Virus record (IMG/VR): IMGVR_UViG_3300010370_000038
Location: 876 to 64,875 of that record
Reading direction: 5' to 3' (one strand)
DNA length: 64,000 nucleotides
Origin: a virus
Taxonomy: Duplodnaviria > Caudoviricetes
Shown: in pieces, positions 1 through 64,000 of the stretch
How positions within the stretch are numbered: the stretch's first letter is position 1
How the letters are laid out: each line of letters begins with the position of its first letter
The notes under the pieces: model-generated
The model's database searches: none
Told to the model about the DNA's origin: nothing
Seen by the model: only the letters and a program-made list of their open reading frames with translations
Translations under genes and position numbers: made by a program

Positions 1-24
1 GGGGTTCGACTCCCTCCACTTCCA
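1..24 (+). tRNA. 3' end of a tRNA truncated by the window edge; identity not determinable
   Basis: T-arm GGGG-TTCGACT-CCCTC followed by acceptor strand CACTTCC and discriminator A; directly precedes two complete tRNAs. Confidence 0.8.
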
Positions 25-26
25 TT

Positions 27-99
27 GCTCCTTTAGCAATCTGGTGAATGCACCGAACTCATAATTCGGCTAAGGTGGGTTCGATCCCCTCAAGGAGCA
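27..99 (+). tRNA. tRNA with CAT anticodon (elongator Met or lysidine-modified Ile2)
   Basis: Acceptor GCTCCTT/AAGGAGC, anticodon arm CCGAA-CTCATAA-TTCGG, T-loop TTCGATC. The G1-C72 pair and lack of three G-C anticodon-stem pairs argue against initiator tRNA. Confidence 0.92.
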
Positions 100-103
100 C
101 CTC

Positions 104-187
104 GGGACGGTGGCGGAATAGGTAGACGCACCAGACTTAAAATCTGTTGGGCAATTGCCCGTGGGGGTTCGATTCCCCCTCGTCCTA
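104..187 (+). tRNA. trnL: tRNA-Leu(TAA)
   Basis: Acceptor GGGACGG/TCGTCCT, anticodon loop CTTAAAA, long variable arm GGGCAATTGCCC, T-arm GGGGG-TTCGATT-CCCCC. Confidence 0.95.
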
Positions 188-218
188 TAAAATAAATAAT
201 CGATATGGGAGTTATCCT

Positions 219-515
219 ATGTCTTTTAAATATAAAATCACTCATGCATACTGTTGGTACAACAATGGAAGCATGATAGTAAAGATGTATTTTATCAATG
301 AAATACCCTTTACTTTTGACGAACTACCAGATGGGCATTTGTATGATCACGAACTATGCAGGTTAGCAGATCAGCAAAGAACGTTCGAAGTAGAAGACTT
401 GTATAGAAATTCTTTTTATTTAATTGATGAAGAAGCCCACCCATGCCTTTTTCCAGTAGAATTGGAAAACCCTGAATGTTTGCCAGAATGCAATGAACCT
501 TTGGAAGAACTATAA
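219..515 (+). CDS. Conserved cyanophage hypothetical protein (acidic C-terminus)
   Basis: ATG at 219 after a GGGAG SD; the ORF-track TTG start at 147 lies inside tRNA-Leu. Confidence 0.8.
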   Translation: MSFKYKITHAYCWYNNGSMIVKMYFINEIPFTFDELPDGHLYDHELCRLADQQRTFEVEDLYRNSFYLIDEEAHPCLFPVELENPECLPECNEPLEEL

Positions 516-1113
516 ACAAATACTATTCGAAACTTTCCCAGACTTGACGCTAGATCATGTGTGGTGCAAATGGGAAGACAAATTAAATCTGGATGCAAAG
601 ATCTACAAAGGAAAGTATTTCTTAAAATCCAGAGAAGCGGAGATTTATAACGATAAGTCTTGTATCTACAATAATATCATATATCCAAAAACAGGTTCCA
701 ATTTACCATGCTTTGGTATGGACTTGATGGGATTTTTTGATAAGAAAGTTATTATTGTTTTTGATTTTCAACATCCTGTAGAAAACTACTTATTCACTAC
801 GGATAAACTACCTAAGACTGAGGGAGACTTTAGATTCTTTCAAAAGGGAAATCATTTCTCCGATCACATTTACGTTGCTAAATGTACAATGTCTGAAGTA
901 GATAATTATGTGCATGTCTTTAAGAAATACTTGGAAGTATATAAAGATATGGTAGAATCTGCTGAACCATCTGGAGAAGACACAAAGTATTATAGTGATT
1001 TTGATAATTACATGACAAATCTTGATCCTGTTGGTGGTTATTTAAAGAGTAATTTTGGTGAGGAAAAGTCAGAATCATTTGTCAAAGACTTTCTTTTCTG
1101 CTATAATAAATAA
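493..1113 (+). CDS. pebS: Phycoerythrobilin synthase (ferredoxin-dependent bilin reductase)
   Basis: YPKTGSNLPCFGMDLMGFFDKKVIIVFDFQHP, RFFQKGNHFS and LDPVGGY...FVKDFLF match cyanophage PebS; both catalytic Asp residues (GMD, LDP) are present. Confidence 0.93.
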   Translation: MNLWKNYKQILFETFPDLTLDHVWCKWEDKLNLDAKIYKGKYFLKSREAEIYNDKSCIYNNIIYPKTGSNLPCFGMDLMGFFDKKVIIVFDFQHPVENYLFTTDKLPKTEGDFRFFQKGNHFSDHIYVAKCTMSEVDNYVHVFKKYLEVYKDMVESAEPSGEDTKYYSDFDNYMTNLDPVGGYLKSNFGEEKSESFVKDFLFCYNK

Positions 1114-1158
1114 TGTGCTGGCGATACCAGTATCAGTAATCCCTTCCGTGTGACGCAG

Positions 1159-1183
1159 AACCTCCCAAACGGGAGGTTTTGTT
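1159..1183 (+). terminator. Rho-independent terminator
   Basis: AACCTCCC-AAAC-GGGAGGTT stem followed by TTGTT. Confidence 0.85.
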
Positions 1184-1225
1184 GTATCTAAATAGAACTA
1201 GCATAAATTAGTTTTTCGCGGGAAG

Positions 1226-4200
1226 ATGCCTCTTAGTAAACTAGAGAATTTTATTAAAAATACGGAAGGAAGAATCCTTTACGTTAATCCAAATGATATT
1301 GACGCTACTGACAGCCTTGATAATCAAGGAAACTCTTTGACAAAACCTTTCAGAACTATTCAAAGAGCACTTCTTGAATCTGCAAGATTTTCCTATATTA
1401 GAGGAAAAGATAATGATATTATTGACAAAACAACTATTCTATTGTTCCCAGGTGAACATCTGATTGACAATAGACCTGGATATGGAATTAGAAATAACCT
1501 TGGAGCAAAAGCTGTATCACCATCTGGTGCAGAATCTGTTGCGAGTACAACTTTTGGTCTAACTTTAAGTTCTAACTTTGACTTATCGCAAGAAGACAAC
1601 GATTTATATAAATTCAACTCAGTCGATGGTGGTGCTATTCTTCCCCGTGGCACATCAATTGTTGGTCTAGATCTAAGAAAAACAAAGATTAGACCTAAGT
1701 ACGTTCCAAACCCAACAGATCCAGCAACACCTAAGTCTGCAATCTTCAGATTGACTGGTTCTTGTTATTTGTGGCAATTTACTATTTTTGATGCAAACCC
1801 AGATGGCACTGTTTATACAAACCATCAAAATTTCACTAACGAACTTTATATTTCTAGACCACTATTCTCACACCACAAACTAACTGCCTTTGAGTTTGCG
1901 AACGGTGTTACGAAAGCAGATGGTTTTGATCATACTGATCTCAGCATGTATTATTACAAGCTGACTCATGCATTTGGACCTAGCACTAATAGACCAATTG
2001 CATTCCAATGGCCAGACCAAGAAGGAGACTTTGATAAGCAAAGATCTGAATGGGAGATTGTTGGTGCTCTCGCCGCTGACCCAATTGCAATCTCAAATAT
2101 TATCTCTGGTGATGGAACAACTCCAACAACAACAATTACAGTTGATACTGATGTTCCACACTTGCTTGATATTGGATCTCCAATTCGAATTACTGGTATC
2201 AACGTACCAAACTATAACGTAAGCACAACTGTCACAAACGTTCTAAGTGATACTAAATTCACGTATACGCTTGCAATTGTTCCATCAAACCTAGACCCAA
2301 CACCTTCCACTTCTAACCCTAGAGTTACTGTTGAATCTGATACTGTTAAGGGGGCATCTCCTTATGTCTTTAACGTATCTCTAAGATCTGTTTATGGATT
2401 GAATGGCGCTCATGGTGATGGTACTATCACTGACGGTTTCCGTTCGATGGTTATTGCACAGTACACTGCAATTTCTCTACAAAAGGATGACCGTGCATTT
2501 GTTAAGTATAACAAAAATGCAGGTACTTATGATGGTATTAATATTAGCACTCCTTCTTATGGTGCCGATCTTCCTGCAGGCTCATCCTCAACGAACAGCG
2601 CACAAGTTTATCACCTAGACAGTAGAGCTGTCTATAGAAAGGGGTGGGAAACATCCCACATGAAATATACCAATGATGGTGTTTGTCAGGTTGTTTCTGT
2701 GTTTGCTATCGGTTTTGCTAGACACTTTGAAGTGCAAAGTGGTGGCGACCAATCGATTACAAACTCAAACTCTAACTTTGGTCAGATTTCTCTTTATGCA
2801 GATGGATTCAAGAAAGAATCATTCTCGAAAGATAACCAAATCTATATTACAAGTATTGTTCCACCAAGAGCAATTCAAAGTCAAGAATCTAAGATTCAAT
2901 ACGTTACTTTAGATGTTGGACTAACAACTGCAGTTGGTATCACGAGTCATCTTTATTTAAGAGGATTCACCGCAATAGACGGAATCCCCCCATCTGGAGC
3001 ACAAGGATTTAAAATTGGTGCTAGAGATAATGATAAAATTTATGTGAATCTTGGCGCTGGAACTACCTACAGCGCAGAAATTCACATGATGAATAATACT
3101 GTTTCTGTATCGTCTACAGTTGCTCAGGGTATCACTCCTGGATATAAAGAGTGGAGAGTGGTTAACACTACTGGAGGTCCAAATGATGAGACAATCCTTC
3201 ACACAAATGGTAATCACAGTTTTGTTACTGGGGAGTCTGTAATTCTCATCCAAAATAATGGTAATCTTCCAGATGGATTAGAAGATCATAGAGTTTATTA
3301 TGTAATTAAAATGTCAGTTTCTACAATCAAACTGGCAGCCAACTTAACTAATGCGTTGAATGGAAGAGGTCTCAACTTAAATAACGTCAAAGTAGATAAG
3401 TCATTAAGAATTTTAAGTAGAGTTTCTGATAAAGTACCTGGAGATTATGGGCATCCAATCCAATGGGATCCAAACCACAATAACTGGTTTATTCACGTTG
3501 AAAGATTTAATAATATCTACACCCAATTTGCTTCCCAAGGTGTAAAAGGTCTCGGTGAAGCTACTTCAGAATCATTCTTCAATAGAGTTCAGGAAGATAG
3601 ATCGCTTGACGAAAGGATCTATACAGCAAGAATGTTCATTCCTAAGGAAGCTCAAGATGCCAGAGATCCTAGTGACGGTTTCGTAGTTCAAGAATCAAGC
3701 CAAACTGGAAATATTTTATTTGACCCAACTGAGATTAATATTGATCAGTACCAATATAATAGAAATCCTAGATTCATTGCTACCTGTTCATATAATGCAG
3801 GAACTGGCGAAGTAACTTTATTCAGTGAAAAACCACACACTCTTTTCAAAGATAATCAGATTATTATAAAGGGAGTAAAGAGTTCTAATAATGTCAATGC
3901 AATTGAAAACCAAGGATATAACGGAACATTTGCAGTTAAGAGTATAGTTGATGACCATACAATTACATATGATCTTGGTTCGAATCCTGGAACTTTCCAG
4001 AATGTTACTTCGACAAGAGATTCGAAACTACCTAGATTTGAAAAAAATAGAATCAATACGACTCTTTACATTTTCAGACCAAATATTCTCGAAAACTTTG
4101 CTCAGGGGTTCAACGATGGAATCTCACAAGCAGACTTTGTTAGTGCATCCTATGCAATGGATATTGAGTTCACTGATCGTTATTATTCGCAACCAGTAGA

Positions 4201-6340
4201 AGATTTCTACCCACAGTTGGATAGAGATAATGCAAATGATAATCCAATGGCTTCTGTCACTTATGCAAAGAGAAGACCAATTGGGCAAACTGTCCTAAAT
4301 GACAAGAAGAAGTCTCTAACCAGAGAGGCAATGGATAGTTTCATTAAAGATATTGGAATCGGAATCACAGTAACATCCGTAACTAATCCATCTGCAACTG
4401 GAATTGTAACTATTACAACCGCATCTAATCATGGATTTGGTGCAATCAGAACCTACGGATCACTAACAGCTGGTTCTGGATTTAATGATGGAGTCTACTA
4501 CAATAAGAAACTCTTTAATACTGGCACACTTAACTGGCAAGGTGCTCTAGCAAAAATTGTAGTTTCTGGTGGATCTGTTGTTGAAGTTACTATTACTGCA
4601 GGCGGATCTGGATATAAAGGTGGTCAAGTATTAGATATTCAAGGATTCGCAGGTGCATCAATTACCCTAAACGTAAAAGGAATCTACCATGGAGTTGGAG
4701 ATGTTCTCCAGTTTACTGGATTAAGTACATCAATCGATAAGTATTTCCCAATCATTAGGATTCCATCAAGAAATACACTTGCTTTGGGAAGAACGGTCGG
4801 TGATGAAAGAATTTATGCTGGCGAATATTTCTTGAATACTGGTGCTGAGATTAGCGTATCTTCAGTCCAATATAACTATGCAGTTGGAATTGCTACATTC
4901 AATACTACTAGTGGAATCGCTGGTCATGGATTAGTCAAGGGAAATTCATTCCAGATTGTAGACTCCAGTGACAATAAGATTGGCGGCAAAACTGCAAATT
5001 ATATCGTAGAAGACGTAGGAAGTCTGACACAATTTACCGCCAAAATGACAAAACCTCCAACTGGAGCTAGCAAGATCTATAAGGGTGGTTTTGCTGCAAA
5101 TGCTGGTGCAATTCTAGGATCTGCGGATGAAAAGATTGCTGGTAGAGGTCATGCAATTTATGGAAATGAGTGGGGTGGATTAAAGGCATCGATTGGAAAC
5201 GCCGAGGCAGATAACTTAATTAGAGTTGCAATCGGCACTGAATCCACAGGTAATGCATCACTTGTTGGTGTAGGAACAACTGCAAGATACCAGATTGGTG
5301 ATTATATACAAATCGGAAATGAAATTATGAGAATTGCTAAGAACAGTCTTTCTGGAACTAATAATGATTCATTGACTGTACTTAGAGGTTATTTTGGAAC
5401 TGATAAGGCAACTCATGCAGCAGGAACAAGAGTCAAAAAAATTCAAGTTATTCCAGTAGAACTTCGTAGAAACTCTATTCTCCGTGCTTCTGGTCATACA
5501 TTTGAATACTTAGGTTATGGTCCTGGTAACTATTCAACTGGTCTACCTCAGGTTCAAAACATCACACTTACACCTCTTGAGACTTTCTTAGCACAATCTC
5601 AAGAACTATCTGGTGGTGTTGTTGTGTATACTGGCATGAACAACGATGGTGACTTCTTCATTGGTAACAAGTCTGTTTCCTCTGCAACTGGTAGAGAAAC
5701 AAGTTATGATACTCCAATTGCAACAGTTACTGGCGAGCAAGGAACAAATGTCGTTGGTGCATTTGATGAAGTTGTTATTAACCAGAGATTGAAAGTTGAA
5801 GGTGGTGCCTCTAAGACAATTCTATCGCAATTTGATGGTCCAGTAACATTCCAGTCAGAAGTTAAAATTAATAGTAATGTCTTAATTGATGGAAATAGAT
5901 TCAGTGTTGATGCAGATACCACGATGGTTGGTGATGTTACTATCACTGGAGATGTTGTTGCAAGTGGTATTGGTAGTTTTGGTGGAGATGGTAATTTTGG
6001 TGGAGACCTAACAGTTGCAGGATCTGTTACTGCAGGATCTGTTAAAACCGCAGCACCTGCTAGTGGTTCCACACTAACCTTTGGAACGGTTAATTTTGTA
6101 AATACATCGTCAAGTGCTGTCAACTTCACAGTTCCCGATCCAGGTGCTATTTCTGGTAAGACTTTCAGAATTATTGATATCTCTGGTAATGCTGCAACAA
6201 ACAACATTACATTGAACTTCACTGGAACAACAGTTATGGGATATGCTGGTCAAACTCAGTTTATTATTAACCAAGATCATGCTGCACTTGGATTTGTTTA
6301 CAATGCAACCACTGATTCTTGGTATCCAACTGAGTTTTAA
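1226..6340 (+). CDS. Large virion structural protein (fibre/baseplate-associated), 1704 aa
   Basis: N-terminus MPLSKLENFIKNTEGRILYVNPND typical of a cyanomyovirus structural protein; several small beta-barrel repeats (ITTxxxHG...G); CTAAATA late box at 1188-1194. Confidence 0.8.
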   Translation: MPLSKLENFIKNTEGRILYVNPNDIDATDSLDNQGNSLTKPFRTIQRALLESARFSYIRGKDNDIIDKTTILLFPGEHLIDNRPGYGIRNNLGAKAVSPSGAESVASTTFGLTLSSNFDLSQEDNDLYKFNSVDGGAILPRGTSIVGLDLRKTKIRPKYVPNPTDPATPKSAIFRLTGSCYLWQFTIFDANPDGTVYTNHQNFTNELYISRPLFSHHKLTAFEFANGVTKADGFDHTDLSMYYYKLTHAFGPSTNRPIAFQWPDQEGDFDKQRSEWEIVGALAADPIAISNIISGDGTTPTTTITVDTDVPHLLDIGSPIRITGINVPNYNVSTTVTNVLSDTKFTYTLAIVPSNLDPTPSTSNPRVTVESDTVKGASPYVFNVSLRSVYGLNGAHGDGTITDGFRSMVIAQYTAISLQKDDRAFVKYNKNAGTYDGINISTPSYGADLPAGSSSTNSAQVYHLDSRAVYRKGWETSHMKYTNDGVCQVVSVFAIGFARHFEVQSGGDQSITNSNSNFGQISLYADGFKKESFSKDNQIYITSIVPPRAIQSQESKIQYVTLDVGLTTAVGITSHLYLRGFTAIDGIPPSGAQGFKIGARDNDKIYVNLGAGTTYSAEIHMMNNTVSVSSTVAQGITPGYKEWRVVNTTGGPNDETILHTNGNHSFVTGESVILIQNNGNLPDGLEDHRVYYVIKMSVSTIKLAANLTNALNGRGLNLNNVKVDKSLRILSRVSDKVPGDYGHPIQWDPNHNNWFIHVERFNNIYTQFASQGVKGLGEATSESFFNRVQEDRSLDERIYTARMFIPKEAQDARDPSDGFVVQESSQTGNILFDPTEINIDQYQYNRNPRFIATCSYNAGTGEVTLFSEKPHTLFKDNQIIIKGVKSSNNVNAIENQGYNGTFAVKSIVDDHTITYDLGSNPGTFQNVTSTRDSKLPRFEKNRINTTLYIFRPNILENFAQGFNDGISQADFVSASYAMDIEFTDRYYSQPVEDFYPQLDRDNANDNPMASVTYAKRRPIGQTVLNDKKKSLTREAMDSFIKDIGIGITVTSVTNPSATGIVTITTASNHGFGAIRTYGSLTAGSGFNDGVYYNKKLFNTGTLNWQGALAKIVVSGGSVVEVTITAGGSGYKGGQVLDIQGFAGASITLNVKGIYHGVGDVLQFTGLSTSIDKYFPIIRIPSRNTLALGRTVGDERIYAGEYFLNTGAEISVSSVQYNYAVGIATFNTTSGIAGHGLVKGNSFQIVDSSDNKIGGKTANYIVEDVGSLTQFTAKMTKPPTGASKIYKGGFAANAGAILGSADEKIAGRGHAIYGNEWGGLKASIGNAEADNLIRVAIGTESTGNASLVGVGTTARYQIGDYIQIGNEIMRIAKNSLSGTNNDSLTVLRGYFGTDKATHAAGTRVKKIQVIPVELRRNSILRASGHTFEYLGYGPGNYSTGLPQVQNITLTPLETFLAQSQELSGGVVVYTGMNNDGDFFIGNKSVSSATGRETSYDTPIATVTGEQGTNVVGAFDEVVINQRLKVEGGASKTILSQFDGPVTFQSEVKINSNVLIDGNRFSVDADTTMVGDVTITGDVVASGIGSFGGDGNFGGDLTVAGSVTAGSVKTAAPASGSTLTFGTVNFVNTSSSAVNFTVPDPGAISGKTFRIIDISGNAATNNITLNFTGTTVMGYAGQTQFIINQDHAALGFVYNATTDSWYPTEF

Positions 6341-6382
6341 TTAACCAATAAATAATTAAAACAGTAGTACCTCAATAGCATA

Positions 6383-9217
6383 ATGGCTAATAATTACAGA
6401 AAGGTCTTTACAGTCAGAGATGGTATCCAAGTTTCTGGATCCTCTCTGGTTGTTGCCAACAATAACGTCGGTATTGGTACTTCTGCCCCAACAAAACAGG
6501 CAGAAGTTGTCGGTGAGTTATTGATTTCTGGAACACTCAGAAACACTGGTGTTGTTACATTCAGAAACTTAGAAGTCTCTGGAATTACTACATTCTATGA
6601 GTTTGATTCTAAGACTGGATATAAAGGTCTAGGTGCAGGTACTACTAATCCTGGAACTGTTATTGGTATTGGAACTAGTTACGCTGGTATTCAAACTGGC
6701 GCAACAATGCAGGTTGGATTTGGTATTACTTTATTCGCTAATACTGGTAGATTAGAAGCTGCTGCTTTCTATGGTGATGGTTCTACTCTATCCAATGTTC
6801 CTATTTCTGGTTGGACTTCTACATCAGAGGCACCACCTTCTCTAGTTGCGGCAAACACTACTGACATTTATAGACTTGCAAATGTTGGTATTGGTACTAC
6901 TATTGTTACTCATAGACTTACTGTTAAGACTGGAAACTTTGATGGGCGAGACATCCAAGGAGATATTTACATTGATCGACATGCATACTTTGGAGGAATT
7001 GTAACTGCATCATCATATAGAGGTGATATTTCACTTGCTAGTGGTATTGCACAAACGGCAGGATTTGCGAGAACAGCATTCTTCCTCACAAATAATCCAA
7101 CAATCGGAATCACTACACTCAATGCGTTGGGTGCAGCAACCATTGCTGGAAAACTTACATTAACATCAAATAGAAATCATTTAATTACTGGTGCTGGTAT
7201 TAGTATCACTGGTATTGTGACATCTAGAGATGGATTTGTTGGTAACATCACTGGAACTGTCACTGGAAACGCTAGTGGTTTATATAATAATCCAGACATC
7301 AATGTGAGCAGACTATATGCTACAACTGCTGGTATTGGTAGCACAAATACTGGTATTGCAGCAACAACTAATGGTGCTGTTTTAATTGATGGTAGATTGG
7401 ATGCATATGGAAACTCCTATAATAACACATGGAACAATCCAAATCAAACTATCAGTCATCATCTATTCCTAAGAAATCCAAATAAGAAGATTAATGGAAC
7501 TATTGGATTAGGATTTGGAGTTGGTTTAGGAACAACTGCTGGTGGTGCATTTGTCTATGAGCAAATGAATGCTCTGGGCGGTGACTTTGCAATTAGAACT
7601 AGAAATACAACTGCAAAAGCAACTGAGAAATTTAGAGTAACTCAAGGTGGTAATGTTGGCATTGGTTCAACAAGACCTGGCAGGAGATTTTCCGTTATTG
7701 GTAATGCAGAAGTTTATGGTGCCTCTAAGTTCGTTGGAGTTGTTAGCATTACATCTGGGTCTGATGCAAATGCTATTTTGATCAATCCATCAACAAGAGC
7801 AATTACTAATTTAAATAGAATTTCTGCGAATGCAACTGCTGGTCAAGTAAGTAATTTCAGTATTGCTAATTTTACTAACGGAAGTGCTGGCGTTGCTGTA
7901 TCGATTGGTTATTGGCAAACTGGTGCCGATCAGGATGAAGCAAGAGTTGTAATTAATCCTACTGCCACTACAAATACAAAAGTAGCGACTTATAGAGCAA
8001 ATCTCTATAATGCTGGAGTAACAGTTCTAGATGGCGTAGTTTGGATTGGCGATCAAGGCAGAATTTCAATTACAACCACAACCAATCTTAATTCTGTAGT
8101 TCTTGATTTAACAAAGTACGGAAGCATTAATAGCGGAATTAGTAGTGGAATTGTGAGATTGCCTGTAATTTCAGATACTTTAAGAGCAGGAATTTACACT
8201 GGAAATAATACCACTGGACCATATGCTGGTGTTGGATTTATGCACCTTGAAGAGATTGAAAGTGTAGATCAAATTTCTATTGTATATCCAGTATTTAAGA
8301 CCAACGTTGGTCTTGGAACTACAGTATTTGGATTTGGTGCGATGTATAATGCTCCCGCACCTAGAGCACACGCAAGATGGTTCGGATTCCCAGTAGCACA
8401 AGCTTCAGATAGGACCAAAGCTTTATTCGCTCGTTCTTATACTGGCGTCACTTCTGCAATGTCATATTATGATTGGGGATTGAATAAACTTGCATATCGA
8501 GATAACACACATTGGAGAACAATTGCCAACCAATATGAACTCTATGCTTTAGTTGGTGTCAGCACAAATACAGTAAATCTAGGAACATTTACTGGATCTA
8601 CGATTGCAGACAGCACAAACATAAAGACAGCACTTCAATCTTTAGAAACAGCAGTAGAAACAAAAGCAGCTAGTACAACTGTAAGTGAAATTGATACTAA
8701 TGTCAACGATGTAATAACACTTACTGGTATTGCAGAAAATACCAGTAATCTTGGTACATTTACTGGAACAACTATTGCAGACAATACAAACATAAAGACA
8801 GCACTTCAGTCTTTAGAAACAGCAGTAGAGGCAAGAAGAACATTTGCTTATAGAACACTTGCTATTACTGGAGATACTAACCAAACCGTAAGTGCAGCAT
8901 CATATGATAGAGTTTATTGGACTGATACATTTGGTGGAAATAGAACTCTCAATATTAGCAATCTAACAGATGGAAGAGAAGTTATTATCTTTATTAGAGA
9001 ACAGGGGCAAACACCTCAAGACATTACTATAAATGCATCTACTACTACATCTGGTTACAGTGGAGTTTTCCTAGCACAAAGCCGTGGCGAAGATGTAGAA
9101 TCTCAAGGAACATCTACATTTGAACTAGACGGAACTGTATTAGTTAATGGAATAGTCCAAGTTACAGTCGTGAATATTGGTGGAAACTTCGTCGGATCTG
9201 TAATTGGTAATACTTGA
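6383..9217 (+). CDS. Tail fibre-like structural protein, 944 aa
   Basis: Repeated NVGIGT/GIVTA/FYGDGSTLS fibre motifs, Gly/Thr-rich; ATAAATA late box upstream. Confidence 0.8.
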   Translation: MANNYRKVFTVRDGIQVSGSSLVVANNNVGIGTSAPTKQAEVVGELLISGTLRNTGVVTFRNLEVSGITTFYEFDSKTGYKGLGAGTTNPGTVIGIGTSYAGIQTGATMQVGFGITLFANTGRLEAAAFYGDGSTLSNVPISGWTSTSEAPPSLVAANTTDIYRLANVGIGTTIVTHRLTVKTGNFDGRDIQGDIYIDRHAYFGGIVTASSYRGDISLASGIAQTAGFARTAFFLTNNPTIGITTLNALGAATIAGKLTLTSNRNHLITGAGISITGIVTSRDGFVGNITGTVTGNASGLYNNPDINVSRLYATTAGIGSTNTGIAATTNGAVLIDGRLDAYGNSYNNTWNNPNQTISHHLFLRNPNKKINGTIGLGFGVGLGTTAGGAFVYEQMNALGGDFAIRTRNTTAKATEKFRVTQGGNVGIGSTRPGRRFSVIGNAEVYGASKFVGVVSITSGSDANAILINPSTRAITNLNRISANATAGQVSNFSIANFTNGSAGVAVSIGYWQTGADQDEARVVINPTATTNTKVATYRANLYNAGVTVLDGVVWIGDQGRISITTTTNLNSVVLDLTKYGSINSGISSGIVRLPVISDTLRAGIYTGNNTTGPYAGVGFMHLEEIESVDQISIVYPVFKTNVGLGTTVFGFGAMYNAPAPRAHARWFGFPVAQASDRTKALFARSYTGVTSAMSYYDWGLNKLAYRDNTHWRTIANQYELYALVGVSTNTVNLGTFTGSTIADSTNIKTALQSLETAVETKAASTTVSEIDTNVNDVITLTGIAENTSNLGTFTGTTIADNTNIKTALQSLETAVEARRTFAYRTLAITGDTNQTVSAASYDRVYWTDTFGGNRTLNISNLTDGREVIIFIREQGQTPQDITINASTTTSGYSGVFLAQSRGEDVESQGTSTFELDGTVLVNGIVQVTVVNIGGNFVGSVIGNT
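8576..8830 (+). repeat. Two intragenic copies of a 28-aa unit (NLGTFTGxTIADxTNIKTALQSLETAVE) at a 171-nt period
   Basis: Copies at 8576-8659 and 8747-8830. Confidence 0.9.
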
Positions 9218-9242
9218 CAAGATACCATTTTCTCTCTATAAT
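9214..9242 (+). promoter_or_regulatory. Consensus sigma70-type promoter
   Basis: TTGACA-17 nt-TATAAT. Confidence 0.85.
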
Positions 9243-9268
9243 ACCTTTGCTGAGGTTCAGACACCACT

Positions 9269-9520
9269 ATGAAATCTTTACTATTATCTCTGATTATTTT
9301 TGGAACTGCTGCTCCTGCCATGGCAGATCATGCTGTTCGACGAGAATATCATGATCATCATTATCGAAGAGAACCTGTTTGTCGCCCAATTCCTACAGTT
9401 TTAGGTGCATTGTTAGGTGGTGGTGTTGCTGCATCAATGAGTCGCGGTGATGGTTACTATTGGTCTGTTCCTGTTGGTGCTGCTATTGGTGGTGGTTTAT
9501 TTGGTTGCACACAAGACTGA
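9269..9520 (+). CDS. Small signal-peptide/glycine-zipper membrane protein
   Basis: Signal peptide ending AMA, then GALLGGGVAASMSRGDGYYWSVPVGAAIGG glycine zipper. Confidence 0.75.
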   Translation: MKSLLLSLIIFGTAAPAMADHAVRREYHDHHYRREPVCRPIPTVLGALLGGGVAASMSRGDGYYWSVPVGAAIGGGLFGCTQD

Positions 9521-9604
9521 ACCACTTTAAGAACTGGCACAGGACCCCTTTGGAAACACCCAGAGGGGTTTTATAATAAGTGCATCAACAGGGAGATCCC
9601 CACA

Positions 9605-9973
9605 ATGACCACCACCATTGCCCGTAAGCAAGAGTTCTCTGACTTCTGTGCTCAACGTGATGCTCAGAATACTATTCAACTGAATGTTGTTAAGTGGACT
9701 TGGATGCTGTGTGATGCATTGCGTCATGCTGCACCTGATGGTTACGATTATATCTTTGAGTCTGGTAATAAGTATCACAAGGTTATCATGATTGACTCTA
9801 GTGGTGCTCGTTCGGTTCATTGTTTCATTGATAAAAAGACTGGCGAAGTCTATAAGTCTGCTTCTTGGAAGTCTCCTGCCAAAGGTGTTCGCTACGATCT
9901 TCGTTTGATTCGTGATCGTGAATATCTGTTTGCTCATGCCGATTGGGCAGGCGCTTACCTTTACATGAAGTGA
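9605..9973 (+). CDS. Conserved phage hypothetical early protein
   Basis: KYHKV...SVHCFIDKKTGEVYKSASWKSPAKGVRY motif; own promoter cassette and GGGAG SD. Confidence 0.85.
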   Translation: MTTTIARKQEFSDFCAQRDAQNTIQLNVVKWTWMLCDALRHAAPDGYDYIFESGNKYHKVIMIDSSGARSVHCFIDKKTGEVYKSASWKSPAKGVRYDLRLIRDREYLFAHADWAGAYLYMK

Positions 9974-9975
9974 TC

Positions 9976-10254
9976 ATGATTGAGTTTCCACATAAAGCAC
10001 CGAAAGGTTATTCATATGAAATTGAAGAGTTCAAAAGAAATGTTCTTGCTATATGGATTGTCAATCACTCTCACTTCGACTATAATGGTCGTTCTGATAT
10101 TCGTTCTATTTGGGGATTTTACAATTCAAAGACAAAACAATACCACTCCCCGATTAACTCTAAGACAGTCGGTTCTTGTGTAGATATTAACCAAACTACC
10201 CCATATTCTGCTATGATGATCAAGTTTAATCCCCTCATGTCTGCCTTTGTATGA
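9976..10254 (+). CDS. Conserved cyanophage hypothetical protein
   Basis: MIEFPHKAPKGYSY...IWGFY...TTPYSAM; packed against neighbouring genes. Confidence 0.8.
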   Translation: MIEFPHKAPKGYSYEIEEFKRNVLAIWIVNHSHFDYNGRSDIRSIWGFYNSKTKQYHSPINSKTVGSCVDINQTTPYSAMMIKFNPLMSAFV

Positions 10255-10451
10255 TTGATGATGCCTTTACTGTACAAGAAACTCGTTGGAAAACTTGGAA
10301 AAGTTATGATAAGGACGGGAACGTACTTATTATTGCACTCACAGAAGAATCTTGTATTGCTGCAACCCGATTTTACCTTAAAGGATGCCAAGAGGGATGG
10401 AGTAATTCTGAGACAGCAACTTATGAAGGAACTGTAGGAGGCAAGCTCTGA
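10251..10451 (+). CDS. Hypothetical protein
   Basis: ATGA overlap with the upstream gene; C-terminal YEGTVGGKL. Confidence 0.75.
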   Translation: MIDDAFTVQETRWKTWKSYDKDGNVLIIALTEESCIAATRFYLKGCQEGWSNSETATYEGTVGGKL

Positions 10452-10531
10452 TATGCCACTTTAATAACTGTCACAGGGGTTCGTTTGGACCCCTGGTTTT
10501 GCTGTATAATAACTTTATTGAATTGATGACG

Positions 10532-11767
10532 ATGTTTCAACTTCGCCCCCATCAGCAACGCGCCCTTGATGCTCTCGCAAAGTATCTGAAAGGTCAGGTG
10601 ATCATCCCGACTGGCGGTGGTAAGACCAACGTTGCTATCTTCGATGCAATCCGTCAGTTTCAGAGTGCAACTCCGCAGACGATTGTTGTTGTTGCTCCTC
10701 GCATTTTGCTTGCTGAGCAACTCTCTTCTGAGTTTCTTGAGTTTATCACCAATGCTGAAGTGATGCACGTTCACTCTGGCGAAACTCACCACTACAGCAC
10801 CACCAAACCTGCTCAGATTGCTGTTCACACTGGCATGTGTCTTGCTGCTGGTAAGCATCAACTTATCTTTACCACTTACAATTCTCTGCAGCGTGTACAG
10901 CAGGCAGGTATTGATGTAAATACAATTTACTTTGATGAAGCACACAATTCTGTTCAGCGTCATTTCTTCCCTGCCACCGAGTATTTCGCTGCTGCTGCTG
11001 ACCGCTGCTATTTCTTCACTGCTACTCCTAAGCATTCTGCCACTGTTTTCAAACCTGGCATGAATGATTCTGCTGTGTATGGTCAAGTGATCTGCAGTGT
11101 TCCCGCTCCTGAACTTGTGCAGGGTGGTTTTATTGTTCCTCCTAAGGTTGTTGTGCAGCAGTTTGAGATGGTCGGCAAAGGTCAGTATGTTGCCGATGTT
11201 GACTGTGAGAACATGATTGCTACCATCGATACTCAAGATGTGAGCAAGGTTCTTATCTGCTCTAAGGCAACTAAGCAGATCATGAATCTTGTTTCTCAAA
11301 CTGACTTCTGCCAGCAACTTGAGGATCGTGGTTTCTCTTGGATGTATATTACTTCCAAGACTGGTGCTGTGATTGATGGTCGCAAGGTCAACCGTGAGGT
11401 TTTCTTTGAGACTCTAAGTGCATGGGGCAAAGATGACTCTAAGAAGTTTGTTGTTCTGCATCATAGCATTCTGAGCGAAGGTATCAACGTCTCTGGTCTT
11501 GAGGCAGTGCTGTTTATGCGTTCCATGGATTACATCGGTATCAGTCAAACTATCGGTCGGGTGATTCGTCTTCATAAGAACGACGCAGAGGGTCTCAGAA
11601 GCGGCGCTATTGCCCCTGGGAACCTTGACACCTATACCAAGTCCTTTGGACTTGTTTGCATCCCCGTGTACTCTCCTGTGGGCATCAGCACCGCTAAGAA
11701 AGTGCAGGCGGTTGTTGACATCGTTTTCAACCAGGGCGAGGCGGCAGTCAGCGTGGTCAAACGCTGA
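10532..11767 (+). CDS. Superfamily 2 (DEAH) helicase, type III restriction Res-like ATPase domain
   Basis: Q motif LRPHQ, Walker A PTGGGKT, DEAH, TAT, LSEGINV, QTIGRVIR; start chosen downstream of the -10 box at 10505. Confidence 0.9.
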   Translation: MFQLRPHQQRALDALAKYLKGQVIIPTGGGKTNVAIFDAIRQFQSATPQTIVVVAPRILLAEQLSSEFLEFITNAEVMHVHSGETHHYSTTKPAQIAVHTGMCLAAGKHQLIFTTYNSLQRVQQAGIDVNTIYFDEAHNSVQRHFFPATEYFAAAADRCYFFTATPKHSATVFKPGMNDSAVYGQVICSVPAPELVQGGFIVPPKVVVQQFEMVGKGQYVADVDCENMIATIDTQDVSKVLICSKATKQIMNLVSQTDFCQQLEDRGFSWMYITSKTGAVIDGRKVNREVFFETLSAWGKDDSKKFVVLHHSILSEGINVSGLEAVLFMRSMDYIGISQTIGRVIRLHKNDAEGLRSGAIAPGNLDTYTKSFGLVCIPVYSPVGISTAKKVQAVVDIVFNQGEAAVSVVKR

Positions 11768-11837
11768 ACTGTCACACCCTCCCTTGGGGATCCCCCCTTT
11801 CTACCCTATAATACATAAGTCAAGCGAGATTACCGCA

Positions 11838-12650
11838 ATGAACAAGCAACAGGCATTTGAAACCCTCTGCAATCACTATTTCAGTGGGATTCGTGAAGAG
11901 ATTGCTATGTCTCTTCAATTCAACGATGGCATGACTTTCGACACTGGAAAGTTCGGTGAGCGTGTCAACTTTATCCTGCATGATACCACTGGTGTTCCTT
12001 CCAATGGTGGATGTGCATTTGATGCTGCTAACTCCAGCGAAGCGAAAGGTTGCAACAAGGCACAGACTTATGTGTGCCCTGATTGTGGTGCCAAGAACAA
12101 CTATTATGCTTCTGAATGCCACAAGTGTGGTGGCACTGGTCGTAAAGATCCTAACGATACTCGCTGGGGCATTGATGCTGAAGCGCACTTCAAGTACATC
12201 GATCAAATGCCGTACTATTGCATGACGATTGTTACTCCTATCAATCGTGATGTAGACTTTCCCCAGTTTAACATCAAAGTGTATCGTATTGATGCTAAGA
12301 ATGAGTTTTTCAATGCTATGCTCCGCTATCAACTTGATAATGGTAGTAAGTCGCACAAAAACTTCATGCCTCTTGGACGTGATTTCTACATGTCTTCTCC
12401 TTTGATTTTGGTTGACTGCAATATCACTGTGACTGACTTTGGTGTTGATTTTGTCTACTTTGATTTTGATTCTGAAGGTCGTGTGATGCACACTATGCCT
12501 ATCAATTTGTTCACCAAGAAAGAGCAAAAGCAACTCCAAGATATTGGTGGTGGTCTTTGCTCGATTCTTGAGGCAGTCAATGTCATTGGTGTTAAGGAGT
12601 CTACCCACGGTAAGGATCGTGGCAATCTGAACCGCAACAAAAACATTTGA
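11838..12650 (+). CDS. MamI-like PD-(D/E)xK endonuclease with Zn ribbon
   Basis: D...EAK core (AFDAANSSEAK), then C-x-x-x-Q, CPDCG...CHKCG and DTRW, an order recalled for the MamI restriction endonuclease family; own promoter cassette. Confidence 0.6.
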   Translation: MNKQQAFETLCNHYFSGIREEIAMSLQFNDGMTFDTGKFGERVNFILHDTTGVPSNGGCAFDAANSSEAKGCNKAQTYVCPDCGAKNNYYASECHKCGGTGRKDPNDTRWGIDAEAHFKYIDQMPYYCMTIVTPINRDVDFPQFNIKVYRIDAKNEFFNAMLRYQLDNGSKSHKNFMPLGRDFYMSSPLILVDCNITVTDFGVDFVYFDFDSEGRVMHTMPINLFTKKEQKQLQDIGGGLCSILEAVNVIGVKESTHGKDRGNLNRNKNI

Positions 12651-12657
12651 GGTAACT

Positions 12658-12810
12658 ATGAGTAACATTCGTCGCACTGTTTATGCACTTTGGATCGATG
12701 ATGAAGTGCATTCAATTTGGAAAAGGGCATGGCAGGCAGAGAGTCGCCTGATCTCATATCGTAAGCGCAAACCCAACTCTGTTGTTGAACTTGAGGAGGT
12801 TAATTACTAA
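12658..12810 (+). CDS. Hypothetical protein, 50 aa (not in ORF track)
   Basis: GAGG SD, MSNIRRTVYALW...EEVNY*. Confidence 0.65.
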   Translation: MSNIRRTVYALWIDDEVHSIWKRAWQAESRLISYRKRKPNSVVELEEVNY

Positions 12811-12956
12811 TGAGAGAGTTTCTTGAAATTATCGCAATCATTGCCCTTTGGTATGGTTGTATGCTGTTACTTCTTCCAGTTTCTCCATTCACTTCTGTAA
12901 TTATGAGTGGATGGTTTGGTTGGAATTTACTTCAAATTTTTAGAGGCAAACGTTGA
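12810..12956 (+). CDS. Small membrane protein, 48 aa (not in ORF track)
   Basis: GGAGG SD, TAATG overlap, MREFLEIIAIIALWYGCMLLLL... Confidence 0.65.
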   Translation: MREFLEIIAIIALWYGCMLLLLPVSPFTSVIMSGWFGWNLLQIFRGKR

Positions 12957-13183
12957 CGGATCCCTACATGCTAACTCTATCTGCAAAACCTCCAGACTAC
13001 GTTACTAAAGATGGAATGTGGGCAGCGATACCCTTTTCGGGTACAAAGTATGTTATAATCAATCATGGAAAGCAGGTCCATGTTGCCAACAACTTTGATA
13101 CTGCTGTCGCTTACATAAAGAAACAAGTTTCAATCTCACGCAAATCCAAAAGCAAAGCAAAACTCAATTTCGATCATGATTAG
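12953..13183 (+). CDS. Hypothetical protein (start possibly 12968)
   Basis: YVTKDGMWAAIPF...YVIINHGKQV motif, basic C-terminus. Confidence 0.7.
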   Translation: MTDPYMLTLSAKPPDYVTKDGMWAAIPFSGTKYVIINHGKQVHVANNFDTAVAYIKKQVSISRKSKSKAKLNFDHD

Positions 13184-13406
13184 TATGCCAAACCCAATCA
13201 CCAAAAGTATAGTTCACATGGAACTCACCGCTGCTGAACTCAGTGTACTTATTTCTGCACTTGCATACCTTGGAGCGAGTTATGAGCAGGAGTTGAGTGT
13301 CAAGTACACTTCTGTAAGTGCTCTGTTCAACAAACTCAAAGAAAACTGGGAGATTCTTGATACTTTCGATAAAATCGAAGTCGAAGCGGGGGCAGAGGCA
13401 GTCTAG
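13176..13406 (+). CDS. Hypothetical protein
   Basis: ORF coupled to the upstream gene. Confidence 0.6.
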   Translation: MISMPNPITKSIVHMELTAAELSVLISALAYLGASYEQELSVKYTSVSALFNKLKENWEILDTFDKIEVEAGAEAV

Positions 13407-13507
13407 GTCCTCTGCAGCGAAATTTCAAAAAAATCAGGTTTTTGCCCCAGTCATAGCAAGGGGTTTGGGCAGGGTGGTCAATCCATACCTGCCCATTAGG
13501 CATTTTT

Positions 13508-13514
13508 CTAAATA
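13508..13514 (+). promoter_or_regulatory. T4-type late promoter box
   Basis: CTAAATA about 20 nt before the halogenase-family ATG; the same box precedes structural genes in this window. Confidence 0.6.
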
Positions 13515-13533
13515 GCACAGAATTGTAATAATT

Positions 13534-15645
13534 ATGAAAATTTGTATTGTTGGTCAAGGTGTTGCTGGATGGATGACAGCAACTGCATTGTCAAGACGGG
13601 GCATTCCTAATCTTGAAAAAATTACAATCATAGGTTCTGAAGAAATAAAATCTATTGGTGTTGGAGAATCAAACACAATGGCGTTATTGCATTTTTTTCA
13701 AAACTATAATATACCATTAGATAGTTTTATAAGAGACTCTGATGCATCTGTAAAACTTGGTGTTTATTATAAAGATTGGGGAGACCATGATTTCTTACAT
13801 AATTTTAAGCAAGGATCTGCTATTGCTGATGATTTTTTATTCAAATCTCTTTCTAATAAACCACCAGAAGTTTCAGTTACAGATATAATTGCTCCAGAGT
13901 TATGGAAAAAAATTCATCATAACTTAATACCATTGACTGACGAATGGTATGGTAGATCCTGGCATTTTGATGCTGCAAAATTTATTTCTTTTCTTGAGAA
14001 ATTAAATAAATCTAATTCATTAATAGAATCAATAAAAGATAATGTAGATGATTGTGTCTTTTCTGCTAATGGTGAATTAAAAAGTTTAATCTTAAAATCT
14101 GGAAATAAAATAAATGCAGATTATTTCGTATTTGCAAACGGTTCATCTTCTCCAACTTTAAATGCTAAACTTGGAAAAAAATATGTTGATCTCTCTGATA
14201 TACTTTTAACCAATAAAGCCTGGGTTTATCCCCTAAAATTTACAGATAAAAGAAAACAATTTCATCCATATACAATGGCAAAAGCAATGAATTGTGGATG
14301 GAGATGGATAACTCCTACTTATTCTAGAATTGGGACTGGATATGTTTTTAGCTCAAGACATATTAGTGATGATGAAGCATTAAATGAATTTTTAATGGAT
14401 ATTGGTGATACCTCAATTTCTCCAAAATTAGTTGATTTTAAACCAAGATATGATGAACAAACATTTAAACAAAACTATTGCACTGTTGGAATGAGTAATG
14501 GATTTTTAGAACCTCTTGATGCACCAGGATTAAGTATAACAGTAGTTGCAATAGAATATTTGATTGAACTATTACAAATGAAAATTAATCAAAATTTAAC
14601 TTTTGATGAAGTTGAGTTTTATAATTTTGCTTTCAACATTCCTATGTCTGATTTATATAAAAAGTGGTGCTCTTTTATTTTAAATCAATATAAAACTTCA
14701 AACTCAAAACATACTAAATTTTGGATAGATCATCGAAATGTTCAATATGATTACTATGATGATATGTGGAAATCTATTAAATGTGGTGTGGAAATTTGGG
14801 AAGATTTTAAGACAATGTTTTGTCACACATCTGCATCAAGAAATTATCGTTGGGAAACAAATATTACACAAAAACCGATTTCTCAAAAGATACCAAAACA
14901 AGAATGGTTACATCATTTAGATTATATTGATAGTATTAGAGGCAAAACTAATACCAAAGAAGATACTTATAGTAAAGATTATTTCGTTTCTTTCAAAGAA
15001 AACATATGGGAGTTAAATAATAATTTGCAAATAGAAGAAGAAATTTTTGAAGATAGTAAAATATACTATGTTGATAACTTTTACAAAAATCCAGATAAAG
15101 TATTATCTGAAATAAAAAGTAAAAATTCTCCTCTATGGAAGATAGCGGAACCAAATACACTCAACTCTACAATGTTTGAAGATAGAAGATTGGAAATGAA
15201 ATATAAACAGTTAAGTTCTGTTTATGATTTTATTTCATCTATCGTTCATCAATCACCGCAGTATAACAAACCTAATCGATTGATCACAAACAATCTTCTT
15301 TTATACAATCATCCATATAATAATTTTGAAGACAGTTATTGGTGGCCACATCAAGATGTTGGATATACTGGTATTCTTTATTTAAATAAAGATTGTGGTG
15401 GAAAAACTGGAACCAATCTATACCAAAATCTGGGAGAAGATTTAAACAATGATGAATTTGAGCATTCATCTCCTTGGAGATCGAAGAAACTATATGGTGT
15501 AATAAAATATCTTGAATCAAAGTTCAACCGACTTGTATTATTTGATGGTCGAAAATATCTTCATGGAGCACATATTGAAGATGATAGACACATGAAAGAA
15601 CCTAGAATGAATCAGGTATTTTTCTTCGAACAAGTGGACAGTTGA
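13534..15645 (+). CDS. Flavin-dependent tryptophan-halogenase-family protein fused to a C-terminal 2OG-Fe(II) oxygenase-like (DUF6445-like) domain
   Basis: GQGVAG FAD motif, IGVGES, catalytic Lys context ASVKLG, WHFDA, GWRWITP, FLEPLD; C-terminal VDNFYKNPD...PHQD...GILYLN...GTNLY...FNRLVLFDG...HG...RMNQVFF. Confidence 0.85.
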   Translation: MKICIVGQGVAGWMTATALSRRGIPNLEKITIIGSEEIKSIGVGESNTMALLHFFQNYNIPLDSFIRDSDASVKLGVYYKDWGDHDFLHNFKQGSAIADDFLFKSLSNKPPEVSVTDIIAPELWKKIHHNLIPLTDEWYGRSWHFDAAKFISFLEKLNKSNSLIESIKDNVDDCVFSANGELKSLILKSGNKINADYFVFANGSSSPTLNAKLGKKYVDLSDILLTNKAWVYPLKFTDKRKQFHPYTMAKAMNCGWRWITPTYSRIGTGYVFSSRHISDDEALNEFLMDIGDTSISPKLVDFKPRYDEQTFKQNYCTVGMSNGFLEPLDAPGLSITVVAIEYLIELLQMKINQNLTFDEVEFYNFAFNIPMSDLYKKWCSFILNQYKTSNSKHTKFWIDHRNVQYDYYDDMWKSIKCGVEIWEDFKTMFCHTSASRNYRWETNITQKPISQKIPKQEWLHHLDYIDSIRGKTNTKEDTYSKDYFVSFKENIWELNNNLQIEEEIFEDSKIYYVDNFYKNPDKVLSEIKSKNSPLWKIAEPNTLNSTMFEDRRLEMKYKQLSSVYDFISSIVHQSPQYNKPNRLITNNLLLYNHPYNNFEDSYWWPHQDVGYTGILYLNKDCGGKTGTNLYQNLGEDLNNDEFEHSSPWRSKKLYGVIKYLESKFNRLVLFDGRKYLHGAHIEDDRHMKEPRMNQVFFFEQVDS

Positions 15646-15713
15646 GAAAGTGGCACATGATCGGTTTTTTCCGATCATCTTGCCCTATACTAACTTCATA
15701 ATCAATCAAACAC

Positions 15714-16091
15714 ATGGCAACTCGCTCTCGCATTGGTATTCAACTTGCTGATGAATCTATCCTGTCTGTGTATCATCACTGGGATGGATACCCTGAGTGG
15801 TTGGGTCGCATTCTGAGGACTCACTATAACACTAAAGATAAAGTTGCTGATCTCATCGATGGTGGTGACATGAGCACTTGCTGGGGTGAGAATAAAATGC
15901 CCGAGTATTATTCTGCTCGTGGTGAGAATTGCCCCCCTCGCCTTGATCCTGACTTGAATGAGTATCTTTGCAGCAGTGAAGAATACTCCTATATTTTTAC
16001 AAATGGTGAGTGGGTATGCTATACTGACGACTACAGAGACTTGCATACTGTAAAGCAGGTTCAAATTCCTTCTGGTGCTCTTGCCGTATGA
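15714..16091 (+). CDS. Conserved phage hypothetical early protein
   Basis: MATRSRIG...SVYHHWDGYPEWLG motif; own promoter cassette. Confidence 0.85.
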   Translation: MATRSRIGIQLADESILSVYHHWDGYPEWLGRILRTHYNTKDKVADLIDGGDMSTCWGENKMPEYYSARGENCPPRLDPDLNEYLCSSEEYSYIFTNGEWVCYTDDYRDLHTVKQVQIPSGALAV

Positions 16092-16249
16092 TTAACTTTA
16101 TCACTGGAACTATTTTCGGTATTATTGTTGCTACCGTTGGTTTTGGTCCTATTGCCAAAGCATTGGATGGTGCAATGTTTAATCTACAGAAAACCACTGT
16201 AGAGATGACCAGACCTCCGCTCCCTCCTCCTGGACAGTCTGCAAACTGA
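16088..16249 (+). CDS. Small membrane-anchored protein, 53 aa (not in ORF track)
   Basis: ATGA overlap; MINFITGTIFGIIVATVGFG... Confidence 0.65.
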   Translation: MINFITGTIFGIIVATVGFGPIAKALDGAMFNLQKTTVEMTRPPLPPPGQSAN

Positions 16250-16314
16250 CCACTGCCCCCTTTCCTGGGGCAACAGTGGCTGTATAATTACAAGGTAATC
16301 AACGGAGCACAACC

Positions 16315-16428
16315 ATGGGGGACGAAATCCAAGACATGCCTGGTGAAATCTTCGACATTGAAGAGTGGGGGCATCCGCTCGCTGAGTGCTGGCATGACAT
16401 GGAACTTAACCAAACTGAGGAGGAGTGA
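16315..16428 (+). CDS. Small acidic protein, 37 aa (not in ORF track)
   Basis: Own promoter cassette and GGAG SD; MGDEIQDMPGEIFDIEEW... Confidence 0.65.
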   Translation: MGDEIQDMPGEIFDIEEWGHPLAECWHDMELNQTEEE

Positions 16429-16506
16429 CACTTTAAAAGGTGGCACACCACGTCACCAAACCTCCCCCCTCTGCCCTATAATAACAAGGTAATCAAGAGA
16501 CACCCC

Positions 16507-16755
16507 ATGCAACTCTCCGCAATCTCCCAGATCGACGGCAAACCTTCCATGGTTGTTGACTACTACCCTGTCAAACTGAGCAACCGTCATATGTTTAAGG
16601 TGCTCAAGTTTCAAGGCGTTGATACTATGTCTTACAAGTGCATCACCAAGCGTGACTTTGAGCGTGAAATGGAAGAGCGTATTGGTCTCGGTTGGGAGGT
16701 AACTGGTTTCAACACTGAAGTCAAGAATGTTAATCCTATGATGGGTGCTTGCTGA
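16507..16755 (+). CDS. Hypothetical early protein
   Basis: Own promoter cassette; starts MQLSAISQ. Confidence 0.75.
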   Translation: MQLSAISQIDGKPSMVVDYYPVKLSNRHMFKVLKFQGVDTMSYKCITKRDFEREMEERIGLGWEVTGFNTEVKNVNPMMGAC

Positions 16756-16961
16756 TGGAAAACAAGTTCCGCATTCTTTCTTCCTTGGTTCTCTGTGTAG
16801 CATACATCATTACATTGTATGTTGACACAACTACAGGTTCTAGGTTGTATATGTTAGGCAATTCTCTGGCATTGCCTTACATGATTAAGAATAAGTGTTG
16901 GGACATTGTAGCACTTCTCGCATTCTTTATCATTGTCGGTTTACCTAAAGTAATTTCATGA
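16755..16961 (+). CDS. Small multi-pass membrane protein
   Basis: TGATG overlap, hydrophobic segments. Confidence 0.7.
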   Translation: MENKFRILSSLVLCVAYIITLYVDTTTGSRLYMLGNSLALPYMIKNKCWDIVALLAFFIIVGLPKVIS

Positions 16962-17074
16962 ACGAACAGCAAACTCAACAAAAAGAACTGATTGACTATT
17001 ACGTTGAAGATCTTGAATCTAAAGCGGCAGAACTTGAAGTCACTGTAGATTACTACATCGCTGAGTTCACCTAA
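16958..17074 (+). CDS. Small acidic protein, 38 aa (not in ORF track)
   Basis: ATGA overlap; ...KAAELEVTVDYYIAEFT*. Confidence 0.65.
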   Translation: MNEQQTQQKELIDYYVEDLESKAAELEVTVDYYIAEFT

Positions 17075-17232
17075 TGAAAGCATCCTACATCTTTCTTGCC
17101 TTTATTGGCATTCTCATGTATAATGTGTTTCTGATTCAACGTGATCAGAAAATGTTTGAAGCATACGATCGAGCGTGTGCTGCCCTGCCCAAACCTCATC
17201 CCGACTGTCGTTATTCTCCTTACAACAAATGA
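17074..17232 (+). CDS. Small membrane-anchored protein, 52 aa (not in ORF track)
   Basis: TAATG overlap; N-terminal TM segment, CAALPKPHPDC. Confidence 0.65.
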   Translation: MKASYIFLAFIGILMYNVFLIQRDQKMFEAYDRACAALPKPHPDCRYSPYNK

Positions 17233-17372
17233 CTTGCAAAGTTAAACTCTACGTCGCTGGTAAAGTGTTTGAAGAAATTGTAGAAGCGCGTGATTATGCT
17301 GATGCAAAGCGTACTGCACTTGCTCGCAATCCTTCTGCTACAGTTCTAAACGTCACTGCAGTGTTTGGTTAA
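17229..17372 (+). CDS. Small conserved cyanophage protein, 47 aa
   Basis: MTCKVKLYVAGKVFEEIVEARDYADAKRTALARNP; ATGA overlap. Confidence 0.75.
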   Translation: MTCKVKLYVAGKVFEEIVEARDYADAKRTALARNPSATVLNVTAVFG

Positions 17373-17397
17373 ATAACACTGTGTTGTTTGAACTGAA

Positions 17398-17601
17398 ATG
17401 AGTAAAATTAAAGTTCATGGTAAGTATGTTGATCAGTATGATGTCTATACAATGACATTGACTGATCAACATTTGTCTGTAAATTTCACCATGACGAAGG
17501 ATGATCTGTTGGAGATCAAAGCATCAATCGATTCTTTACTTCTCAATCAAGAGAGTCTTGATATGATGCAACAACTTAAGGAGTTATTGGGCGATGAGTG
17601 A
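17398..17601 (+). CDS. Hypothetical protein
   Basis: Follows a TAAATA box at 17370-17375; coupled to the oxygenase genes. Confidence 0.65.
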   Translation: MSKIKVHGKYVDQYDVYTMTLTDQHLSVNFTMTKDDLLEIKASIDSLLLNQESLDMMQQLKELLGDE

Positions 17602-18205
17602 TCTTTTGAAGAATGGTTGGTGCTATCTTGAAAATATATTAGATAAGGAGGAAATATCCAAAGTCACAGATGGTATATTATATGGACCATCAATCATTGA
17701 TGGAGAATATGATTCTTACCCTGGAATATTGATAGATCAACCAATTGTCAATGATCCAGTAAGAGGAAATGTACTCAGAGCATATTGCCCAAAAGAAGCA
17801 GTATTTTTGGTCAAAAGAATGCAACCAAAAATGGAACAGTTGATCGGAGAAGAACTGATACCAACATATTGGTTTAGCACTGTATATTTTAATAGATCAA
17901 GATTACATGCACATGCCGACAGAGAATCATGTGAAGTATCAATTTCATTAAATTTATGTGGAGAGTATCCGTGGAAATTTAAATTGATTGATTTTCATGG
18001 AAAAAGACAGGAAATAGTTACTCCACCAGGATCTGGTATAGCATATCTTGGAACTGAAGTATTGCATTGGAGAAGCCCATTGAGGCATGATGATAGATTC
18101 ATACAGTTATTTTTGCATTATGTGAGAAAGTATGGAAAGTATGCTCATATGTGCTATGATAATACTGATGGAAATAATACAATACCATACGATTTATTAA
18201 GATGA
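17594..18205 (+). CDS. 2OG-Fe(II) oxygenase-like protein
   Basis: PTYW...LHAHADRESCEVSISL...HWR...QLFLHYV (HxD...H triad). Confidence 0.8.
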   Translation: MSDLLKNGWCYLENILDKEEISKVTDGILYGPSIIDGEYDSYPGILIDQPIVNDPVRGNVLRAYCPKEAVFLVKRMQPKMEQLIGEELIPTYWFSTVYFNRSRLHAHADRESCEVSISLNLCGEYPWKFKLIDFHGKRQEIVTPPGSGIAYLGTEVLHWRSPLRHDDRFIQLFLHYVRKYGKYAHMCYDNTDGNNTIPYDLLR

Positions 18206-18870
18206 ACTCATTTCAACCAATTAAAAAATTTACTATTCCATACTTAATTCTAAAAGTAGAAGATTGGGATAAAAAGTATAATTTATTGTATGATCACATT
18301 TCCAAATTAAATTTATTAATTGGTAATGAATCTGGAGATTCTTATGTTCCTACTGATTTTTGGAATGGGAATAATCATGAAAATTGTAATTTTATTTCAA
18401 CTTTATTAAAAGATGAAATAGACAAAATAAGTCGAAAATTCTTTGAATATGCAAATGAATTTCAATGTTCTAATGATATGGGTTATGGCTTTGCAGAGAG
18501 TTATAATGAAGATCAACATAAATTTTTAATTAATACCAGTTGGTTTGAATTATCAAATACATATCATTGGCATCCACCCCATGATCATGGAACTACAGAA
18601 CTTGCATGTGTTCTTTACATAAACTTTGATCAAAGAGTTCACAAACCACTTGAGATGATTTCTCCATTTCTATCTTTTAGTTCTACAAGAGTTTCTTTCA
18701 CTCCAGAAAACATAGAATCTGGTGATATTATATGTTTCCCTGGAAATATAATGCACTATACTTATCCAAATGATAGCGTAGTTCCAAGGTTAGTTGCAGC
18801 ATGGAATATGAATAGAAAATTAACTTACGATCAGAATATTCAAATCAAAGAAATCACTAAAAATCAATGA
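18202..18870 (+). CDS. Putative 2OG-Fe(II) oxygenase (TIGR02466-like)
   Basis: SW...HPPHDHG...CVLYI...GDIICFPGNIMH...PN...RLVAAWN. Confidence 0.8.
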   Translation: MNSFQPIKKFTIPYLILKVEDWDKKYNLLYDHISKLNLLIGNESGDSYVPTDFWNGNNHENCNFISTLLKDEIDKISRKFFEYANEFQCSNDMGYGFAESYNEDQHKFLINTSWFELSNTYHWHPPHDHGTTELACVLYINFDQRVHKPLEMISPFLSFSSTRVSFTPENIESGDIICFPGNIMHYTYPNDSVVPRLVAAWNMNRKLTYDQNIQIKEITKNQ

Positions 18871-19112
18871 CGTTTGCGCCTGGATCTGAAGGAATCGAAG
18901 TTTTTTATGATGCTCCGAATGGAACAGAATACAAAGGAATAATCAAGTTTGCATGTGAGGATTATGTCTCACTGTGCATTAGAACTTATCCAATGCCAAA
19001 AGAGGTTGCAGTAAATGCAAGATGTGCTTTGAATGAAGTTTGTATTATTGTGTATAAAAACTACTGGGATCGTATTACTCCTATCAATGCTAGACATAAA
19101 GGACATGACTAA
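18867..19112 (+). CDS. Hypothetical protein
   Basis: ATGA overlap; GIIKFACEDYVSLCI...EVCIIVYKNYW. Confidence 0.7.
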   Translation: MTFAPGSEGIEVFYDAPNGTEYKGIIKFACEDYVSLCIRTYPMPKEVAVNARCALNEVCIIVYKNYWDRITPINARHKGHD

Positions 19113-19144
19113 ATATACACAGAAAAGTATACTTAGTTGGCTCT

Positions 19145-19771
19145 GTGGCACCACTGTTTTTAGACAGATTTAGAGATAACGTAAAAATAGGAACGATCAT
19201 TCCTTGGTCAAATAGAACTACAACACCCCCAATTGGTTGGTTAAAGTGTGATGGATCGCAATATCCTGGTCCAACTGTTAGTGAATTGTATTGGCAGTTA
19301 TATCAAGAAATAGGTACAAAATACAATACTGGTGGAGAAACCAGTGGATATTTTAGAGTTCCAAACTTACAAGATAAGTTATTAGGTAGAGCATCGGGAA
19401 CCACAGTTGTTGGTCAAGAATATGGTTCGTTGAATAGTGCATCTAATTTCAGCAATTACACTACATTGACCAATGATCACATGCCGCAGCATAATCATGT
19501 GATAAACTTTAACGGAAACTCAACTGGATCTGCCAACGCAAATAGAGCAAATAATCAAATTCTCTACCCTGGTGGCGGCGCGGTTGGTTATCAGTTTCAG
19601 AACACAAATACAGTAACAGTATTCACGAGTAATGTAACTGGTAATGCTCTTGGTGGTGGAACTGCTCAACATAGACATGCCTTAGGTAGTGGCAGTAATA
19701 AACAAACTGATTTATCTGTACTTTATTTGATTAAATATAAGTACAGTTCAAAAGACGATTTTGGTTGGTAA
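19145..19771 (+). CDS. Phage tail-collar domain protein 1
   Basis: IGTIIPW...PIGWLKCDG...FRVPNL collar motif, two HxH motifs (HNH, HRH), C-terminal YLIKY; CTAAATA box at 19109-19115. Confidence 0.85.
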   Translation: MAPLFLDRFRDNVKIGTIIPWSNRTTTPPIGWLKCDGSQYPGPTVSELYWQLYQEIGTKYNTGGETSGYFRVPNLQDKLLGRASGTTVVGQEYGSLNSASNFSNYTTLTNDHMPQHNHVINFNGNSTGSANANRANNQILYPGGGAVGYQFQNTNTVTVFTSNVTGNALGGGTAQHRHALGSGSNKQTDLSVLYLIKYKYSSKDDFGW

Positions 19772-19773
19772 AA

Positions 19774-20364
19774 ATGCCGATTTCTCAAAGTAAATTACAA
19801 AATAGAGGTGGTAAAGTTGGGACAATCGTTGCTATGGCAGCGATTCCACCAGATCAAGAAAACTCTTTCATCTTATGTGATGGTAGGGGACTGAATACCT
19901 ATGTTTACCGAAGATTACATGCAACCATTAACAATACATATGGTGGAACTGCATATGTTGCTAATGTAACTGATCAACCAGGAGTAATAACAATATTCAA
20001 TATTCCAGATTTGCGAGGAAAAGTTTTAAAAGGTGCAGTGAATATGAGTAGTAATGCCAATATTGCTCAATATACTGGATCAAATACAATGTCAATGGAT
20101 GCCTATGCATTGCAAACTACTGATGTCCCATCACATCAACATGGTATAGATGGTGGTACAAACTACGCATTTACCATTAATGAAGCTGCCATTGCATCTC
20201 AGGGCAATGCTGTTACGTCCTATAGAATTTCAAGAGGCGGAGACTTTCGACCAAACGAAAATAGTGCTAATAGTATTCCAAATACTACGGGTGGTCATTC
20301 TCACACTGATGCTTCAACACTACAACCATCATTAGTGCTAAATTACTATATACAGGTATTCTAA
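19774..20364 (+). CDS. Phage tail-collar domain protein 2
   Basis: VGTIVAM...FILCDG...FNIPDLRG, HQH and HSH, LQPSLVLNYYI. Confidence 0.85.
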   Translation: MPISQSKLQNRGGKVGTIVAMAAIPPDQENSFILCDGRGLNTYVYRRLHATINNTYGGTAYVANVTDQPGVITIFNIPDLRGKVLKGAVNMSSNANIAQYTGSNTMSMDAYALQTTDVPSHQHGIDGGTNYAFTINEAAIASQGNAVTSYRISRGGDFRPNENSANSIPNTTGGHSHTDASTLQPSLVLNYYIQVF

Positions 20365-20365
20365 G

Positions 20366-21094
20366 ATGGCAATAAGATACACTCAATATAAAACTGATTC
20401 TGCAGCAATTGGATCAATTATAACTTGGCCAGGGCAAACAATTCCTGATGGTTATATTGCATGTGATGGAGCAACATATACTATCACAGCATCATCCAAT
20501 TTACAGTACAGAAGTCTTGCTTCCATCATCACTAAACTCTATAATGCTGCTGACACATACCCCACTGGAAGTGAAACTGGTACAGGAACATTTACTGTAC
20601 CAAATATGAATGTTGATGATGTAATTATTGGTAAGGATGGATCCAATAATGTGGGATCAAGAATTGGAAGTAATGCAGCAGCATTTGGAGAAACTCGATT
20701 AGCCATTGGGCAATGGCCACAACATTTTCATTCACTTCCAAGACAGAATTTCACACTCACAAACTCTCTTGGAGTAACAGCACCCACAACTCACGGCGGT
20801 GCAATCACTAATGCTCCAAGATGCCCCAATGGTCCTGCATGTATGGCATTTGCCGTTGGTTTTCGTGGTAGAGTTCCATGTCTGATTCGCCCTGGTGGTC
20901 CATTTCCTCCATGTGCTCCTGGTGGTACAACAAATGGACCAGCACAAGCAGGATCATCAGCAGCATTAGGTCCAGCAGTTACATTTAACACATCGATGGG
21001 AAATGCTGGATCAGCAAATCCATCAACACACTCACATACAACAAACCCAGTACAACCAACTGTACGCATGTTATTCTTAATTAAAGCATTCTGA
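20366..21094 (+). CDS. Phage tail-collar domain protein 3 with Cys/Pro-rich tip
   Basis: IGSIITW...IPDGYIACDG...FTVPNM, HFH and HSH, VQPTVRMLFLIKAF. Confidence 0.85.
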   Translation: MAIRYTQYKTDSAAIGSIITWPGQTIPDGYIACDGATYTITASSNLQYRSLASIITKLYNAADTYPTGSETGTGTFTVPNMNVDDVIIGKDGSNNVGSRIGSNAAAFGETRLAIGQWPQHFHSLPRQNFTLTNSLGVTAPTTHGGAITNAPRCPNGPACMAFAVGFRGRVPCLIRPGGPFPPCAPGGTTNGPAQAGSSAALGPAVTFNTSMGNAGSANPSTHSHTTNPVQPTVRMLFLIKAF

Positions 21095-21102
21095 GGTATT
21101 CA

Positions 21103-21708
21103 ATGAACGGAAAATTTGAAGATTTTATCGGAGTTTGGGAACGCGCATTACCCCAACCTAACTGTGAACGCATCATCGAAAAGTTTAAGATGATGAGAGA
21201 TCTGAGCTGTATTAATGGAATGGATGGAACGAATCAGTTTCCAGATTCTAATGCAGGTCGAAAGGATTATGCTTATAATCTACAACATCTTGATGACTTT
21301 TGTTATAATGATGATGAGCATACAAGAGATTTACCTGTACTGAATCAGTTTCTTTTACAATGCCTTGAGAGTTATGTAAAAGAATATGGAGTGATTGACC
21401 GCAAGAGATTGTACAGTCATTGTAATAAGGTTCAGCACACTCCTGCTGGCGGTGGTTATCATGTATGGCACGATGAATTAGGAGAAAAGGCAGAACATTC
21501 TGATCGTGTCTTAGTTTGGATGTGTTATCTGAATGAAGAATTTGAAGGTGGAGAAACCGAATTCTTATATCAGAAGAGAAGAGTTAAACCAACCACAGGT
21601 ACAATGTTAATCTGGCCAGCATACTTTACTCATCATCACCGAGGCGGATTGGTTCTCAATGGTGATAAGTATGTTGTAACTGGTTGGTTTCACCAGAACT
21701 ATGCATAA
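21103..21708 (+). CDS. 2OG-Fe(II) oxygenase, prolyl-4-hydroxylase-like
   Basis: GGYHVWHDE...RVLVWMCYLNEEFEGGETEF...WPAYFTHHHRG...KYVVTGW. Confidence 0.88.
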   Translation: MNGKFEDFIGVWERALPQPNCERIIEKFKMMRDLSCINGMDGTNQFPDSNAGRKDYAYNLQHLDDFCYNDDEHTRDLPVLNQFLLQCLESYVKEYGVIDRKRLYSHCNKVQHTPAGGGYHVWHDELGEKAEHSDRVLVWMCYLNEEFEGGETEFLYQKRRVKPTTGTMLIWPAYFTHHHRGGLVLNGDKYVVTGWFHQNYA

Positions 21709-22724
21709 CGCCAACGATACCCATAACAACTAATCCATCCATCACCTGCTCTATTCAAACGGTGATTGATGTTACCTGTGGCACTATAATCACCTTCACC
21801 CTTAATAAAGAATGAAGCCTCGCTAATGCTGTTGAATCTCAACACATTATCGGGGTTATTTACTTCTATGGCAATCACTGCTCTCTTCTTTTTAGCATTA
21901 CTAATTGCTGCTGCCTTCCGTGCAGATTCACTACTAAAGGTATTACGCTGTGCAATCTTAAACTCGCCCAACTTAACTTTATGTTCCTGATTATCATAGA
22001 ATAAGTACCAACCATATGCTGTCAGTTTATTATTCACAGGGCTCTTCAATGAAAGATTCACCGAACAATTATTCTTACGATCTCCCGACAATTCTTCACA
22101 ACAATCCGCCTGATTCTTCCATTCCTTATATTCACCAGTCTCTAGGTTATAACCATAAACACCAAAGCGACGATTCACACGACGTATAATATCTTTAGGT
22201 TTCTCACCCTTATATGCCCATCTGTATCCCATTGCCTGAAAGGTAATACCTTTAATACATGCATTGATTGTACCCTTTGCCTTATAATCACCTAAAGTAT
22301 TCGCAGCAACTCCAGAGGTCTCATAATCACAAACCCATTCACCTTCTAAGGTATAACAACTTACAGGTTTAGAATGAGGATGTCTATTCCAATCCTTAGG
22401 TTTCTTTTTAATACCTTCACCACCTAACGTACAGTTATATCCATTGTTATATGTGTCAAGTTTAGTAATCCAATATGTCTCTCTTTCATTGACTATATCA
22501 TCCTTACATTCTTCTATCACTCTAAACTTAAAGTTCTGAATACCATACTTATTCATTGCTTTTAGTATCGTCATTGAATGAGCAGAGTTATTCTCATTTA
22601 GATTAGTTAAACTCTTTGCTAACTGTACATGCTGCTTCCATCGATCATAAGGATTAGGTTTGCTAGTCTTACCCACATATTGTTTGTTATTGGTGAGGTT
22701 TGTAATGGAGTAGATGTGAGACAT
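21699..22724 (-). CDS. Free-standing GIY-YIG homing endonuclease (Seg-like) with NUMOD1-like DNA-binding repeats
   Basis: HIYSITN...YVGKT, RW..H, ERETYWI, NGYNCTLGGEG; repeats such as KPVSCYTLEG and RFNSISEAS...GYRWRY. Confidence 0.9.
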   Translation of the reverse strand: MSHIYSITNLTNNKQYVGKTSKPNPYDRWKQHVQLAKSLTNLNENNSAHSMTILKAMNKYGIQNFKFRVIEECKDDIVNERETYWITKLDTYNNGYNCTLGGEGIKKKPKDWNRHPHSKPVSCYTLEGEWVCDYETSGVAANTLGDYKAKGTINACIKGITFQAMGYRWAYKGEKPKDIIRRVNRRFGVYGYNLETGEYKEWKNQADCCEELSGDRKNNCSVNLSLKSPVNNKLTAYGWYLFYDNQEHKVKLGEFKIAQRNTFSSESARKAAAISNAKKKRAVIAIEVNNPDNVLRFNSISEASFFIKGEGDYSATGNINHRLNRAGDGWISCYGYRWRYA

Positions 22725-22860
22725 ATGTATTCGTGTGTTCTGTCTTATATTATGTATTTGCTGAGTTTGATGTTTTATTGCTATTGAGAATCAATAGTTA
22801 TTATTGAGAATTAATGTTTGAAAGAGTCATTAAATCCTCAGAGTTCTTGTGATCTAAGCG

Positions 22861-22889
22861 AGCGTAACATGAAGCGCCGATTTTGTCAA
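22861..22889 (-). promoter_or_regulatory. Minus-strand sigma70-type promoter facing the AT-rich tract and the GIY-YIG gene
   Basis: On the minus strand: TTGACA-17 nt-TACGCT, with an extended TG. Confidence 0.6.
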
Positions 22890-22913
22890 CCCCCACCCCC
22901 AAAAACATAAGGA

Positions 22914-23205
22914 TCTAGTCTAGAATCCCACACAGAATCTCGACGAGACATACACATAATTCTCGACGAGCTCTGAGCATTATGTCAATCTCGACTAGAC
23001 ACTTCATAAACTGTCACACATCTCGACGAGACATCATAAATAGTGCTATAATACTCGTGTACACAACAAATCTAGTCGAGAATCATGTACGACGATTATG
23101 CATACGAATATCTCGTCGAGACCTATGACATGGGCGAGCAAGATGCGCCTGAGTGTAGAGATCTCGACGAGGATTATGCGCGAGATACACATGATCTCGA
23201 CGAGC
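22914..23205. repeat. Cluster of nine interrupted palindromes TCTMG-W-CKAG(A)
   Basis: Starts at 22914, 22938, 22961, 22989, 23021, 23071, 23111, 23162, 23195. Confidence 0.92.
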
Positions 23206-23228
23206 TTGCCTACAAGCATTATGCATGA
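23085..23228 (+). CDS. Small acidic protein, 47 aa, carrying three of the palindromes (not in ORF track)
   Basis: MYDDYAYEYLVETY...DLDEDYARDTHDLDELAYKHYA*; promoter cassette upstream. Confidence 0.6.
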   Translation: MYDDYAYEYLVETYDMGEQDAPECRDLDEDYARDTHDLDELAYKHYA

Positions 23229-23260
23229 TATAATGATCTAGAACACACCCACAGACGATC

Positions 23261-23416
23261 ATGTATCTCGCACAGAAACGTAACGTAACTATCACGTTAG
23301 ATATTACGTGTCATGAGGATCTAGACCTAGAGGATATCAATTGGCGTGAAATGCTCAGGCTCGAGCATGATGAAGATATCCATGTTAGCATCCGCGAGGC
23401 ACCTGATATCTGGTAA
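23261..23416 (+). CDS. Small acidic protein, 51 aa (not in ORF track)
   Basis: MYLAQKRNVTITLDITCHEDLDLEDINWREML... Confidence 0.65.
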   Translation: MYLAQKRNVTITLDITCHEDLDLEDINWREMLRLEHDEDIHVSIREAPDIW

Positions 23417-23555
23417 TTCACAAATATTAATATTCTCAATAAACGCCACTTATTGAGAATTCTAATATTTACTGTGACAGTTCTAGAACTGTCCACTGTA
23501 TACCCCACTGGGTCTCCTGGTGGGGTATATTACTCTCATGTTCACAAATTCCTCC

Positions 23556-23714
23556 GTGAAAGAGTACAGAATTCGTGTTGAAACCAACGACGGTTGTTGT
23601 ACAATTTGGTATGAGAAGTCAAGGGCAAAGAATGCCAGTTCGATTATCTGCGATCGTGTTACAAACCAATTGATGGGTTTGAATCTCAAACGTGTGGAAG
23701 TTGACGTGATTTAG
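23556..23714 (+). CDS. Hypothetical early protein (GTG start)
   Basis: MKEYRIRVETNDGCCTIWYEKS...; downstream of the cassette -10 at 23526. Confidence 0.65.
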   Translation: MKEYRIRVETNDGCCTIWYEKSRAKNASSIICDRVTNQLMGLNLKRVEVDVI

Positions 23715-23801
23715 TATATCATGTGCCACATGTAGAAGTGGCACAGTAAATCACCAAACCCACCTGCACCGTGCTACATTACATTTGTTCCTGAGAAAAG
23801 T

Positions 23802-24029
23802 ATGACTTCCACCAACAACATTCGTGAATGGGCAGATCGTCAAAGTGTGCTTGAAGTGTATGCTGAGGTGATCATGGATGGCATGGACATGAAGACAATG
23901 GAGCAGTTCGTGTTTGATACTCTGTGCCAAAATCTTTCGGAGTATTCGAATGAAGAATTGATCACTGAGATCACTGAATCTTATGGTGAAGAGTTCTTCA
24001 CTGAAAACGACCTGGAACTTCCTGCCTGA
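23802..24029 (+). CDS. Acidic hypothetical early protein
   Basis: Own cassette; IMDGMDMKTMEQFVFD motif. Confidence 0.75.
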   Translation: MTSTNNIREWADRQSVLEVYAEVIMDGMDMKTMEQFVFDTLCQNLSEYSNEELITEITESYGEEFFTENDLELPA

Positions 24030-24038
24030 GTATAACAA

Positions 24039-24251
24039 ATGCAATTCCAAGTTACTGAAATCGAGTTCGATTTTGATGATGATGCATTTGATGATCCTGA
24101 GGAGTTTTGTTATAGCGATGCAATGGATCTGACTGATGAGATCATCGGATCGATTTGGGAGGCAGTTGATGGTGATGATTTGGTAGAAGAGATCACCGCA
24201 ATGGTAGGATGGTGCATCAAAAGTATTGATTACCGTATCATCCTTAAGTAA
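24039..24251 (+). CDS. Acidic hypothetical early protein
   Basis: MQFQVTEIEFDF...DLVEEIT...GWCIKSIDY. Confidence 0.8.
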   Translation: MQFQVTEIEFDFDDDAFDDPEEFCYSDAMDLTDEIIGSIWEAVDGDDLVEEITAMVGWCIKSIDYRIILK

Positions 24252-24327
24252 CACAAACTCATGTGCCAGTTGGCAAAGTGGCACAAGACCCCTTGATTTT
24301 TGCCCGAATCTGTGCCATGCTTAGCGC

Positions 24328-24498
24328 ATGATCAAAACCACTTCAAACCCCTACATCGCTCAAATCTACGCCAAGGGTCGGGACTATGTGCCCACCCCTG
24401 CCAAACTGGGGGAGTTCCCCAAGACCATCCACGGTCGCACTTTTGAGACTGAGGCAGAATACCGCGAGGCGATCGCGGACATGCTCAACGGGATGTGA
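24328..24498 (+). CDS. Hypothetical protein, 56 aa, probably leaderless (not in ORF track)
   Basis: TTGATT-17-CATGCT, then 6 nt, then ATG; MIKTTSNPYIAQIYAKG... Confidence 0.7.
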   Translation: MIKTTSNPYIAQIYAKGRDYVPTPAKLGEFPKTIHGRTFETEAEYREAIADMLNGM

Positions 24499-24579
24499 CA
24501 GTCTCCGAACTGTCCACCAATTGCCCCATTGCCCCTCAGGGGGTGCCATACTATTCACATCAACCAAAGGGAGTTCCCC

Positions 24580-24894
24580 ATGCGTAAGATTGAAAAGCAA
24601 ATGAATGCCGCCATCACTGCTGGCAAAGATTGGAAATCTGCTAACACTGAAGTGATCGCATGTTCCAACGTTTCGGATGTATTTTTGCACGGCAATCTGA
24701 TCGCCCGAATCGGTGAAACTTGGATCGAACTTTTTGACGGTGGTTGGCAGACTGTCACCACCAAGTCCCGCCTGAATGCTATTCTTGCCGAGCACGGATT
24801 GCCTGGTGAGTTTGTCTTTCAGAAGAACTTTCAGTGGTTTGTGCAACAGGAAGGGGGTGCAATTCCTTTCTTCTCTGGTATGCGTCTTGCCTGA
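24580..24894 (+). CDS. Conserved phage hypothetical early protein
   Basis: MRKIEKQMNAAI...VFLHGNLIA...GWQTVTTKSRLNA; GGGAG SD. Confidence 0.85.
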   Translation: MRKIEKQMNAAITAGKDWKSANTEVIACSNVSDVFLHGNLIARIGETWIELFDGGWQTVTTKSRLNAILAEHGLPGEFVFQKNFQWFVQQEGGAIPFFSGMRLA

Positions 24895-25061
24895 TGTTTC
24901 ACACTCTCACTAAATCCCGTTCCGCAAATTATCACCGCCAAAGTATGCTGAAACTCACCGCCTGCGCTCTGCTCCTGTGGTTGCTTTGGGAACCGATCCA
25001 ACCGATCCGTGCTGTGACAGCTGACGCACTGCACACTACCGCCAACCTGATTCACCGCTGA
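24894..25061 (+). CDS. Small membrane-anchored protein
   Basis: TGATG overlap, one TM segment. Confidence 0.6.
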   Translation: MFHTLTKSRSANYHRQSMLKLTACALLLWLLWEPIQPIRAVTADALHTTANLIHR

Positions 25062-25093
25062 CCCCTTAGAATACTGACAACAGCACCGAACCG

Positions 25094-25315
25094 ATGCAAC
25101 CGCTCAAGATCCGCGACGCTCACCGCATGATCGCCAAAGCAGGAGGCACCATCCACCAGGGGGGCAAGCACAACAAAGTGACCCACCCCAACCTGACGCA
25201 AACTTTCACCCTACCCCATAGGGGTGCAAAGGGTCGCCCGACCCTATCCCCTGGAATGACCGTAGAATTTAACAAATTTCACGCCATGATGCTGGCAGTT
25301 CGGGACGCTTCCTGA
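25094..25315 (+). CDS. hicA: HicA-like mRNA interferase (dsRBD fold)
   Basis: Basic 73 aa; helix-GGKH-x-KVTHP-x-FTLPH-x-LSPG-helix matches the HicA pattern with its catalytic His. Confidence 0.65.
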   Translation: MQPLKIRDAHRMIAKAGGTIHQGGKHNKVTHPNLTQTFTLPHRGAKGRPTLSPGMTVEFNKFHAMMLAVRDAS

Positions 25316-25386
25316 ACTGTCCACCAATCCCCCCAAAGGGGTCCGCTGACCCCTTATAATACTTTCAGATCAAACGAACCGACCTT

Positions 25387-25554
25387 ATGACCATTGAGCA
25401 GGCAGAGCAAATCTGGCAGGACTGCTACAACAGCGCCGACCTCTCCCTCTGGAATCAGTACACCAGCGCCCAGCGTCTGCAGGCAATCGAAACCCGCGAC
25501 GCTCATGCCAACGGTGGACAGTGGGGAATCTGGAACATCAGCGACCGCGACTGA
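25387..25554 (+). CDS. Hypothetical early protein, 55 aa (not in ORF track)
   Basis: Own cassette; MTIEQAEQIWQDCYNS...WNISDRD*. Confidence 0.7.
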   Translation: MTIEQAEQIWQDCYNSADLSLWNQYTSAQRLQAIETRDAHANGGQWGIWNISDRD

Positions 25555-25598
25555 CCCCCAGACCCCTTAGGATACTCTCAAACAAACGAACCGACCTT

Positions 25599-25781
25599 AT
25601 GGCAATTTTCTCCATGGCATCCGACCTCGCTACCCGTGAGGTGCGCTTTGTGCCCCGTAAGACTGAGACCGCACCCCAGAGCGTCTACGCTGGTCAGGTG
25701 CAGGCGCATGAGGGTTGGTGGTATGCAGGATGCTACGCTGACCGCTACGCTTCGGATGTCGTGCCTGTGACGTTCGACTAA
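25599..25781 (+). CDS. Hypothetical early protein
   Basis: Leader caaacgaaccgaccttATG identical to that of the 25387 gene. Confidence 0.7.
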   Translation: MAIFSMASDLATREVRFVPRKTETAPQSVYAGQVQAHEGWWYAGCYADRYASDVVPVTFD

Positions 25782-25848
25782 GTGGCACAGGGGTCCCCAC
25801 AGGGTCCCCTCCCACCCCTTATAATTCTTTCAGATCAAACGAAACGAC

Positions 25849-26118
25849 ATGACCGCAACCCTCAGCACCTACAACGGTTGGGCAACCTACGAAACCTGGA
25901 ATGCTGCCCTCTGGGTTGGCAACGATGAGTTCCTGTACAACACCGCCAAAGCGTGTGTGGAGTTCTGCTCCGATGATGAGACCCCGTGGGAGAAGTTCGT
26001 GCGCTGCATGACTGAGGGGCAGATCGGTCGCCACCTTGGCGGCACCCCTGACGGTGTGGCATGGGATAGCGTCGCCATCGATGCCGATGAGATGAATGCC
26101 ATGATGGTCGATCTCTGA
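25849..26118 (+). CDS. Conserved phage hypothetical early protein
   Basis: YNGWATYETWNAALWVGNDE...TPDGVAW motif; flanked by 39-bp direct repeats. Confidence 0.85.
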   Translation: MTATLSTYNGWATYETWNAALWVGNDEFLYNTAKACVEFCSDDETPWEKFVRCMTEGQIGRHLGGTPDGVAWDSVAIDADEMNAMMVDL

Positions 26119-26193
26119 ACTGTCCACCTGACCCCCACAGGGTCCCCTCCCACCCCTTATAATTCTTTCAGTTCAAACAACCAAACCAAACAA

Positions 26194-26628
26194 ATGAGCA
26201 TCACTTTCACCGCTAACTACAACGAAACCCTCAGCACCGAAACTGTTGAGAAGATCGAAGAATTGCTGGAGGATAACTACGCTCTGGATGACATGCTGGA
26301 GTTCATTGATTCCTACAATGAAAACGATTTCGTTGCTTATTATGAGGAATATGTCCGCTGTGGTGAAGCGATCGGTTATGAGGCAGTTGATGCTTTGATC
26401 GCAGAAATGGGTTGCGTTTCTTATGTTGAAGACTGCGACGATCGCTACCGTGGTTGTTATGACAATGAGGCAGACTTTGCCGAGGATTTCTACTCTGAGT
26501 TGTATGATGTTCCCTCTGCTTTGGTGATTGATTGGGAGGCAACTTGGGAGCAGAATTTGCGTTATGACTTCACTGCATGTGACGATGGCACGTCTTATCG
26601 TTCCTGCCACATCTTCTCTGATCACTGA
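26194..26628 (+). CDS. ardA: ArdA-like antirestriction protein (DNA mimic)
   Basis: Very acidic; YRGCYDNEADFAEDF...VP...IDWEATW...LRYDF resembles the ArdA C-terminal domain. Confidence 0.7.
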   Translation: MSITFTANYNETLSTETVEKIEELLEDNYALDDMLEFIDSYNENDFVAYYEEYVRCGEAIGYEAVDALIAEMGCVSYVEDCDDRYRGCYDNEADFAEDFYSELYDVPSALVIDWEATWEQNLRYDFTACDDGTSYRSCHIFSDH

Positions 26629-26671
26629 TCCTTTCCCCTTTCACATTCGTTCCCTTTACTAACACAAACTC

Positions 26672-26812
26672 ATGACCACTTCCGTGATGATTTCCCTGCT
26701 CAATCGTGCCACCAATGGCAACGAACTGCTGCAGATTCTTGATACTCTGGGCGCTGAAGATTGTGCCGCTGAGAGTATCAACGAACCGACCCTCAATCCC
26801 ATTCAATTCTGA
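26672..26812 (+). CDS. Small hypothetical protein, 46 aa (not in ORF track)
   Basis: MTTSVMISLLNRATNGNELLQILDTL... Confidence 0.65.
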   Translation: MTTSVMISLLNRATNGNELLQILDTLGAEDCAAESINEPTLNPIQF

Positions 26813-26819
26813 TAGTCTC

Positions 26820-27017
26820 ATGATGAACTTTGCAATCGCTGATGATTTTGTTTCCGATCTTATGGATGACAATGTAATTAATGAATGCGGTGGATTTGTT
26901 ATCCTTGATGATGAAGGTGAGATTGTACAGGTATTCGATTCTTATGAAGATGCAGAGGATTGGATTGCTGAGGATGTGGAACTTTACCGCATTGTGAATA
27001 ACAATTATTCGTACTGA
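26820..27017 (+). CDS. Acidic hypothetical protein
   Basis: MMNFAIADDF...FDSYEDAEDWI. Confidence 0.65.
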   Translation: MMNFAIADDFVSDLMDDNVINECGGFVILDDEGEIVQVFDSYEDAEDWIAEDVELYRIVNNNYSY

Positions 27018-27028
27018 GAGTTATTCGT

Positions 27029-27065
27029 GGGGGCAGGTATTATGCCCCCTTATGTTATATTTTTT
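27029..27065 (+). terminator. Probable terminator closing the early region
   Basis: GGGGGCA-GGTATTA-TGCCCCC followed by a T-rich tail. Confidence 0.6.
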
Positions 27066-27195
27066 GCGGGCGGTGCGTTTTAAAAACGCATAACTACCCT
27101 AACCTACAGAGGTGACAATTCGAGTTCTATATAATAAGGACAAAAAAATTTTCCGAGAGTAACCGCATATATAAAAGCAAAAAGAGACAAGGATT

Positions 27196-27378
27196 ATGTT
27201 AAAAAAATTTCCAGAAAAAATTGTGCCCATAGAACTCGATGATGTAACGGGAGATCTATTCATTACGATACCTGAAGACATCCTCAATGAATTGTCATGG
27301 GAAGAAGGAACTGTAGTACAATGGGATGTTACCAAGGAAGGGGACATTATGCTTAGAGAAGTAGATGAAGACTTTTAA
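27196..27378 (+). CDS. AbrB/MazE/SpoVT-like DNA-binding protein
   Basis: GDLFITIPEDILNELSWEEGTVVQW swapped-hairpin signature. Confidence 0.75.
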   Translation: MLKKFPEKIVPIELDDVTGDLFITIPEDILNELSWEEGTVVQWDVTKEGDIMLREVDEDF

Positions 27379-27520
27379 CATTACGATAAAAGATCGCGTG
27401 GTGTTCTCCGAGTTAAATGAAGAAGAAAAAGAGAAAACCTTAGATATGATCAACAAGGTACTCGGATTTGGTCTCATGCAAGGAAACATCGAAGACGTAA
27501 AGGTAGTAGAAAATTTATGA
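27365..27520 (+). CDS. Hypothetical protein, 51 aa (not in ORF track)
   Basis: Fills the gap, overlapping genes at both ends; starts MKTFNITIKDRVVFSEL. Confidence 0.65.
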   Translation: MKTFNITIKDRVVFSELNEEEKEKTLDMINKVLGFGLMQGNIEDVKVVENL

Positions 27521-27705
27521 CTGAAACAAGATTCAACGTTTATTATTCCCCGAGCAAATGCCCATCAAAAGCAAATCAGGTAGTTGCTCACCACTTAACT
27601 CATGAAGAAGTAGAACGTATGATTTCCAATGGAGAAATCAAATTTTCTCTTCATGAGATTCAACCCTTCGAATACTCAAAACCACTCGAAGAATCGTCTT
27701 ATTGA
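27517..27705 (+). CDS. Hypothetical protein
   Basis: ATGA overlap. Confidence 0.65.
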   Translation: MTETRFNVYYSPSKCPSKANQVVAHHLTHEEVERMISNGEIKFSLHEIQPFEYSKPLEESSY

Positions 27706-27730
27706 CACGTTCTAAATAAGATGTTATGAT
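27702..27730 (+). promoter_or_regulatory. Sigma70-type promoter with a late box inside its spacer
   Basis: TTGACA-17-TATGAT with extended TG; the spacer contains CTAAATA. Confidence 0.7.
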
Positions 27731-27753
27731 AACTGATGTAACCTCACTCTATT

Positions 27754-28515
27754 ATGGCTAAAGGATTTACTGTTAAAGCAAAAACACCAACACCTACTGG
27801 TCAAGGACCTGTAGAGTATGATTATGAACTCGCTAAGGAAATGGTCAAAGGAAAGTCTGTAGTCCTTTGTCTTCCTGGTAGGGGTTGTTCTTTTACTTTC
27901 TTAAAAAATTTCGTACAACTATGTTTTGATCTGGTGCAAATGGGCGTCAGCATCCAGATCTCTCAGGATTACTCATCCATGGTGAACTTTGCACGTTGTA
28001 AAGTTCTTGGCGCTAATGTTCTTCGCGGACCTAATCAGATTCCGTGGGATGGCAAACTGCCGTATGATTATCAACTCTGGATCGATAGTGATATTGTTTT
28101 CCAAACTCCTCAGTTCTTGCAACTGGTTCTTATGGATAAGGATATTGCCGCTGGTTGGTATATGACAGAAGATGGGCAGACTACTTCCGTTGCTCACTGG
28201 TTAGAAGAAGATGACTTCCGTAGTAATGGGGGTGTTATGAATCATGAGACTGGCGAAAGTATGAAAAAACGCCGTAAGCCATTCACTGTAGACTATACAG
28301 GTTTTGGATGGGTATTGATCAAGCACGGTGTATTTGAACATGAAGAAATGAAGTATCCTTGGTTTGCTCCAAAGATGCAACAATTTGAATCTGGTGAAGT
28401 TCAGGATATGTGTGGGGAAGACGTTTCATTCTGCCTCGATGCTATTGCTGCTGGTTTTGAAATTTGGTGCGATCCAAACGTAAGAGTCGGTCATGAAAAA
28501 ACAAGAATCATCTGA
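27754..28515 (+). CDS. Conserved cyanophage glycosyltransferase-like (GT-A) protein
   Basis: CLPG...NFARC...LWIDSDI (DxD)...GFGWVLIK..VFE...PWF...GEDVSFC...GHEK. Confidence 0.8.
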   Translation: MAKGFTVKAKTPTPTGQGPVEYDYELAKEMVKGKSVVLCLPGRGCSFTFLKNFVQLCFDLVQMGVSIQISQDYSSMVNFARCKVLGANVLRGPNQIPWDGKLPYDYQLWIDSDIVFQTPQFLQLVLMDKDIAAGWYMTEDGQTTSVAHWLEEDDFRSNGGVMNHETGESMKKRRKPFTVDYTGFGWVLIKHGVFEHEEMKYPWFAPKMQQFESGEVQDMCGEDVSFCLDAIAAGFEIWCDPNVRVGHEKTRII

Positions 28516-28666
28516 TAAGTATTCCATTTACATCAAAGATGTGTTAGCATGGCAGGATCTTTCGGAGGAAGAAATGTTCGATACTTTGGAAGATCTTGCC
28601 CAACAATACTATGAACAAGGGCATCCAGACCCGTTAAACATCAAAACCGTTATCCAAGGAACATAA
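28493..28666 (+). CDS. Hypothetical protein, 57 aa (not in ORF track)
   Basis: MKKQESSDKYSIYI...DLSEEEMFDTLEDLAQQYYEQGHP. Confidence 0.65.
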   Translation: MKKQESSDKYSIYIKDVLAWQDLSEEEMFDTLEDLAQQYYEQGHPDPLNIKTVIQGT

Positions 28667-28669
28667 ATT

Positions 28670-28819
28670 ATGGCAGCAAAATCAACTGGTTCATACAAAG
28701 TAAAGTCATATATCCCAGGTCCACCCAAAAAGTCTCGTCAAGGAGATGGTATGGGAACCAAATATGCAGCATCGTCGAGAAATAAAGCACGTAAAAAGTA
28801 TCGCGGTCAAGGAAAATAA
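28670..28819 (+). CDS. Small basic conserved cyanophage protein, 49 aa (not in ORF track)
   Basis: PKKSRQGDGMGTKYAASSRNKARKKYRGQGK. Confidence 0.8.
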   Translation: MAAKSTGSYKVKSYIPGPPKKSRQGDGMGTKYAASSRNKARKKYRGQGK

Positions 28820-28826
28820 TTAAAAT

Positions 28827-28849
28827 AGAGGTAGCAATACCTCTTTTTT
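28827..28849 (+). terminator. Rho-independent terminator
   Basis: AGAGGTA-GCAA-TACCTCT followed by a T run. Confidence 0.88.
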
Positions 28850-28884
28850 AATGCAAATAAATAATTTTTTTACTACAAATTGAA

Positions 28885-29226
28885 TTGGATAAGATTTCAA
28901 TGGGTAATCACCTCTTATTAGAGGTGTATGATGTAACATATGACCTATTAAACGATGTAATTTCTCTTCAAGAATCCATGGAGAATGGCATTCAGAGGGC
29001 TGGAATGACTATTCTGAATATTTTTTCTCATAGTTTTGATCCTCAGGGGGTTACAATCGTAATTGCTCTATCAGAAAGTCATGTTTCATGTCATACTTGG
29101 CCAGAACATGGGTGTATTGCCATAGATGTTTATACCTGTGGGCAAGGAAATCCAAAGTTAATTGCACTTGAATTGTTAAAATATTTGAATTCTGATAATT
29201 ATAGTCTTCGACAATTGGATCGTTAA
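28885..29226 (+). CDS. speD: S-adenosylmethionine decarboxylase proenzyme (pyruvoyl-dependent); ATG at 28900 is an alternative start
   Basis: GNHLLLE, F.PQGVT, LSESH self-cleavage site, HTWPE, DVYTCG. Confidence 0.92.
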   Translation: MDKISMGNHLLLEVYDVTYDLLNDVISLQESMENGIQRAGMTILNIFSHSFDPQGVTIVIALSESHVSCHTWPEHGCIAIDVYTCGQGNPKLIALELLKYLNSDNYSLRQLDR

Positions 29227-29293
29227 ATAGAAACAAGGAGATAGCAACCTCCTTTATAAAAGTTCTGTTTTATTAATTAAAACAGGAGCTAAA

Positions 29294-29527
29294 ATGTCCA
29301 ATTTACCAGTAGATAGAGATACAACTTACATGAGAGAAATGTGGGGAACCACAAAATTAGTCACTGATTATGGTTCTACACCACAAAAAAAGTCAATAAC
29401 AGAAGAATTTGTTAGGCACAATCTCAAAAATCAGACCGAACTTCATGAAAAAATTAGAAATGATGATGATTATGATGATTGGGAATATGGAACTGAACCC
29501 TGTTACGGTAAAAATCCTTTAGTATAA
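29294..29527 (+). CDS. Conserved cyanophage hypothetical protein
   Basis: AGGAG SD; EMWGTTKLVTDY, DDYDDWEYGTEP. Confidence 0.75.
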   Translation: MSNLPVDRDTTYMREMWGTTKLVTDYGSTPQKKSITEEFVRHNLKNQTELHEKIRNDDDYDDWEYGTEPCYGKNPLV

Positions 29528-29529
29528 AT

Positions 29530-29537
29530 TATAAATA
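29530..29537 (+). promoter_or_regulatory. T4 late promoter
   Basis: Exact TATAAATA upstream of gp25. Confidence 0.8.
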
Positions 29538-29555
29538 GCAAGAGAATCTATTGCC

Positions 29556-29963
29556 ATGCCTTTAGATAGCAGGATCGTATCAAAATCTTTTAAAGATATC
29601 AGCTTTTCGTTTGTACCTCATCCAGTTACAAACGATATGACTGTTTTAAGGAATGAAGACGCAATTAAAACAGCAATCAAAAATTGCGTCTTTACGATTC
29701 CTGGTGAAAAATATTTTAATGAAAATTTTGGATCTCCCATCAGAAATAGTTTATTTGATTTAATTGATGATGCAACTGCATCTATTGTTTCGGATAGAAT
29801 TATCGATACAATAGAAACTTATGAACCAAGAGTAACTAACGTTTCGGTAGAGGTTGAAGCATTGCCAGACGACAATGCCTTTAATGTTGTTATCTTCTAT
29901 GACATTATTGGCGAACAGTTCCCAAGACAAGACCTAGAGTTCATTTTAGAGGCTACCAGATAA
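29556..29963 (+). CDS. gp25: Baseplate wedge subunit gp25
   Basis: FKDISFSFVPHPVTND...AIK...T.PGEK.F...FGS...YEPRV. Confidence 0.93.
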   Translation: MPLDSRIVSKSFKDISFSFVPHPVTNDMTVLRNEDAIKTAIKNCVFTIPGEKYFNENFGSPIRNSLFDLIDDATASIVSDRIIDTIETYEPRVTNVSVEVEALPDDNAFNVVIFYDIIGEQFPRQDLEFILEATR

Positions 29964-31855
29964 TGCCAGCAAACAAATTTACAAATTTAGATTTCGAAGA
30001 TATTAAACAATCTATTAAAGACTATTTGAGAGCAAATAGTGACTTTAATGGTTTTGATTATGAGGGATCTAATTTTTCTATTCTAATTGATACTCTAGCA
30101 TATAACACATACCAGACAGCATTTAATACCAACATGGTAGTAAATGAGTCTTTTATTGATTCTGCAACAATCAGAGAGAATGTAATATCACTTGCAAGGA
30201 ACATTGGTTATGTTCCAAGATCAAGAGCAGCAGCAAAAGGCGTCGTGAACCTAATTGTTTCGGACCCAACATCAATCATCAATGGAAATACCTTAACTCT
30301 TAGAAAAGGTTTGATTTGCACTGGAGATTCTAGAGGAACTACCTATGCATTCTCTATTCCAGAAAATATAACTTTGGGAGTTATTAACGGTGTAGTTGAT
30401 TACCACAATGTTAATATTTACGAAGGAGTTTTGCTATCAAAGGCATTCACTGTTGATGGTTCTTCCGAACAAAAATTCATTTTAGATAATCCATATATTG
30501 ATACTTCTACAATTAGAGTTTATATTTACAGACCTGGAGAAATTGGAGACGGTAGAAAATATAGATTAGTTGATAATATTATTAAAGTAACTAAAGATTC
30601 TGAAGTATTTTTACTTCAGGAAATCGAAGATGAAAAGTACGAAATCATTTTTGGCGATGGATTCTTTGGTAAGAAATTAGAAGTCAATACGGAAATTCGA
30701 GTAGATTATATTGTAACTGAAGGAATTGTAGGAAACGGAGCGGCAAACTTTACATTTAGTGGAGATTTATATGATGGTTTAGGTGTAAGTGTAAATCAAA
30801 ATGATCTAGACATAAGTTTAACAACTATTCAGTCTGCTGTAAATGGCGCAGAGATTGAGTCAATTGATTCAATTAGGTATTATGCCCCTAGGTTGTATTC
30901 ATCGCAGTACAGGGCGGTTTCTACCAACGATTACGAAGCGATTATACAACAAATCTATCCAGATACTGAAAGCGTTTCTGTTATTGGAGGTGAAGAATTA
31001 GACCCACCACAATTTGGAAGCGTTGTTATTAGTATTAAACCAAAAAATGCAAACTTTATATCAGACTTTACAAAATCTCAAATTCTATCAGAATTGAAAA
31101 AATATACCCTTGCAGGTATTAACCAAACAATTATAGATCTTCAAATTCTACATCTAGAGTTTGATACTTATGTTTATTATAATAGCAACATATTCAATGA
31201 CGCCAATACTTTAAAAACAAAAGTATACGATGCAACTAATAAGTATGCAAGATCTTTAGATCTCAATAAGTTTGGTGGAAGATTAAAGTATAGTAAATTT
31301 GTCAAATTAATTGACGATTCTGATAGATCTATAACTTCTAATATAACTCATATTAGAATGAGAAGAGATGTACGTGCAGAACTTGATATAGTAAGTCAAT
31401 ATGAAGTTTGCTTTGGTAATCAATTTCATGTTAATCTAGATGGAAAAAATATAAAATCAACAGCATTTAACATTAGAGGTGAAAGTTCGCCAGTATACTT
31501 TACTGATTTTCCAGGAGGAAGTAGAGAAATTGGTAGATTATCTATTGTAAAAATAGATAGTAATGGAGAGATTGTGCCAGTAATTGGTGATGCTGGAACC
31601 GTAGATTACATAAATGGAGAGATTATTATAAATTCTGTTGTAATTACTGGAACATCTTTAGCAAATAATACTATAGAAATACAAGCTGTTCCAGAATCAA
31701 ATGATGTAATAGGTCTAAAAGACCTGTATTTAAGCATGGATTTGTCCAAGAGCACTATAAATATCATCAGAGACACTATCAGTTCTGGGGATCAAATTTC
31801 AGGAGTTTCGTACCCAGTTTCGTCAAGTTATTCAAATGGAGCTTTAACAAGGTAA
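29963..31855 (+). CDS. gp6: Baseplate wedge subunit gp6
   Basis: LDFEDIK...DYEGSN...LAYNTY...ESFIDSATIRENV...GYVPRS; FGDG.FGK; Q.RAVS.NDY. Confidence 0.95.
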   Translation: MPANKFTNLDFEDIKQSIKDYLRANSDFNGFDYEGSNFSILIDTLAYNTYQTAFNTNMVVNESFIDSATIRENVISLARNIGYVPRSRAAAKGVVNLIVSDPTSIINGNTLTLRKGLICTGDSRGTTYAFSIPENITLGVINGVVDYHNVNIYEGVLLSKAFTVDGSSEQKFILDNPYIDTSTIRVYIYRPGEIGDGRKYRLVDNIIKVTKDSEVFLLQEIEDEKYEIIFGDGFFGKKLEVNTEIRVDYIVTEGIVGNGAANFTFSGDLYDGLGVSVNQNDLDISLTTIQSAVNGAEIESIDSIRYYAPRLYSSQYRAVSTNDYEAIIQQIYPDTESVSVIGGEELDPPQFGSVVISIKPKNANFISDFTKSQILSELKKYTLAGINQTIIDLQILHLEFDTYVYYNSNIFNDANTLKTKVYDATNKYARSLDLNKFGGRLKYSKFVKLIDDSDRSITSNITHIRMRRDVRAELDIVSQYEVCFGNQFHVNLDGKNIKSTAFNIRGESSPVYFTDFPGGSREIGRLSIVKIDSNGEIVPVIGDAGTVDYINGEIIINSVVITGTSLANNTIEIQAVPESNDVIGLKDLYLSMDLSKSTINIIRDTISSGDQISGVSYPVSSSYSNGALTR

Positions 31856-31856
31856 G

Positions 31857-34800
31857 ATGGCAGTAAAAAGGGTTAAGATTAAAGACATTGTTGAGAGTCA
31901 ACTTCCAAGATTTGTATTAGAAGACTCACCAAAAGTTGCCGAATTCTTGAGACAGTATTATATTTCTCAAGAATTTCAAGGCGGTTCTGTAGATCTTGCT
32001 GAGAATTTAGATCAATATATTAAATTAGATCATTTGGTCGCTAGTGTAATTAATCCAGCAATTACACTAGAATTTCCTATCTCTGCTTCAGATGATCAAA
32101 TATTACTCTCCTCTGTAGAGGGATTGCCAGATTCTTATGGTTTGGTAAAGATTGATGATGAAATTATCACTTATACAGGAGTTGATGGAAATACTCTAAC
32201 TGGTTGTGTTAGAGGTTTCAGTGGTATTGTAAAGTATAGAGATGAGAATAACCCCGAAGAATTGATATTTGAAAGTACAAATGCAGCATCTCATACTTCT
32301 GGATTAGTAACATTTGACACTACTACTTACTCCCCAGGGGACTATTATTATCAAGATGCTACCATTACAACCATGTATGGTATCATCAGAGTTCGCCCAA
32401 GTACTGGCACAGTAAAAACTGTAAGATATAAAGTCAAAAATATCCAGAGTTCTTTTTATCAACTTTCTGGTCCAGATATTGATGATACGCAATTAAATCA
32501 GACTGTCGTAGTAAATCAGGGAGATATTGTACAGTTTGAAGTAGAAGCTTCTGGTCATCCTCTATACATCCAGTCAACTGGAGATGGTTATGATACAAAT
32601 GCAGTATTAACTGTTGGAGTACAAAATGCTGGTGCTTCAGTAGTCACTAGTGTACAAAATTTAAGCGTAGAGTTTTTAAAAGAGTTTTTCATTAAGTTAA
32701 AGACTCTTTATGCTCCTGGATTTGAAGATAGGAAACTATATGAAGGAGTTAACATTAAAAACTTCTTAGCAAATGTAAGGAGTTTTTATCAGACTAAAGG
32801 AACCAGAGAATCTTTTAGAATTCTTTTTAGTGTCTTATATGGAAAATCAGTACAGGTAGTTGATTTAGAAGATTTTGTTTTAAAATCATCAACATCAAAC
32901 TATTTGAGAAGAGCTACTGTTGTTGCTCAGGTAATTTCTGGAGATCCTCTACTACTTACTGGTCAAACTTTATATCAAGATGATGACCCAACAAATCCAG
33001 AGGTAATAGCAGCATCTGGTCCAATTTCAGAAGTAGAAATTTTCTCTCGTCAAGGAGAAGTATTTTATAAAATTCCTCTGTTTATTGGTTACAATGAACA
33101 GTCACTAGTTACTGGAAGATTTTATGTTCCAGGATATACAAAAAATACATTAGAAGCTTCTGCTAATGCTAGAGTAATTAACGTCGATAGTACCGTAGGA
33201 TTCTCGAAGAGTGGCAAATTAATCATTGATGGTCTAAATGGAACAACCATAGTAACTTATACTGACAAAAACTTAACTCAATTTTTGGGTTGTTCTGGTC
33301 TAACTACAAATTTACCAGTAGGTTATGCTTTAAGATCAAATGTAACCGCATATGGATTTGAAGAAGGTGATTCTTCCAGAAGAGTTGATTTGAGAATTAC
33401 TGGAGTTTTAGGAGAATTCGAGTCAATCGGTGATAATTATTATCTGGATGTTGGTAATGAAATCTATATTAAGTCAATTGGAGAAGATATTGGAGTTCCT
33501 GCAGATCCAACACAGGAACCAACATATAAGCAAAAGATTTTTAATTCTTGGCTTTATAATGTAGCGACGCGCTACCAAGTAAAAGAAGTTTCTGGATCAA
33601 CATTCACATTATTTGACAATATAACAAAAAATTATTTAAAGACTGGAGATCAAGTACATGTTTTACCGAGGGATTCCAGTACAATTTTGACTACGGCAGA
33701 AGTAACTGTACTTAATTCTAATACTATTCAACTATCAAACACAACTGGCGTAGTAGCAAATGGAAAATATGATATTAGAAGAATTATAGAAAGGGCATCT
33801 TCAACTAATAATTTGATTGAATTTGGAAATGAGACTATAACATCTGACATTCAAAATACATACGTCACAAAGGACAAAACCTTTGAAAGTATGTACGTTG
33901 CATGTCAAGGTTTACCATCGTTTGACATAAATGTTGATAGAGTACGTGTAGAATTTAATGGATTAGATATTGCATCTGGAGCAATTCAACAACTTGTATC
34001 CTTTGTAAATAACTTACCATTTGTTAGTGGAGATGAAGTAATATATGAAGCTTTGAATGGCGCTCCTTCAATTGGAGGGTTGGAAAGCGGAAAAAGATAT
34101 TTTATTTGGATAAATCCATCTGCAAATAATCAGTTAAAACTAACTGAAGCAAGATCTTTTATAGATGCGAATAAGTTTATCACTCTAACGCCAGCTGCAG
34201 GTACGCACAGACTGACACTTGCAGCACATTATGATAAGTTAATTCAACCACAAAAAATATTAAGACAATTCCCATTATTCCCGAATGTAAAGTCTGGTTT
34301 GGCACAAACCACAACATACGGCGCAACAGGTATGTTGATTAATGGTGTAGAAATTATCAATTACAAATCCAGTGATTTTATTGCGTATGGTCCACTAGAG
34401 AGTTTGTCTCTAATTTCTGGAGGTACTGACTATGATATTATTAATCCACCAAATGTAAATATTTCTAATACTGGAGCTGGTGGCACAGAGGCTAGAGTGG
34501 ATCCAGTTATTACTGGATCTCTTAAATCGATTTATTTGCCAAACAAAGACGTTTATGATATTGACCAAATTTTTGGATTAAACATTGAAGGTGGCAATGG
34601 TCAAGGAGCAAGTGCATCTGTAACCCTATCAAAAAATTTCACAACAGTGGAATTTAATGCAAAATCTATTTTTTCAAATGGTGGTGTTGATGTTGCTGCA
34701 AATACAATCACTTTTACCTCATCTCACAACTTCAGTACTGGTCAAAAAATAGTCTACAATGCAAACGGAAACAATCCACTGGGAATTGCCAAAACTTTAG

Positions 34801-37800
34801 GGTCTGATGATGATTATAGTTATGGTGATACATTAGAAAATGGAATCATTTACTTCCCACGAATTGTTAATACTTCAACAATTCAATTACACTTAACTGA
34901 AACTGATGCAGTAAATGGTATTAATACAGTTGGTATTACAACTCTAAACAATCTCGGTATCCATAAATTTAGATCATTTGATTTCAAGAATAAAATTCAG
35001 ACTATTTCTGTAGTAACTGCTGGTGAGGGATATACTAGAAGGACTTATAATATTAAGTCAAACATCGGCATTAACACATCAATCGATGCGTTTTATGTAC
35101 CAAACCATGGATATAAGGACGATGAAGTTGTAGTTTATCAGGGAACAGATCCTATTAGAGAATTAACTTCAAATTCTCAATATAGAATCATCAAACTAAG
35201 TGCTGATGAATTTAGATTGGCGAATTCATCAATTGATGTATTAAGAAATAGGTATATCAACTTCAGTAATACTGGAAGTGGTATTCACACCGTAAAATAT
35301 CCAGATATAACAGCAAAGATTGTTGCATCTGTTGGTGGAACTACAATTTCAATTGATACCGAACCAGATTTTAGAGGAGAAATTATAAGCACTTATCTTT
35401 CCGAAACAGGAAGTAATTATGGTTCAAATGTATTAAATTTTGAAAAATCACCAACAGTAACCGTTATTAGTGGTAGAGGAGCACAATTCCAACCATTTGT
35501 CAGCAACGGAGTCATAACAGGTGTTCAAATTATTGGTGCTGGTGAAGAATATACATCTGCACCAGATTTAGTTGTCAATGGAGAAGGAACTGGGGCACAA
35601 TTAAAAGCAAAAATTACAAATAAAAAAGTTACGTCAGTAGAAGTCATATCTGGTGGACTTGGATATAATCCAAAAACCACAACTATTAGTGTAACATCTA
35701 TTGGTCGTGGTGCAATTATTGAAGCCTCAATAAGAAAATTAACCGTCAACTTGAGAAATAAGTACTCAAGCGATGATTTCCTCAATCCAAATACAAATTA
35801 TCCATTGCAATATGGTACTCTATCTTATTCTCAACAATTCCAAGATGCTTTTGGAGATAGTCTAGCAACTAGATCCCCTATTATTGGATGGGCATATGAT
35901 GGAAACCCAATTTTTGGTCCATTTGGCACAAGAAATCCAAAAGAAAATACAGGTATTACAACATATATTCGTTCTGGATATGAGTTGAGACAGAATGAAG
36001 TTGAGAATAGACCGTCAACATCTTTATTCCCAGCTGGATTCTTTGTAGAAGATTATAAATTTGTAGGCAATGGTGATCTCGATGAGTACAATGGAAGGTT
36101 CTTTATCTCCGATGATTTCCCACAAGGAATCTATGGATATTGCGCTACATTAGAAATTAACCCAGGAACTGGTTTGCCAAGACCAGCATTCCCATATTAT
36201 ATCGGAAATTCTTATATAAGTCCAAAGGCTTCTCAAGTAATTTCTCAAGATACTGATTTAAACACTTTAGATTTAAATAGAAATACATATCCATACAAAT
36301 TAAAGAGTCCAACTGCATCTTACGATTTTATTATTGAGTCTGATGAATTAGTTGGTCAGGAGGGAGTTGTTGATTCCATCATCACTTCTTCTGTTGAAAA
36401 ATTAAATATTATCGAATCTGGAGACTTATATAAAGTAAATGACAAGATTGTTTTTGATGAAGAAGGAACAAATGGTCAGGGAATAAATGCAGTAGTTTCT
36501 TTTGTCAAGGGAAAGGATGTAAATTCAATTCAAAGTACAAATGTTCAGTTTAATGACGTAACTTTCATTAAAACGAGTGATACTCAAATAACTGGCATTA
36601 TCGAACCAAACCATCAATTCAATAATAATGAAGTTATTGAAATATTTGATCTAAACACTGATGTAAAAGGTTTGTCTGGATTCCATGTAGTTGGAGTTGC
36701 AACAGAAAGAGCGATCATATTGGATCCAATGCAAGGTGGAGGACCCGTAGGATTGGTCACTGATGTTATTGTCAGTAGAATTCCAACAAATGTAAGTGGT
36801 GGAAGTAGCATTAGGATGAGCAATGGAGAAGTTTGCAAAATTCTTAATGTTATTAAAAGAGGAAATATTCTAAGACTAGAAAGAAGTGGAATTGCAACAT
36901 TCCAAGAGGCAGACACTATTACTTATTTGCAAGATAAATTTATAATCGAAAGTGATGCCCCACAGTTTGAATCCGAATATTTCCCTAAAGAATACTTCAA
37001 TCCAAAAACAGCAGTTGGTGTTGGTACTACTGTAGGCAATTACAATTCTCTAGAATATTATGAAAATAGGGTTCAGAAGACCAGGGTAATAAATCACCAG
37101 GAAATTTTTGTAGACAAGCACCCATTCTTTGATGGTCAAAAAGCTTTATTTGTAAAACCAGCAGGTTCATTGTCTGTTGCAATTGCAACTGCAATTGGAG
37201 TTGGAACAACAGCTATTTTAGTTAATGATAGCATCCCAAGATCTGGAACATCTCAAGAAGTTTGGATTGTAAATAAATCAATCAATAGCATTGGAATTAA
37301 GACAGAAAGAAATGGCGCACCAGTCTTCTTCACATCAAATGGATCGGACTTTAGCGATTACTATATTCAGGGAATAGGAACGGCTGTACGTGGATCAGTA
37401 AAACAACCAACAACAACAGTAACCACATCTGAAGCACATGGATTGCAAGTTGGAGATAAGGTTAGTTTTAATATTTTAGCAAATAATACAGTTGGAATTG
37501 GTACAAGCACTACAGTAAGAGTTGAATTGAATAGTGCTGGTCTATTAGTAGTAGATTCTCAGGGTATATCCTCTGCTGGCATAAACACTGTTACAAACAG
37601 AATTACAGTTCCAGGTAACAATTTTAGGACAGGAGATAGGATTTTCTATGAACCAAGATGCCCAGAAGTAATAGGTGGTCTTGGAACTGGAAGATATTTC
37701 GTTTATAAAGATACTCCAGATGAGTTTAGACTATGTGAAACATATGAAGATGTCTTTGCAGATGTTCCTGTAGTAGTCTCATTAACAAGTATTGGTGGAA

Positions 37801-40800
37801 CAGATCATAATTTTGCTCTGATTAATCCAAAATTAGAAGTAGCAAGTAGATCATCTCTCAATTTTGACTTGCAAAGTTACAGTCTAAATGGATATGGATT
37901 TAAAATTTATTACGATAGGGGTTATAAGAGCATATTTGTTGGGACGGGTAAGAGCACGACAGCGGAAGTTGGAGATCCATTAGACGTTGAAGGTAGACCA
38001 TCTGGAATTGGTGCTACTTATACGAAAGTTAAGGTAGATAATAATACCTTCTGCCCACCAGTTCTTTATTATAATCTCACAAAAAATGGTTTCCCAATAG
38101 ATCCAGATAAAGACGTTAAGGAATTTGGAACAATCAAGTATGTAAATAGCGCATATACTGGAGAATTTGAAATTACTAGTATTGGTTCGTCTCTTGCTGG
38201 AGTTGGAACAACCGCATTTAGTTTTGCAATAGCAAGAACTCCAGAAAAAGTTTCATATGCAGCAACTGAAGCAAGAGCATTCTACTCAACAGCATCATTG
38301 GGTGTTGAAGGTCCAATTGATAAGGTACAATTAGTTTCTGGTGGAGAATTCTATTCTCGTCTACCAAGATTCGTAAAAGTCGAATCCGAAAGAGGAAATA
38401 ATGCTACTATCAAACCAGAATCAAAGAAAATTGGAAAAATTAATTCCATATCATTGATCAATGAAGGATTCAATTATTCTTCAGATCAATCATTAAGACC
38501 TATTGTTGATATTCCGAATGTTGCAGATATTACTTCATTCAATACAATCGATAATATCGAAATAACCGCAAATGGTAGAAATTATATTTCTGCACCAAAA
38601 TTAGCATTGGTCGATAGATTTAGTGGAATTGCTGTTCCAAATGCTAATATTTTTGCGGAAATTAGTAGGGATTCTGGTTCTGTAACTAAAGTTGGAATTG
38701 ATAGACCACCTACTGGATTAAAAAATAGAGAATATAAGGTATATCCAACAAATAATACAAATGGTATTGTAATTGTTTCCACACAGTCAAATCCAACCAG
38801 AACTGGTATTGTAACTTTTACAATTGCAACTCCAGTATTAGGATTTACTGCACAACCATTCAAGGTCGGTGATATGGTTTGGATTGAGGGATTTGAAACA
38901 GATGCTGACGCAGATGGTTATAACTCAACCGATCATAAGTATAATTATTTTAAAATTGACAATATCGTTACTCAAAATCCATTTGTATTTGAAGTTGATT
39001 ATTCCAACTATACTCTAAATGTTGGTCTCGGCGTTAGTGATACTGGTAGTTTCCCAAGAGTTATTAAGAAGTCAGATCTTGCCGATTTCAATGTAACATT
39101 GAAGCAATCGACATTTGAAAAAAATGAAAAATTAGTTGTAAACTCAGTGCTTACTGATCTTCAAGTAATTTCTTTTGATAAGGTTGCAGGTAATATTAAG
39201 TACATTGGTCTATATCAATTACAAGTTGGCGATAATATAGCAGGTTCAAAGAGTGGATCAAGAGCTACAGTTCAAGATATTATTAGTTTCTCTGGAGTTT
39301 ATAGTGTAAAAGGAGAAAGTGAAAAAACATTAGAGGGCGTAGGTGGTTCTGGTAAACTAAATTCCAGTTTCCAGGTTCTTGAAGACAACAACTATTATCA
39401 AAATCTATCATATACACTTAAGTCGGAAGTTGCTTATGACGATTGCATTGATGCTGTCAATAATACAGTACACCCAACTGGTCTTAAAAATTTCGTTGAT
39501 AATCAAATTGTTTCGTCTATTCCAAGAGTTGGTATTCAAACTGCAACTACAACTTCATTAACAACTGTCGATCTTGTAGAAAATGTTAGGGTTGATGATG
39601 TTTATAATTATGATCTTGCAAGAGATCTTGATGTTAAGATTAGAAATAATCAATCTATAAGTAATAAGATTGAATTGCAGAATGCAAAACTATCTGATTA
39701 CATCGAATCCAAGACAAATAGAGTTTTACCAGTCGATGATATTTCTTCACAATTTAGTAACCTAAGTAATCCAAATACACTGGATTTATTTGAAAACATT
39801 TACAGGTATCCATTCAATTATACTTCAAATAGATTCTTAGTTCAGATTACTACTGAAGACTATAAGAAAGTACAAGTTTCTGAAATTACGATTCTTCAGG
39901 ATGGTTCAAATACCTACTATACGGAACCAACATTTAAAAAATTACACAATACTCCACAAGAAATTGGTACTCTTGAGGCAGATTTAGATGAAGAAAACTC
40001 TAATGTTAGAGTAAGATTCTATCCAACAGATCCTTATAACACCAATTATAATATTAAAATTATCAACAACTTCTATGATACTGTACCAACTATTACTGGA
40101 ATAGGTACAACTCAATTTGGATTTGCTGCTCTAATGGGAGCCGATGCCCAAATTGGAACAATGACATCAAAATCATTTGTTTCTGTTGCTGCAACAAATT
40201 ACAACTACTTACATGCATATGTTGAGGCAGAAACATTATCAGTAGGACAAAAAGAAACACTTTTTGCTGAAGTTGTTGCTATTCATGACACTAGTGATAG
40301 TTACATTGGTGAATATAATATCATTTCCTCTGATGGTTCGTATGGTGGAACAAATGCTGGAACCTTTGGAACCTTTGGATCTACTTATGATCCGATTAAT
40401 AATAAGTTTAGCATTGACTTTTACAATAATAGTACCAAAGATATTGTACAATTAAAATCAAGAATTATCGGATTTGGCAAAACTGAAGGAACCACAAACA
40501 GAGATTATAGATTCCTAGCTAGTGGAATGATCCCAGGCAATGAAAGATCAGCAAGATACTATACTGAATATCAAACTGTTGGTGTTGGTTCAACTGCAAA
40601 TTTTGCTGGAATCACAAGTGCAAACCAATCTGTAAACCAATGTACGATGATTGTTGGTTATGGAAGGACCTTCTCTTGCTACCAGTACTTATTCCTCAAT
40701 GATTATTTCTCTGGAAGTCTATATTTCTCAGAATATCCAGTATTATCTGTAGGAAACACTAGTGGTCTGGGGACAGTTTACGCGGATTATGATGCTAGAG

Positions 40801-43800
40801 GAAGAGGTGTATTAATCTTTACGCCCGACCCATCAATTACTGAAAAGATGTACATGAGAACCTTTAATGAGGTCATGTATCTTGAATTGGAACAAAATAA
40901 TGTAAATCCACTACAATATGGAGTTGCAATTGAAGAGGTCTTCAACACAAAATATACTGCACTAAACTTAAGAAATATCTTCGAATTCCCAATGGATTGG
41001 AATGGATATCCAATCTATACCAAAACATTTAACCCAGCAATCCCAGGTCAGTTCAACCCAGCAACTGGCGTATTCAATATCAAAAATCACTTCTTTACTA
41101 CTGGTCAACCATTAGTTTATACTCCAGGTGGAAGTTTTGTTGGACTAGCAACAACTGCTATTTCTATGAATAGTGGTAGTTTTATGCCAGGAATTGTTTA
41201 TGCTATCAAAGACAACGAAGATAATTTTAGAGTCGGTTTAACTACTGCTGATGCACTTGCTGGAATTGGCACAACATTTGCAGATGTTGGTTCTGGCAAC
41301 GTTCATAAATTTGATACACGAGGAAAATTAGAGAGATCCTTGATCGCTATTGATGGTATTGTACAAAAACCACTAACTTGGGCTCCAATTACTAGAACTC
41401 TTGAGCATAACATAGTATCTGCTGGAGGAACTTTAGGATTGGGTAAAACCGACATATATGCATCAATATCTGGTATTTCTTCAATAGTCCTTGGAGATTT
41501 GTTCCAGATTGAAGATGAATTAGTAATAGTAGATTCCGTTGGTGTTGGAGTTAGTTTATTTGCGATAGATCCAAGTGGTATTGGAACATATAATTTAATT
41601 AAAATTCAAAGAGGGGCAGTTGGAACTGCAGCATCTTTCCATGCAAATGGAACCTTAATGCAAAAATATACTGGTTCCTACAATATCGTAGATAGTAAAA
41701 TCTTCTTTACTGGAGCGCCAAATGGTGGTAAGTCGTCCGATGAAGCTATCAATACTGGTATCCCAGAGAAAGGATCCAGCTTTAGTGGAAGAGTTTTCTT
41801 AAGAAAAGATTACTCGACCAATAAGATTTTTGATGACATCTCTGGTCAGTTTACTGGTATTGCAAGAACCTTTACACTGAAGTCTGAAGGTCAAGATATA
41901 ACTGGAATTGGAAGTGAAGGTGGTTTTGGTATATTCTTTGTCAATAACATGTTCCAAAAACCACAAACTCTCAATAATGTAAATGCCAACTTGTTCATTA
42001 GAGAATCTGGTGGTCAAAGTAATTTGACATTTACAGGAACTTTGAATGAGACTGGAGATGTTGTAACATCTTTTGTTGATATTAACCAAAACGGTGTTCC
42101 TAGAGGTGGTATAGTCGTAACCCTTGGTTCCAGTGAAGGACAAGGATTTGCGGAATTGGGCAACCCATCAATTGGTGCCTCAGTAAACCATGCTGGAGAA
42201 ATTTGGAAGGTATTGACATCTCCAACGACTCAAAATATGGTGGAGATTACAGATTTTATCTATGACCATACTACTGGATTATCTACTGTAACAACAAGCA
42301 CTCCACATGGATTTATCGATGGTACTTACATTGATATGGTAGGCATTGGATTTACTTGCAATCCAACAAAATCTGGTATTACCACTGGAGTATTCCCATA
42401 TACCAGAGGTCAAAAGAAAAATATTGCAAATATCATTTATGATAATACCACTGGAATGGCAACTGTAACGACAGTAGAACCATTTGGAATCTTAAATGTT
42501 GGCGAAGAAGTATTTTTCAATGGAATTGGATTTACTTGCATTGGGCAAAAGTATGCTCAGATTAGCCAGACTGCTGGATTGACAACAACAATATTCCCAA
42601 CCAGAACTGGTATTGCAAAAACAATTTCAGACTTTAAGTATCACAATTCTACTGGTATTGGAACAATCACATTATCAACACCACACAGATATCAGGCAGG
42701 AGATAGAATTTATCTCGAAGATCTCGAACTATCATGTGGATATGGAATTGGAATCACCGATGTTCTTTATAATGCATCTACTGGACTAACAACTGTTACA
42801 ACAGCATCGGCGCATGGTTTCTCTAAAGGAGACAAAGTTAGATTATCTGGTATTGCATTTACTTGCCCAGGATATGGTACAACTATTGCAATTTCTGACT
42901 TTGAATATGACAATTCAACTGGAATTAGTACTATTACACTTTCTGCTGAGCATGGAGTAAAACCAGGGCAACAAATTAAACTAGTTGGTCTTGGATTTAC
43001 TTGTGATTCTGCATATATTGGCGTAACTACTACTATCTTCCCAGATGGCACACAAGGAGACGTATTCCCAGTAATTAAGGTACTGTCGGCAACTAAGATT
43101 TTAACCAATGTTGGAGTTTCTACCATCGTTCACCATTATGATGCTGGCGGTCATATGCAGGTTGGTATTACATCAACCATATTCCCATCAGGTAATAATG
43201 GTTTTGAGTTTATTATTACTAGTGTTCCAACCACTAAGAAGTTTAGAGTAAATGTAGGAACCTCCACAATTCCACATACTTATGTAAGTGGTGGTACAGC
43301 AATTCTTGGTCTAACCACAACAACCTTCCCACACCCAACTGGAATCGCCCACAGCCTGTCTGATTTTGTTTATGACAATACGACTGGTATTGCGACAATT
43401 ACGGTTGCTAGAGGCGGTCACACGTACTCATTAGGAGATAGAATTAATTTTGCTGGTATTGGATTTACTTGCGACGGTGGTTCTGGTTTAACAACCTCGG
43501 TATTCCCAAGTCCTTTAGGTAGACCATATAATATCACTGGGTTTACCTATGATAATTCAACTGGTCTAGCGACAGTAACCACTTCAGTTGCTCACGACTT
43601 TAAAGTAACCGATAGCTTAAACTTTGAAGGAATTAATTTCAGTTGCCCTGGTGGATCTGGAATTACAACCACAGTTTTCCCAGATACAGTCAACTTCCCA
43701 ACTAGATCATACAGAGTACTTGCAATCCAAGATTCTACCAAGATTCAAGTTGACGTTGGAGTATCGACAATTATTCACACATATGTCGCTGGTGGCACCG

Positions 43801-46800
43801 TTTCTGCAATTAAGAAGACTGGACCATATGAGGTAAACAGAATTATTGGCATCAGTACTTTCTGCTGCAATGTCGGAATCTCAACGTATAAGCATTATTA
43901 TACACCTGCAAATGGCGTTGGAGAAGTTACAAAGTTAAACTTTGGTGGTGTTGATGATACTTATGTTGTTACTGGAATAGTAAGTGCAAAATCATTTACT
44001 ATTGATGCTGGAATTTCCACATATACCCACACATATGCTGGCGGTGGAATCTCCAGAAAGAAATTAAGGACTCAATCTTTTATTGTAGACACTGTTGTAA
44101 ACGATAGAACTTTTAGAACCAATGTTGGACCTTCTACATATCGCCATGTATATGATCCACAACCAATTAAAGTTCCAGGTACTATCTTAATAAGTAATTT
44201 CCAATATAACAATCAAACTGGATTAGCAACTATCACAGCACCTTTCCATGGAATTAGAAAAGGTGGTGAACTCATTAGAATTTCTGGTCTCGCATTGAGT
44301 TGCCCAGGTGGATCTGGAATCACAACAACAATCTTCCCATCTGCTGATGGATTAAGCAGAAATGTAACTAACGCAATTTATGACAATACTGTAGGAATTC
44401 TTACTGTGACAACTGCAGTTGGTCATGGTATTACCTTTGTTGGTCAATTTGTTAAGTTAGAAGATCTTGGATTTGATTGTGCAGGTGGAAATACTAGTGT
44501 AACTGGAGCAACATATTTTAGTGACCTTCCTATTACTGGATTTGATTACACAGAAACAACAGGTGTTGCTACAGTAACTGCTGTAGGTCATGGATTGACA
44601 ACAGGAGAAAATGTAAGACTATCTGGTATTGCATTTACATGCCCTGGTGGATCTGGAATCACAACTACCATCTTCCCAGATGGTACACAAGGATTCTTCT
44701 TTGGAGTAAATGATGTTATTGATCCAGACACATTTGTTACTAACGTAGGAATTTCAACCATTGCTCACACTTATGTAAGTGGAGGAATTGTAAGAACTGG
44801 AGTTACTACTGATAAGTTCCCATCTCCTCAGGGAGCATTCATTAAGATCTTTGATTTTGAATATAATAACCAAACTGGTCTAGCAACAGTAACCACTAAC
44901 GGTTATCATCAATTTGGATCTGGTCAGGTAATCAAATTCCACGATATTCATTTCACATGCCCAGGTGGTTCTGGAATCACTACAACTGTATTCCCCGATA
45001 ATAACCAAACCACATTTGTAGTAAAAGAAAGAATTAATAGACATCAATTTACAGTTAATGTTGGAATTTCTACAATTCCACATACCTATGATAAGGGTGG
45101 TAGAGTTTCTCCAGTTAGATATACTGGTCCGTATGAGGTAATTTCAATTAATAGCAATACCGAGTATGAAGTCAATGTTGGAAGATCTGCCATTGCACAC
45201 ACATATACGAGTGGCGGAACATCAAAACCTCAACATTATACTGGTCCTTATGAACTTCTAAGTGTAGTCGATTCAAATACTCTAAAAGTAAGAATTGGTA
45301 TTTCTACATATGTACACACATATGTAAGTGGAGGTAAGGTTACTAGGTTACGTTCTGGTATTGTTGAGAAAAAACTAAATCCAGGTCCATTCACAGTTGA
45401 TAGTGTAATAGATTCTACCAAGTTTACTGTTGATGTAGGTATTTGCACTTTCCCACACTTCTATCATTCTGGTGGTAAGGTGGGAGAATTGCTATCATTC
45501 TTCCCAGGAAGTGGATATTATGGAAATACTGTTCCTGTCACTTTAGTATCTAAGAATGGCATTGGTTCTGGAGCAGCTATAAACGCAACTGTTGGTTATG
45601 GTGGATCGTTAGTTTTCACTCTCAATAATGTAGGATCTGGTTATACGGATTCGCCAATTATCAGATTGCCAGGTCCATCATATGATGATGTACCCGTTAA
45701 GGGTCTCTTTAGACTTGGTATTGGAGAAACTACACAAACTGGATTTGGTCTATCAGTAACACTAAATGTTGGTGGTATATCAACCTCTGGTATAACTTCA
45801 AACTTGAGTGGCGTTAAGAACTTTAGCATTACTAATCCAGGTTATGGTTTTGCTGTTGGAGATAAATTAACTACCGTTGGATTAGTCACTGCGGCACAGA
45901 TACTATCTGGAAAGACAGTAGGTTATCGCACAGACACCGTACCATTTGAACTTCAGGTCTTGGAAACTTACAGTGATACTTTCTATGCTTGGCAATTTGG
46001 TCAGATTGATTATATTGATGATGTAACTGAGTTGCAAAACGGAGAATCAAAGAGATTCCCACTAAGGCAAAATGGTCAGTTATTGAGTTTTGAAAAAGCA
46101 GATGGATCTGCAATTTCATTCCCAGCTCTTTTATTAATCTTCGTAAATGGAGTTTTACAACTTCCAAATACAAACTATATTTTTGAAGGTGGAACTTCAT
46201 TTGAATTTACATCAGCACCACAACCAGATGATCAAATTGCAATTTACTTCTATAGAGGAAGTAACGATGATGTTATCAATAAAGAAGTATTTGAAACTAT
46301 TAAGGTCGGAGATGAAGTAATAATTCTCAGAAAAGCGTTTGATCCCGACACAGTAGATCAAGACCCAAGAGTTGTTAATACAATTTTGGCATCAGATACA
46401 GTTGCTACAAATCTATACACTCTTCAAGGAATTAATGATACTACATATAGACCTTTAGTGTGGAGAAAGCAGAAAAATGACAGAATTGTTGATGGTAGGG
46501 TTATTTCAAAGTCTAGAGAAACTTTAGAACCACAAATTTATCCAACAGCAAGAGTTATTGGTTCAATCGGTTCTACTTCTACATCTATCTTTGTAGATTC
46601 TGTTGGTATATTCAATTGGGAAGAACTTACACCAACAACCGATTTTGACATCGTACTCACCCAATACAACAATCCAGTAGTAGGTGTTTTATCAGTTGGA
46701 ATAGCAACTACTGGGGCAAACGCTGGTTCAATTTCAACAATTACAGTCCTTGAAGGTGGAAGTGGTTATTCTGGAATAGTAACTATCTCAATATCAAACC

Positions 46801-47498
46801 CAAGCAACATTAGAGTTGGTTTTGGCACAACAGCATTGGCTACTGCAATTATTGGTGCTGGTGGATCAATTATTGGAGCAAATATATTAAATGCTGGAAG
46901 TGGTTATTCGACAACTAGAAATGCATATGCACTTGCACCATATCCTCAGATTAAAGTTTCTGAGGAAATACTTGCCGTAACCGTTACAAATGGTTACGAT
47001 GGGGCATTGATTGGTATTGATACTGGTGTTGGAATCGGAACAAATTTAGCACTCAAATTTACGTTAGATCTTCCAGATAGCCCAGAAAATACATTAAGAG
47101 ATGGGTTTAGAATCTGGATTAATGGAACAAACGTTGGTTCTGGTGTAACATCAATTGATAATGGACCAAATGAGATAATTGGAATTGGCACTAACAAACT
47201 AGATAATATCTACAAAGTTCACTTTGTACAATATGATGGTGGATCTGGAGTTGTAACCGTAACTTGCAACGTCAAAGATGATACGAATATCAGCGGTCTT
47301 GCTACAGTTGGAACAGCATTCACTTCTGTTGGAAGATATAGTTGGGGAATTTTGACTGGATTTACTAGATCTCAAGATCCTATTTCTATCTCCGCAGATG
47401 GATTTACTCCAACTTCTGGTCTCTCAACATATCCATTAGTACAGAGAAGAGGATATGGTCTGAGAAACACGGGTGCTATACGAAGAGAACCAATATGA
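31857..47498 (+). CDS. gp7: Baseplate wedge initiator gp7 (giant, 5213 aa, many inserted domains)
   Basis: Between gp6 and gp8; QLPRFV...FLRQYY, FYQTKGT.ESFRILF, DNNYYQNLSY...VHPTG; YHYH-like SPIIGWAYDGNPI. Confidence 0.9.
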   Translation: MAVKRVKIKDIVESQLPRFVLEDSPKVAEFLRQYYISQEFQGGSVDLAENLDQYIKLDHLVASVINPAITLEFPISASDDQILLSSVEGLPDSYGLVKIDDEIITYTGVDGNTLTGCVRGFSGIVKYRDENNPEELIFESTNAASHTSGLVTFDTTTYSPGDYYYQDATITTMYGIIRVRPSTGTVKTVRYKVKNIQSSFYQLSGPDIDDTQLNQTVVVNQGDIVQFEVEASGHPLYIQSTGDGYDTNAVLTVGVQNAGASVVTSVQNLSVEFLKEFFIKLKTLYAPGFEDRKLYEGVNIKNFLANVRSFYQTKGTRESFRILFSVLYGKSVQVVDLEDFVLKSSTSNYLRRATVVAQVISGDPLLLTGQTLYQDDDPTNPEVIAASGPISEVEIFSRQGEVFYKIPLFIGYNEQSLVTGRFYVPGYTKNTLEASANARVINVDSTVGFSKSGKLIIDGLNGTTIVTYTDKNLTQFLGCSGLTTNLPVGYALRSNVTAYGFEEGDSSRRVDLRITGVLGEFESIGDNYYLDVGNEIYIKSIGEDIGVPADPTQEPTYKQKIFNSWLYNVATRYQVKEVSGSTFTLFDNITKNYLKTGDQVHVLPRDSSTILTTAEVTVLNSNTIQLSNTTGVVANGKYDIRRIIERASSTNNLIEFGNETITSDIQNTYVTKDKTFESMYVACQGLPSFDINVDRVRVEFNGLDIASGAIQQLVSFVNNLPFVSGDEVIYEALNGAPSIGGLESGKRYFIWINPSANNQLKLTEARSFIDANKFITLTPAAGTHRLTLAAHYDKLIQPQKILRQFPLFPNVKSGLAQTTTYGATGMLINGVEIINYKSSDFIAYGPLESLSLISGGTDYDIINPPNVNISNTGAGGTEARVDPVITGSLKSIYLPNKDVYDIDQIFGLNIEGGNGQGASASVTLSKNFTTVEFNAKSIFSNGGVDVAANTITFTSSHNFSTGQKIVYNANGNNPLGIAKTLGSDDDYSYGDTLENGIIYFPRIVNTSTIQLHLTETDAVNGINTVGITTLNNLGIHKFRSFDFKNKIQTISVVTAGEGYTRRTYNIKSNIGINTSIDAFYVPNHGYKDDEVVVYQGTDPIRELTSNSQYRIIKLSADEFRLANSSIDVLRNRYINFSNTGSGIHTVKYPDITAKIVASVGGTTISIDTEPDFRGEIISTYLSETGSNYGSNVLNFEKSPTVTVISGRGAQFQPFVSNGVITGVQIIGAGEEYTSAPDLVVNGEGTGAQLKAKITNKKVTSVEVISGGLGYNPKTTTISVTSIGRGAIIEASIRKLTVNLRNKYSSDDFLNPNTNYPLQYGTLSYSQQFQDAFGDSLATRSPIIGWAYDGNPIFGPFGTRNPKENTGITTYIRSGYELRQNEVENRPSTSLFPAGFFVEDYKFVGNGDLDEYNGRFFISDDFPQGIYGYCATLEINPGTGLPRPAFPYYIGNSYISPKASQVISQDTDLNTLDLNRNTYPYKLKSPTASYDFIIESDELVGQEGVVDSIITSSVEKLNIIESGDLYKVNDKIVFDEEGTNGQGINAVVSFVKGKDVNSIQSTNVQFNDVTFIKTSDTQITGIIEPNHQFNNNEVIEIFDLNTDVKGLSGFHVVGVATERAIILDPMQGGGPVGLVTDVIVSRIPTNVSGGSSIRMSNGEVCKILNVIKRGNILRLERSGIATFQEADTITYLQDKFIIESDAPQFESEYFPKEYFNPKTAVGVGTTVGNYNSLEYYENRVQKTRVINHQEIFVDKHPFFDGQKALFVKPAGSLSVAIATAIGVGTTAILVNDSIPRSGTSQEVWIVNKSINSIGIKTERNGAPVFFTSNGSDFSDYYIQGIGTAVRGSVKQPTTTVTTSEAHGLQVGDKVSFNILANNTVGIGTSTTVRVELNSAGLLVVDSQGISSAGINTVTNRITVPGNNFRTGDRIFYEPRCPEVIGGLGTGRYFVYKDTPDEFRLCETYEDVFADVPVVVSLTSIGGTDHNFALINPKLEVASRSSLNFDLQSYSLNGYGFKIYYDRGYKSIFVGTGKSTTAEVGDPLDVEGRPSGIGATYTKVKVDNNTFCPPVLYYNLTKNGFPIDPDKDVKEFGTIKYVNSAYTGEFEITSIGSSLAGVGTTAFSFAIARTPEKVSYAATEARAFYSTASLGVEGPIDKVQLVSGGEFYSRLPRFVKVESERGNNATIKPESKKIGKINSISLINEGFNYSSDQSLRPIVDIPNVADITSFNTIDNIEITANGRNYISAPKLALVDRFSGIAVPNANIFAEISRDSGSVTKVGIDRPPTGLKNREYKVYPTNNTNGIVIVSTQSNPTRTGIVTFTIATPVLGFTAQPFKVGDMVWIEGFETDADADGYNSTDHKYNYFKIDNIVTQNPFVFEVDYSNYTLNVGLGVSDTGSFPRVIKKSDLADFNVTLKQSTFEKNEKLVVNSVLTDLQVISFDKVAGNIKYIGLYQLQVGDNIAGSKSGSRATVQDIISFSGVYSVKGESEKTLEGVGGSGKLNSSFQVLEDNNYYQNLSYTLKSEVAYDDCIDAVNNTVHPTGLKNFVDNQIVSSIPRVGIQTATTTSLTTVDLVENVRVDDVYNYDLARDLDVKIRNNQSISNKIELQNAKLSDYIESKTNRVLPVDDISSQFSNLSNPNTLDLFENIYRYPFNYTSNRFLVQITTEDYKKVQVSEITILQDGSNTYYTEPTFKKLHNTPQEIGTLEADLDEENSNVRVRFYPTDPYNTNYNIKIINNFYDTVPTITGIGTTQFGFAALMGADAQIGTMTSKSFVSVAATNYNYLHAYVEAETLSVGQKETLFAEVVAIHDTSDSYIGEYNIISSDGSYGGTNAGTFGTFGSTYDPINNKFSIDFYNNSTKDIVQLKSRIIGFGKTEGTTNRDYRFLASGMIPGNERSARYYTEYQTVGVGSTANFAGITSANQSVNQCTMIVGYGRTFSCYQYLFLNDYFSGSLYFSEYPVLSVGNTSGLGTVYADYDARGRGVLIFTPDPSITEKMYMRTFNEVMYLELEQNNVNPLQYGVAIEEVFNTKYTALNLRNIFEFPMDWNGYPIYTKTFNPAIPGQFNPATGVFNIKNHFFTTGQPLVYTPGGSFVGLATTAISMNSGSFMPGIVYAIKDNEDNFRVGLTTADALAGIGTTFADVGSGNVHKFDTRGKLERSLIAIDGIVQKPLTWAPITRTLEHNIVSAGGTLGLGKTDIYASISGISSIVLGDLFQIEDELVIVDSVGVGVSLFAIDPSGIGTYNLIKIQRGAVGTAASFHANGTLMQKYTGSYNIVDSKIFFTGAPNGGKSSDEAINTGIPEKGSSFSGRVFLRKDYSTNKIFDDISGQFTGIARTFTLKSEGQDITGIGSEGGFGIFFVNNMFQKPQTLNNVNANLFIRESGGQSNLTFTGTLNETGDVVTSFVDINQNGVPRGGIVVTLGSSEGQGFAELGNPSIGASVNHAGEIWKVLTSPTTQNMVEITDFIYDHTTGLSTVTTSTPHGFIDGTYIDMVGIGFTCNPTKSGITTGVFPYTRGQKKNIANIIYDNTTGMATVTTVEPFGILNVGEEVFFNGIGFTCIGQKYAQISQTAGLTTTIFPTRTGIAKTISDFKYHNSTGIGTITLSTPHRYQAGDRIYLEDLELSCGYGIGITDVLYNASTGLTTVTTASAHGFSKGDKVRLSGIAFTCPGYGTTIAISDFEYDNSTGISTITLSAEHGVKPGQQIKLVGLGFTCDSAYIGVTTTIFPDGTQGDVFPVIKVLSATKILTNVGVSTIVHHYDAGGHMQVGITSTIFPSGNNGFEFIITSVPTTKKFRVNVGTSTIPHTYVSGGTAILGLTTTTFPHPTGIAHSLSDFVYDNTTGIATITVARGGHTYSLGDRINFAGIGFTCDGGSGLTTSVFPSPLGRPYNITGFTYDNSTGLATVTTSVAHDFKVTDSLNFEGINFSCPGGSGITTTVFPDTVNFPTRSYRVLAIQDSTKIQVDVGVSTIIHTYVAGGTVSAIKKTGPYEVNRIIGISTFCCNVGISTYKHYYTPANGVGEVTKLNFGGVDDTYVVTGIVSAKSFTIDAGISTYTHTYAGGGISRKKLRTQSFIVDTVVNDRTFRTNVGPSTYRHVYDPQPIKVPGTILISNFQYNNQTGLATITAPFHGIRKGGELIRISGLALSCPGGSGITTTIFPSADGLSRNVTNAIYDNTVGILTVTTAVGHGITFVGQFVKLEDLGFDCAGGNTSVTGATYFSDLPITGFDYTETTGVATVTAVGHGLTTGENVRLSGIAFTCPGGSGITTTIFPDGTQGFFFGVNDVIDPDTFVTNVGISTIAHTYVSGGIVRTGVTTDKFPSPQGAFIKIFDFEYNNQTGLATVTTNGYHQFGSGQVIKFHDIHFTCPGGSGITTTVFPDNNQTTFVVKERINRHQFTVNVGISTIPHTYDKGGRVSPVRYTGPYEVISINSNTEYEVNVGRSAIAHTYTSGGTSKPQHYTGPYELLSVVDSNTLKVRIGISTYVHTYVSGGKVTRLRSGIVEKKLNPGPFTVDSVIDSTKFTVDVGICTFPHFYHSGGKVGELLSFFPGSGYYGNTVPVTLVSKNGIGSGAAINATVGYGGSLVFTLNNVGSGYTDSPIIRLPGPSYDDVPVKGLFRLGIGETTQTGFGLSVTLNVGGISTSGITSNLSGVKNFSITNPGYGFAVGDKLTTVGLVTAAQILSGKTVGYRTDTVPFELQVLETYSDTFYAWQFGQIDYIDDVTELQNGESKRFPLRQNGQLLSFEKADGSAISFPALLLIFVNGVLQLPNTNYIFEGGTSFEFTSAPQPDDQIAIYFYRGSNDDVINKEVFETIKVGDEVIILRKAFDPDTVDQDPRVVNTILASDTVATNLYTLQGINDTTYRPLVWRKQKNDRIVDGRVISKSRETLEPQIYPTARVIGSIGSTSTSIFVDSVGIFNWEELTPTTDFDIVLTQYNNPVVGVLSVGIATTGANAGSISTITVLEGGSGYSGIVTISISNPSNIRVGFGTTALATAIIGAGGSIIGANILNAGSGYSTTRNAYALAPYPQIKVSEEILAVTVTNGYDGALIGIDTGVGIGTNLALKFTLDLPDSPENTLRDGFRIWINGTNVGSGVTSIDNGPNEIIGIGTNKLDNIYKVHFVQYDGGSGVVTVTCNVKDDTNISGLATVGTAFTSVGRYSWGILTGFTRSQDPISISADGFTPTSGLSTYPLVQRRGYGLRNTGAIRREPI

Positions 47499-47503
47499 TG
47501 AGT

Positions 47504-47511
47504 TATAAATA
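47504..47511 (+). promoter_or_regulatory. T4 late promoter
   Basis: Exact TATAAATA upstream of gp8. Confidence 0.8.
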
Positions 47512-47537
47512 AATAAAAAACGAGTGTATTTTCAATA

Positions 47538-49094
47538 ATGCCAGCTATAGTATCAGATCAGTTTAGAATTCTGAACGCAAAAAACTTTGTCGATGATATT
47601 GAAGATTCCAACAACTCATATTATGTAATGTTGGGTCTGTCGAATCCTACTGCGGTTGGGTTCGGCAGAAGTGCCAATTGGGATGATTTGACCCCATATC
47701 CAATTGATGATTTGAATAATTTAAATCACGTCAAAGATACCTTTTTATTCGGTAAGAAGATTACTTCAGATAATGTTAGAAGATTGATTAGAAGAGTAGA
47801 TTGGACACAGGGGACAATCTATGAAATGTATAGACATGATTATAACATCATCAATCCATCTCCAGTTACGAACTCGACTAGGTTATATGATGCAAATTAT
47901 TATGTAATGAATTCAAATTATCAAGTCTATATTTGTCTACAAAATGGATCTTCAGGTATCAATACGAGTGGTAATCAATCATTAGATGAACCAACTTTTA
48001 CTGACCTAGAACCTTCTAGAGCAGGTAATAGCGGAGATGGTTATGTGTGGAAATACATGTATACAGTTTCTCCTGGAGATATTATCAAGTTTGATACCCT
48101 TGAGTATATACCAGTTCCAAATAATTGGGAAACGGTTAGTGGGCAAGTTGCAGCAGTTAGAGAAAACGGAAATTCGGAACTAAATTTGAATCAAATAAAA
48201 ACAATTTATATAGAAAATCAAGGTTCTGGTTATGGTATAGGTCAAAATCAAGCGGTAGATATTTTGGGAGATGGAACAGGAGCTAAAGCTGTTCTTAACG
48301 TTGATAGTTCAGGAAAAATAACAGGAGCAACAGTTTCCTCTGGTGGAAAAGGATATACATATGGAATGGTAGATCTTTCAACCATAAATACAGGATCTAT
48401 CACTGACAGGGCATTTCTAATTCCAATTATTCCGCCATCAAAGGGTCATGGATATGATGTTTACAAAGAATTGGGTGCAGATAAAGTATTGATCTATGCT
48501 CGTTTTGATGATATTGCTGATTTTCCAACTAACTCAAAATTCTCTCAAGTTGGAATTCTAAAAAACCCAGTTTCTACTGGATCAACTGCAGTAATTAGTT
48601 CCGACTCATTTACAGCATGTAATGCTTTGGTGCTAGATACAATTTCTGATATTACGCAGATTACGGTTGGAGCAAAACTTAGACAAACTATAGGTGCTGG
48701 TCAAACTGCATTTGGTTATGTGACATCTTTTGATAAGGACACAAAAGTAGTTAGATACTATCAAGATAGATCACTATACTTTAACCAAAGCACCGCAAAT
48801 CAAGAAGATGACCCATTTGCTGCACCAGAAAGTTTTATTAAGTATGACTTTACGGGTGCAGTAGCCAATGTAACTATTGGATCTGCAAGTTGCACAATCA
48901 ACACTGGATTTACTGGAATTACTACGACTACAACTTCTGGTGCTGTAGTTGACTTAGGCATTAACTTCACAGGAGGCGTAGCTGTTCCAGAAATAGATAA
49001 GATGAGTGGTGATCTCATATATATTGATAACAGGGCTACCGTCACCCGAAACTTGAGACAAAGAGAAGACGTAAAAATCGTACTAGAGTTTTAA
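47538..49094 (+). CDS. gp8: Baseplate wedge subunit gp8
   Basis: MPAIVSDQFRILNA, RRVDW..G..Y.MY, VYICL.N, DGYVWKYMY, C-terminal SGDLIYIDNR...EDVKIVLEF. Confidence 0.95.
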   Translation: MPAIVSDQFRILNAKNFVDDIEDSNNSYYVMLGLSNPTAVGFGRSANWDDLTPYPIDDLNNLNHVKDTFLFGKKITSDNVRRLIRRVDWTQGTIYEMYRHDYNIINPSPVTNSTRLYDANYYVMNSNYQVYICLQNGSSGINTSGNQSLDEPTFTDLEPSRAGNSGDGYVWKYMYTVSPGDIIKFDTLEYIPVPNNWETVSGQVAAVRENGNSELNLNQIKTIYIENQGSGYGIGQNQAVDILGDGTGAKAVLNVDSSGKITGATVSSGGKGYTYGMVDLSTINTGSITDRAFLIPIIPPSKGHGYDVYKELGADKVLIYARFDDIADFPTNSKFSQVGILKNPVSTGSTAVISSDSFTACNALVLDTISDITQITVGAKLRQTIGAGQTAFGYVTSFDKDTKVVRYYQDRSLYFNQSTANQEDDPFAAPESFIKYDFTGAVANVTIGSASCTINTGFTGITTTTTSGAVVDLGINFTGGVAVPEIDKMSGDLIYIDNRATVTRNLRQREDVKIVLEF

Positions 49095-49098
49095 AACA

Positions 49099-52000
49099 AT
49101 GCCACAAAGAACTAACCTGAACATCAATCCATATTATGATGACTATGACCAAAATAGTAATTACTACAGAGTTCTATTTAAGCCTGGATTCCCAGTACAG
49201 GCGAGAGAATTAACTACTTCTCAATCGATTCTGCAGAATCAAGTTGAAAAATTTGCACGTCACTTCTTTAAAGATGGGTCGGTAGTTATTCCTGGTGGAG
49301 TAAGTTACGACTTAGATTATCCTGCGGTACAGATCGAATCAACTTTTCTGGGATTAGATGTTTCTGCGTATATTAAAAACTTTATTGGCAAAGAAATTAG
49401 AGGTCAAAGTTCTGGAGTAGAAGGACGAGTAGTAAATGTTCTTTCTGAGTCGGAATCGGATAGTGGAAATATCGTTCTCTATGTAAAATATACAACTGGT
49501 GCAAATGATAACTCAGTTGCTGTATTTTCTGATGGAGAGACTTTAATTGCTCTAGATACAATAACATATGGCAATACTACTATTGCCAGTGGCAATACAT
49601 TTGCGAATGTTATTCCCGATAATGCTACTGCTATTGGATCTGCAGCACACGTTGATAGAGGTACTTTCTTCTTCAGAGGGTTCTTTGTTGATGTAGAAAA
49701 GCAAAGTATCGTTCTTGATCAATTTGGAGATAAACCATCATATAGAGTTGGTTTACAAATTAGTGAAGAGATTATCAATGCTAAGCAAGATAATACTTTA
49801 TATGATAATGCAAAGGGATTTACGAATTATGCAGCTCCTGGAGCAGATAGATTTAAGATTGCAACAAAGTTAGTCAAAAAACCACTAACTGATTTAAATG
49901 ACGCAAACTTTGTAGAGTTGCTGAGACTCAATCTAGGTGTTCTTCAGATTGTACCAAATAAACCAGATTATGCTGTAGTTAAGGACTATATTGCACAAAG
50001 AGACTTTGAAAAAACAGGAAACTTCTTTGTAGAACCATTTAGTATCACTTTCCACGAAAGTTTAAACAATAGAAGAGGAAATGGTGGTCTATTCTATGAA
50101 AATCAAGTAACAGATCAAGGAAATGTCCCATCTGATGATTTACTTGCAATTTCTGTTGGTTCTGGAAAAGCATATGTAAAAGGATACGATATTGATAGAC
50201 CAATTGCTAGTATTCTTGATGTAGAAAAACCCAGAACTACAAGAAGAGTAGAGAATGTAAATGTCTCATTTACTATTGGAAATAGTGTTCGTTTAACGAA
50301 CGTAACTGGACATCCAGCAATTAAGCATGAGTTGGAATTATACAAGCAGAGATTGGGTGCTAATGGAACTACATTAGTAGGTCCAAAAATTGGAGATGCC
50401 AGGGTATATTCATTCCAACTAACATCAGGGGAGTATAAAGATGATACTACCCAATTTACAATGTATGTTTATGACTTGAATTTATATTCGTTCTTACATT
50501 TAGCAAACCCACTGAGCGCAACAGAACTTCCAGCAGGTTCTTATATTAAAGGTCAATCAAGTGGAGCAACTGGATATGTAACTGCTGCAGGTAGTGGATC
50601 TGCAAAAATTTATGTTAGAGATGTACTTGGAACGTTTATTCAAGGTGAAGATATTTGGATTAATGATAATGTAGAAAATAAAAGAAGAATTCTAGATACT
50701 AGAACTTTCAGTTCTAAAGATGTAAAATCCGTATATCAACAAGCATCTGCAAAAGGTCTTGCAGCTGATTTCTATGCTGATCTGGCATTAGATACTGTCC
50801 CAATTCCAGGATATAAAGATTCTGATGTATTTACATTAACAAACGCTGGACAGCTTACCATTGGCGATAAAGCAATTACTGGTATTACTACAGATACTCT
50901 GTATAGTATTAAGCAGGTTGGATTCCAAACCAGCACAATCTTTAGAGTAAAAGATATAGCAAAAACTGGGAAGGCAGTTACACTTGAAGCAGTAACCCCA
51001 GTTAATGGAATTAGTGGTGGAGGTCTTCCAGCAGCAACACTCAATACCACAATTGTAGCATTATCTCCTAGTTTGGCAAATACTTCCGATGATGGATTAT
51101 TTGCTGTACTACCTACAAATAATATTGCTTCGGTAACACTAGAAGAGTCTACTTTAGAATTTGTTGATCAAATTACAGCATTGACAACAAACGGAAGTGG
51201 TGAAATGACTATAACAAACACTACTGGTATTCAAGGTGCGTTGTTTGAAGATTTTGATGAAGATAGGTATTCTGTTGTCTATGACGATGGTTCTATCGCA
51301 ACGTTAACAGCAGAAAAATTTGAATTAAATAGCGGAACAAATACAGTTTTAATCAAAGGTCTAAAGGCAAACGAAACAAATGTAGTGGCAAATGTCACTA
51401 TGAAGAAGCCTAAGATGAAGGCTAAGCAAAAAGTTCTTAATAGATCTAAGGTTGTAAACATTGTAAAATCCAGTAAGAAAAATTCTGGTATTACTACAGG
51501 AACTAGTTTACTTGATGGATTACAATATAGTTCTTTCTATGCAACAAGGGTACAAGATAGTGAGATATGCATAAATTATCCAGATGTAGTTGAGGTTCTT
51601 GCAGTACATGAATCTTGGGATATCAATGCCCCAACTTTTGATAAGATTAACTTTAACTCGATTGAGAACATCCAACAAAGTGCAATCATTGGAGAAAATG
51701 TTGTTGGAGATGACAGCAAAGCAATTGCTAGAGTTGTTGGAAAGCCAGCTGCTGCTCAAATTGAGTTTATTTATTTAACTGATGCAAGATTTGCATTGGG
51801 TGAGAATGTACAGTTCCAAGAAAGTAAAATAATCGCAACGATTGATAGCATTGTAAATGGAAACTATAAAGATGTAACACATAGGTATTCATTAAATCAA
51901 CATCAAGAAAAGTCGTTCTACAACTATTCATCCATTCAGAGAACAGCAGTTAGTGGAAATCCGCCAACAAGACAATTAAAAGTTGTTTTTGACTATTATA

Positions 52001-55000
52001 CAATTCCAGCTGGAGATGATGGTGATATCATTACAGTAAACAGTTATCCACCAGAATCATACAGAAACAAGATTCCACATATTACGTCAAGGGTAAGTGA
52101 TAGAGATACAAACTGGGCAACTGATGTTCTTGACTTCAGACCATATGTAGATGTTTATAATCCAGATACAGCTTCGTATCCACCATATGATTTTGATAGT
52201 AGAAACTTTGACGCATCAGATAAACCAAAGATTCTGATGGCTCCTGGAGAAAGTCAAATTGTATCATTTGAATATTATTTGGCAAGAAAAGATAAACTTT
52301 TCTTAAATAAAAATGGAGAACTATTTGTTGTAAAGGGTCAACCTGGGGTTGGAAGTCCAGATGACTTGAACGAAGATAATATGCTCCTTGGTACTATTTC
52401 GTACCCAGCTTTCTGCGATAATGCAAATATGGTCACTATTGACTTGGAAAATCCAAGAAGATATACCTTTGCTGATCTCGTAAAAATGGAGCAGAGGATT
52501 GAGAGAATTGAAAAAGCAGTTTCCCTTTCCATGCTTGAAGAACAAACCAAGAACGTCGATGTTAGAGACGCCAATGGAAAATCAAGATTTAAGAATGGAT
52601 TTTTTGCTGACAATTTCCAAAGTAATGATCAAATTGATACAAACCATCCAGATAATAAGTGCGAACAGTCAACAGAAGACGAAGGTGTTGTAACTCCAGT
52701 TCCTTCCAATGGAAGTTTGAAGTCTTTGATTGTTACAGAAGCTACAACAAATGCCCAAACATTTGATAGTACAGTTAATTATACTCTATTAGATAACAAT
52801 ATTCAAAAATCTGGAGATCTTCTAACATTAAAGTATGTTGAAGAAGAATGGGTAAAACAGTTAGCTGCCACTGGAGTAAGCAATATTAACCCATTTAACG
52901 TTATTACATGGGCTGTTGCAATCACACTAACTCCAGATATTGATAGTTGGACTAGAAAAATTTATACTGAAAGAACTATCGAAATTAAAGGTCTCCAAAA
53001 ACAAGTTGCTGTTGTTACTTGGAGATGGAGATGGCACCGTAGAGGATACTGGTGGGGTTGGTGGGGTCATTATTGGCACTACTGGGCATACTGGGGTGGC
53101 TGGGCATGGGGTCACTGGGGAGGACACTGGTACGGTCACTGGGGCTGGGGCTGGTGGGGCTGGTGGGGCTACCGCTGGGGCTGGCACTATTATGGATGGT
53201 GGGGCTGGGGCTGGTGGCTCGCTCGTGGTTGGTGGTGGTGGGCACCATCTGTTTACTACGTTACTGTCGATCTTCCAACACCAGTACCTGCTGATACCAT
53301 CGAAATGACATCGAGGGTTGATGAGGATTACATGAGGTCGAGAAACGTATTGATGACAGCGGTAAGCTGTAAACCTAATACTAGATACTATCATTTCTTC
53401 GACGGAACTAATAACCTGGATATCATACCAAAACTTCTTGAAATCAAGGATGTTACTGGAGCATTCCAAGTTGGAGAAACTGTCAAGGGTACTAGTGGCA
53501 GCGCATCAATCACGTTTAGAGTCTGCACACCAAATCATAAGCAAGGACCATTTAATAACCCAGATAGAGCTTTCCAAACTAATCCATATAATAGTGGTTC
53601 TACAATTCCTTCAACATATTCAACTTCATCAACAATCTTGAATGTTGACGTTGCTGCTATGTCGGAAGAAGCGCAAGGTGCTTATTCTGGATATGTAGTT
53701 AATGATATGCTATTAGTTGGTCAAACTTCTGGTGCTACTGCAAAAGTTGCTAACATTCGTTTCATTTCTGATAACTTTGGTGATATATACGGATGCTTCT
53801 TCATCAGAGATCCTTTGGCAGATCCAGCACCACCAAATAGATTTAAGACTGGAACAAAACAATTTGTCTTGAATACTGATATCAATGACACAAAACCAAT
53901 TCCAGGAACAACTAAGATTTCTAGAGGCGCAGCTGATTACAAATCAACTGGTGTCGTTGAAACATGGAGAACGACTAAGTATAAGGTCTACTATCACAGA
54001 GACCCTCTTGCACAATCGTTTACTACTGATGCTAGTGGTGTTTATATCACAAGTATTGATGTTTGGTTCTACCAAAAGGACAATAAGTTGCCAGTCTTCT
54101 GCGAAATTAGACAGATGCAACTTGGAACTCCTACCAGAAATGTTCTTGAATATAGTGAGGTTAAGTTAGATCCAGACCAAGTTAAATTGGTTCCTGATGA
54201 TGGGGCTTCGGCAGGAGATGATACATACAAGACTACATTTACATTTAAATCTCCTGTATTCTGTTCTCCAAACGAAGAATTCTGTTTCGTTCTTCTATCT
54301 GAATCCGACCAATATGAAGTATTCCTCGCTAGAATGGGAGATAAGACACTTAATTACCAAGCATTTGGTTTAGGTGCCAACTCTCAACATAGTAAACAGT
54401 GGGGTGCTGGTTCTCTATTCAAGTCGCAGAACGGTTCTATCTGGACTGCAACTCAGGAAGAAGACTTAACATTCAGAATCAAGAGAGCTAAGTTTACTTC
54501 TAAGTCTGGTACTGTTTATCTACAGAATCCTGATCTTGATGTAAGTAACAACTATACCAGAAAACTTCGTGCTGATGCTTTCCAAGTCATTTCTAGATCG
54601 GTAACTATTGGTATCACAACAGTAAATCTTGGAACTCCACTAGCAGGTATCCTGACAACAGGCAGAAAGATTGGAGAAACAACAGCTGCAGAAAATCCAT
54701 CATCTACAGGAAAATCTTATATCTATGGCAATATCGAAAATGTTGGTGGTCCAATCGACATAACTTACGGATCTCTAGCTGGAGTTTCTACAGTTGCTAT
54801 TGGAGGAACTGGTTATATTGATGGACAATACACCAATGTAGAATTGTATGGCGTAAGTAGTAACGGAGATGGTGCTAGAGCAAACATTTTTGTTAAGGGT
54901 GGAAGTGTAACTGGTACTGGTGTAACTATAATTACAGCAGGACATGGTTATAAAGTTGGAGATATTTTGGGCATCACAACTTCCGATATTGGAGGTGCTG

Positions 55001-56526
55001 GAGCACAAGCTCAAATTGCTGTTGAAAAAATTAAAGGAATTGATAGACTTTTCTTACAAAATGTCAAGGCAAAAGAGTTTAAAGTTGGAGAAAGACTAGT
55101 TTACTTTAAGGATGATGATACCAGAGTATCTCTTGCCAATACAACTATTACTTTGTCAGCAAGAACTGGTCCTTCCGCTAATGAAGGGGACCTAATGCTC
55201 GTATATCTACCAAACCATGGTATGTACAGCGGTTCCAATAAAGTTGTTATTTCTGGCGTTGCTGACCTAGAGGATGCTACGCAATTAACAGCAAATGTAA
55301 CATCATCCAGTACAGTAGTTTCCATAGCATCTACAGTAAACTATGAGACATTTGAAGGTATGCCAGTTAGTGCAACAAATCCAGGATATGTCAAGATCGA
55401 TGAGGAAATTATTGCCTACACATCTGTTGGTTCTGGCAATTTGGTAATTTCTTCAAGAGGAGTAGATGGAACCATCCCAACTCCACATGATACTGGCGAA
55501 ACTGTAATGAAGTATGAAACTGCTGGCGTTTCGTTGAGAAGAATTAATAAGACTCATGACATAGACCCATATGAGTTTGATATTGATAATTACTATCTAA
55601 GAATAGATAGAACTGAAAGTGGAACTGATCGTTCTTCCGATGGAAGTTTGACCAATGCTCCAATGCTAAGTTTCAATAAACTTGGCGCTGTTGGTGGAAA
55701 CAATATCTATTCAACTTCAAACCTACTGTTCTGTGCTATCAATCCACAATATAGAATTATTCAACCAACTGGCGCAACTTCTGTATCTGCTCAAGTCAGA
55801 ACAATTACGGGAACAAGCCCAAGTGGAAGTGAAATATCATACATTGATCGTGGATACCAGGATATTCAATTGAATGAAGTAAATGAATTCCCAGATGTTA
55901 GAATGATTGCATCTAAAGTAAATGAAGATGCGTATAATACTGAACTATTCAGGAATAAGTCATTTACGACTGCAATTACTCTTGGAACCACAGATGAATA
56001 TGTATCACCTGCTCTAGATTCCACAATTGGTTCTACTGACTTTGAATTCTATAGATTAAACAAACCAGTATCTGATTATGCACTAGATGGTAGAATTAAT
56101 ATCTCTGGAGAAGATCCACATGCCAGCATATATGTAAGTAAACTGATCAACCTAGAAACTCCATCCGTTTCCCTCAAGTGTATCATTGAAGCTTATAGAC
56201 CAGAAAGTGCCGATTTCCGTGTAGCATATGCTATCAATACGGAGGGTCAGCAGGGAGAAGCACCATGGCGTCTCTTCCCAGGTTATGATAACTTAGTTGA
56301 TACTGATGGGGATGGTATTGGCGATAGCGTACTAAACCAGATTAATAATAATGGAAGAGCTGATCAAAAAATTAGAGCTTCTGCTAGTGGAGAATATATC
56401 CAATATGAATTTAATGCAGAAAATCTACAAAAGTTCAGCGCATTTAGAATTAAGATTATGATGTCTGGAACAAATGCGGCTCAACCGCCTAAATTTAGAT
56501 CGATACGAGTTATCGCCCTAACATAA
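49099..56526 (+). CDS. vrlC: VrlC-like (DUF4815) baseplate/virion structural protein, 2475 aa
   Basis: NLNINPYYDDY...VLFKPGFPVQARELT, APGADRFKI, RFKNGFFADNF, DPLAQSF, GSLFKSQNGSIW; follows gp8. Confidence 0.85.
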   Translation: MPQRTNLNINPYYDDYDQNSNYYRVLFKPGFPVQARELTTSQSILQNQVEKFARHFFKDGSVVIPGGVSYDLDYPAVQIESTFLGLDVSAYIKNFIGKEIRGQSSGVEGRVVNVLSESESDSGNIVLYVKYTTGANDNSVAVFSDGETLIALDTITYGNTTIASGNTFANVIPDNATAIGSAAHVDRGTFFFRGFFVDVEKQSIVLDQFGDKPSYRVGLQISEEIINAKQDNTLYDNAKGFTNYAAPGADRFKIATKLVKKPLTDLNDANFVELLRLNLGVLQIVPNKPDYAVVKDYIAQRDFEKTGNFFVEPFSITFHESLNNRRGNGGLFYENQVTDQGNVPSDDLLAISVGSGKAYVKGYDIDRPIASILDVEKPRTTRRVENVNVSFTIGNSVRLTNVTGHPAIKHELELYKQRLGANGTTLVGPKIGDARVYSFQLTSGEYKDDTTQFTMYVYDLNLYSFLHLANPLSATELPAGSYIKGQSSGATGYVTAAGSGSAKIYVRDVLGTFIQGEDIWINDNVENKRRILDTRTFSSKDVKSVYQQASAKGLAADFYADLALDTVPIPGYKDSDVFTLTNAGQLTIGDKAITGITTDTLYSIKQVGFQTSTIFRVKDIAKTGKAVTLEAVTPVNGISGGGLPAATLNTTIVALSPSLANTSDDGLFAVLPTNNIASVTLEESTLEFVDQITALTTNGSGEMTITNTTGIQGALFEDFDEDRYSVVYDDGSIATLTAEKFELNSGTNTVLIKGLKANETNVVANVTMKKPKMKAKQKVLNRSKVVNIVKSSKKNSGITTGTSLLDGLQYSSFYATRVQDSEICINYPDVVEVLAVHESWDINAPTFDKINFNSIENIQQSAIIGENVVGDDSKAIARVVGKPAAAQIEFIYLTDARFALGENVQFQESKIIATIDSIVNGNYKDVTHRYSLNQHQEKSFYNYSSIQRTAVSGNPPTRQLKVVFDYYTIPAGDDGDIITVNSYPPESYRNKIPHITSRVSDRDTNWATDVLDFRPYVDVYNPDTASYPPYDFDSRNFDASDKPKILMAPGESQIVSFEYYLARKDKLFLNKNGELFVVKGQPGVGSPDDLNEDNMLLGTISYPAFCDNANMVTIDLENPRRYTFADLVKMEQRIERIEKAVSLSMLEEQTKNVDVRDANGKSRFKNGFFADNFQSNDQIDTNHPDNKCEQSTEDEGVVTPVPSNGSLKSLIVTEATTNAQTFDSTVNYTLLDNNIQKSGDLLTLKYVEEEWVKQLAATGVSNINPFNVITWAVAITLTPDIDSWTRKIYTERTIEIKGLQKQVAVVTWRWRWHRRGYWWGWWGHYWHYWAYWGGWAWGHWGGHWYGHWGWGWWGWWGYRWGWHYYGWWGWGWWLARGWWWWAPSVYYVTVDLPTPVPADTIEMTSRVDEDYMRSRNVLMTAVSCKPNTRYYHFFDGTNNLDIIPKLLEIKDVTGAFQVGETVKGTSGSASITFRVCTPNHKQGPFNNPDRAFQTNPYNSGSTIPSTYSTSSTILNVDVAAMSEEAQGAYSGYVVNDMLLVGQTSGATAKVANIRFISDNFGDIYGCFFIRDPLADPAPPNRFKTGTKQFVLNTDINDTKPIPGTTKISRGAADYKSTGVVETWRTTKYKVYYHRDPLAQSFTTDASGVYITSIDVWFYQKDNKLPVFCEIRQMQLGTPTRNVLEYSEVKLDPDQVKLVPDDGASAGDDTYKTTFTFKSPVFCSPNEEFCFVLLSESDQYEVFLARMGDKTLNYQAFGLGANSQHSKQWGAGSLFKSQNGSIWTATQEEDLTFRIKRAKFTSKSGTVYLQNPDLDVSNNYTRKLRADAFQVISRSVTIGITTVNLGTPLAGILTTGRKIGETTAAENPSSTGKSYIYGNIENVGGPIDITYGSLAGVSTVAIGGTGYIDGQYTNVELYGVSSNGDGARANIFVKGGSVTGTGVTIITAGHGYKVGDILGITTSDIGGAGAQAQIAVEKIKGIDRLFLQNVKAKEFKVGERLVYFKDDDTRVSLANTTITLSARTGPSANEGDLMLVYLPNHGMYSGSNKVVISGVADLEDATQLTANVTSSSTVVSIASTVNYETFEGMPVSATNPGYVKIDEEIIAYTSVGSGNLVISSRGVDGTIPTPHDTGETVMKYETAGVSLRRINKTHDIDPYEFDIDNYYLRIDRTESGTDRSSDGSLTNAPMLSFNKLGAVGGNNIYSTSNLLFCAINPQYRIIQPTGATSVSAQVRTITGTSPSGSEISYIDRGYQDIQLNEVNEFPDVRMIASKVNEDAYNTELFRNKSFTTAITLGTTDEYVSPALDSTIGSTDFEFYRLNKPVSDYALDGRINISGEDPHASIYVSKLINLETPSVSLKCIIEAYRPESADFRVAYAINTEGQQGEAPWRLFPGYDNLVDTDGDGIGDSVLNQINNNGRADQKIRASASGEYIQYEFNAENLQKFSAFRIKIMMSGTNAAQPPKFRSIRVIALT

Positions 56527-56529
56527 TCC

Positions 56530-56558
56530 AAAGGCACCTAAATACAGGTGCCTTTTTT
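56530..56558 (+). terminator. Rho-independent terminator whose loop holds a late-promoter box
   Basis: AAAGGCACCT-AAATAC-AGGTGCCTTT followed by T's. Confidence 0.85.
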
Positions 56559-56568
56559 AATAGTTGTT

Positions 56569-57036
56569 ATGCAACCCCCCAATCAATCGGATTTTAACAA
56601 TTTCGTGAATATGACAAATATGCAGTCATATACACAAGCTGAATTGGAAAAAATGATGAGGGATAGGATACGAGATCCAAGAACCAATCCAGATGGTAGT
56701 GGAGAACCTCTTGGACCAAGTTGGAATATGGCTCAGGTTAGAGAAGAACGTGAAGATGCCAGTATTTTTGATTATGAAGACCATTTTGATTTAAGACCAG
56801 TTAAAGGGGAACCTGGATTATATAAAGATATGCGTACAGGTGCTGTCATAAATGTTGATAAAACTTCTTATCAAATGTATATGACAAATAAAAAAAAGTT
56901 GGATTATCAAAGACAAAAACAAGAAATTACCAATCAAAGAGTAGAAAAGATAGATTCTGATTTGTCTGATGTTAAAACAGAATTGTCTGAATTGAAAGGT
57001 CTAATTAAGGATTTAATCACTACACTAAATACATAG
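56569..57036 (+). CDS. Conserved cyanophage protein with C-terminal coiled coil (start uncertain)
   Basis: VKGEPGLYKDMRTGAVIN motif plus heptad tail; the ORF-track GTG at 56548 lies inside the terminator. Confidence 0.7.
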   Translation: MQPPNQSDFNNFVNMTNMQSYTQAELEKMMRDRIRDPRTNPDGSGEPLGPSWNMAQVREEREDASIFDYEDHFDLRPVKGEPGLYKDMRTGAVINVDKTSYQMYMTNKKKLDYQRQKQEITNQRVEKIDSDLSDVKTELSELKGLIKDLITTLNT

Positions 57037-57052
57037 TGTGTGATAAAAATAA

Positions 57053-57373
57053 ATGCTATCTACATCCTACAGACTTCGTTTAGAGGAGATTTGCAGAAAG
57101 ATTGTATCTCATGAAGAGGTCAGTTTAGAAGATATGATCTGGGCGGAGAAGTTGGCGAAAGCGAATAGATCCGCAGCAACACTTCTACGTCAAGCGAGAA
57201 GAACTGCAGAGAATCCAAACATGCAAGAAGGAGACCTTGATGATTTTTTAAATCAACTTGACATTGGTGGAACAGGGCATGAACGTTTCGGAAAGCGTGG
57301 ATTTGATAGTGTAGATGAGCTTGCAGATTGGTTTACTCAAGATAAACCAGACGATTGGAGACAAAGGGATTGA
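57053..57373 (+). CDS. Conserved cyanophage hypothetical protein
   Basis: MLSTSYRLRLEEIC...DMIWAEKLAKAN...DDWRQRD. Confidence 0.85.
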   Translation: MLSTSYRLRLEEICRKIVSHEEVSLEDMIWAEKLAKANRSAATLLRQARRTAENPNMQEGDLDDFLNQLDIGGTGHERFGKRGFDSVDELADWFTQDKPDDWRQRD

Positions 57374-57579
57374 TGACTTACGATGAGTTTTTAGATAAAG
57401 ATACAACTTTTCTGGATGATATGGACAGATTAATCCAGATCAAACATAAGCATCGTATGGAATTTACCGAAGAAGAAAAGATAATTAATCAACATCTAAT
57501 TACTTATGCAGAGGAAATGAAGATAAATGAACTTAGATTTCAATTTGAAAAATGTTTTAGAATTGATGAGGACTCATAA
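57373..57579 (+). CDS. Hypothetical protein
   Basis: TGATG overlap; starts MTYDEFLD. Confidence 0.65.
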   Translation: MTYDEFLDKDTTFLDDMDRLIQIKHKHRMEFTEEEKIINQHLITYAEEMKINELRFQFEKCFRIDEDS

Positions 57580-57608
57580 ATAATTAATAATAGTAGTCTT
57601 TTGCAAAA

Positions 57609-57944
57609 ATGTCAGTATATGTAAGAAATATTGTCATTCATTCGGGATCAACTTTTTCTGAAACTTTTAATCTGACAAACTCAGATAATTCAGCTTTCAG
57701 TTTGGTTGGTTGTGGTATAAGTGCTGTGATGAAAAAGCATCCACGAGCATCAACTGGTGTTGGATTTGCAGTTACAACTACAAGCCCATCAACAGGAGAA
57801 TTGAGGGTTTCTATGGGATCGACTGATACATCTTCTCTTAAAGAAGGAAGGTATCAATATGATGTATTAGTAACAAAATCAAATGGAGATAAGATAAGAG
57901 TTTTGGAAGGTTCTGTTATGGTTAGAGCAGGAGTTACCACATGA
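57609..57944 (+). CDS. Small virion structural protein (Ig-like adaptor)
   Basis: NIVIHSGSTF...GRYQYDVLV...RVLEGSV.V..GVT; ATAAATA upstream. Confidence 0.75.
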   Translation: MSVYVRNIVIHSGSTFSETFNLTNSDNSAFSLVGCGISAVMKKHPRASTGVGFAVTTTSPSTGELRVSMGSTDTSSLKEGRYQYDVLVTKSNGDKIRVLEGSVMVRAGVTT

Positions 57945-58059
57945 AAATAACAATACAAGTAGATGAAATCTTAAAGGCAAAGATTCAAAATACCAGCATT
58001 GGGAGGAAAGTAACCCTTCTAAATAATAATAATCCTAAAATTAGAGTAAAAGGATAAGA

Positions 58060-58902
58060 ATGGCTCAACCAGCTACGAGACAAGGGTTAATAGATTATTG
58101 CTTGAGGCAACTAGGAGCCCCAGTTTTAGAAATTAATGTTGACAATGACCAGATTGAAGATTTGGTTGATGATGCCTTGCAATTTTTTCAGGAGAGGCAT
58201 TATGATGGTACGGAGCAGCAATATTTAAAATATAAAATTACTGAGGCAGATATTAACAGAGGAAAGGCAAGGGGAGGTAATCAAGCGGTTGGTATAACCA
58301 CCACATCAGATATAGCAACTATTAATGGCACATCAGTATCTTTCTCATTTGAAGAAAATAGCAATTTCCTAAAATTACCAGATGATGTCATTGGTGTTAA
58401 TAAAGTATTTCGTTTTGATAGTAGTAGCATTTCTTCTGGAATGTTTAGTGTCAAGTATCAGTTATTTTTGAATGATATTTACTGGTTGGGTGCAAGTGAA
58501 CTGTTGAGTTATTCGATGGTTAAAAGTCATCTAGAAACCATCGATATGCTATTGACTACTGATAAGCAACTAAGATTTAATAAAACTCAGGGAAAACTAT
58601 TCATAGATATCGAATGGTCCCAGGCAACTGCTGGAGATCACATCATTATCGACTGTTGGAGAGCACTTGATCCTATTACAAATGGAAAAGTATGGAATAA
58701 TTCTTTCTTAAAAAGATATCTCACTTCCTTAATTAAAAGGCAGTGGGGTCAAAATATGATGAAGTTTCAGGGCATCAAACTTCCTGGTGGTGTTGAATTA
58801 AATGGAAGACAAATGTACGATGATGCAACAGCAGAACTTCAGGAGTTGAGAGATAAGATGATAAGTGAATATGAAGTACCACCGTTAGATCTAATTGGGT
58901 AA
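58060..58902 (+). CDS. gp13: Neck protein gp13
   Basis: LIDYCLRQLGAPVLEINVD...QWGQNMMKFQGIKLPGGVELNG. Confidence 0.95.
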   Translation: MAQPATRQGLIDYCLRQLGAPVLEINVDNDQIEDLVDDALQFFQERHYDGTEQQYLKYKITEADINRGKARGGNQAVGITTTSDIATINGTSVSFSFEENSNFLKLPDDVIGVNKVFRFDSSSISSGMFSVKYQLFLNDIYWLGASELLSYSMVKSHLETIDMLLTTDKQLRFNKTQGKLFIDIEWSQATAGDHIIIDCWRALDPITNGKVWNNSFLKRYLTSLIKRQWGQNMMKFQGIKLPGGVELNGRQMYDDATAELQELRDKMISEYEVPPLDLIG

Positions 58903-60287
58903 TGGCACTTAATCCTTTTTTCATTCACGGTTCTCAAGGGGAACAGAACCTCATTCAAGACTTAATCAACGAACAGTTGAGAATGTATGGCGTAGAAGTC
59001 ATTTACATTCCAAGAAAGTTTGTTAATAAAAAAACTATTATTGCAGAAGTTCAATCATCAAAATTTGATGACAACTTTGCAATAGAAGCATATTTGAATA
59101 ACTTTGACGGTCCAACTGGAAATGGTGATATCATGACAAAATTTGGTATTACCATTAAGGATGAGATCTCATTGACTATTTCTAAAGAAAGGTATGATGA
59201 CTTCATCAAACCATTCATGGAAGATATGGATGATTATGAAGTACCACTTTATGGCACTCCTAGAGAAGGAGACTTGATCTTTTTTCCATATGGAAAAAAA
59301 TTATTTGAAGTTAAGTATGTTGAGTTTGAAAAACCATTTTATCAACTTCAAAAAGTATTTACCTTCGAATTAACTTGTGAGTTGTTTGAATACGAAGATG
59401 AGGTATTGGATACTGGCATCAGTGATATTGACCTGAATATTCAGGAACAAGGATACATTGCGACTATAAACATTGTTGGGAGTGGTGTAACTGCAACTGG
59501 AACAGCAACGACGACAACTGGATATGTCCAAAGAGTCATATTGGTTAACGATGGTCATGGATATACAAGCACTCCACTAGTAACATTTACATCTCCTCCA
59601 GTTGGATTTACTACGGCAACAGCAGTTGCAATAACAACTCAGAGAGGATTACTATATTCTGTTGAGGAAATAAGAATTACAAATGCTGGTTATGGATATA
59701 CTCAGATTCCAAAAGTATACATTACTGGTGGAAACGGAGCTGGTGCTATAGCAACTTGCCTATTCACTGTCGGATCGGCAACATCATTTGGCGTTGGTAA
59801 AATTAATATAGGTGCCGCTGGAACCAATTATGCAGTGGCACCGACAGTAACTGTATCTTCCCCACCAGGCGCTGGAGTAACGGCGATAGCAAGGGCGCAG
59901 ATTGATGCGAATGGAGCTGTCACATCAGTGTATATGTTGGATGCTGGTTCTGGATATACCAGTGCTCCAACAATAACGTTCTCCAATCCACCCGTCAATG
60001 GAAGTGGTAGCTATAAATTTAATGAGATTGTTACTGGTCAGGATAGTGGTGTTACTGGAAGAGTAAGAGAATGGAACAGTTCAACAAACACTTTAAAGGT
60101 TGGAATTGTTACTGGAGCATTCTATAGGAATGAGCAAATCGTTGGTAGTGATTCAAATGCTACATATACTATAAGAAAGTTTGTTTCAGATAATCTCTGG
60201 GATCCATATGCTCAGAATGATGAGATTGAATTAGAGGCAGACTCCATTTTAGATTTTTCAGAAAGCAACCCATTTGGTAATTACTAA
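58902..60287 (+). CDS. gp14: Neck protein gp14
   Basis: EQNLIQDLINEQLRMYG...PREGDLIFFP...PFYQL...LDFSESNPFG; internal GxGY..P.V repeats. Confidence 0.95.
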   Translation: MALNPFFIHGSQGEQNLIQDLINEQLRMYGVEVIYIPRKFVNKKTIIAEVQSSKFDDNFAIEAYLNNFDGPTGNGDIMTKFGITIKDEISLTISKERYDDFIKPFMEDMDDYEVPLYGTPREGDLIFFPYGKKLFEVKYVEFEKPFYQLQKVFTFELTCELFEYEDEVLDTGISDIDLNIQEQGYIATINIVGSGVTATGTATTTTGYVQRVILVNDGHGYTSTPLVTFTSPPVGFTTATAVAITTQRGLLYSVEEIRITNAGYGYTQIPKVYITGGNGAGAIATCLFTVGSATSFGVGKINIGAAGTNYAVAPTVTVSSPPGAGVTAIARAQIDANGAVTSVYMLDAGSGYTSAPTITFSNPPVNGSGSYKFNEIVTGQDSGVTGRVREWNSSTNTLKVGIVTGAFYRNEQIVGSDSNATYTIRKFVSDNLWDPYAQNDEIELEADSILDFSESNPFGNY

Positions 60288-61153
60288 TGTTAGGAACTTA
60301 TTTTTATCACGAAATTATAAGAAAAACCATTATTGGTTTTGGAACTCTTTTTAATAATATTGAGTTGAGGCACCAGGACAAAAATGGTGCTGATATTAGT
60401 GTCCTGAAAGTTCCTCTTGCATATGGTCCTATGCAAAAATTTCTTGCTAGAATTGAGCAAGGAAGAACAGACTTAGAAAGAGATATTGCTATTACTCTCC
60501 CAAGAATGTCATTTGAATTGACGGGGATTTCATATGATCCAACTAGAAAGGTTGGGGTTACTCAAACTTTTAAAGCATTAGATGAGAATAAAAAAATCAA
60601 GCAAGTCTATATGCCAGTTCCATATAACATGGATTTTCAGTTAAATATTTTTTCAAAACTAAATGATGATGTTTTGCAAATCATCGAACAGATATTACCT
60701 TTCTTTCAACCATCATTTAATATCACTGTCGATCTAGTAAATTCAATTGGAGAGAAAAAAGATATTCCCATTGTCCTCAATAATATATCATTTACTGATG
60801 AGTATGAAGGAGATTTCACTACTAGAAGAGCTCTAATTTATACATTAACATTTACAGCAAAAACTTATCTGTTCGGTCCTATCGCAGAGAATTCAGACGG
60901 AATTATCAGAAAAGTTCAAGTCGATTCTTTCACAAGTACAGATGTTTCTACTGCAAGACGATCTGTACGATTGCAAGTTACTCCTACTGCAACTAAAGAT
61001 TATGATAATGACGGGCAAATCACAGAATCTGATGATGCAATACTTCAGTCTGGTCAAGCAGATGGTGATGATTTTGGATTTGGTGAGATCACAACGTTCT
61101 TTACTACTCCAAAACTTTGGAGTCCAAGTCAAGGAAAAGATGTTGACCTATGA
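60287..61153 (+). CDS. gp15: Tail terminator / sheath stabiliser gp15
   Basis: YFYHEIIRK.II.FGTLFN...VPLAYGP.QKFL...LPRMSFE...QIIEQILPFFQP. Confidence 0.95.
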   Translation: MLGTYFYHEIIRKTIIGFGTLFNNIELRHQDKNGADISVLKVPLAYGPMQKFLARIEQGRTDLERDIAITLPRMSFELTGISYDPTRKVGVTQTFKALDENKKIKQVYMPVPYNMDFQLNIFSKLNDDVLQIIEQILPFFQPSFNITVDLVNSIGEKKDIPIVLNNISFTDEYEGDFTTRRALIYTLTFTAKTYLFGPIAENSDGIIRKVQVDSFTSTDVSTARRSVRLQVTPTATKDYDNDGQITESDDAILQSGQADGDDFGFGEITTFFTTPKLWSPSQGKDVDL

Positions 61154-61584
61154 CAATGGATAAATTTGACAAGATTAGCGAATCTTTAGACATCGAAACT
61201 TCAATCGTAGAAACAGTTAAGGAACCTGCCCCAGTTAAGGTTGAGAAAAAAACGACTGGAGATGTTGATAAAGATTATGAGTATACCAGAGCAAATCTTT
61301 ATTCTCTAATTGAAAAGGGGCAAGAAGCACTGAATGGTGTTATGGAACTTGCTGCTGAGAGTGACAGCCCAAGAGCTTATGAAGTTGTTGGGCAACTCTT
61401 AAAAAATGTAAGCGATACAACTGATAAGTTAATGGATCTTCAAAAGAAAGTTAAGGACATAGAAGATCAAAGTGAAAAGAAAACAACTAATAATGTTACA
61501 AACAATGCATTATTTGTTGGAAGTACGGCAGAACTTCAAAAGTTACTAAAGCAAGGTTTTCTAAATAATAATGACGATAAATAA
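61150..61584 (+). CDS. gp16: Terminase small subunit gp16
   Basis: DYEYTRANLY...PRAYEV...NNALFVGSTAELQK. Confidence 0.93.
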   Translation: MTMDKFDKISESLDIETSIVETVKEPAPVKVEKKTTGDVDKDYEYTRANLYSLIEKGQEALNGVMELAAESDSPRAYEVVGQLLKNVSDTTDKLMDLQKKVKDIEDQSEKKTTNNVTNNALFVGSTAELQKLLKQGFLNNNDDK

Positions 61585-61612
61585 ATTCTTACTGCCAAGG
61601 AAGAGATAAAGG

Positions 61613-62689
61613 ATGACTGAAAAAAAGAAAGACCACGAAGTTTCCATGGCGCAATCTCAATTGGCGTCTGCAAAGACTAATATTTTGAAACTTCAAAAGA
61701 AGTTGGGCAAGAAGGAGAGAGATATTCCAGCTTGGATTCAAGCAAAAATTACTGATACTGCACATAACATGGATGCTGCTACTAGTTACAAAGAAGGCGT
61801 AAGTTTTGATATTGGACCTGGGCACAAAGGAGCACAAAGAACTCAAAAGATTTATAATAAAGCAAAAGAGGGTGCTGGAACTGAAAAGGAGTGGTTAAAG
61901 AAAACTGGTCCACAGCTTCCACTTGCTAAGAAAAACAATAAAGTTCAAATGGCTCATTATGAACTTGAGGGATCTTTAATATCAGAAAGAGAATTTGATG
62001 AACCAGGAGAGGAAGATTGGAGACCAGATGTTCGTGCCCATAATAAGAAGTATGGTGGATATAAACCAAAGGGTTACTGGCGTCCAAAACCAAAACCAGG
62101 ATCTGGTCCAAGTTTACCTCAAGCTAAAGCAAAGACAAAAGTTCAGGTAGCACATTATGAAATTGATGGTGATGTTATTGACGAAGCAAAGGGCAAAAAG
62201 GATCCTTGCTGGAAGGGATATAAGCAAATTGGAATGAAAAAGAAAGGTGGAAAAGAAGTTCCTAATTGTGTTCCTGTTTCCGAAGAAAAGAAAGATCCAT
62301 GTTGGAAAGGATACACGCAGGTTGGAATGAAAAAGAAGAATGGTAGAGAAGTTCCAAACTGTGTACCATCAGCAGGAGTACCAAAGGCAACTGGATATAA
62401 AGCAGAATCTCACGATCTCAAAACTTTTAAGCAATTCTGTGCAGAGGCAGCCTGGACACGAAAGGAGGGTCAAAACAAGAATGGTGGTCTCAACGAGAAA
62501 GGTAGAAAATCCTACGAAAGAGCTAATCCTGGAAGCGACCTTAAGGCACCTTCAAAGAAAGTTGGAAATCCCCGCAGGGCGTCATTTTGTGCCAGAATGA
62601 GTGGCATGAAAAAGAAATTAACTTCTGCCAAGACTGCTAATGATCCAAATAGCAGAATCAACAAATCACTCAGAGCTTGGAACTGCTAA
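61613..62689 (+). CDS. Modular basic protein, probable internal head protein
   Basis: Lys-rich modules separated by (I/L/V)xE sites; two DPCWKGY...VPNCVP units; C-terminal AWTRKEG...RASFCARM...SLRAWNC. Confidence 0.7.
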   Translation: MTEKKKDHEVSMAQSQLASAKTNILKLQKKLGKKERDIPAWIQAKITDTAHNMDAATSYKEGVSFDIGPGHKGAQRTQKIYNKAKEGAGTEKEWLKKTGPQLPLAKKNNKVQMAHYELEGSLISEREFDEPGEEDWRPDVRAHNKKYGGYKPKGYWRPKPKPGSGPSLPQAKAKTKVQVAHYEIDGDVIDEAKGKKDPCWKGYKQIGMKKKGGKEVPNCVPVSEEKKDPCWKGYTQVGMKKKNGREVPNCVPSAGVPKATGYKAESHDLKTFKQFCAEAAWTRKEGQNKNGGLNEKGRKSYERANPGSDLKAPSKKVGNPRRASFCARMSGMKKKLTSAKTANDPNSRINKSLRAWNC

Positions 62690-62690
62690 A

Positions 62691-63008
62691 ATGAAAAGTT
62701 ACAAAGAATTCATCTCCGAAAGTATTAATATTTCTGGAGACTTCAACGGGACAATGATTATCGGAGGTTCTACTCAACAAGAATCTTCTGATATGGAAGA
62801 GAGTTATACTGCTGATGTTCTTTGGCAGGGCAATCTTTATAGATTGGAGTTGACATCCGACATCGTACCTTCATCCAAAGAACTAACTGAACAATTGCAG
62901 GGAGAATATCCTGGAGCAATTGTCCAATACATTTATCCCTCAACACAGAAGTCTATTAACGTAACGAGTAGTAAAAGATATCACCCGTCAAAACTAGAAT
63001 GGATTTGA
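62691..63008 (+). CDS. Protein with a T4-type capsid-targeting N-terminus
   Basis: Begins MKSYKEFISE, like T4 internal-protein targeting peptides. Confidence 0.7.
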   Translation: MKSYKEFISESINISGDFNGTMIIGGSTQQESSDMEESYTADVLWQGNLYRLELTSDIVPSSKELTEQLQGEYPGAIVQYIYPSTQKSINVTSSKRYHPSKLEWI

Positions 63009-63012
63009 TTTT

Positions 63013-64000
63013 ATGGCACAGTGGAATAAGAACACACAAGATTTTCTAAATCAAGAAAGATCCTTATTTGAGGTTTACAACATTGCAGATCACTGGGGAA
63101 ACCAGACGGATTGGAGACCTCAGTTTTCTAATAACAACAGACTAAAGGTTGCTCCTTTCCAAACAGTTTTCTTTAATACTTTCCAGTATGGTAAAGAGAC
63201 TGATGTTTGGGATGAGAGAGTAGTTGGTGTTGGAACTGCAACTTGGAACCAATATGCAAGTAATGTGATTATGCAAGTTGGTTCTACTGCTGGTAGCAAA
63301 GTCATCAGACAGACCAAGAATGTGATGAGATACATTCCTGGTAGACCTGCAACACTTGCATTCGCAATTCGTCTAGAAGCACCTACTCCTGGAGTTCGTA
63401 GAAGATTTGGATTGTTTGACGATAATAATGGTGTTTATTTTGAGGATGATGGGGGCACATATTCTTATGTAATTCGCACCCGTACATCAGGTATTACTAC
63501 AGAAAGAAGAGTTGGTAGAGATGAATGGAATGGTGAAAAGTTTGATGGTAATGGTTGGACTGGTGTAACCGCAGACCCAACAAAACAACAGATGATTTCT
63601 ATTAATTATGAATGGTATGGTGCGGGAACTGTAGATTTTGCTTGGTTAATGAAGGGAGAAACTATCAAGAGTCATACTTTTGATAACTCAAATAATCTTG
63701 ATAGGGTTTGGTGTTCTACTCCATTTCTACCAATTCGTGTTGAGATTGAGAATGTAACTGGAGTTGCTGGAACTCATTACATCTATCAGGGTTCTAACTC
63801 TCTGATTCAAGAAGGTGAACCAGAAAAGCTTGGAACTCTTTTGAGCATTTCCAATCCGATTACTGGAACTACGATGTCTAATGCAAATACATTTTATCCA
63901 GTGGTTAGTTTGCGTCTTAAGTCATCCGCACTTGGAGCAGTAATGCTCTTGAGATCTCTGCAGGCAGTAACGAACGATAACACGAATGTTTATTGGAGAC
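63013..64000 (+). CDS. Conserved cyanophage protein, partial (runs off the window; not in ORF track)
   Basis: MAQWNKNTQDFLNQERSLFEV...FFNTFQYGKETDVWDE...MRYIPGR; open to the window end. Confidence 0.8.
   Translation, partial: MAQWNKNTQDFLNQERSLFEVYNIADHWGNQTDWRPQFSNNNRLKVAPFQTVFFNTFQYGKETDVWDERVVGVGTATWNQYASNVIMQVGSTAGSKVIRQTKNVMRYIPGRPATLAFAIRLEAPTPGVRRRFGLFDDNNGVYFEDDGGTYSYVIRTRTSGITTERRVGRDEWNGEKFDGNGWTGVTADPTKQQMISINYEWYGAGTVDFAWLMKGETIKSHTFDNSNNLDRVWCSTPFLPIRVEIENVTGVAGTHYIYQGSNSLIQEGEPEKLGTLLSISNPITGTTMSNANTFYPVVSLRLKSSALGAVMLLRSLQAVTNDNTNVYWR

What the first reader, a model, noticed from the sequence alone, without database searches (positions are those of the whole stretch)
42231..45488. 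Perfectly nested (matryoshka) repeat block in gp7, implying a branched protein
Seen: the repeat has an opening half A (I.DF.YDN.TG.AT.T....HG...G....L.G..FTC) and a closing half B (F/Y.V........F..NVG.ST..H.Y..GG). They do not alternate. The order I read is AAAAA BB AA BBBB AAA B A BBBB: 11 A and 11 B, balanced like parentheses (depth 5,3,5,1,4,3,4,0). The linking G.TTT.FP motif is displaced after an inner domain wherever insertion occurred just after the Cys. Inference: whole beta-barrel domains (E1 FCCH-like) were inserted recursively into loops of one another, giving a tree of 11 domains instead of a chain. Every A half ends in Cys and every B half has His, so each domain may bind a metal.
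Basis: partly seen in the sequence, partly recalled or inferred. Interest (0 to 1): 0.75.

Follow-up and report, generated by a model that had tools for sequence, protein, structure and literature searches.

The report
Nested barrel tree in cyanophage gp7
A giant baseplate protein of a marine cyanobacterial virus carries eleven copies of one small beta-barrel domain that appear to be inserted inside one another like Russian dolls, a build known from cyanobacterial RNA polymerase that I found no paper describing for a virus particle.

Summary
Observation confirmed. Residues 3464-4540 of the 5213-aa ORF at 31857-47498 (between gp6 and gp8) hold 11 A halves, 11 linkers and 11 B halves. Their order, AAAAA BB AA BBBB AAA B A BBBB, parses without error as D -> A D* L D* B. 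A contiguous A-L-B unit folds as one six-stranded barrel that superposes on the E1 FCCH domain (Z 10.0, rmsd 2.1 A, 78 residues). So A and B are halves of one domain.

The bracket order recurs in relatives: 72 of 120 giant homologues balance exactly and 104 of 120 balance within one. The 68%-identical relative differs by one whole A-L-B unit at a predicted insertion site.

Pairing of the separated halves is inferred, not seen, because no model coordinates were available. The first-A/last-B co-fold gave only weak support (0.46 against 0.01). An orphan-half control did not discriminate by pLDDT. Metal binding was not tested.

The closest known analogue is the recursively inserted SBHM domains of cyanobacterial RNA polymerase Si3.

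This scan already reported the same build in cyanophage proteins of at least 12 other genomes. I found no paper on it for phages.

The parts
31857..47498 (+). Giant ORF (5213 aa, P0001) in the gp7 slot, between a gp6-like and a gp8-like gene; baseplate wedge protein
   Evidence: ORF list and translation. Neighbours hit Pfam Gp6-like and Phage-Gp8. PHROG 2885 'baseplate wedge subunit' covers the parts before and after the repeat block.
42246..45476 (+). Nested module, aa 3464-4540: 11 FCCH-like barrel domains as one rooted tree (root D1 = A1...B11), depth 5, 4 leaves
   Evidence: HMM hits, linker hits, stack parse
42246..42359 (+). A1, opening half of D1 (root); bracket partner B11
   Evidence: A HMM 56.5 bits; parse
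42423..42539 (+). A2, opening half of D2; partner B6
   Evidence: A HMM 57.5 bits; parse
42624..42737 (+). A3, opening half of D3; partner B5
   Evidence: A HMM 58.8 bits; parse
42753..42866 (+). A4, opening half of D4; partner B2
   Evidence: A HMM 61.8 bits; three strands in both AF2 models
42891..43004 (+). A5, opening half of leaf D5; partner B1
   Evidence: A HMM 64.4 bits; part of the barrel that matches FCCH
43356..43472 (+). A6, opening half of D6; partner B4
   Evidence: A HMM 56.5 bits; parse
43533..43646 (+). A7, opening half of leaf D7; partner B3
   Evidence: A HMM 58.9 bits; parse
44190..44303 (+). A8, opening half of D8; partner B10
   Evidence: A HMM 48.5 bits; parse
44364..44480 (+). 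A9, opening half of D9; partner B9
   Evidence: A HMM 52.8 bits; parse
44532..44642 (+). A10, opening half of leaf D10; partner B7
   Evidence: A HMM 48.7 bits; Pfam E1_FCCH 13.4 bits over the whole unit
44847..44960 (+). A11, opening half of leaf D11; partner B8
   Evidence: A HMM 60.0 bits; Pfam E1_FCCH 17.7 bits over the whole unit
42375..42398 (+). Linker of D1
   Evidence: regex hit; assigned by parse
42576..42599 (+). Linker of D2
   Evidence: regex hit; parse
43020..43043 (+). Linker of D5
   Evidence: regex hit; parse
43164..43187 (+). Linker of D4, displaced behind the inserted D5
   Evidence: regex hit; parse
43308..43331 (+). Linker of D3, displaced behind the inserted D4
   Evidence: regex hit; parse
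43485..43508 (+). Linker of D6
   Evidence: regex hit; parse
43659..43682 (+). Linker of D7
   Evidence: regex hit; parse
44316..44339 (+). Linker of D8
   Evidence: regex hit; parse
44655..44678 (+). Linker of D10
   Evidence: regex hit; parse
44799..44822 (+). Linker of D9, displaced behind the inserted D10
   Evidence: regex hit; parse
44973..44996 (+). Linker of D11
   Evidence: regex hit; parse
43062..43151 (+). B1, closing half of D5
   Evidence: B HMM 43.9 bits; part of the barrel that matches FCCH
43206..43295 (+). B2, closing half of D4
   Evidence: B HMM 47.7 bits; three strands in the AF2 models
43707..43796 (+). B3, closing half of D7
   Evidence: B HMM 46.7 bits; parse
43824..43913 (+). 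B4, closing half of D6
   Evidence: B HMM 50.4 bits; parse
43959..44048 (+). B5, closing half of D3
   Evidence: B HMM 39.5 bits; parse
44076..44162 (+). B6, closing half of D2
   Evidence: B HMM 42.6 bits; parse
44697..44786 (+). B7, closing half of D10
   Evidence: B HMM 47.4 bits; parse
45012..45101 (+). B8, closing half of D11
   Evidence: B HMM 51.3 bits; parse
45129..45218 (+). B9, closing half of D9
   Evidence: B HMM 47.8 bits; parse
45246..45335 (+). B10, closing half of D8
   Evidence: B HMM 48.0 bits; parse
45387..45476 (+). B11, closing half of the root D1, about 1000 residues after A1
   Evidence: B HMM 52.8 bits; A1+linker / B11 co-fold score 0.46 against best control 0.01, weak support

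Best explanation
Residues 3464-4540 of the gp7-slot baseplate wedge protein form a tree of eleven copies of one ~90-residue, six-stranded, E1-FCCH-like beta-barrel.

Each barrel has an A half (strands 1-3, ending in an invariant Cys), a linker (G.TT..FP) and a B half (strands 4-6, with an invariant His). Complete copies of the same domain sit in the loop between the halves, either straight after the Cys (site I, 3 cases) or after the linker (site II, 7 cases). The chain therefore opens barrels on the way out and closes them in reverse order on the way back.

The tree is D1[D2[D3[D4[D5], D6[D7]]], D8[D9[D10, D11]]].

The root barrel's first and last strands belong to one domain, so the whole 1077-residue module enters and leaves the conserved protein at one point. 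It can gain or lose whole barrels without moving its flanks. That fits the range of 4 to 27 domains found at this position in relatives.

The barrel, the grammar and the variability are shown. The pairing of the distant halves is inferred.

The function is also inferred: an exposed, fast-evolving decoration of the baseplate rim. Most likely it is a multivalent weak binder of host surface sugars or a compact strut, with a conserved Cys/His site in every barrel.
For: (1) The 11 A, 11 L and 11 B elements parse without error. The chance of a well-formed order is 6.2e-8 under random order.

(2) AF2 on A4-A5-L-B1-L-B2 with 20 colinear rows gave mean pLDDT 81.3 and 12 strands, three per half. Outer A4 scored 91/91/96/81 and outer B2 85/95/74/89 per 10-residue block.

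(3) The inner A5+L+B1 (model residues 41-141) superposes on FCCH of Uba6 and Uba1 (Z 9-10, rmsd 2.1-2.4 A, 76-79 aligned). It also matches the endosialidase barrel (Z 8.2-9.0) and the outer domains of the T1 and FCWL1 tail tubes (Z about 8). Foldseek ranks E1 enzymes first (E 3.7e-4). Pfam E1_FCCH matches profile positions 2-65 of 70, across both halves.

(4) In the second model the orphan A3 forms only two strands and its third segment is unpaired. A4 and A5, whose partners are present, form all three strands.

(5) Relatives: 51 of 120 are balanced with the first HMMs. 53 of 120 are balanced after adding a variant-B model, which took P0088 from 16A/4B to 16A/16B. With a region-restricted parse, 72 of 120 are balanced and nA-nB is 0 in 76 and +/-1 in 28. 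Relatives reach 31 domains at depth 8.

(6) Spacers fit insertion: 746 of 772 short A-A spacers lack the linker motif and 527 of 777 short B-B spacers carry it.

(7) P0002 (68% identical) differs by one complete A-L-B unit inserted after the linker of D11.

(8) 83 of 120 homologues keep both flanks, with module lengths of 388-2888 aa. The PHROG 2885 profile allots only positions 3329-3522 to this place.

(9) BFVD models of cyanophage proteins superpose on the whole 186-residue nest (TMq 0.68 over 186 columns, and 0.74).

(10) A1+linker with B11 co-folded at ipSAE 0.46 (runs 0.45-0.48), against 0.01 for the best of 3 controls. The tool's verdict is 'weak support'. The mark was reached by 58 of 80 solved complexes and 2 of 110 mismatched pairs. 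At scores of 0.60 or under it was reached by only 7 of those 80 and by both mismatches. The runs agree in at least 88% of contacts and the partner pLDDT is at least 70. My own alignments were used.
Against: No coordinates or contact maps were returned, so no separated A-B pair was seen to touch.

The orphan A3 kept pLDDT 87/90/93/78. High pLDDT of outer halves is therefore not evidence of pairing; only the strand count differs.

The mirror-tree test for this protein was null (r = -0.08; 3286 of 5000 permutations were as high). It was only modestly positive in others.

A coupling score trained on contiguous domains ranked the bracket partner first in 62-68 of 250 cases against 43 expected (p = 0.17, 0.036 and 0.011 for three settings). 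That is weak, and the cases are not independent.

A four-way mutual-information comparison did not separate true from crossed pairings.

48 of 120 giant homologues are not exactly balanced under my HMMs. In a wider set, only 39 of 95 proteins of 600 aa or more were balanced, and 69 of 95 within one. Missed divergent halves and cut genes explain the examples I inspected but not provably all of them.

The co-fold would probably pair any A with any B, so it is not pair-specific.

The function rests on analogy only.
Confidence: 0.8

Rival explanations
1. Barrels form, but not strictly between bracket partners. Neighbouring halves exchange strands (domain swapping), giving an interdigitated body instead of a clean tree.
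For: [quoted passage not shown] A-A spacers here are only 5-8 residues. The covariation tests did not single out the bracket partner clearly.
Against: The 19-20-residue A-L-B connection of the leaves forces those pairs. Each closure then brings the next outer A end and L/B start together. The one-linker-per-domain parse is exact. The AF2 nest shows three regular strands in each of the four halves.
Confidence: 0.1
2. A and B are independent three-stranded modules. Runs of A and runs of B stack into sheet-like or fibrous bodies, and the equal counts are a by-product of duplicating mixed blocks.
For: The orphan A3 kept high pLDDT without a partner. Some relatives appear unbalanced in my parse: 48 of 120 and 56 of 95.
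Against: A contiguous A-L-B unit is one FCCH-like barrel spanning both halves. The third strand of an A half does not form without a partner. The order is never grossly crossed. The three-symbol grammar is exact here. The apparent A-only arrays turned out to be whole domains with a variant B half.
Confidence: 0.05
3. The pattern is an artefact of assembly or of a recent DNA repeat, not a real protein.
For: Repetitive regions can be misassembled in metagenomes.
Against: DNA copies are only 60-88% identical to their reference copies. The frame stays open for 5213 codons. The same protein cluster is seen on 2 contigs, and a 68%-identical relative keeps the same order.
Confidence: 0.01

Closest known systems
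Si3 insertion of cyanobacterial RNA polymerase beta' (RpoC2): recursively inserted SBHM/HABAS domains
   Same: One small beta-barrel-type domain is inserted into copies of itself. The domains become discontinuous and are closed in reverse order. Hosts can carry more than one insert. The whole module is itself an insertion at one point of a conserved protein.

Passages of PMC10895346 report eight SBHMs, with SBHM-2 to -5 built from distant parts of the chain. [quoted passage not shown] Passages of PMC13114784 describe eight domains in a six-level recursive architecture, given as the most complex case among 48,551 insertion events.
   Different: The fold is different: FCCH-like six-stranded barrel here, not SBHM. 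So is the protein (a virion baseplate protein, not a polymerase). So is the evolutionary behaviour: copy number ranges from 4 to 27 at this site and up to about 31 in a second cyanophage protein family, with depth 8 in balanced parses. This window's own copy has depth 5, which is below the Si3 figure. Si3 is solved experimentally; this module is not.
E1 ubiquitin-activating enzyme FCCH domain (Pfam PF16190), and FCCH-like barrels on phage tails and endosialidases
   Same: A six-stranded antiparallel barrel of about 80 residues. Z 10.0, rmsd 2.1 A, 78 aligned to Uba6 211-291. Z 8.2-9.0 to the endosialidase barrels of K1F and phi92. Z about 8 to the T1 and FCWL1 tail-tube outer domains. Passages of PMC13576161 describe FCCH domains facing outward on siphovirus tail tubes.
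   Different: The Pfam score is below the curated cut-off (17.7-20.3 against 29.5 bits). Identity is 14-22%. The family here has its own invariant Cys and His and a G.TT..FP linker. In the known cases the domain occurs singly, not nested in itself.
T4 gp7 (baseplate wedge protein)
   Same: The gene sits between gp6-like and gp8-like genes. It matches PHROG 2885 'baseplate wedge subunit' over nearly the whole length outside the module. The S-SSM7 relative in BFVD is named 'baseplate wedge initiator'.
   Different: The protein is 5213 aa. I recall T4 gp7 as about 1030 aa; that figure comes from memory, not from a call. No Pfam family of T4 gp7 was hit, and direct similarity to T4 gp7 was not tested.
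P22 coat protein I-domain
   Same: A small beta-barrel that is itself an inserted domain. There is a weak sequence match to the A half (E 0.084) and Foldseek matches (E 5e-4 to 1e-2).
   Different: The sequence match is not significant, the superpositions on full coat chains are poor (rmsd 18-20 A), and the I-domain is not nested.

Membership tests
E1 FCCH-like beta-barrel fold | [quoted passage not shown] | tested here: met
   DSSP on the AF2 models gives three strands in each A half and three in each B half. Barrel closure itself could not be inspected because no coordinates were returned.
E1 FCCH-like beta-barrel fold | Superposes on solved FCCH domains | tested here: met
   Uba6 211-291: Z 10.0, rmsd 2.1 A, 78 aligned. 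Mouse E1 FCCH alone (2v31): Z 8.4, 78 aligned.
Pfam PF16190 (E1_FCCH) | Score at or above Pfam's gathering cut-off (29.5 bits) | tested here: not met
   0 of 4 single leaf domains reach the cut-off: 13.4 and 17.7 bits for two, no hit for two. The whole block scores 20.3 bits. Some relatives carry a precomputed PF16190 hit.
Recursive same-fold domain insertion (Si3-type architecture) | Halves of one domain separated by complete copies of the same domain, in non-crossing (bracket) order | tested here: met
   At the sequence level, the stack parse of the 33 elements runs without error. 72 of 120 relatives are exactly balanced.
Recursive same-fold domain insertion (Si3-type architecture) | Separated halves physically form one domain | tested here: inconclusive
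   The AF2 nest has three strands in both outer halves. The orphan half loses its third strand but keeps high pLDDT. The A1/B11 co-fold scored 0.46 against 0.01, weak support. No coordinates were available.
Recursive same-fold domain insertion (Si3-type architecture) | Domain is a sandwich-barrel hybrid motif (homology to Si3) | tested here: inconclusive
   The best structural matches are FCCH barrels, and no SBHM or RNA polymerase chain is among the rows shown. An unlisted family is not excluded. I treat Si3 as an analogue, not a relative.
T4-type baseplate wedge protein gp7 | Gene between gp6 and gp8 in the baseplate module | tested here: met
   Pfam Gp6-like on 29963-31855 and Phage-Gp8 on 47538-49094
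T4-type baseplate wedge protein gp7 | Sequence family annotated as baseplate wedge subunit | tested here: met
   PHROG 2885: 1350.7, 1188.8 and 449.5 bits on the three parts outside the module
T4-type baseplate wedge protein gp7 | Detectable similarity to T4 gp7 itself | not tested
   No comparison with T4 gp7 was run.
Cys/His metal-binding domain | Conserved ligand residues | tested here: met
   Cys at the end of A in 97% of 560 distinct A halves. His in B in 96% of 529 distinct B halves. A second His in A in 83%. In this window: 11 of 11 Cys and 11 of 11 B-half His.
Cys/His metal-binding domain | Ligands close in space and a metal bound | not testable with these tools

The most novel reading that the evidence does not exclude
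Cyanophage virion proteins use a self-similar 'plug-in tree'. One Cys/His-bearing barrel is inserted into itself again and again, up to about 31 copies and 8 or more levels in relatives. The tree always enters and leaves the carrier protein at one point, so phages can add or drop whole barrels, and so re-tune a multivalent host-surface binder on the baseplate rim, without disturbing assembly. Each barrel would hold a metal or a reactive Cys-His site that is needed for binding or for stability in sea water.
Probability: 0.3. Interest if true: 0.8.

Novelty: new variant of a known kind. Interest (0 to 1): 0.68.

Why it matters
Domain-in-domain nesting is usually one level deep. The 2026 survey I read in passages (PMC13114784) gives six levels in one cellular enzyme as its most complex case.

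Here the same principle shows up with a different fold, in a virus particle, as a fast-changing module: 4 to 27 barrels at one site in relatives. That has several consequences:

- It gives a natural series for asking how a chain folds when up to a thousand residues separate the two halves of a barrel.
- It shows how recombination adds balanced units.
- It warns that standard domain callers, which need contiguous matches, miss these proteins. Pfam reports nothing for this block at its default threshold.
- The module sits in a baseplate protein of abundant marine cyanophages, so it is a candidate site of host-recognition variation.

Tried and rejected
Mirror-tree test. I correlated A-half and B-half similarity matrices under the bracket pairing. 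For this protein the result was null (r = -0.08). It was positive in P0034 (r = 0.47, 16 of 5000 permutations as high), P0036 (0.40, 71 of 5000), P0041 (0.70, 32 of 5000) and P0018 (0.21, 25 of 5000). It was not significant in P0002, P0030 and P0044. Too weak to use.

Coupling score. Trained on 407 contiguous domains (Neff 158) and applied to 250 separated pairs. The bracket partner ranked first in 62-68 cases against 43.1 expected, with mean percentile 0.53-0.56. Weak, and the cases are related.

Four-way mutual information on 255 distinct AABB nests. True and crossed pairings gave the same values. The top pairs were invariant columns, an artefact of pseudocounts. Uninformative.

Orphan-half control. 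I expected low pLDDT for A3 without its partner. It stayed at 78-93, so pLDDT cannot be used as evidence of pairing. Only the missing third strand differs.

Sequence search of the PDB with the domain profile. Nothing significant; the best hit was the P22 coat I-domain at E 0.084.

Whole-block structure prediction was not run.

Literature searches that found no description of nested FCCH-like domains in phages.

I considered filing the A-only runs of some relatives as evidence against nesting. I rejected that after seeing that each such A is followed by a variant linker and a variant B half, with an 85-residue period.

Full report
WHAT IS THERE

The window is the structural module of a T4-like cyanophage. 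Its best database neighbours are Synechococcus and Prochlorococcus phages: 87 phage records match, all below 60% identity. Only short stretches match at the DNA level.

The finding lies inside one open frame of 5213 codons (31857-47498, + strand). The frame follows a gp6-like gene and precedes a gp8-like gene (Pfam). Outside the repeat block it matches PHROG 2885, 'baseplate wedge subunit', almost end to end. So 'gp7' is a fair name for the slot.

CHECKING THE OBSERVATION

I made separate HMMs for the opening half (A) and the closing half (B), from regex seeds, and iterated them on the protein itself.

- They return exactly 11 full-length A halves (48.5-64.4 bits) and 11 full-length B halves (39.5-52.8 bits), all between residues 3464 and 4540.
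- A linker regex hits 11 times in the whole protein, all inside the block.
- A stack parser for D -> A D* L D* B accepts the 33 elements and gives every domain exactly one linker.

The resulting tree is D1[D2[D3[D4[D5], D6[D7]]], D8[D9[D10, D11]]]. It has depth 5 and four leaves. Three insertions sit just after the Cys (site I) and seven after the linker (site II).

Random order would give a balanced A/B string one time in 12, and a well-formed three-symbol string 6.2e-8 of the time. This is a naive null.

The DNA copies are old, 60-88% identical to their reference copies. Assembly error or a recent repeat is therefore excluded.

WHAT THE UNIT IS

AlphaFold2 on residues 3631-3816 (A4 A5 L B1 L B2), with 20 colinear rows from the window and IMG/VR loci, gave mean pLDDT 81.3 and twelve strands, three per half.

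The contiguous inner unit (model residues 41-141) superposes on the FCCH domain of E1 enzymes: Uba6 211-291, Z 10.0, rmsd 2.1 A, 78 residues. It also matches the barrel of phage endosialidases and the outer domain of the T1 and FCWL1 tail-tube proteins. Foldseek ranks E1 enzymes and the P22 coat I-domain first.

Pfam E1_FCCH matches across both halves but stays below its cut-off (13.4-20.3 against 29.5 bits).

A and B are therefore two halves of one six-stranded barrel, not two domains.

DO THE SEPARATED HALVES PAIR?

This could not be seen directly, because the prediction tool returns no coordinates.

Indirect evidence for pairing:
- The outer halves A4 and B2 each form three regular strands.
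- In a second model that adds A3 without its partner (14 rows, mean pLDDT 80.3), A3 forms only two strands and its third segment stays unpaired. A4 and A5 keep all three strands.
- Two BFVD models of cyanophage proteins superpose on the whole 186-residue nest (TMq 0.68 and 0.74). That is more than one domain alone could give.
- A1+linker co-folded with B11, about 1000 residues apart in the chain, scored 0.46 against 0.01 for the best of three controls. The tool calls this weak support. The mark was reached by 58 of 80 solved complexes and 2 of 110 mismatched pairs. At scores of 0.60 or below it was reached by only 7 of those 80 and by both mismatches. The runs agree in at least 88% of contacts, the partner pLDDT is at least 70, and my own alignments were used.

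Evidence against, or neutral:
- The orphan A3 kept pLDDT 78-93, so pLDDT says nothing about pairing.
- A mirror-tree test was null for this protein.
- A coupling score gave only a weak excess.
- A four-way mutual-information test was uninformative.

The geometric argument remains. The leaves must close across their 19-20-residue connection, and each closure brings the next outer pair of ends together. This is inference.

RELATIVES

A search restricted to proteins of 2867-9123 residues gave 255 hits, of which 120 were listed.

- With fixed thresholds, 51 of 120 are exactly balanced.
- 53 of 120 are balanced after adding a model for a variant B half.
- With a parse limited to the repeat region, 72 of 120 are balanced. 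The A minus B count is 0 in 76, +/-1 in 28 and larger in 16.

The unbalanced cases I inspected had a divergent half just under threshold.

A second family, which includes a hypothetical protein of Synechococcus phage S-CAM7, has about 31 domains at depth 8.

In a wider, length-free search only 370 clusters of 1.84 billion match the domain. Of its 144 new proteins, 54 parse as balanced. Of the 95 that are 600 aa or longer, 39 are balanced and 69 are within one. Many of these are cut genes or too divergent for my models. Plain A-B-A-B chains also occur.

Spacer statistics fit insertion. 746 of 772 short A-A spacers lack the linker. 527 of 777 short B-B spacers carry it.

The 68%-identical relative P0002 has the same tree plus one complete A-L-B unit after the linker of D11.

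83 of 120 homologues keep both flanks of the module. Between the flanks lie 388 to 2888 residues, or 4 to 27 domains. The PHROG profile has only about 190 positions there.

HOW IT LIKELY WORKS

The root barrel begins and ends the module, so the tree hangs from one point of the conserved wedge protein. It can grow or shrink by whole barrels without shifting the flanks.

FCCH-like barrels face outward on siphovirus tail tubes (passages of PMC13576161). They also occur in endosialidases. From memory, not from a call, the endosialidase barrel binds sialic acid.

I therefore read the module as an exposed, variable decoration of the baseplate rim. It is probably a multivalent weak binder of host surface sugars or a compact strut. 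This is inference.

Every barrel keeps a Cys at the end of strand 3 (97% of 560 distinct A halves) and a His at the start of strand 6 (96% of 529 distinct B halves). A shared site, metal or otherwise, is plausible but untested.

WHAT IS KNOWN

Recursive insertion of one domain into itself is documented for the Si3 module of cyanobacterial RNA polymerase.

- It has eight SBHM domains, four of them discontinuous (passages of PMC10895346).
- 'HABAS domains ... inserted into other HABAS domains' (passages of PMC11515920).
- It is a six-level nest, given as the most complex case in a survey of 48,551 insertion events (passages of PMC13114784).

The present case has the same architecture with another fold, in a virion protein, and with variable copy number. 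This window's copy (depth 5) is shallower than Si3, but relatives are deeper.

My literature searches found no description of this for phages. Supplements were closed.

The scan itself has reported the same build in cyanophage proteins of at least 12 other genomes and on look-alike DNA. I reached the Si3 comparison from my own search before reading those notes.

VERDICT

I rate it a new variant of a known kind, with interest 0.68.

Noticed in passing
relatives P0088, P0100, P0003 (stored proteins); no copy seen in the window's block: There is a variant of the domain in which the linker reads like H.YPR and the B half lacks the H.Y histidine. It forms plain tandem arrays with an 85-residue period. 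It also sits as extra leaves in P0003, which has the window's skeleton expanded to 27 or more domains in 7019 aa. The His seems to have moved from the B half to the linker.
   Followed up: partly
relatives P0088, P0096, P0100, P0105, P0106, P0116-P0120: The two flanks of the module (window aa 3251-3455 and 4546-4850) are also conserved in 2900-3750-aa proteins. There the module starts near residue 280, so flanks plus tree seem to travel together between different carrier proteins.
   Followed up: no
window 35856-36161 (aa 1334-1435 of the giant ORF): A YHYH domain (Pfam PF14240, E 2.2e-22) lies inside the baseplate protein. It is shared by most gp7-type relatives.
   Followed up: no
window 34689-34766 and 37407-37481 (aa 945-970 and 1851-1875): Partial matches to the middle of the A half (T.TT...H.....GD.V type, 21-24 bits) lie far outside the nested block, without a Cys end or a B half. 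They may be remnants, or a related simpler motif.
   Followed up: no
window 43860-43868 and 45444-45452: Two B halves carry extra cysteines: a Cys-Cys pair in B4 and a Cys before the His in B11. These come on top of the one invariant Cys per domain (sequences).
   Followed up: no
window 49099-56526: The next giant ORF (2475 aa) has a DUF4815 domain (E 1.1e-62) and a weak 'phage cement' match.
   Followed up: no
window 24001-26000 and 10001-12000: G+C rises to 0.53 and 0.45 against 0.31-0.40 elsewhere. Long ORFs overlap on both strands at 10421-12677.
   Followed up: no
closing spacers, e.g. window 43797-43823, 45102-45128, 45219-45245: Where a domain was inserted after the linker (site II), the host's B half is preceded by a short spacer ending in G-P (..K.TGP..RYTGP..HYTGP). 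P0002 has the same kind of spacer after its extra domain.
   Followed up: partly

What the first reader, a model, noticed from the sequence alone, without database searches (positions are those of the whole stretch)
53020..53241. 74-residue tract with 31 Trp inside the VrlC-like virion protein
Seen: WRWRWHRRGYWWGWWGHYWHYWAYWGGWAWGHWGGHWYGHWGWGWWGWWGYRWGWHYYGWWGWGWWLARGWWWW, 42% Trp and almost only W/G/H/Y/R, in frame between ordinary beta-rich segments. Gly (GGT/GGC/GGA), His, Tyr and Arg codons vary synonymously in this frame, which points to selection on the Trp reading rather than a simple DNA repeat or a double frameshift. Trp is the rarest and costliest residue. Inference: the tract could be an interfacial membrane-disrupting or carbohydrate-stacking element at the baseplate, an aromatic UV-absorbing or metal-binding (His) assembly, or a substrate for post-translational modification.
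Basis: partly seen in the sequence, partly recalled or inferred. Interest (0 to 1): 0.82.

Follow-up and report, generated by a model that had tools for sequence, protein, structure and literature searches.

The report
Tryptophan-rich sticky loop in phage baseplate protein
A water-dwelling T4-like phage carries a real 74-residue stretch that is 42% tryptophan, inserted in a variable surface loop of a large baseplate protein; similar stretches occur at the same spot in several unrelated phages, so it probably works as a sticky contact element during attachment to the host cell.

Summary
The rest of the 2475-aa ORF has 11 Trp in 2402 residues.

**It is real and translated**
- Contigs from four metagenome studies carry the tract with no indel.
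- The nearest relative keeps a W/R/Y/G tract in the same frame, and its differences pile up at third codon positions.

**Where it sits**
- The host protein is a DUF4815/VrlC baseplate protein, homologous to the solved tripod protein gp119 of Staphylococcus phage 812.
- Its gene follows gp6-like, giant and gp8-like baseplate genes.
- The tract lies in a hypervariable loop just after the DUF4815 core, predicted to be the tip of a beta-hairpin.

**It recurs**
- Cationic, acid-free Trp-rich tracts occur at this site in several lineages; a single origin for all of them is rejected.
- One case is a 1067-aa DUF4815 protein in a 63% GC phage.
- A few relatives instead carry a hydrophobic Gly/Phe core flanked by Arg runs.

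**Interpretation**
- Best reading (inferred, about 0.4): an exposed aromatic-cationic loop that binds the host outer-membrane/LPS interface.
- Rivals: tripod-to-tripod contacts, glycan stacking, or a tolerated low-complexity expansion.
- The halogenase-substrate idea has no co-occurrence support.

The parts
49099..56526 (+). 2475-aa DUF4815/VrlC-type baseplate (tripod-like) protein gene that holds the tract
   Evidence: ORF. Pfam DUF4815 E 1.1e-62 and phrog_358 over the full length. Only PDB sequence hit is the 1152-aa DUF4815 chain of phage 812 baseplate entries, E 6e-35.
52258..52956 (+). Best Pfam DUF4815 stretch (aa 1054-1286, profile positions 371-565 of 570); the tract starts 22 residues after it
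52882..52896 (+). Conserved N-I-N-P-F anchor (aa 1262-1266) upstream of the variable loop
   Evidence: N1262, N1264, P1265 and F1266 are invariant in the 20-sequence alignment A1. Used as the left anchor.
52939..53025 (+). Predicted beta-strands leading into the tract (aa 1281-1297 and 1300-1309)
   Evidence: AlphaFold2 model of aa 1040-1640: strands E242-258 and E261-270
53020..53241 (+). The Trp-rich tract: 74 aa, W31 G18 Y8 H7 R6 A3 L1, no acidic residue; built partly of in-frame micro-repeats
   Evidence: TRF periods 6, 9 and 12 with 2-3.2 copies each. pLDDT 33-44 and coil in the model.
53242..53244 (+). Codon 1382 directly after WWWW: GCA (Ala) here, TAT (Tyr) in contigs of two other studies
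   Evidence: X3 and X4 read T, A, T at 53242-53244
53242..53271 (+). Predicted returning beta-strand (aa 1382-1391)
   Evidence: strand E343-352 in the model
53332..53346 (+). Conserved M-R-S-R-N anchor (aa 1412-1416) that closes the variable loop
   Evidence: R1413, S1414, R1415 and N1416 invariant in A1
53296..54009 (+). Confidently predicted beta-sandwich region after the loop (aa about 1400-1637)
   Evidence: Ten-residue pLDDT block means for model residues 361-590 are mostly above 90 (two blocks at 83 and 87); the block for 591-600 falls to 55. Foldseek: phage 812 baseplate chains first (E about 1e-5), then MSCRAMM adhesins such as SdrG (E 2.8e-4).
47538..49094 (+). Context: gp8-like baseplate wedge gene immediately upstream
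   Evidence: Pfam Phage-Gp8 E 3.1e-15
29963..31855 (+). Context: gp6-like baseplate wedge gene, followed by a 5213-aa ORF (31857..47498)
   Evidence: Pfam Gp6-like_1st E 7.5e-15; ORF list
13534..15645 (+). Context for the novel reading only: 703-aa flavin-dependent (Trp) halogenase-family gene, 35 kb upstream
   Evidence: Pfam Trp_halogenase E 4.2e-74; search of the own record E 1.8e-76

Best explanation
The tract is a genuine, translated low-complexity insertion of Trp, Gly, Tyr, His and Arg. It sits in the hypervariable loop that follows the DUF4815 core of the phage's tripod-type baseplate protein (the VrlC / A511 Gp106 / phage 812 gp119 family). It lies at the tip of a predicted beta-hairpin and grew at least partly by in-frame duplication of Trp-Gly codon units. 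Selection acts on its composition (aromatic plus basic, never acidic), not on its exact sequence. Most likely it is an exposed, sticky aromatic-cationic element. By homology the protein forms trimers that sit many to a baseplate and turn towards the cell on adsorption. When they do, the Trp/Arg loops would partition into the interfacial zone of the host outer membrane or bind LPS phosphates, and so anchor the baseplate. Shown: the tract is real, in frame and compositionally conserved; it recurs at one site; and it lies in a baseplate protein. Inferred: surface exposure, trimer context, membrane/LPS binding.
For: (1) Real and in frame: four studies' contigs show no indel. Conserved flanks on both sides are in the same frame.
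(2) Frame-specific constraint against the nearest relative (L124, same contig as L038; about 69% identity overall). In 71 aligned tract codons the differences by codon position are 19/21/37, like the flanks at 19/15/31, with 13 synonymous-only codons. Of the 31 Trp, 21 align to Trp and 5 to Tyr.
(3) A population variant changes the whole codon after WWWW from Ala to Tyr.
(4) Recurrence. Among 221 long-family loops, 14 have at least 5 Trp; 6 of them have 13-31 Trp (P0001, P0002, P0008, P0271, P0272, P0273). The flank tree needs at least 4 changes. One clade for the 8 W-rich rows in the 46-row subset tree is rejected, delta lnL 447, p-AU 5e-6.
(5) A 1067-aa DUF4815 protein in a 63% GC contig (L077; Pfam E 2e-175) has 10 W and 12 Y in 35 residues at the homologous site. 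There the tract is less GC-rich than its gene. So the trait is at the amino-acid level and does not follow base composition.
(6) Charge: the dense Trp segments hold 2-15 Arg/Lys and no Asp/Glu in 13 of 14 cases.
(7) Two relatives carry, at the same site, a 30-residue Gly/Ala/Phe/Leu hydrophobic core flanked by RRRR runs (P0048, P0102).
(8) Baseplate context: gp6-like, giant and gp8-like genes upstream, neck and gp15-like genes downstream. The protein is homologous to phage 812 gp119, annotated 'tripod protein', 1152 aa. That protein is a putative receptor-binding trimer that reorients towards the cell (PMC13433997, passages).
(9) The summed Wimley-White interfacial free energy of the tract is -58.7 kcal/mol, and the best 19-residue window scores -18.4 against -4.5 anywhere else in the protein. 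The scale values are recalled from memory.
Against: No experiment or structure shows exposure or membrane binding. AlphaFold2 gives the tract pLDDT 33-44 and no structure. Most homologues have polar Thr/Ser/Asn/Arg-rich or short loops: 205 of 221, and 53 of 54 IMG/VR loops have at most 7 Trp. A membrane-active loop is therefore not a general requirement of the family. In phage 812 the 'fiber domains' of tripods make protein-protein contacts after contraction. The tract may lie in the equivalent domain, but I could not map it because the domain boundaries are only in figures. The host is unknown. For the three heaviest tracts in the first search (P0001, P0002, P0008) a single origin is not rejected (p-AU 0.20).
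Confidence: 0.4

Rival explanations
1. Inter-tripod or baseplate 'velcro': the aromatic loop is a protein-protein contact that locks neighbouring tripod trimers or other baseplate parts together, before or after contraction, through pi-pi and cation-pi contacts.
For: In phage 812 each tripod's fiber domains bind the base domain of neighbouring tripods (1900 A2 interface) and RBP2 after contraction (PMC13433997, passages). The tract follows the spine-helix-like helix (model H85-112), where the paper's domain order (spine, flap, fiber, base...) would put the fiber domain; this mapping is my inference. The homologous gp119 segment is itself aromatic-rich. W/Y/R/G is a classic sticker-spacer composition (general knowledge).
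Against: Structural interfaces are usually conserved, but this loop ranges from 15 to 140 residues with wholly different compositions among relatives that share conserved flanks. Arg-flanked hydrophobic cores fit a membrane better than a soluble interface.
Confidence: 0.2
2. Glycan-stacking element: the Trp, Tyr and His side chains bind host surface polysaccharide (O-antigen, capsule, sheath) by CH-pi stacking, as an accessory receptor-binding site.
For: Tripod/Gp106-type proteins carry carbohydrate-binding modules and are thought to bind cell-wall glycans (PMC13433997 and PMC11406892, passages). Aromatic residues line sugar-binding sites (general knowledge). The domain after the loop resembles adhesin Ig-like folds weakly.
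Against: Sugar-binding sites are ordered clefts with a few aromatics, not 74-residue tracts with no predicted structure. The consistent presence of Arg/Lys, the absence of acids, and the hydrophobic-core variants point more to lipid or phosphate contact.
Confidence: 0.12
3. Tolerated low-complexity expansion: replication slippage of Trp-Gly codon units inflated a permissive loop, and the tract has no function of its own.
For: TRF finds in-frame micro-repeats (TGGAGA, TGGTGGGGT, CTGGGG, TGGGGCTGG, TGGGGC; 2-3.2 copies). C-ending codons are over-represented in the tract (21 of 43 non-Trp codons against 13% in the rest of the gene, P 1.6e-8; GGC 8/18 vs 17/182), as expected if units were copied recently. 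The loop tolerates almost any length and composition.
Against: Third-position-biased divergence and W-to-W or W-to-Y conservation against a 69%-identical relative. Recurrence in several lineages and in a high-GC phage with different codons. Exclusion of acidic residues. An identical tract in four studies. Trp is costly and rare, so drift to 42% is unlikely (general knowledge).
Confidence: 0.13
4. Substrate for post-translational modification: the co-encoded flavin-dependent halogenase halogenates Trp (or Tyr/His) residues of the tract.
For: A 703-aa Trp_halogenase-family gene lies on the same record. The characterised cyanophage halogenase VirX1 (Syn10) has a large accessible active site, and no natural product is listed for it (PMC8407142, passages). 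Syn10 is among the tblastn hits of the window's halogenase (29% identity).
Against: Halogenase genes occur in 64 isolate phage records. S-SRM01 is one of them, and its loop has one Trp. Only 1 of 16 related IMG/VR records has one, and its loop has 1 Trp. The 36.8-kb fragment of a second W-tract lineage (L270) has none, though all of these are fragments. The gene lies 35 kb away, outside the structural module.
Confidence: 0.04
5. Artefact or DNA-level feature: the true reading is the Gly/Thr/Ala frame with two compensating shifts, or the G-rich DNA itself (12 GGGG runs, three GCTGGTGG words) is what is selected.
For: The +1 frame is open and Gly/Thr-rich, like some homologues' loops. There are 12 G4+ runs in 222 nt. 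GCTGGTGG occurs 7 times in the window, all on the + strand, against 0.91 expected, and 3 of them lie in the tract.
Against: No indels in four studies. The relative's differences peak at third positions of the Trp frame. The nearest relative has fewer GGGG runs (8) yet keeps 24 Trp, and the high-GC homologue has 3. GGGG and GCTGGTGG follow automatically from Trp-Gly and Gly-Trp-Trp codons.
Confidence: 0.02

Closest known systems
Tripod protein gp119 of Staphylococcus phage 812 (PDB 9EUF, 9EUI, 9EUJ and others) and its A511 Gp106-type homologues
   Same: DUF4815 family. It is the only PDB sequence hit (E 6e-35, four aligned stretches across the protein), and phage 812 baseplate chains are the top Foldseek hits. 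GenBank KJ206563.2 annotates the 1152-aa gp119 as 'tripod protein', the same length as the PDB chain. The short homologue L077 aligns end to end with gp119 (27% identity, E 5e-85). The segment of gp119 homologous to the tract (about residues 615-660) is itself rich in F, W, Y and H. Both genes lie in the baseplate module.
   Different: The window's protein is more than twice as long (2475 aa), comes from a T4-like phage of aquatic habitats, and no LysM or CBM family was detected by Pfam. Where gp119 has a mixed segment, the loop here is expanded to 74 residues with 31 Trp. Trimer and pyramid formation are not shown here.
VrlC, a core structural protein of cyanomyophages and pelagimyophages
   Same: 41-43% identity to the 'VriC/VrlC' or 'virion structural protein' genes of S-SKS1, S-SRM01, ACG-2014f and S-T4. 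The gene neighbourhood matches. VrlC is described as common to the 31 pelagimyophage and 4 cyanomyophage genomes of one study's tree and as an integral part of two-layered baseplates (PMC7029224, passages).
   Different: All four isolate genes inspected have Thr/Ser/Asn/Arg/Val-rich loops with 1-3 Trp between the NPF and RSRN anchors. None has a Trp tract.
Trp/Arg-rich cationic antimicrobial peptides (indolicidin, tritrpticin, the puroindoline Trp-rich domain); names and properties recalled, not from a call
   Same: Composition: dense Trp with Arg or other basic residues and no acidic residues. Sub-motifs such as WRWRW here and RWRWGWWGWPWFRR in P0050-type relatives look like these peptides, which act at the membrane interface.
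   Different: Those are free peptides of about 13 residues (or a small protein loop). This is a 74-residue insert in a 2475-aa virion protein. No membrane activity was tested, and there is no homology.
Membrane-inserting loops of phage tail proteins (for example the phi29 tail-knob gp9 loops) and viral fusion peptides or Trp-rich membrane-proximal regions; recalled, not from a call
   Same: The concept is shared: long flexible loops in a tail-tip or entry protein that engage the host membrane. The Gly/Phe-rich, Arg-flanked variants at this site (P0048, P0102) resemble fusion-peptide composition.
   Different: No homology. This is a peripheral baseplate protein, not the tail tip. Function is unproven.

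Membership tests
Pfam DUF4815 (PF16075) | Profile match above the curated cut-off (30 bits) | tested here: met
   212.6 bits, E 1.1e-62, three stretches. All listed homologues carry PF16075.
Tripod / Gp106-type baseplate protein (phage 812 gp119) | Sequence and fold homology to the solved tripod protein | tested here: met
   phmmer E 6e-35 to the 1152-aa chain. BLASTP E 1e-20 of aa 1040-1640 against gp119 translated from KJ206563.2. Foldseek top hits 9euj_G and 9eui_Q, E about 1e-5, but TM only 0.14.
Tripod / Gp106-type baseplate protein (phage 812 gp119) | Gene sits in the baseplate module | tested here: met
   gp6-like, 5213-aa ORF and gp8-like upstream; neck-protein and gp15-like genes downstream.
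Tripod / Gp106-type baseplate protein (phage 812 gp119) | Homotrimer forming pyramids on baseplate arms; present in the virion | not testable with these tools
   No virion data. No complex prediction was run.
Tripod / Gp106-type baseplate protein (phage 812 gp119) | C-terminal carbohydrate-binding modules and a LysM-like hook | tested here: inconclusive
   Pfam finds no CBM or LysM family in P0001. Only aa 1040-1640 was folded.
Trp/Arg-rich cationic membrane-active peptides | High Trp, net positive charge, no acidic residues | tested here: met
   W31, R6, H7, D+E 0 in 74 residues. The same holds in 13 of 14 W-rich relatives.
Trp/Arg-rich cationic membrane-active peptides | Short free peptide that binds or perturbs membranes | not testable with these tools
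   The tract is embedded in a 2475-aa protein. This is a functional analogy, not membership.
Diversity-generating retroelement target (variable region) | A template-repeat copy nearby and adenine-specific variability between copies or strains | tested here: not met
   The 501-base stretch around the tract matches only itself in the 64,875-base record. Four studies carry the identical tract.
Simple tandem DNA repeat (microsatellite-type) | One unit repeated many times with high identity | tested here: not met
   Only seven short arrays of 2-3.2 copies, with periods of 6, 9 and 12. Synonymous codons are mixed.

The most novel reading that the evidence does not exclude
The Trp tract is the natural peptidyl substrate of the phage's own flavin-dependent halogenase, so that the virion carries a halogenated (possibly iodinated or brominated) poly-tryptophan loop at its baseplate. 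That would give viral VirX1-type halogenases, whose natural substrate is not known, a first physiological role. My evidence does not exclude this. Both genes lie on one 64-kb fragment, and VirX1 has an unusually open active site (PMC8407142, passages). But co-occurrence is not specific.
Probability: 0.04. Interest if true: 0.9.

Novelty: new variant of a known kind. Interest (0 to 1): 0.6.

Why it matters
A segment that is 42% tryptophan, and selected as such, is an extreme of natural protein composition. Finding it, and independent look-alikes, at one defined loop of a conserved baseplate protein gives a concrete and testable hypothesis. The hypothesis is that some aquatic myophages use antimicrobial-peptide-like Trp/Arg loops, or fusion-peptide-like hydrophobic loops, to grip the host envelope.

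It also marks this loop of VrlC, a core gene widely used as a marker of cyano- and pelagimyophages, as a likely host-interaction hotspot.

It supplies natural Trp-rich sequences for membrane-peptide work, and it offers a candidate substrate to test for viral halogenases.

There is a practical point too. Short-read assemblies break inside these tracts, so such genes are under-counted in metagenomic catalogues.

Tried and rejected
- **Close relatives in IMG/VR, single-protein query:** 14 pattern matches, none confirmed. Replaced by an alignment query.
- **Word-based protein search with the tract alone, aa 1296-1392:** only P0001 and P0002 (E 0.16), so the tract cannot be used as a homology probe.
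- **IMG/VR scan for TGGGGNTGGTGGGGNTGG:** My six-frame check found the Trp frame inside an identified DUF4815 gene only in L038 (2416-aa ORF) and L077 (1092-aa ORF). L089 also reads it within a 773-aa open frame of no assigned family, where the Trp-rich part lies upstream of a plausible start; I did not follow it. Several other loci have open Trp frames of about 100-320 aa, mostly in high-GC contigs, and the rest are short.
- **My first anchor patterns failed twice:** they matched the N-terminus (23 rows) and did not fit the short family (10 of 150). Both were redone.
- **Literature:** 'DUF4815' gave 3 papers, none on this. 'tryptophan-rich' with 'cyanophage' gave 2 irrelevant papers. 'tryptophan-rich' with 'baseplate' gave 2 HIV papers. 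'VrlC' with 'phage' gave 19 papers, of which I read passages of two. I found no description of Trp tracts in this family in the held library. Supplements are closed and could hold domain boundaries of gp119.
- **Earlier findings of this scan:** none for my words.
- **Halogenase co-occurrence:** no support, but nearly all W-tract records are fragments.
- **Phage tRNA-Trp:** none in the window.
- **X4 contigs** leave 53126-53172 uncovered. This is an assembly break at repeats, not evidence of absence.
- **AU test for P0001, P0002 and P0008 as one clade:** not rejected (p 0.20), so I do not claim independent origin for these three.
- **Not done:** I ran no complex prediction, and I could not map the tract onto named domains of gp119 because the text gives no residue numbers.
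Full report
**1.

Window 53020-53241 on the + strand lies in the frame of a 2475-codon ORF (49099..56526). The other 2402 residues contain 11 Trp, so this density has a binomial probability of 1.7e-52 at the protein's own rate. No other in-frame stretch of the window comes close; the next Trp-dense six-frame windows are out-of-frame noise with 6-8 Trp in 30 residues. The tract has GC 0.64 in a window of GC 0.376.

**2. It is not an artefact and not a shifted frame**

Contigs of four public runs from four studies were laid on 52700-53600.
- X1, possibly the source sample, spans 52700-53308 in one contig with no difference.
- X2 and X3 cover the tract with two contigs each and no difference inside it.
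- X4 lacks only 53126-53172.
- No insertion or deletion was listed in any run.
- Contigs break inside the tract in X2-X4.

X3 and X4 carry one notable variant. The codon right after WWWW (53242-53244) reads TAT (Tyr) instead of GCA (Ala): three adjacent base changes confined to one codon of the Trp frame.

The nearest relative is IMG/VR locus L124, on the same contig as L038; its product resembles P0002, about 69% identical overall. It has a 75-residue W24/R16/Y13/G13 tract at the same place and in the same frame. In a protein-guided codon alignment of the tract:
- 42 of 71 aligned codons keep the residue, and 13 differ only synonymously.
- Differences by codon position are 19/21/37, against 19/15/31 in the neighbouring non-tract part of the loop.
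- 21 of the window's 31 Trp align with Trp and 5 with Tyr, which needs two base changes.

This is the signature of purifying selection on the Trp reading. The open Gly/Thr/Ala frame (52940..53308) and the Pro-rich minus-strand frames follow mechanically from TGG/GGN codons.

**3. What protein this is**

- Pfam gives DUF4815 (E 1.1e-62), and PHROGs gives phrog_358 over the full length.
- Upstream lie a gp6-like wedge gene, a 5213-aa ORF and a gp8-like wedge gene. Downstream lie neck-protein and gp15-like genes.
- A Kyanoviridae Gp96 family gene is also present.
- The closest isolate genes, at 41-43% identity, are the 'VrlC/VriC' or 'virion structural protein' genes of Synechococcus myophages S-SKS1, S-SRM01, ACG-2014f and S-T4.
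- VrlC is reported as common to the 31 pelagimyophage and 4 cyanomyophage genomes compared in one study, and as an integral part of two-layered baseplates (PMC7029224, passages). It is treated as the homologue of Listeria phage A511 Gp106, which forms pyramids that flip towards the cell wall (PMC11406892, passages).
- The only solved relative by sequence is a 1152-aa 'DUF4815 domain-containing protein' in the Staphylococcus phage 812 baseplate entries (E 6e-35).
- GenBank KJ206563.2 annotates the 1152-aa gp119 as 'tripod protein'. Its translation aligns with the window's aa 1040-1640 (E 1e-20).
- In phage 812, twelve tripod trimers sit on the baseplate arms. They carry putative receptor-binding domains and reorient on attachment (PMC13433997, abstract and passages).

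**4. Where the tract sits**

It lies between two conserved anchors: N-I-N-P-F (aa 1262-1266) with L-x-P-x-x-D-x-W just after it, and M-R-S-R-N (aa 1412-1416). The residues N1262, N1264, P1265, F1266, R1413, S1414, R1415 and N1416 are invariant in the 20-sequence alignment. It starts 22 residues after the end of the Pfam DUF4815 match.

An AlphaFold2 model of aa 1040-1640 (60-sequence alignment, mean pLDDT 74) shows the following:
- A long helix (aa 1124-1151).
- Strands at aa 1281-1297 and 1300-1309.
- The tract, as coil with pLDDT 33-44.
- A returning strand at aa 1382-1391.
- A beta-sandwich region whose ten-residue pLDDT block means are mostly above 90 up to about aa 1629.

The tract is therefore best described as an insertion at the tip of a beta-hairpin. 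Foldseek ranks phage 812 baseplate chains first (E about 1e-5, low TM). Bacterial MSCRAMM adhesins follow for the sandwich region.

In gp119 the homologous segment (about residues 615-660) is itself rich in F, W, Y and H. I could not assign it to one of the named tripod domains, because the papers give boundaries only in figures. From the domain order I infer it is the 'fiber' domain.

**5. The loop is hypervariable and Trp tracts recur in it**

I extracted loops from 221 of the 227 long-family proteins returned by two searches. These are the nearest relatives of two W-rich queries, so this is not a random sample. By loop core:

| Loop type | Count of 221 |
|---|---|
| Polar low-complexity (Thr/Ser/Asn/Arg/Val-rich, up to 140 residues) | 163 |
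| Short (36 residues or fewer) | 42 |
| At least 5 Trp | 14 |
| Hydrophobic Gly/Ala/Phe/Leu core of about 30 residues flanked by Arg runs (P0048, P0102) | 2 |

Trp counts in the W-rich cases:
- The window's clade: P0001 with 31 and P0002 with 22.
- A second clade: P0008 with 24, P0272 with 21, P0271 with 20 and P0273 with 13. Their flanks are 63-68% identical to P0008, while their tracts barely align.
- Five P0050-type proteins with 8-9 Trp, carrying a RWRWGWWGWPW-like motif.
- P0074 and P0077 with 5, and P0091 with 6.

In 13 of these 14 the Trp-dense segment contains 2-15 Arg/Lys and no Asp/Glu.

Phylogeny, with the loop excluded:
- On a tree of the conserved flanks (115 rows), the W-rich state needs at least 4 changes, even counting only well-supported branches.
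- In an IQ-TREE subset of 46 rows, holding all 8 W-rich rows together costs 447 log-likelihood units (p-AU 5e-6). The group was named after I had seen the first tree.
- For P0001, P0002 and P0008 alone, one clade is not rejected (p-AU 0.20). I therefore do not claim that the two clades with the largest tracts arose separately.

An unbiased-by-tract IMG/VR sample gave loops for 54 of the 80 best loci out of 589 relatives. Only L124 had a heavy tract (26 Trp); the rest had 1-7. A second sample of 75 loci had at most 3 Trp in the loop core. Both IMG/VR contigs of the P0008 clade (L163, L270) end right at the start of the tract, so short-read assemblies under-represent these genes.

**6. A distant, independent case**

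The IMG/VR pattern scan picked up L077. It is a 1067-aa protein in a 63% GC contig that is DUF4815 over its whole N-terminal half (E 2e-175). It aligns end to end with phage 812 gp119 (27% identity, E 5e-85). At the homologous site it has 35 residues with 10 Trp, 12 Tyr and 6 Gly. Its 85%-identical relative P0121 keeps 11 Trp with Tyr/Gly/Arg exchanges. Here the tract is less GC-rich (0.51) than its gene. The trait is therefore selected at the amino-acid level in both low- and high-GC genomes.

Among 150 rows of this short subfamily (the query plus 149 representatives, out of 3855 hits at E up to 0.001), 7 have at least 5 Trp in the loop. Many others carry small WGW, WW or RWW motifs.

**7. 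How the tract arose**

Tandem Repeats Finder reports seven small arrays inside the tract, with periods of 6, 9 and 12 and 2-3.2 copies each. All periods are multiples of three. C-ending codons are strongly enriched:
- 21 of 43 non-Trp codons end in C, against 13% in the rest of the gene (P 1.6e-8).
- GGC is used in 8 of 18 Gly codons against 17 of 182 elsewhere (P 4e-4).
- CAC is used in 6 of 7 His codons against 4 of 20 elsewhere (P 0.004).

This fits growth by in-frame duplication of units such as TGG-GGC. The tract is stable rather than hypermutating: it is identical in four studies, and the 64,875-base record holds no second copy that could serve as a template repeat.

**8. Mechanism**

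What is shown: this is a real, in-frame, compositionally constrained aromatic-cationic loop. It recurs at one site of a baseplate protein whose solved homologue is a putative receptor-binding trimer that turns towards the cell.

What I infer: the loop is exposed and acts as a sticky contact. I favour contact with the outer-membrane interface or LPS (about 0.4), for four reasons.
- Trp plus Arg without acids is the composition of interfacially active peptides (recalled knowledge).
- The summed interfacial free energy is extreme: -58.7 kcal/mol on the Wimley-White scale, with values recalled from memory.
- Sister proteins place Arg-flanked hydrophobic cores at the same site.
- Such extreme variability among close relatives is typical of host-contact surfaces.

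Rivals:
- Tripod-to-tripod or tripod-to-RBP contacts, as made by the 'fiber domains' of phage 812 (0.2).
- Glycan stacking (0.12).
- A tolerated slippage expansion (0.13).
- A halogenase substrate (0.04).
- Artefact or DNA-level function (0.02).

His-based metal binding is unlikely, because 6 of the 7 His are replaced in the nearest relative.

**9. The halogenase idea**

The record does encode a 703-aa Trp_halogenase-family protein, 35 kb upstream. Homologues occur in 64 isolate phage records, including Syn10, the source of VirX1 (PMC8407142, passages). They also include S-SRM01, whose VrlC loop has one Trp. Of 16 related IMG/VR records, only one has a halogenase, and its loop has 1 Trp. The fragment from the second W-tract clade has none. 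All of these are fragments, so co-occurrence is unsupported rather than disproved.

**10. Novelty**

The family and its baseplate role are known. A selected, recurrent poly-Trp/cationic insertion in it was not found in the literature I could search. I class it as a new variant of a known kind, with interest 0.6. It is striking, clearly real and experimentally tractable, but its function is inferred.

Noticed in passing
window 13534-15645 (+): 703-aa flavin-dependent halogenase-family protein (Pfam Trp_halogenase E 4.2e-74 over residues 2-431). It has a roughly 270-residue C-terminal extension with a weak DUF6445 match, and is only 26-31% identical to the halogenases of isolate cyanophages.
   Followed up: partly
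window 24000-27000: A GC-rich island (up to 0.567 per kb against 0.376 for the window), dense in G and C runs. It holds small ORFs including a Kyanoviridae Gp96-family protein (24529-24894) and a DUF7249 protein (25849-26118). Three further ORFs have no Pfam family.
   Followed up: partly
window 7538, 34476, 43788, 46857, 53150, 53159, 53210 (+): The octamer GCTGGTGG (the E. coli Chi word, recalled) occurs 7 times, all on the + strand, against 0.91 expected from shuffles. Three copies lie in the Trp tract, where they follow from Gly-Trp-Trp codons. The meaning of the other four was not examined.
   Followed up: no
window 21699-22724 (-): A 341-aa ORF with a GIY-YIG nuclease domain (E 8e-11) on the strand opposite to its neighbours, possibly a homing endonuclease.
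   Followed up: no
window 31857-47498 (+): A 5213-aa ORF between the gp6-like and gp8-like genes, presumably a giant baseplate or fibre protein. Not analysed.
   Followed up: no
window 53860-53925 (aa about 1610-1633 of the same protein) and the homologous stretch in L001-L004: A second variable low-complexity segment just before the conserved DPLAQSF motif. It is short here (about 24 residues, including TWRTTKYKVYYHR), but long and Thr/Val/Ile/Arg- or Pro-rich in the four isolate phages.
   Followed up: no
L163 and L270 (IMG/VR contigs), and runs X2-X4 on window 53120-53190: Short-read contigs end or break at the start of, or inside, Trp tracts, so genes with such tracts are likely under-represented as complete genes in metagenomic catalogues.
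   Followed up: partly
window 27-187 (+): Two adjacent tRNA genes (Met-CAT and Leu-TAA) at the start of the window; there is no tRNA-Trp.
   Followed up: yes
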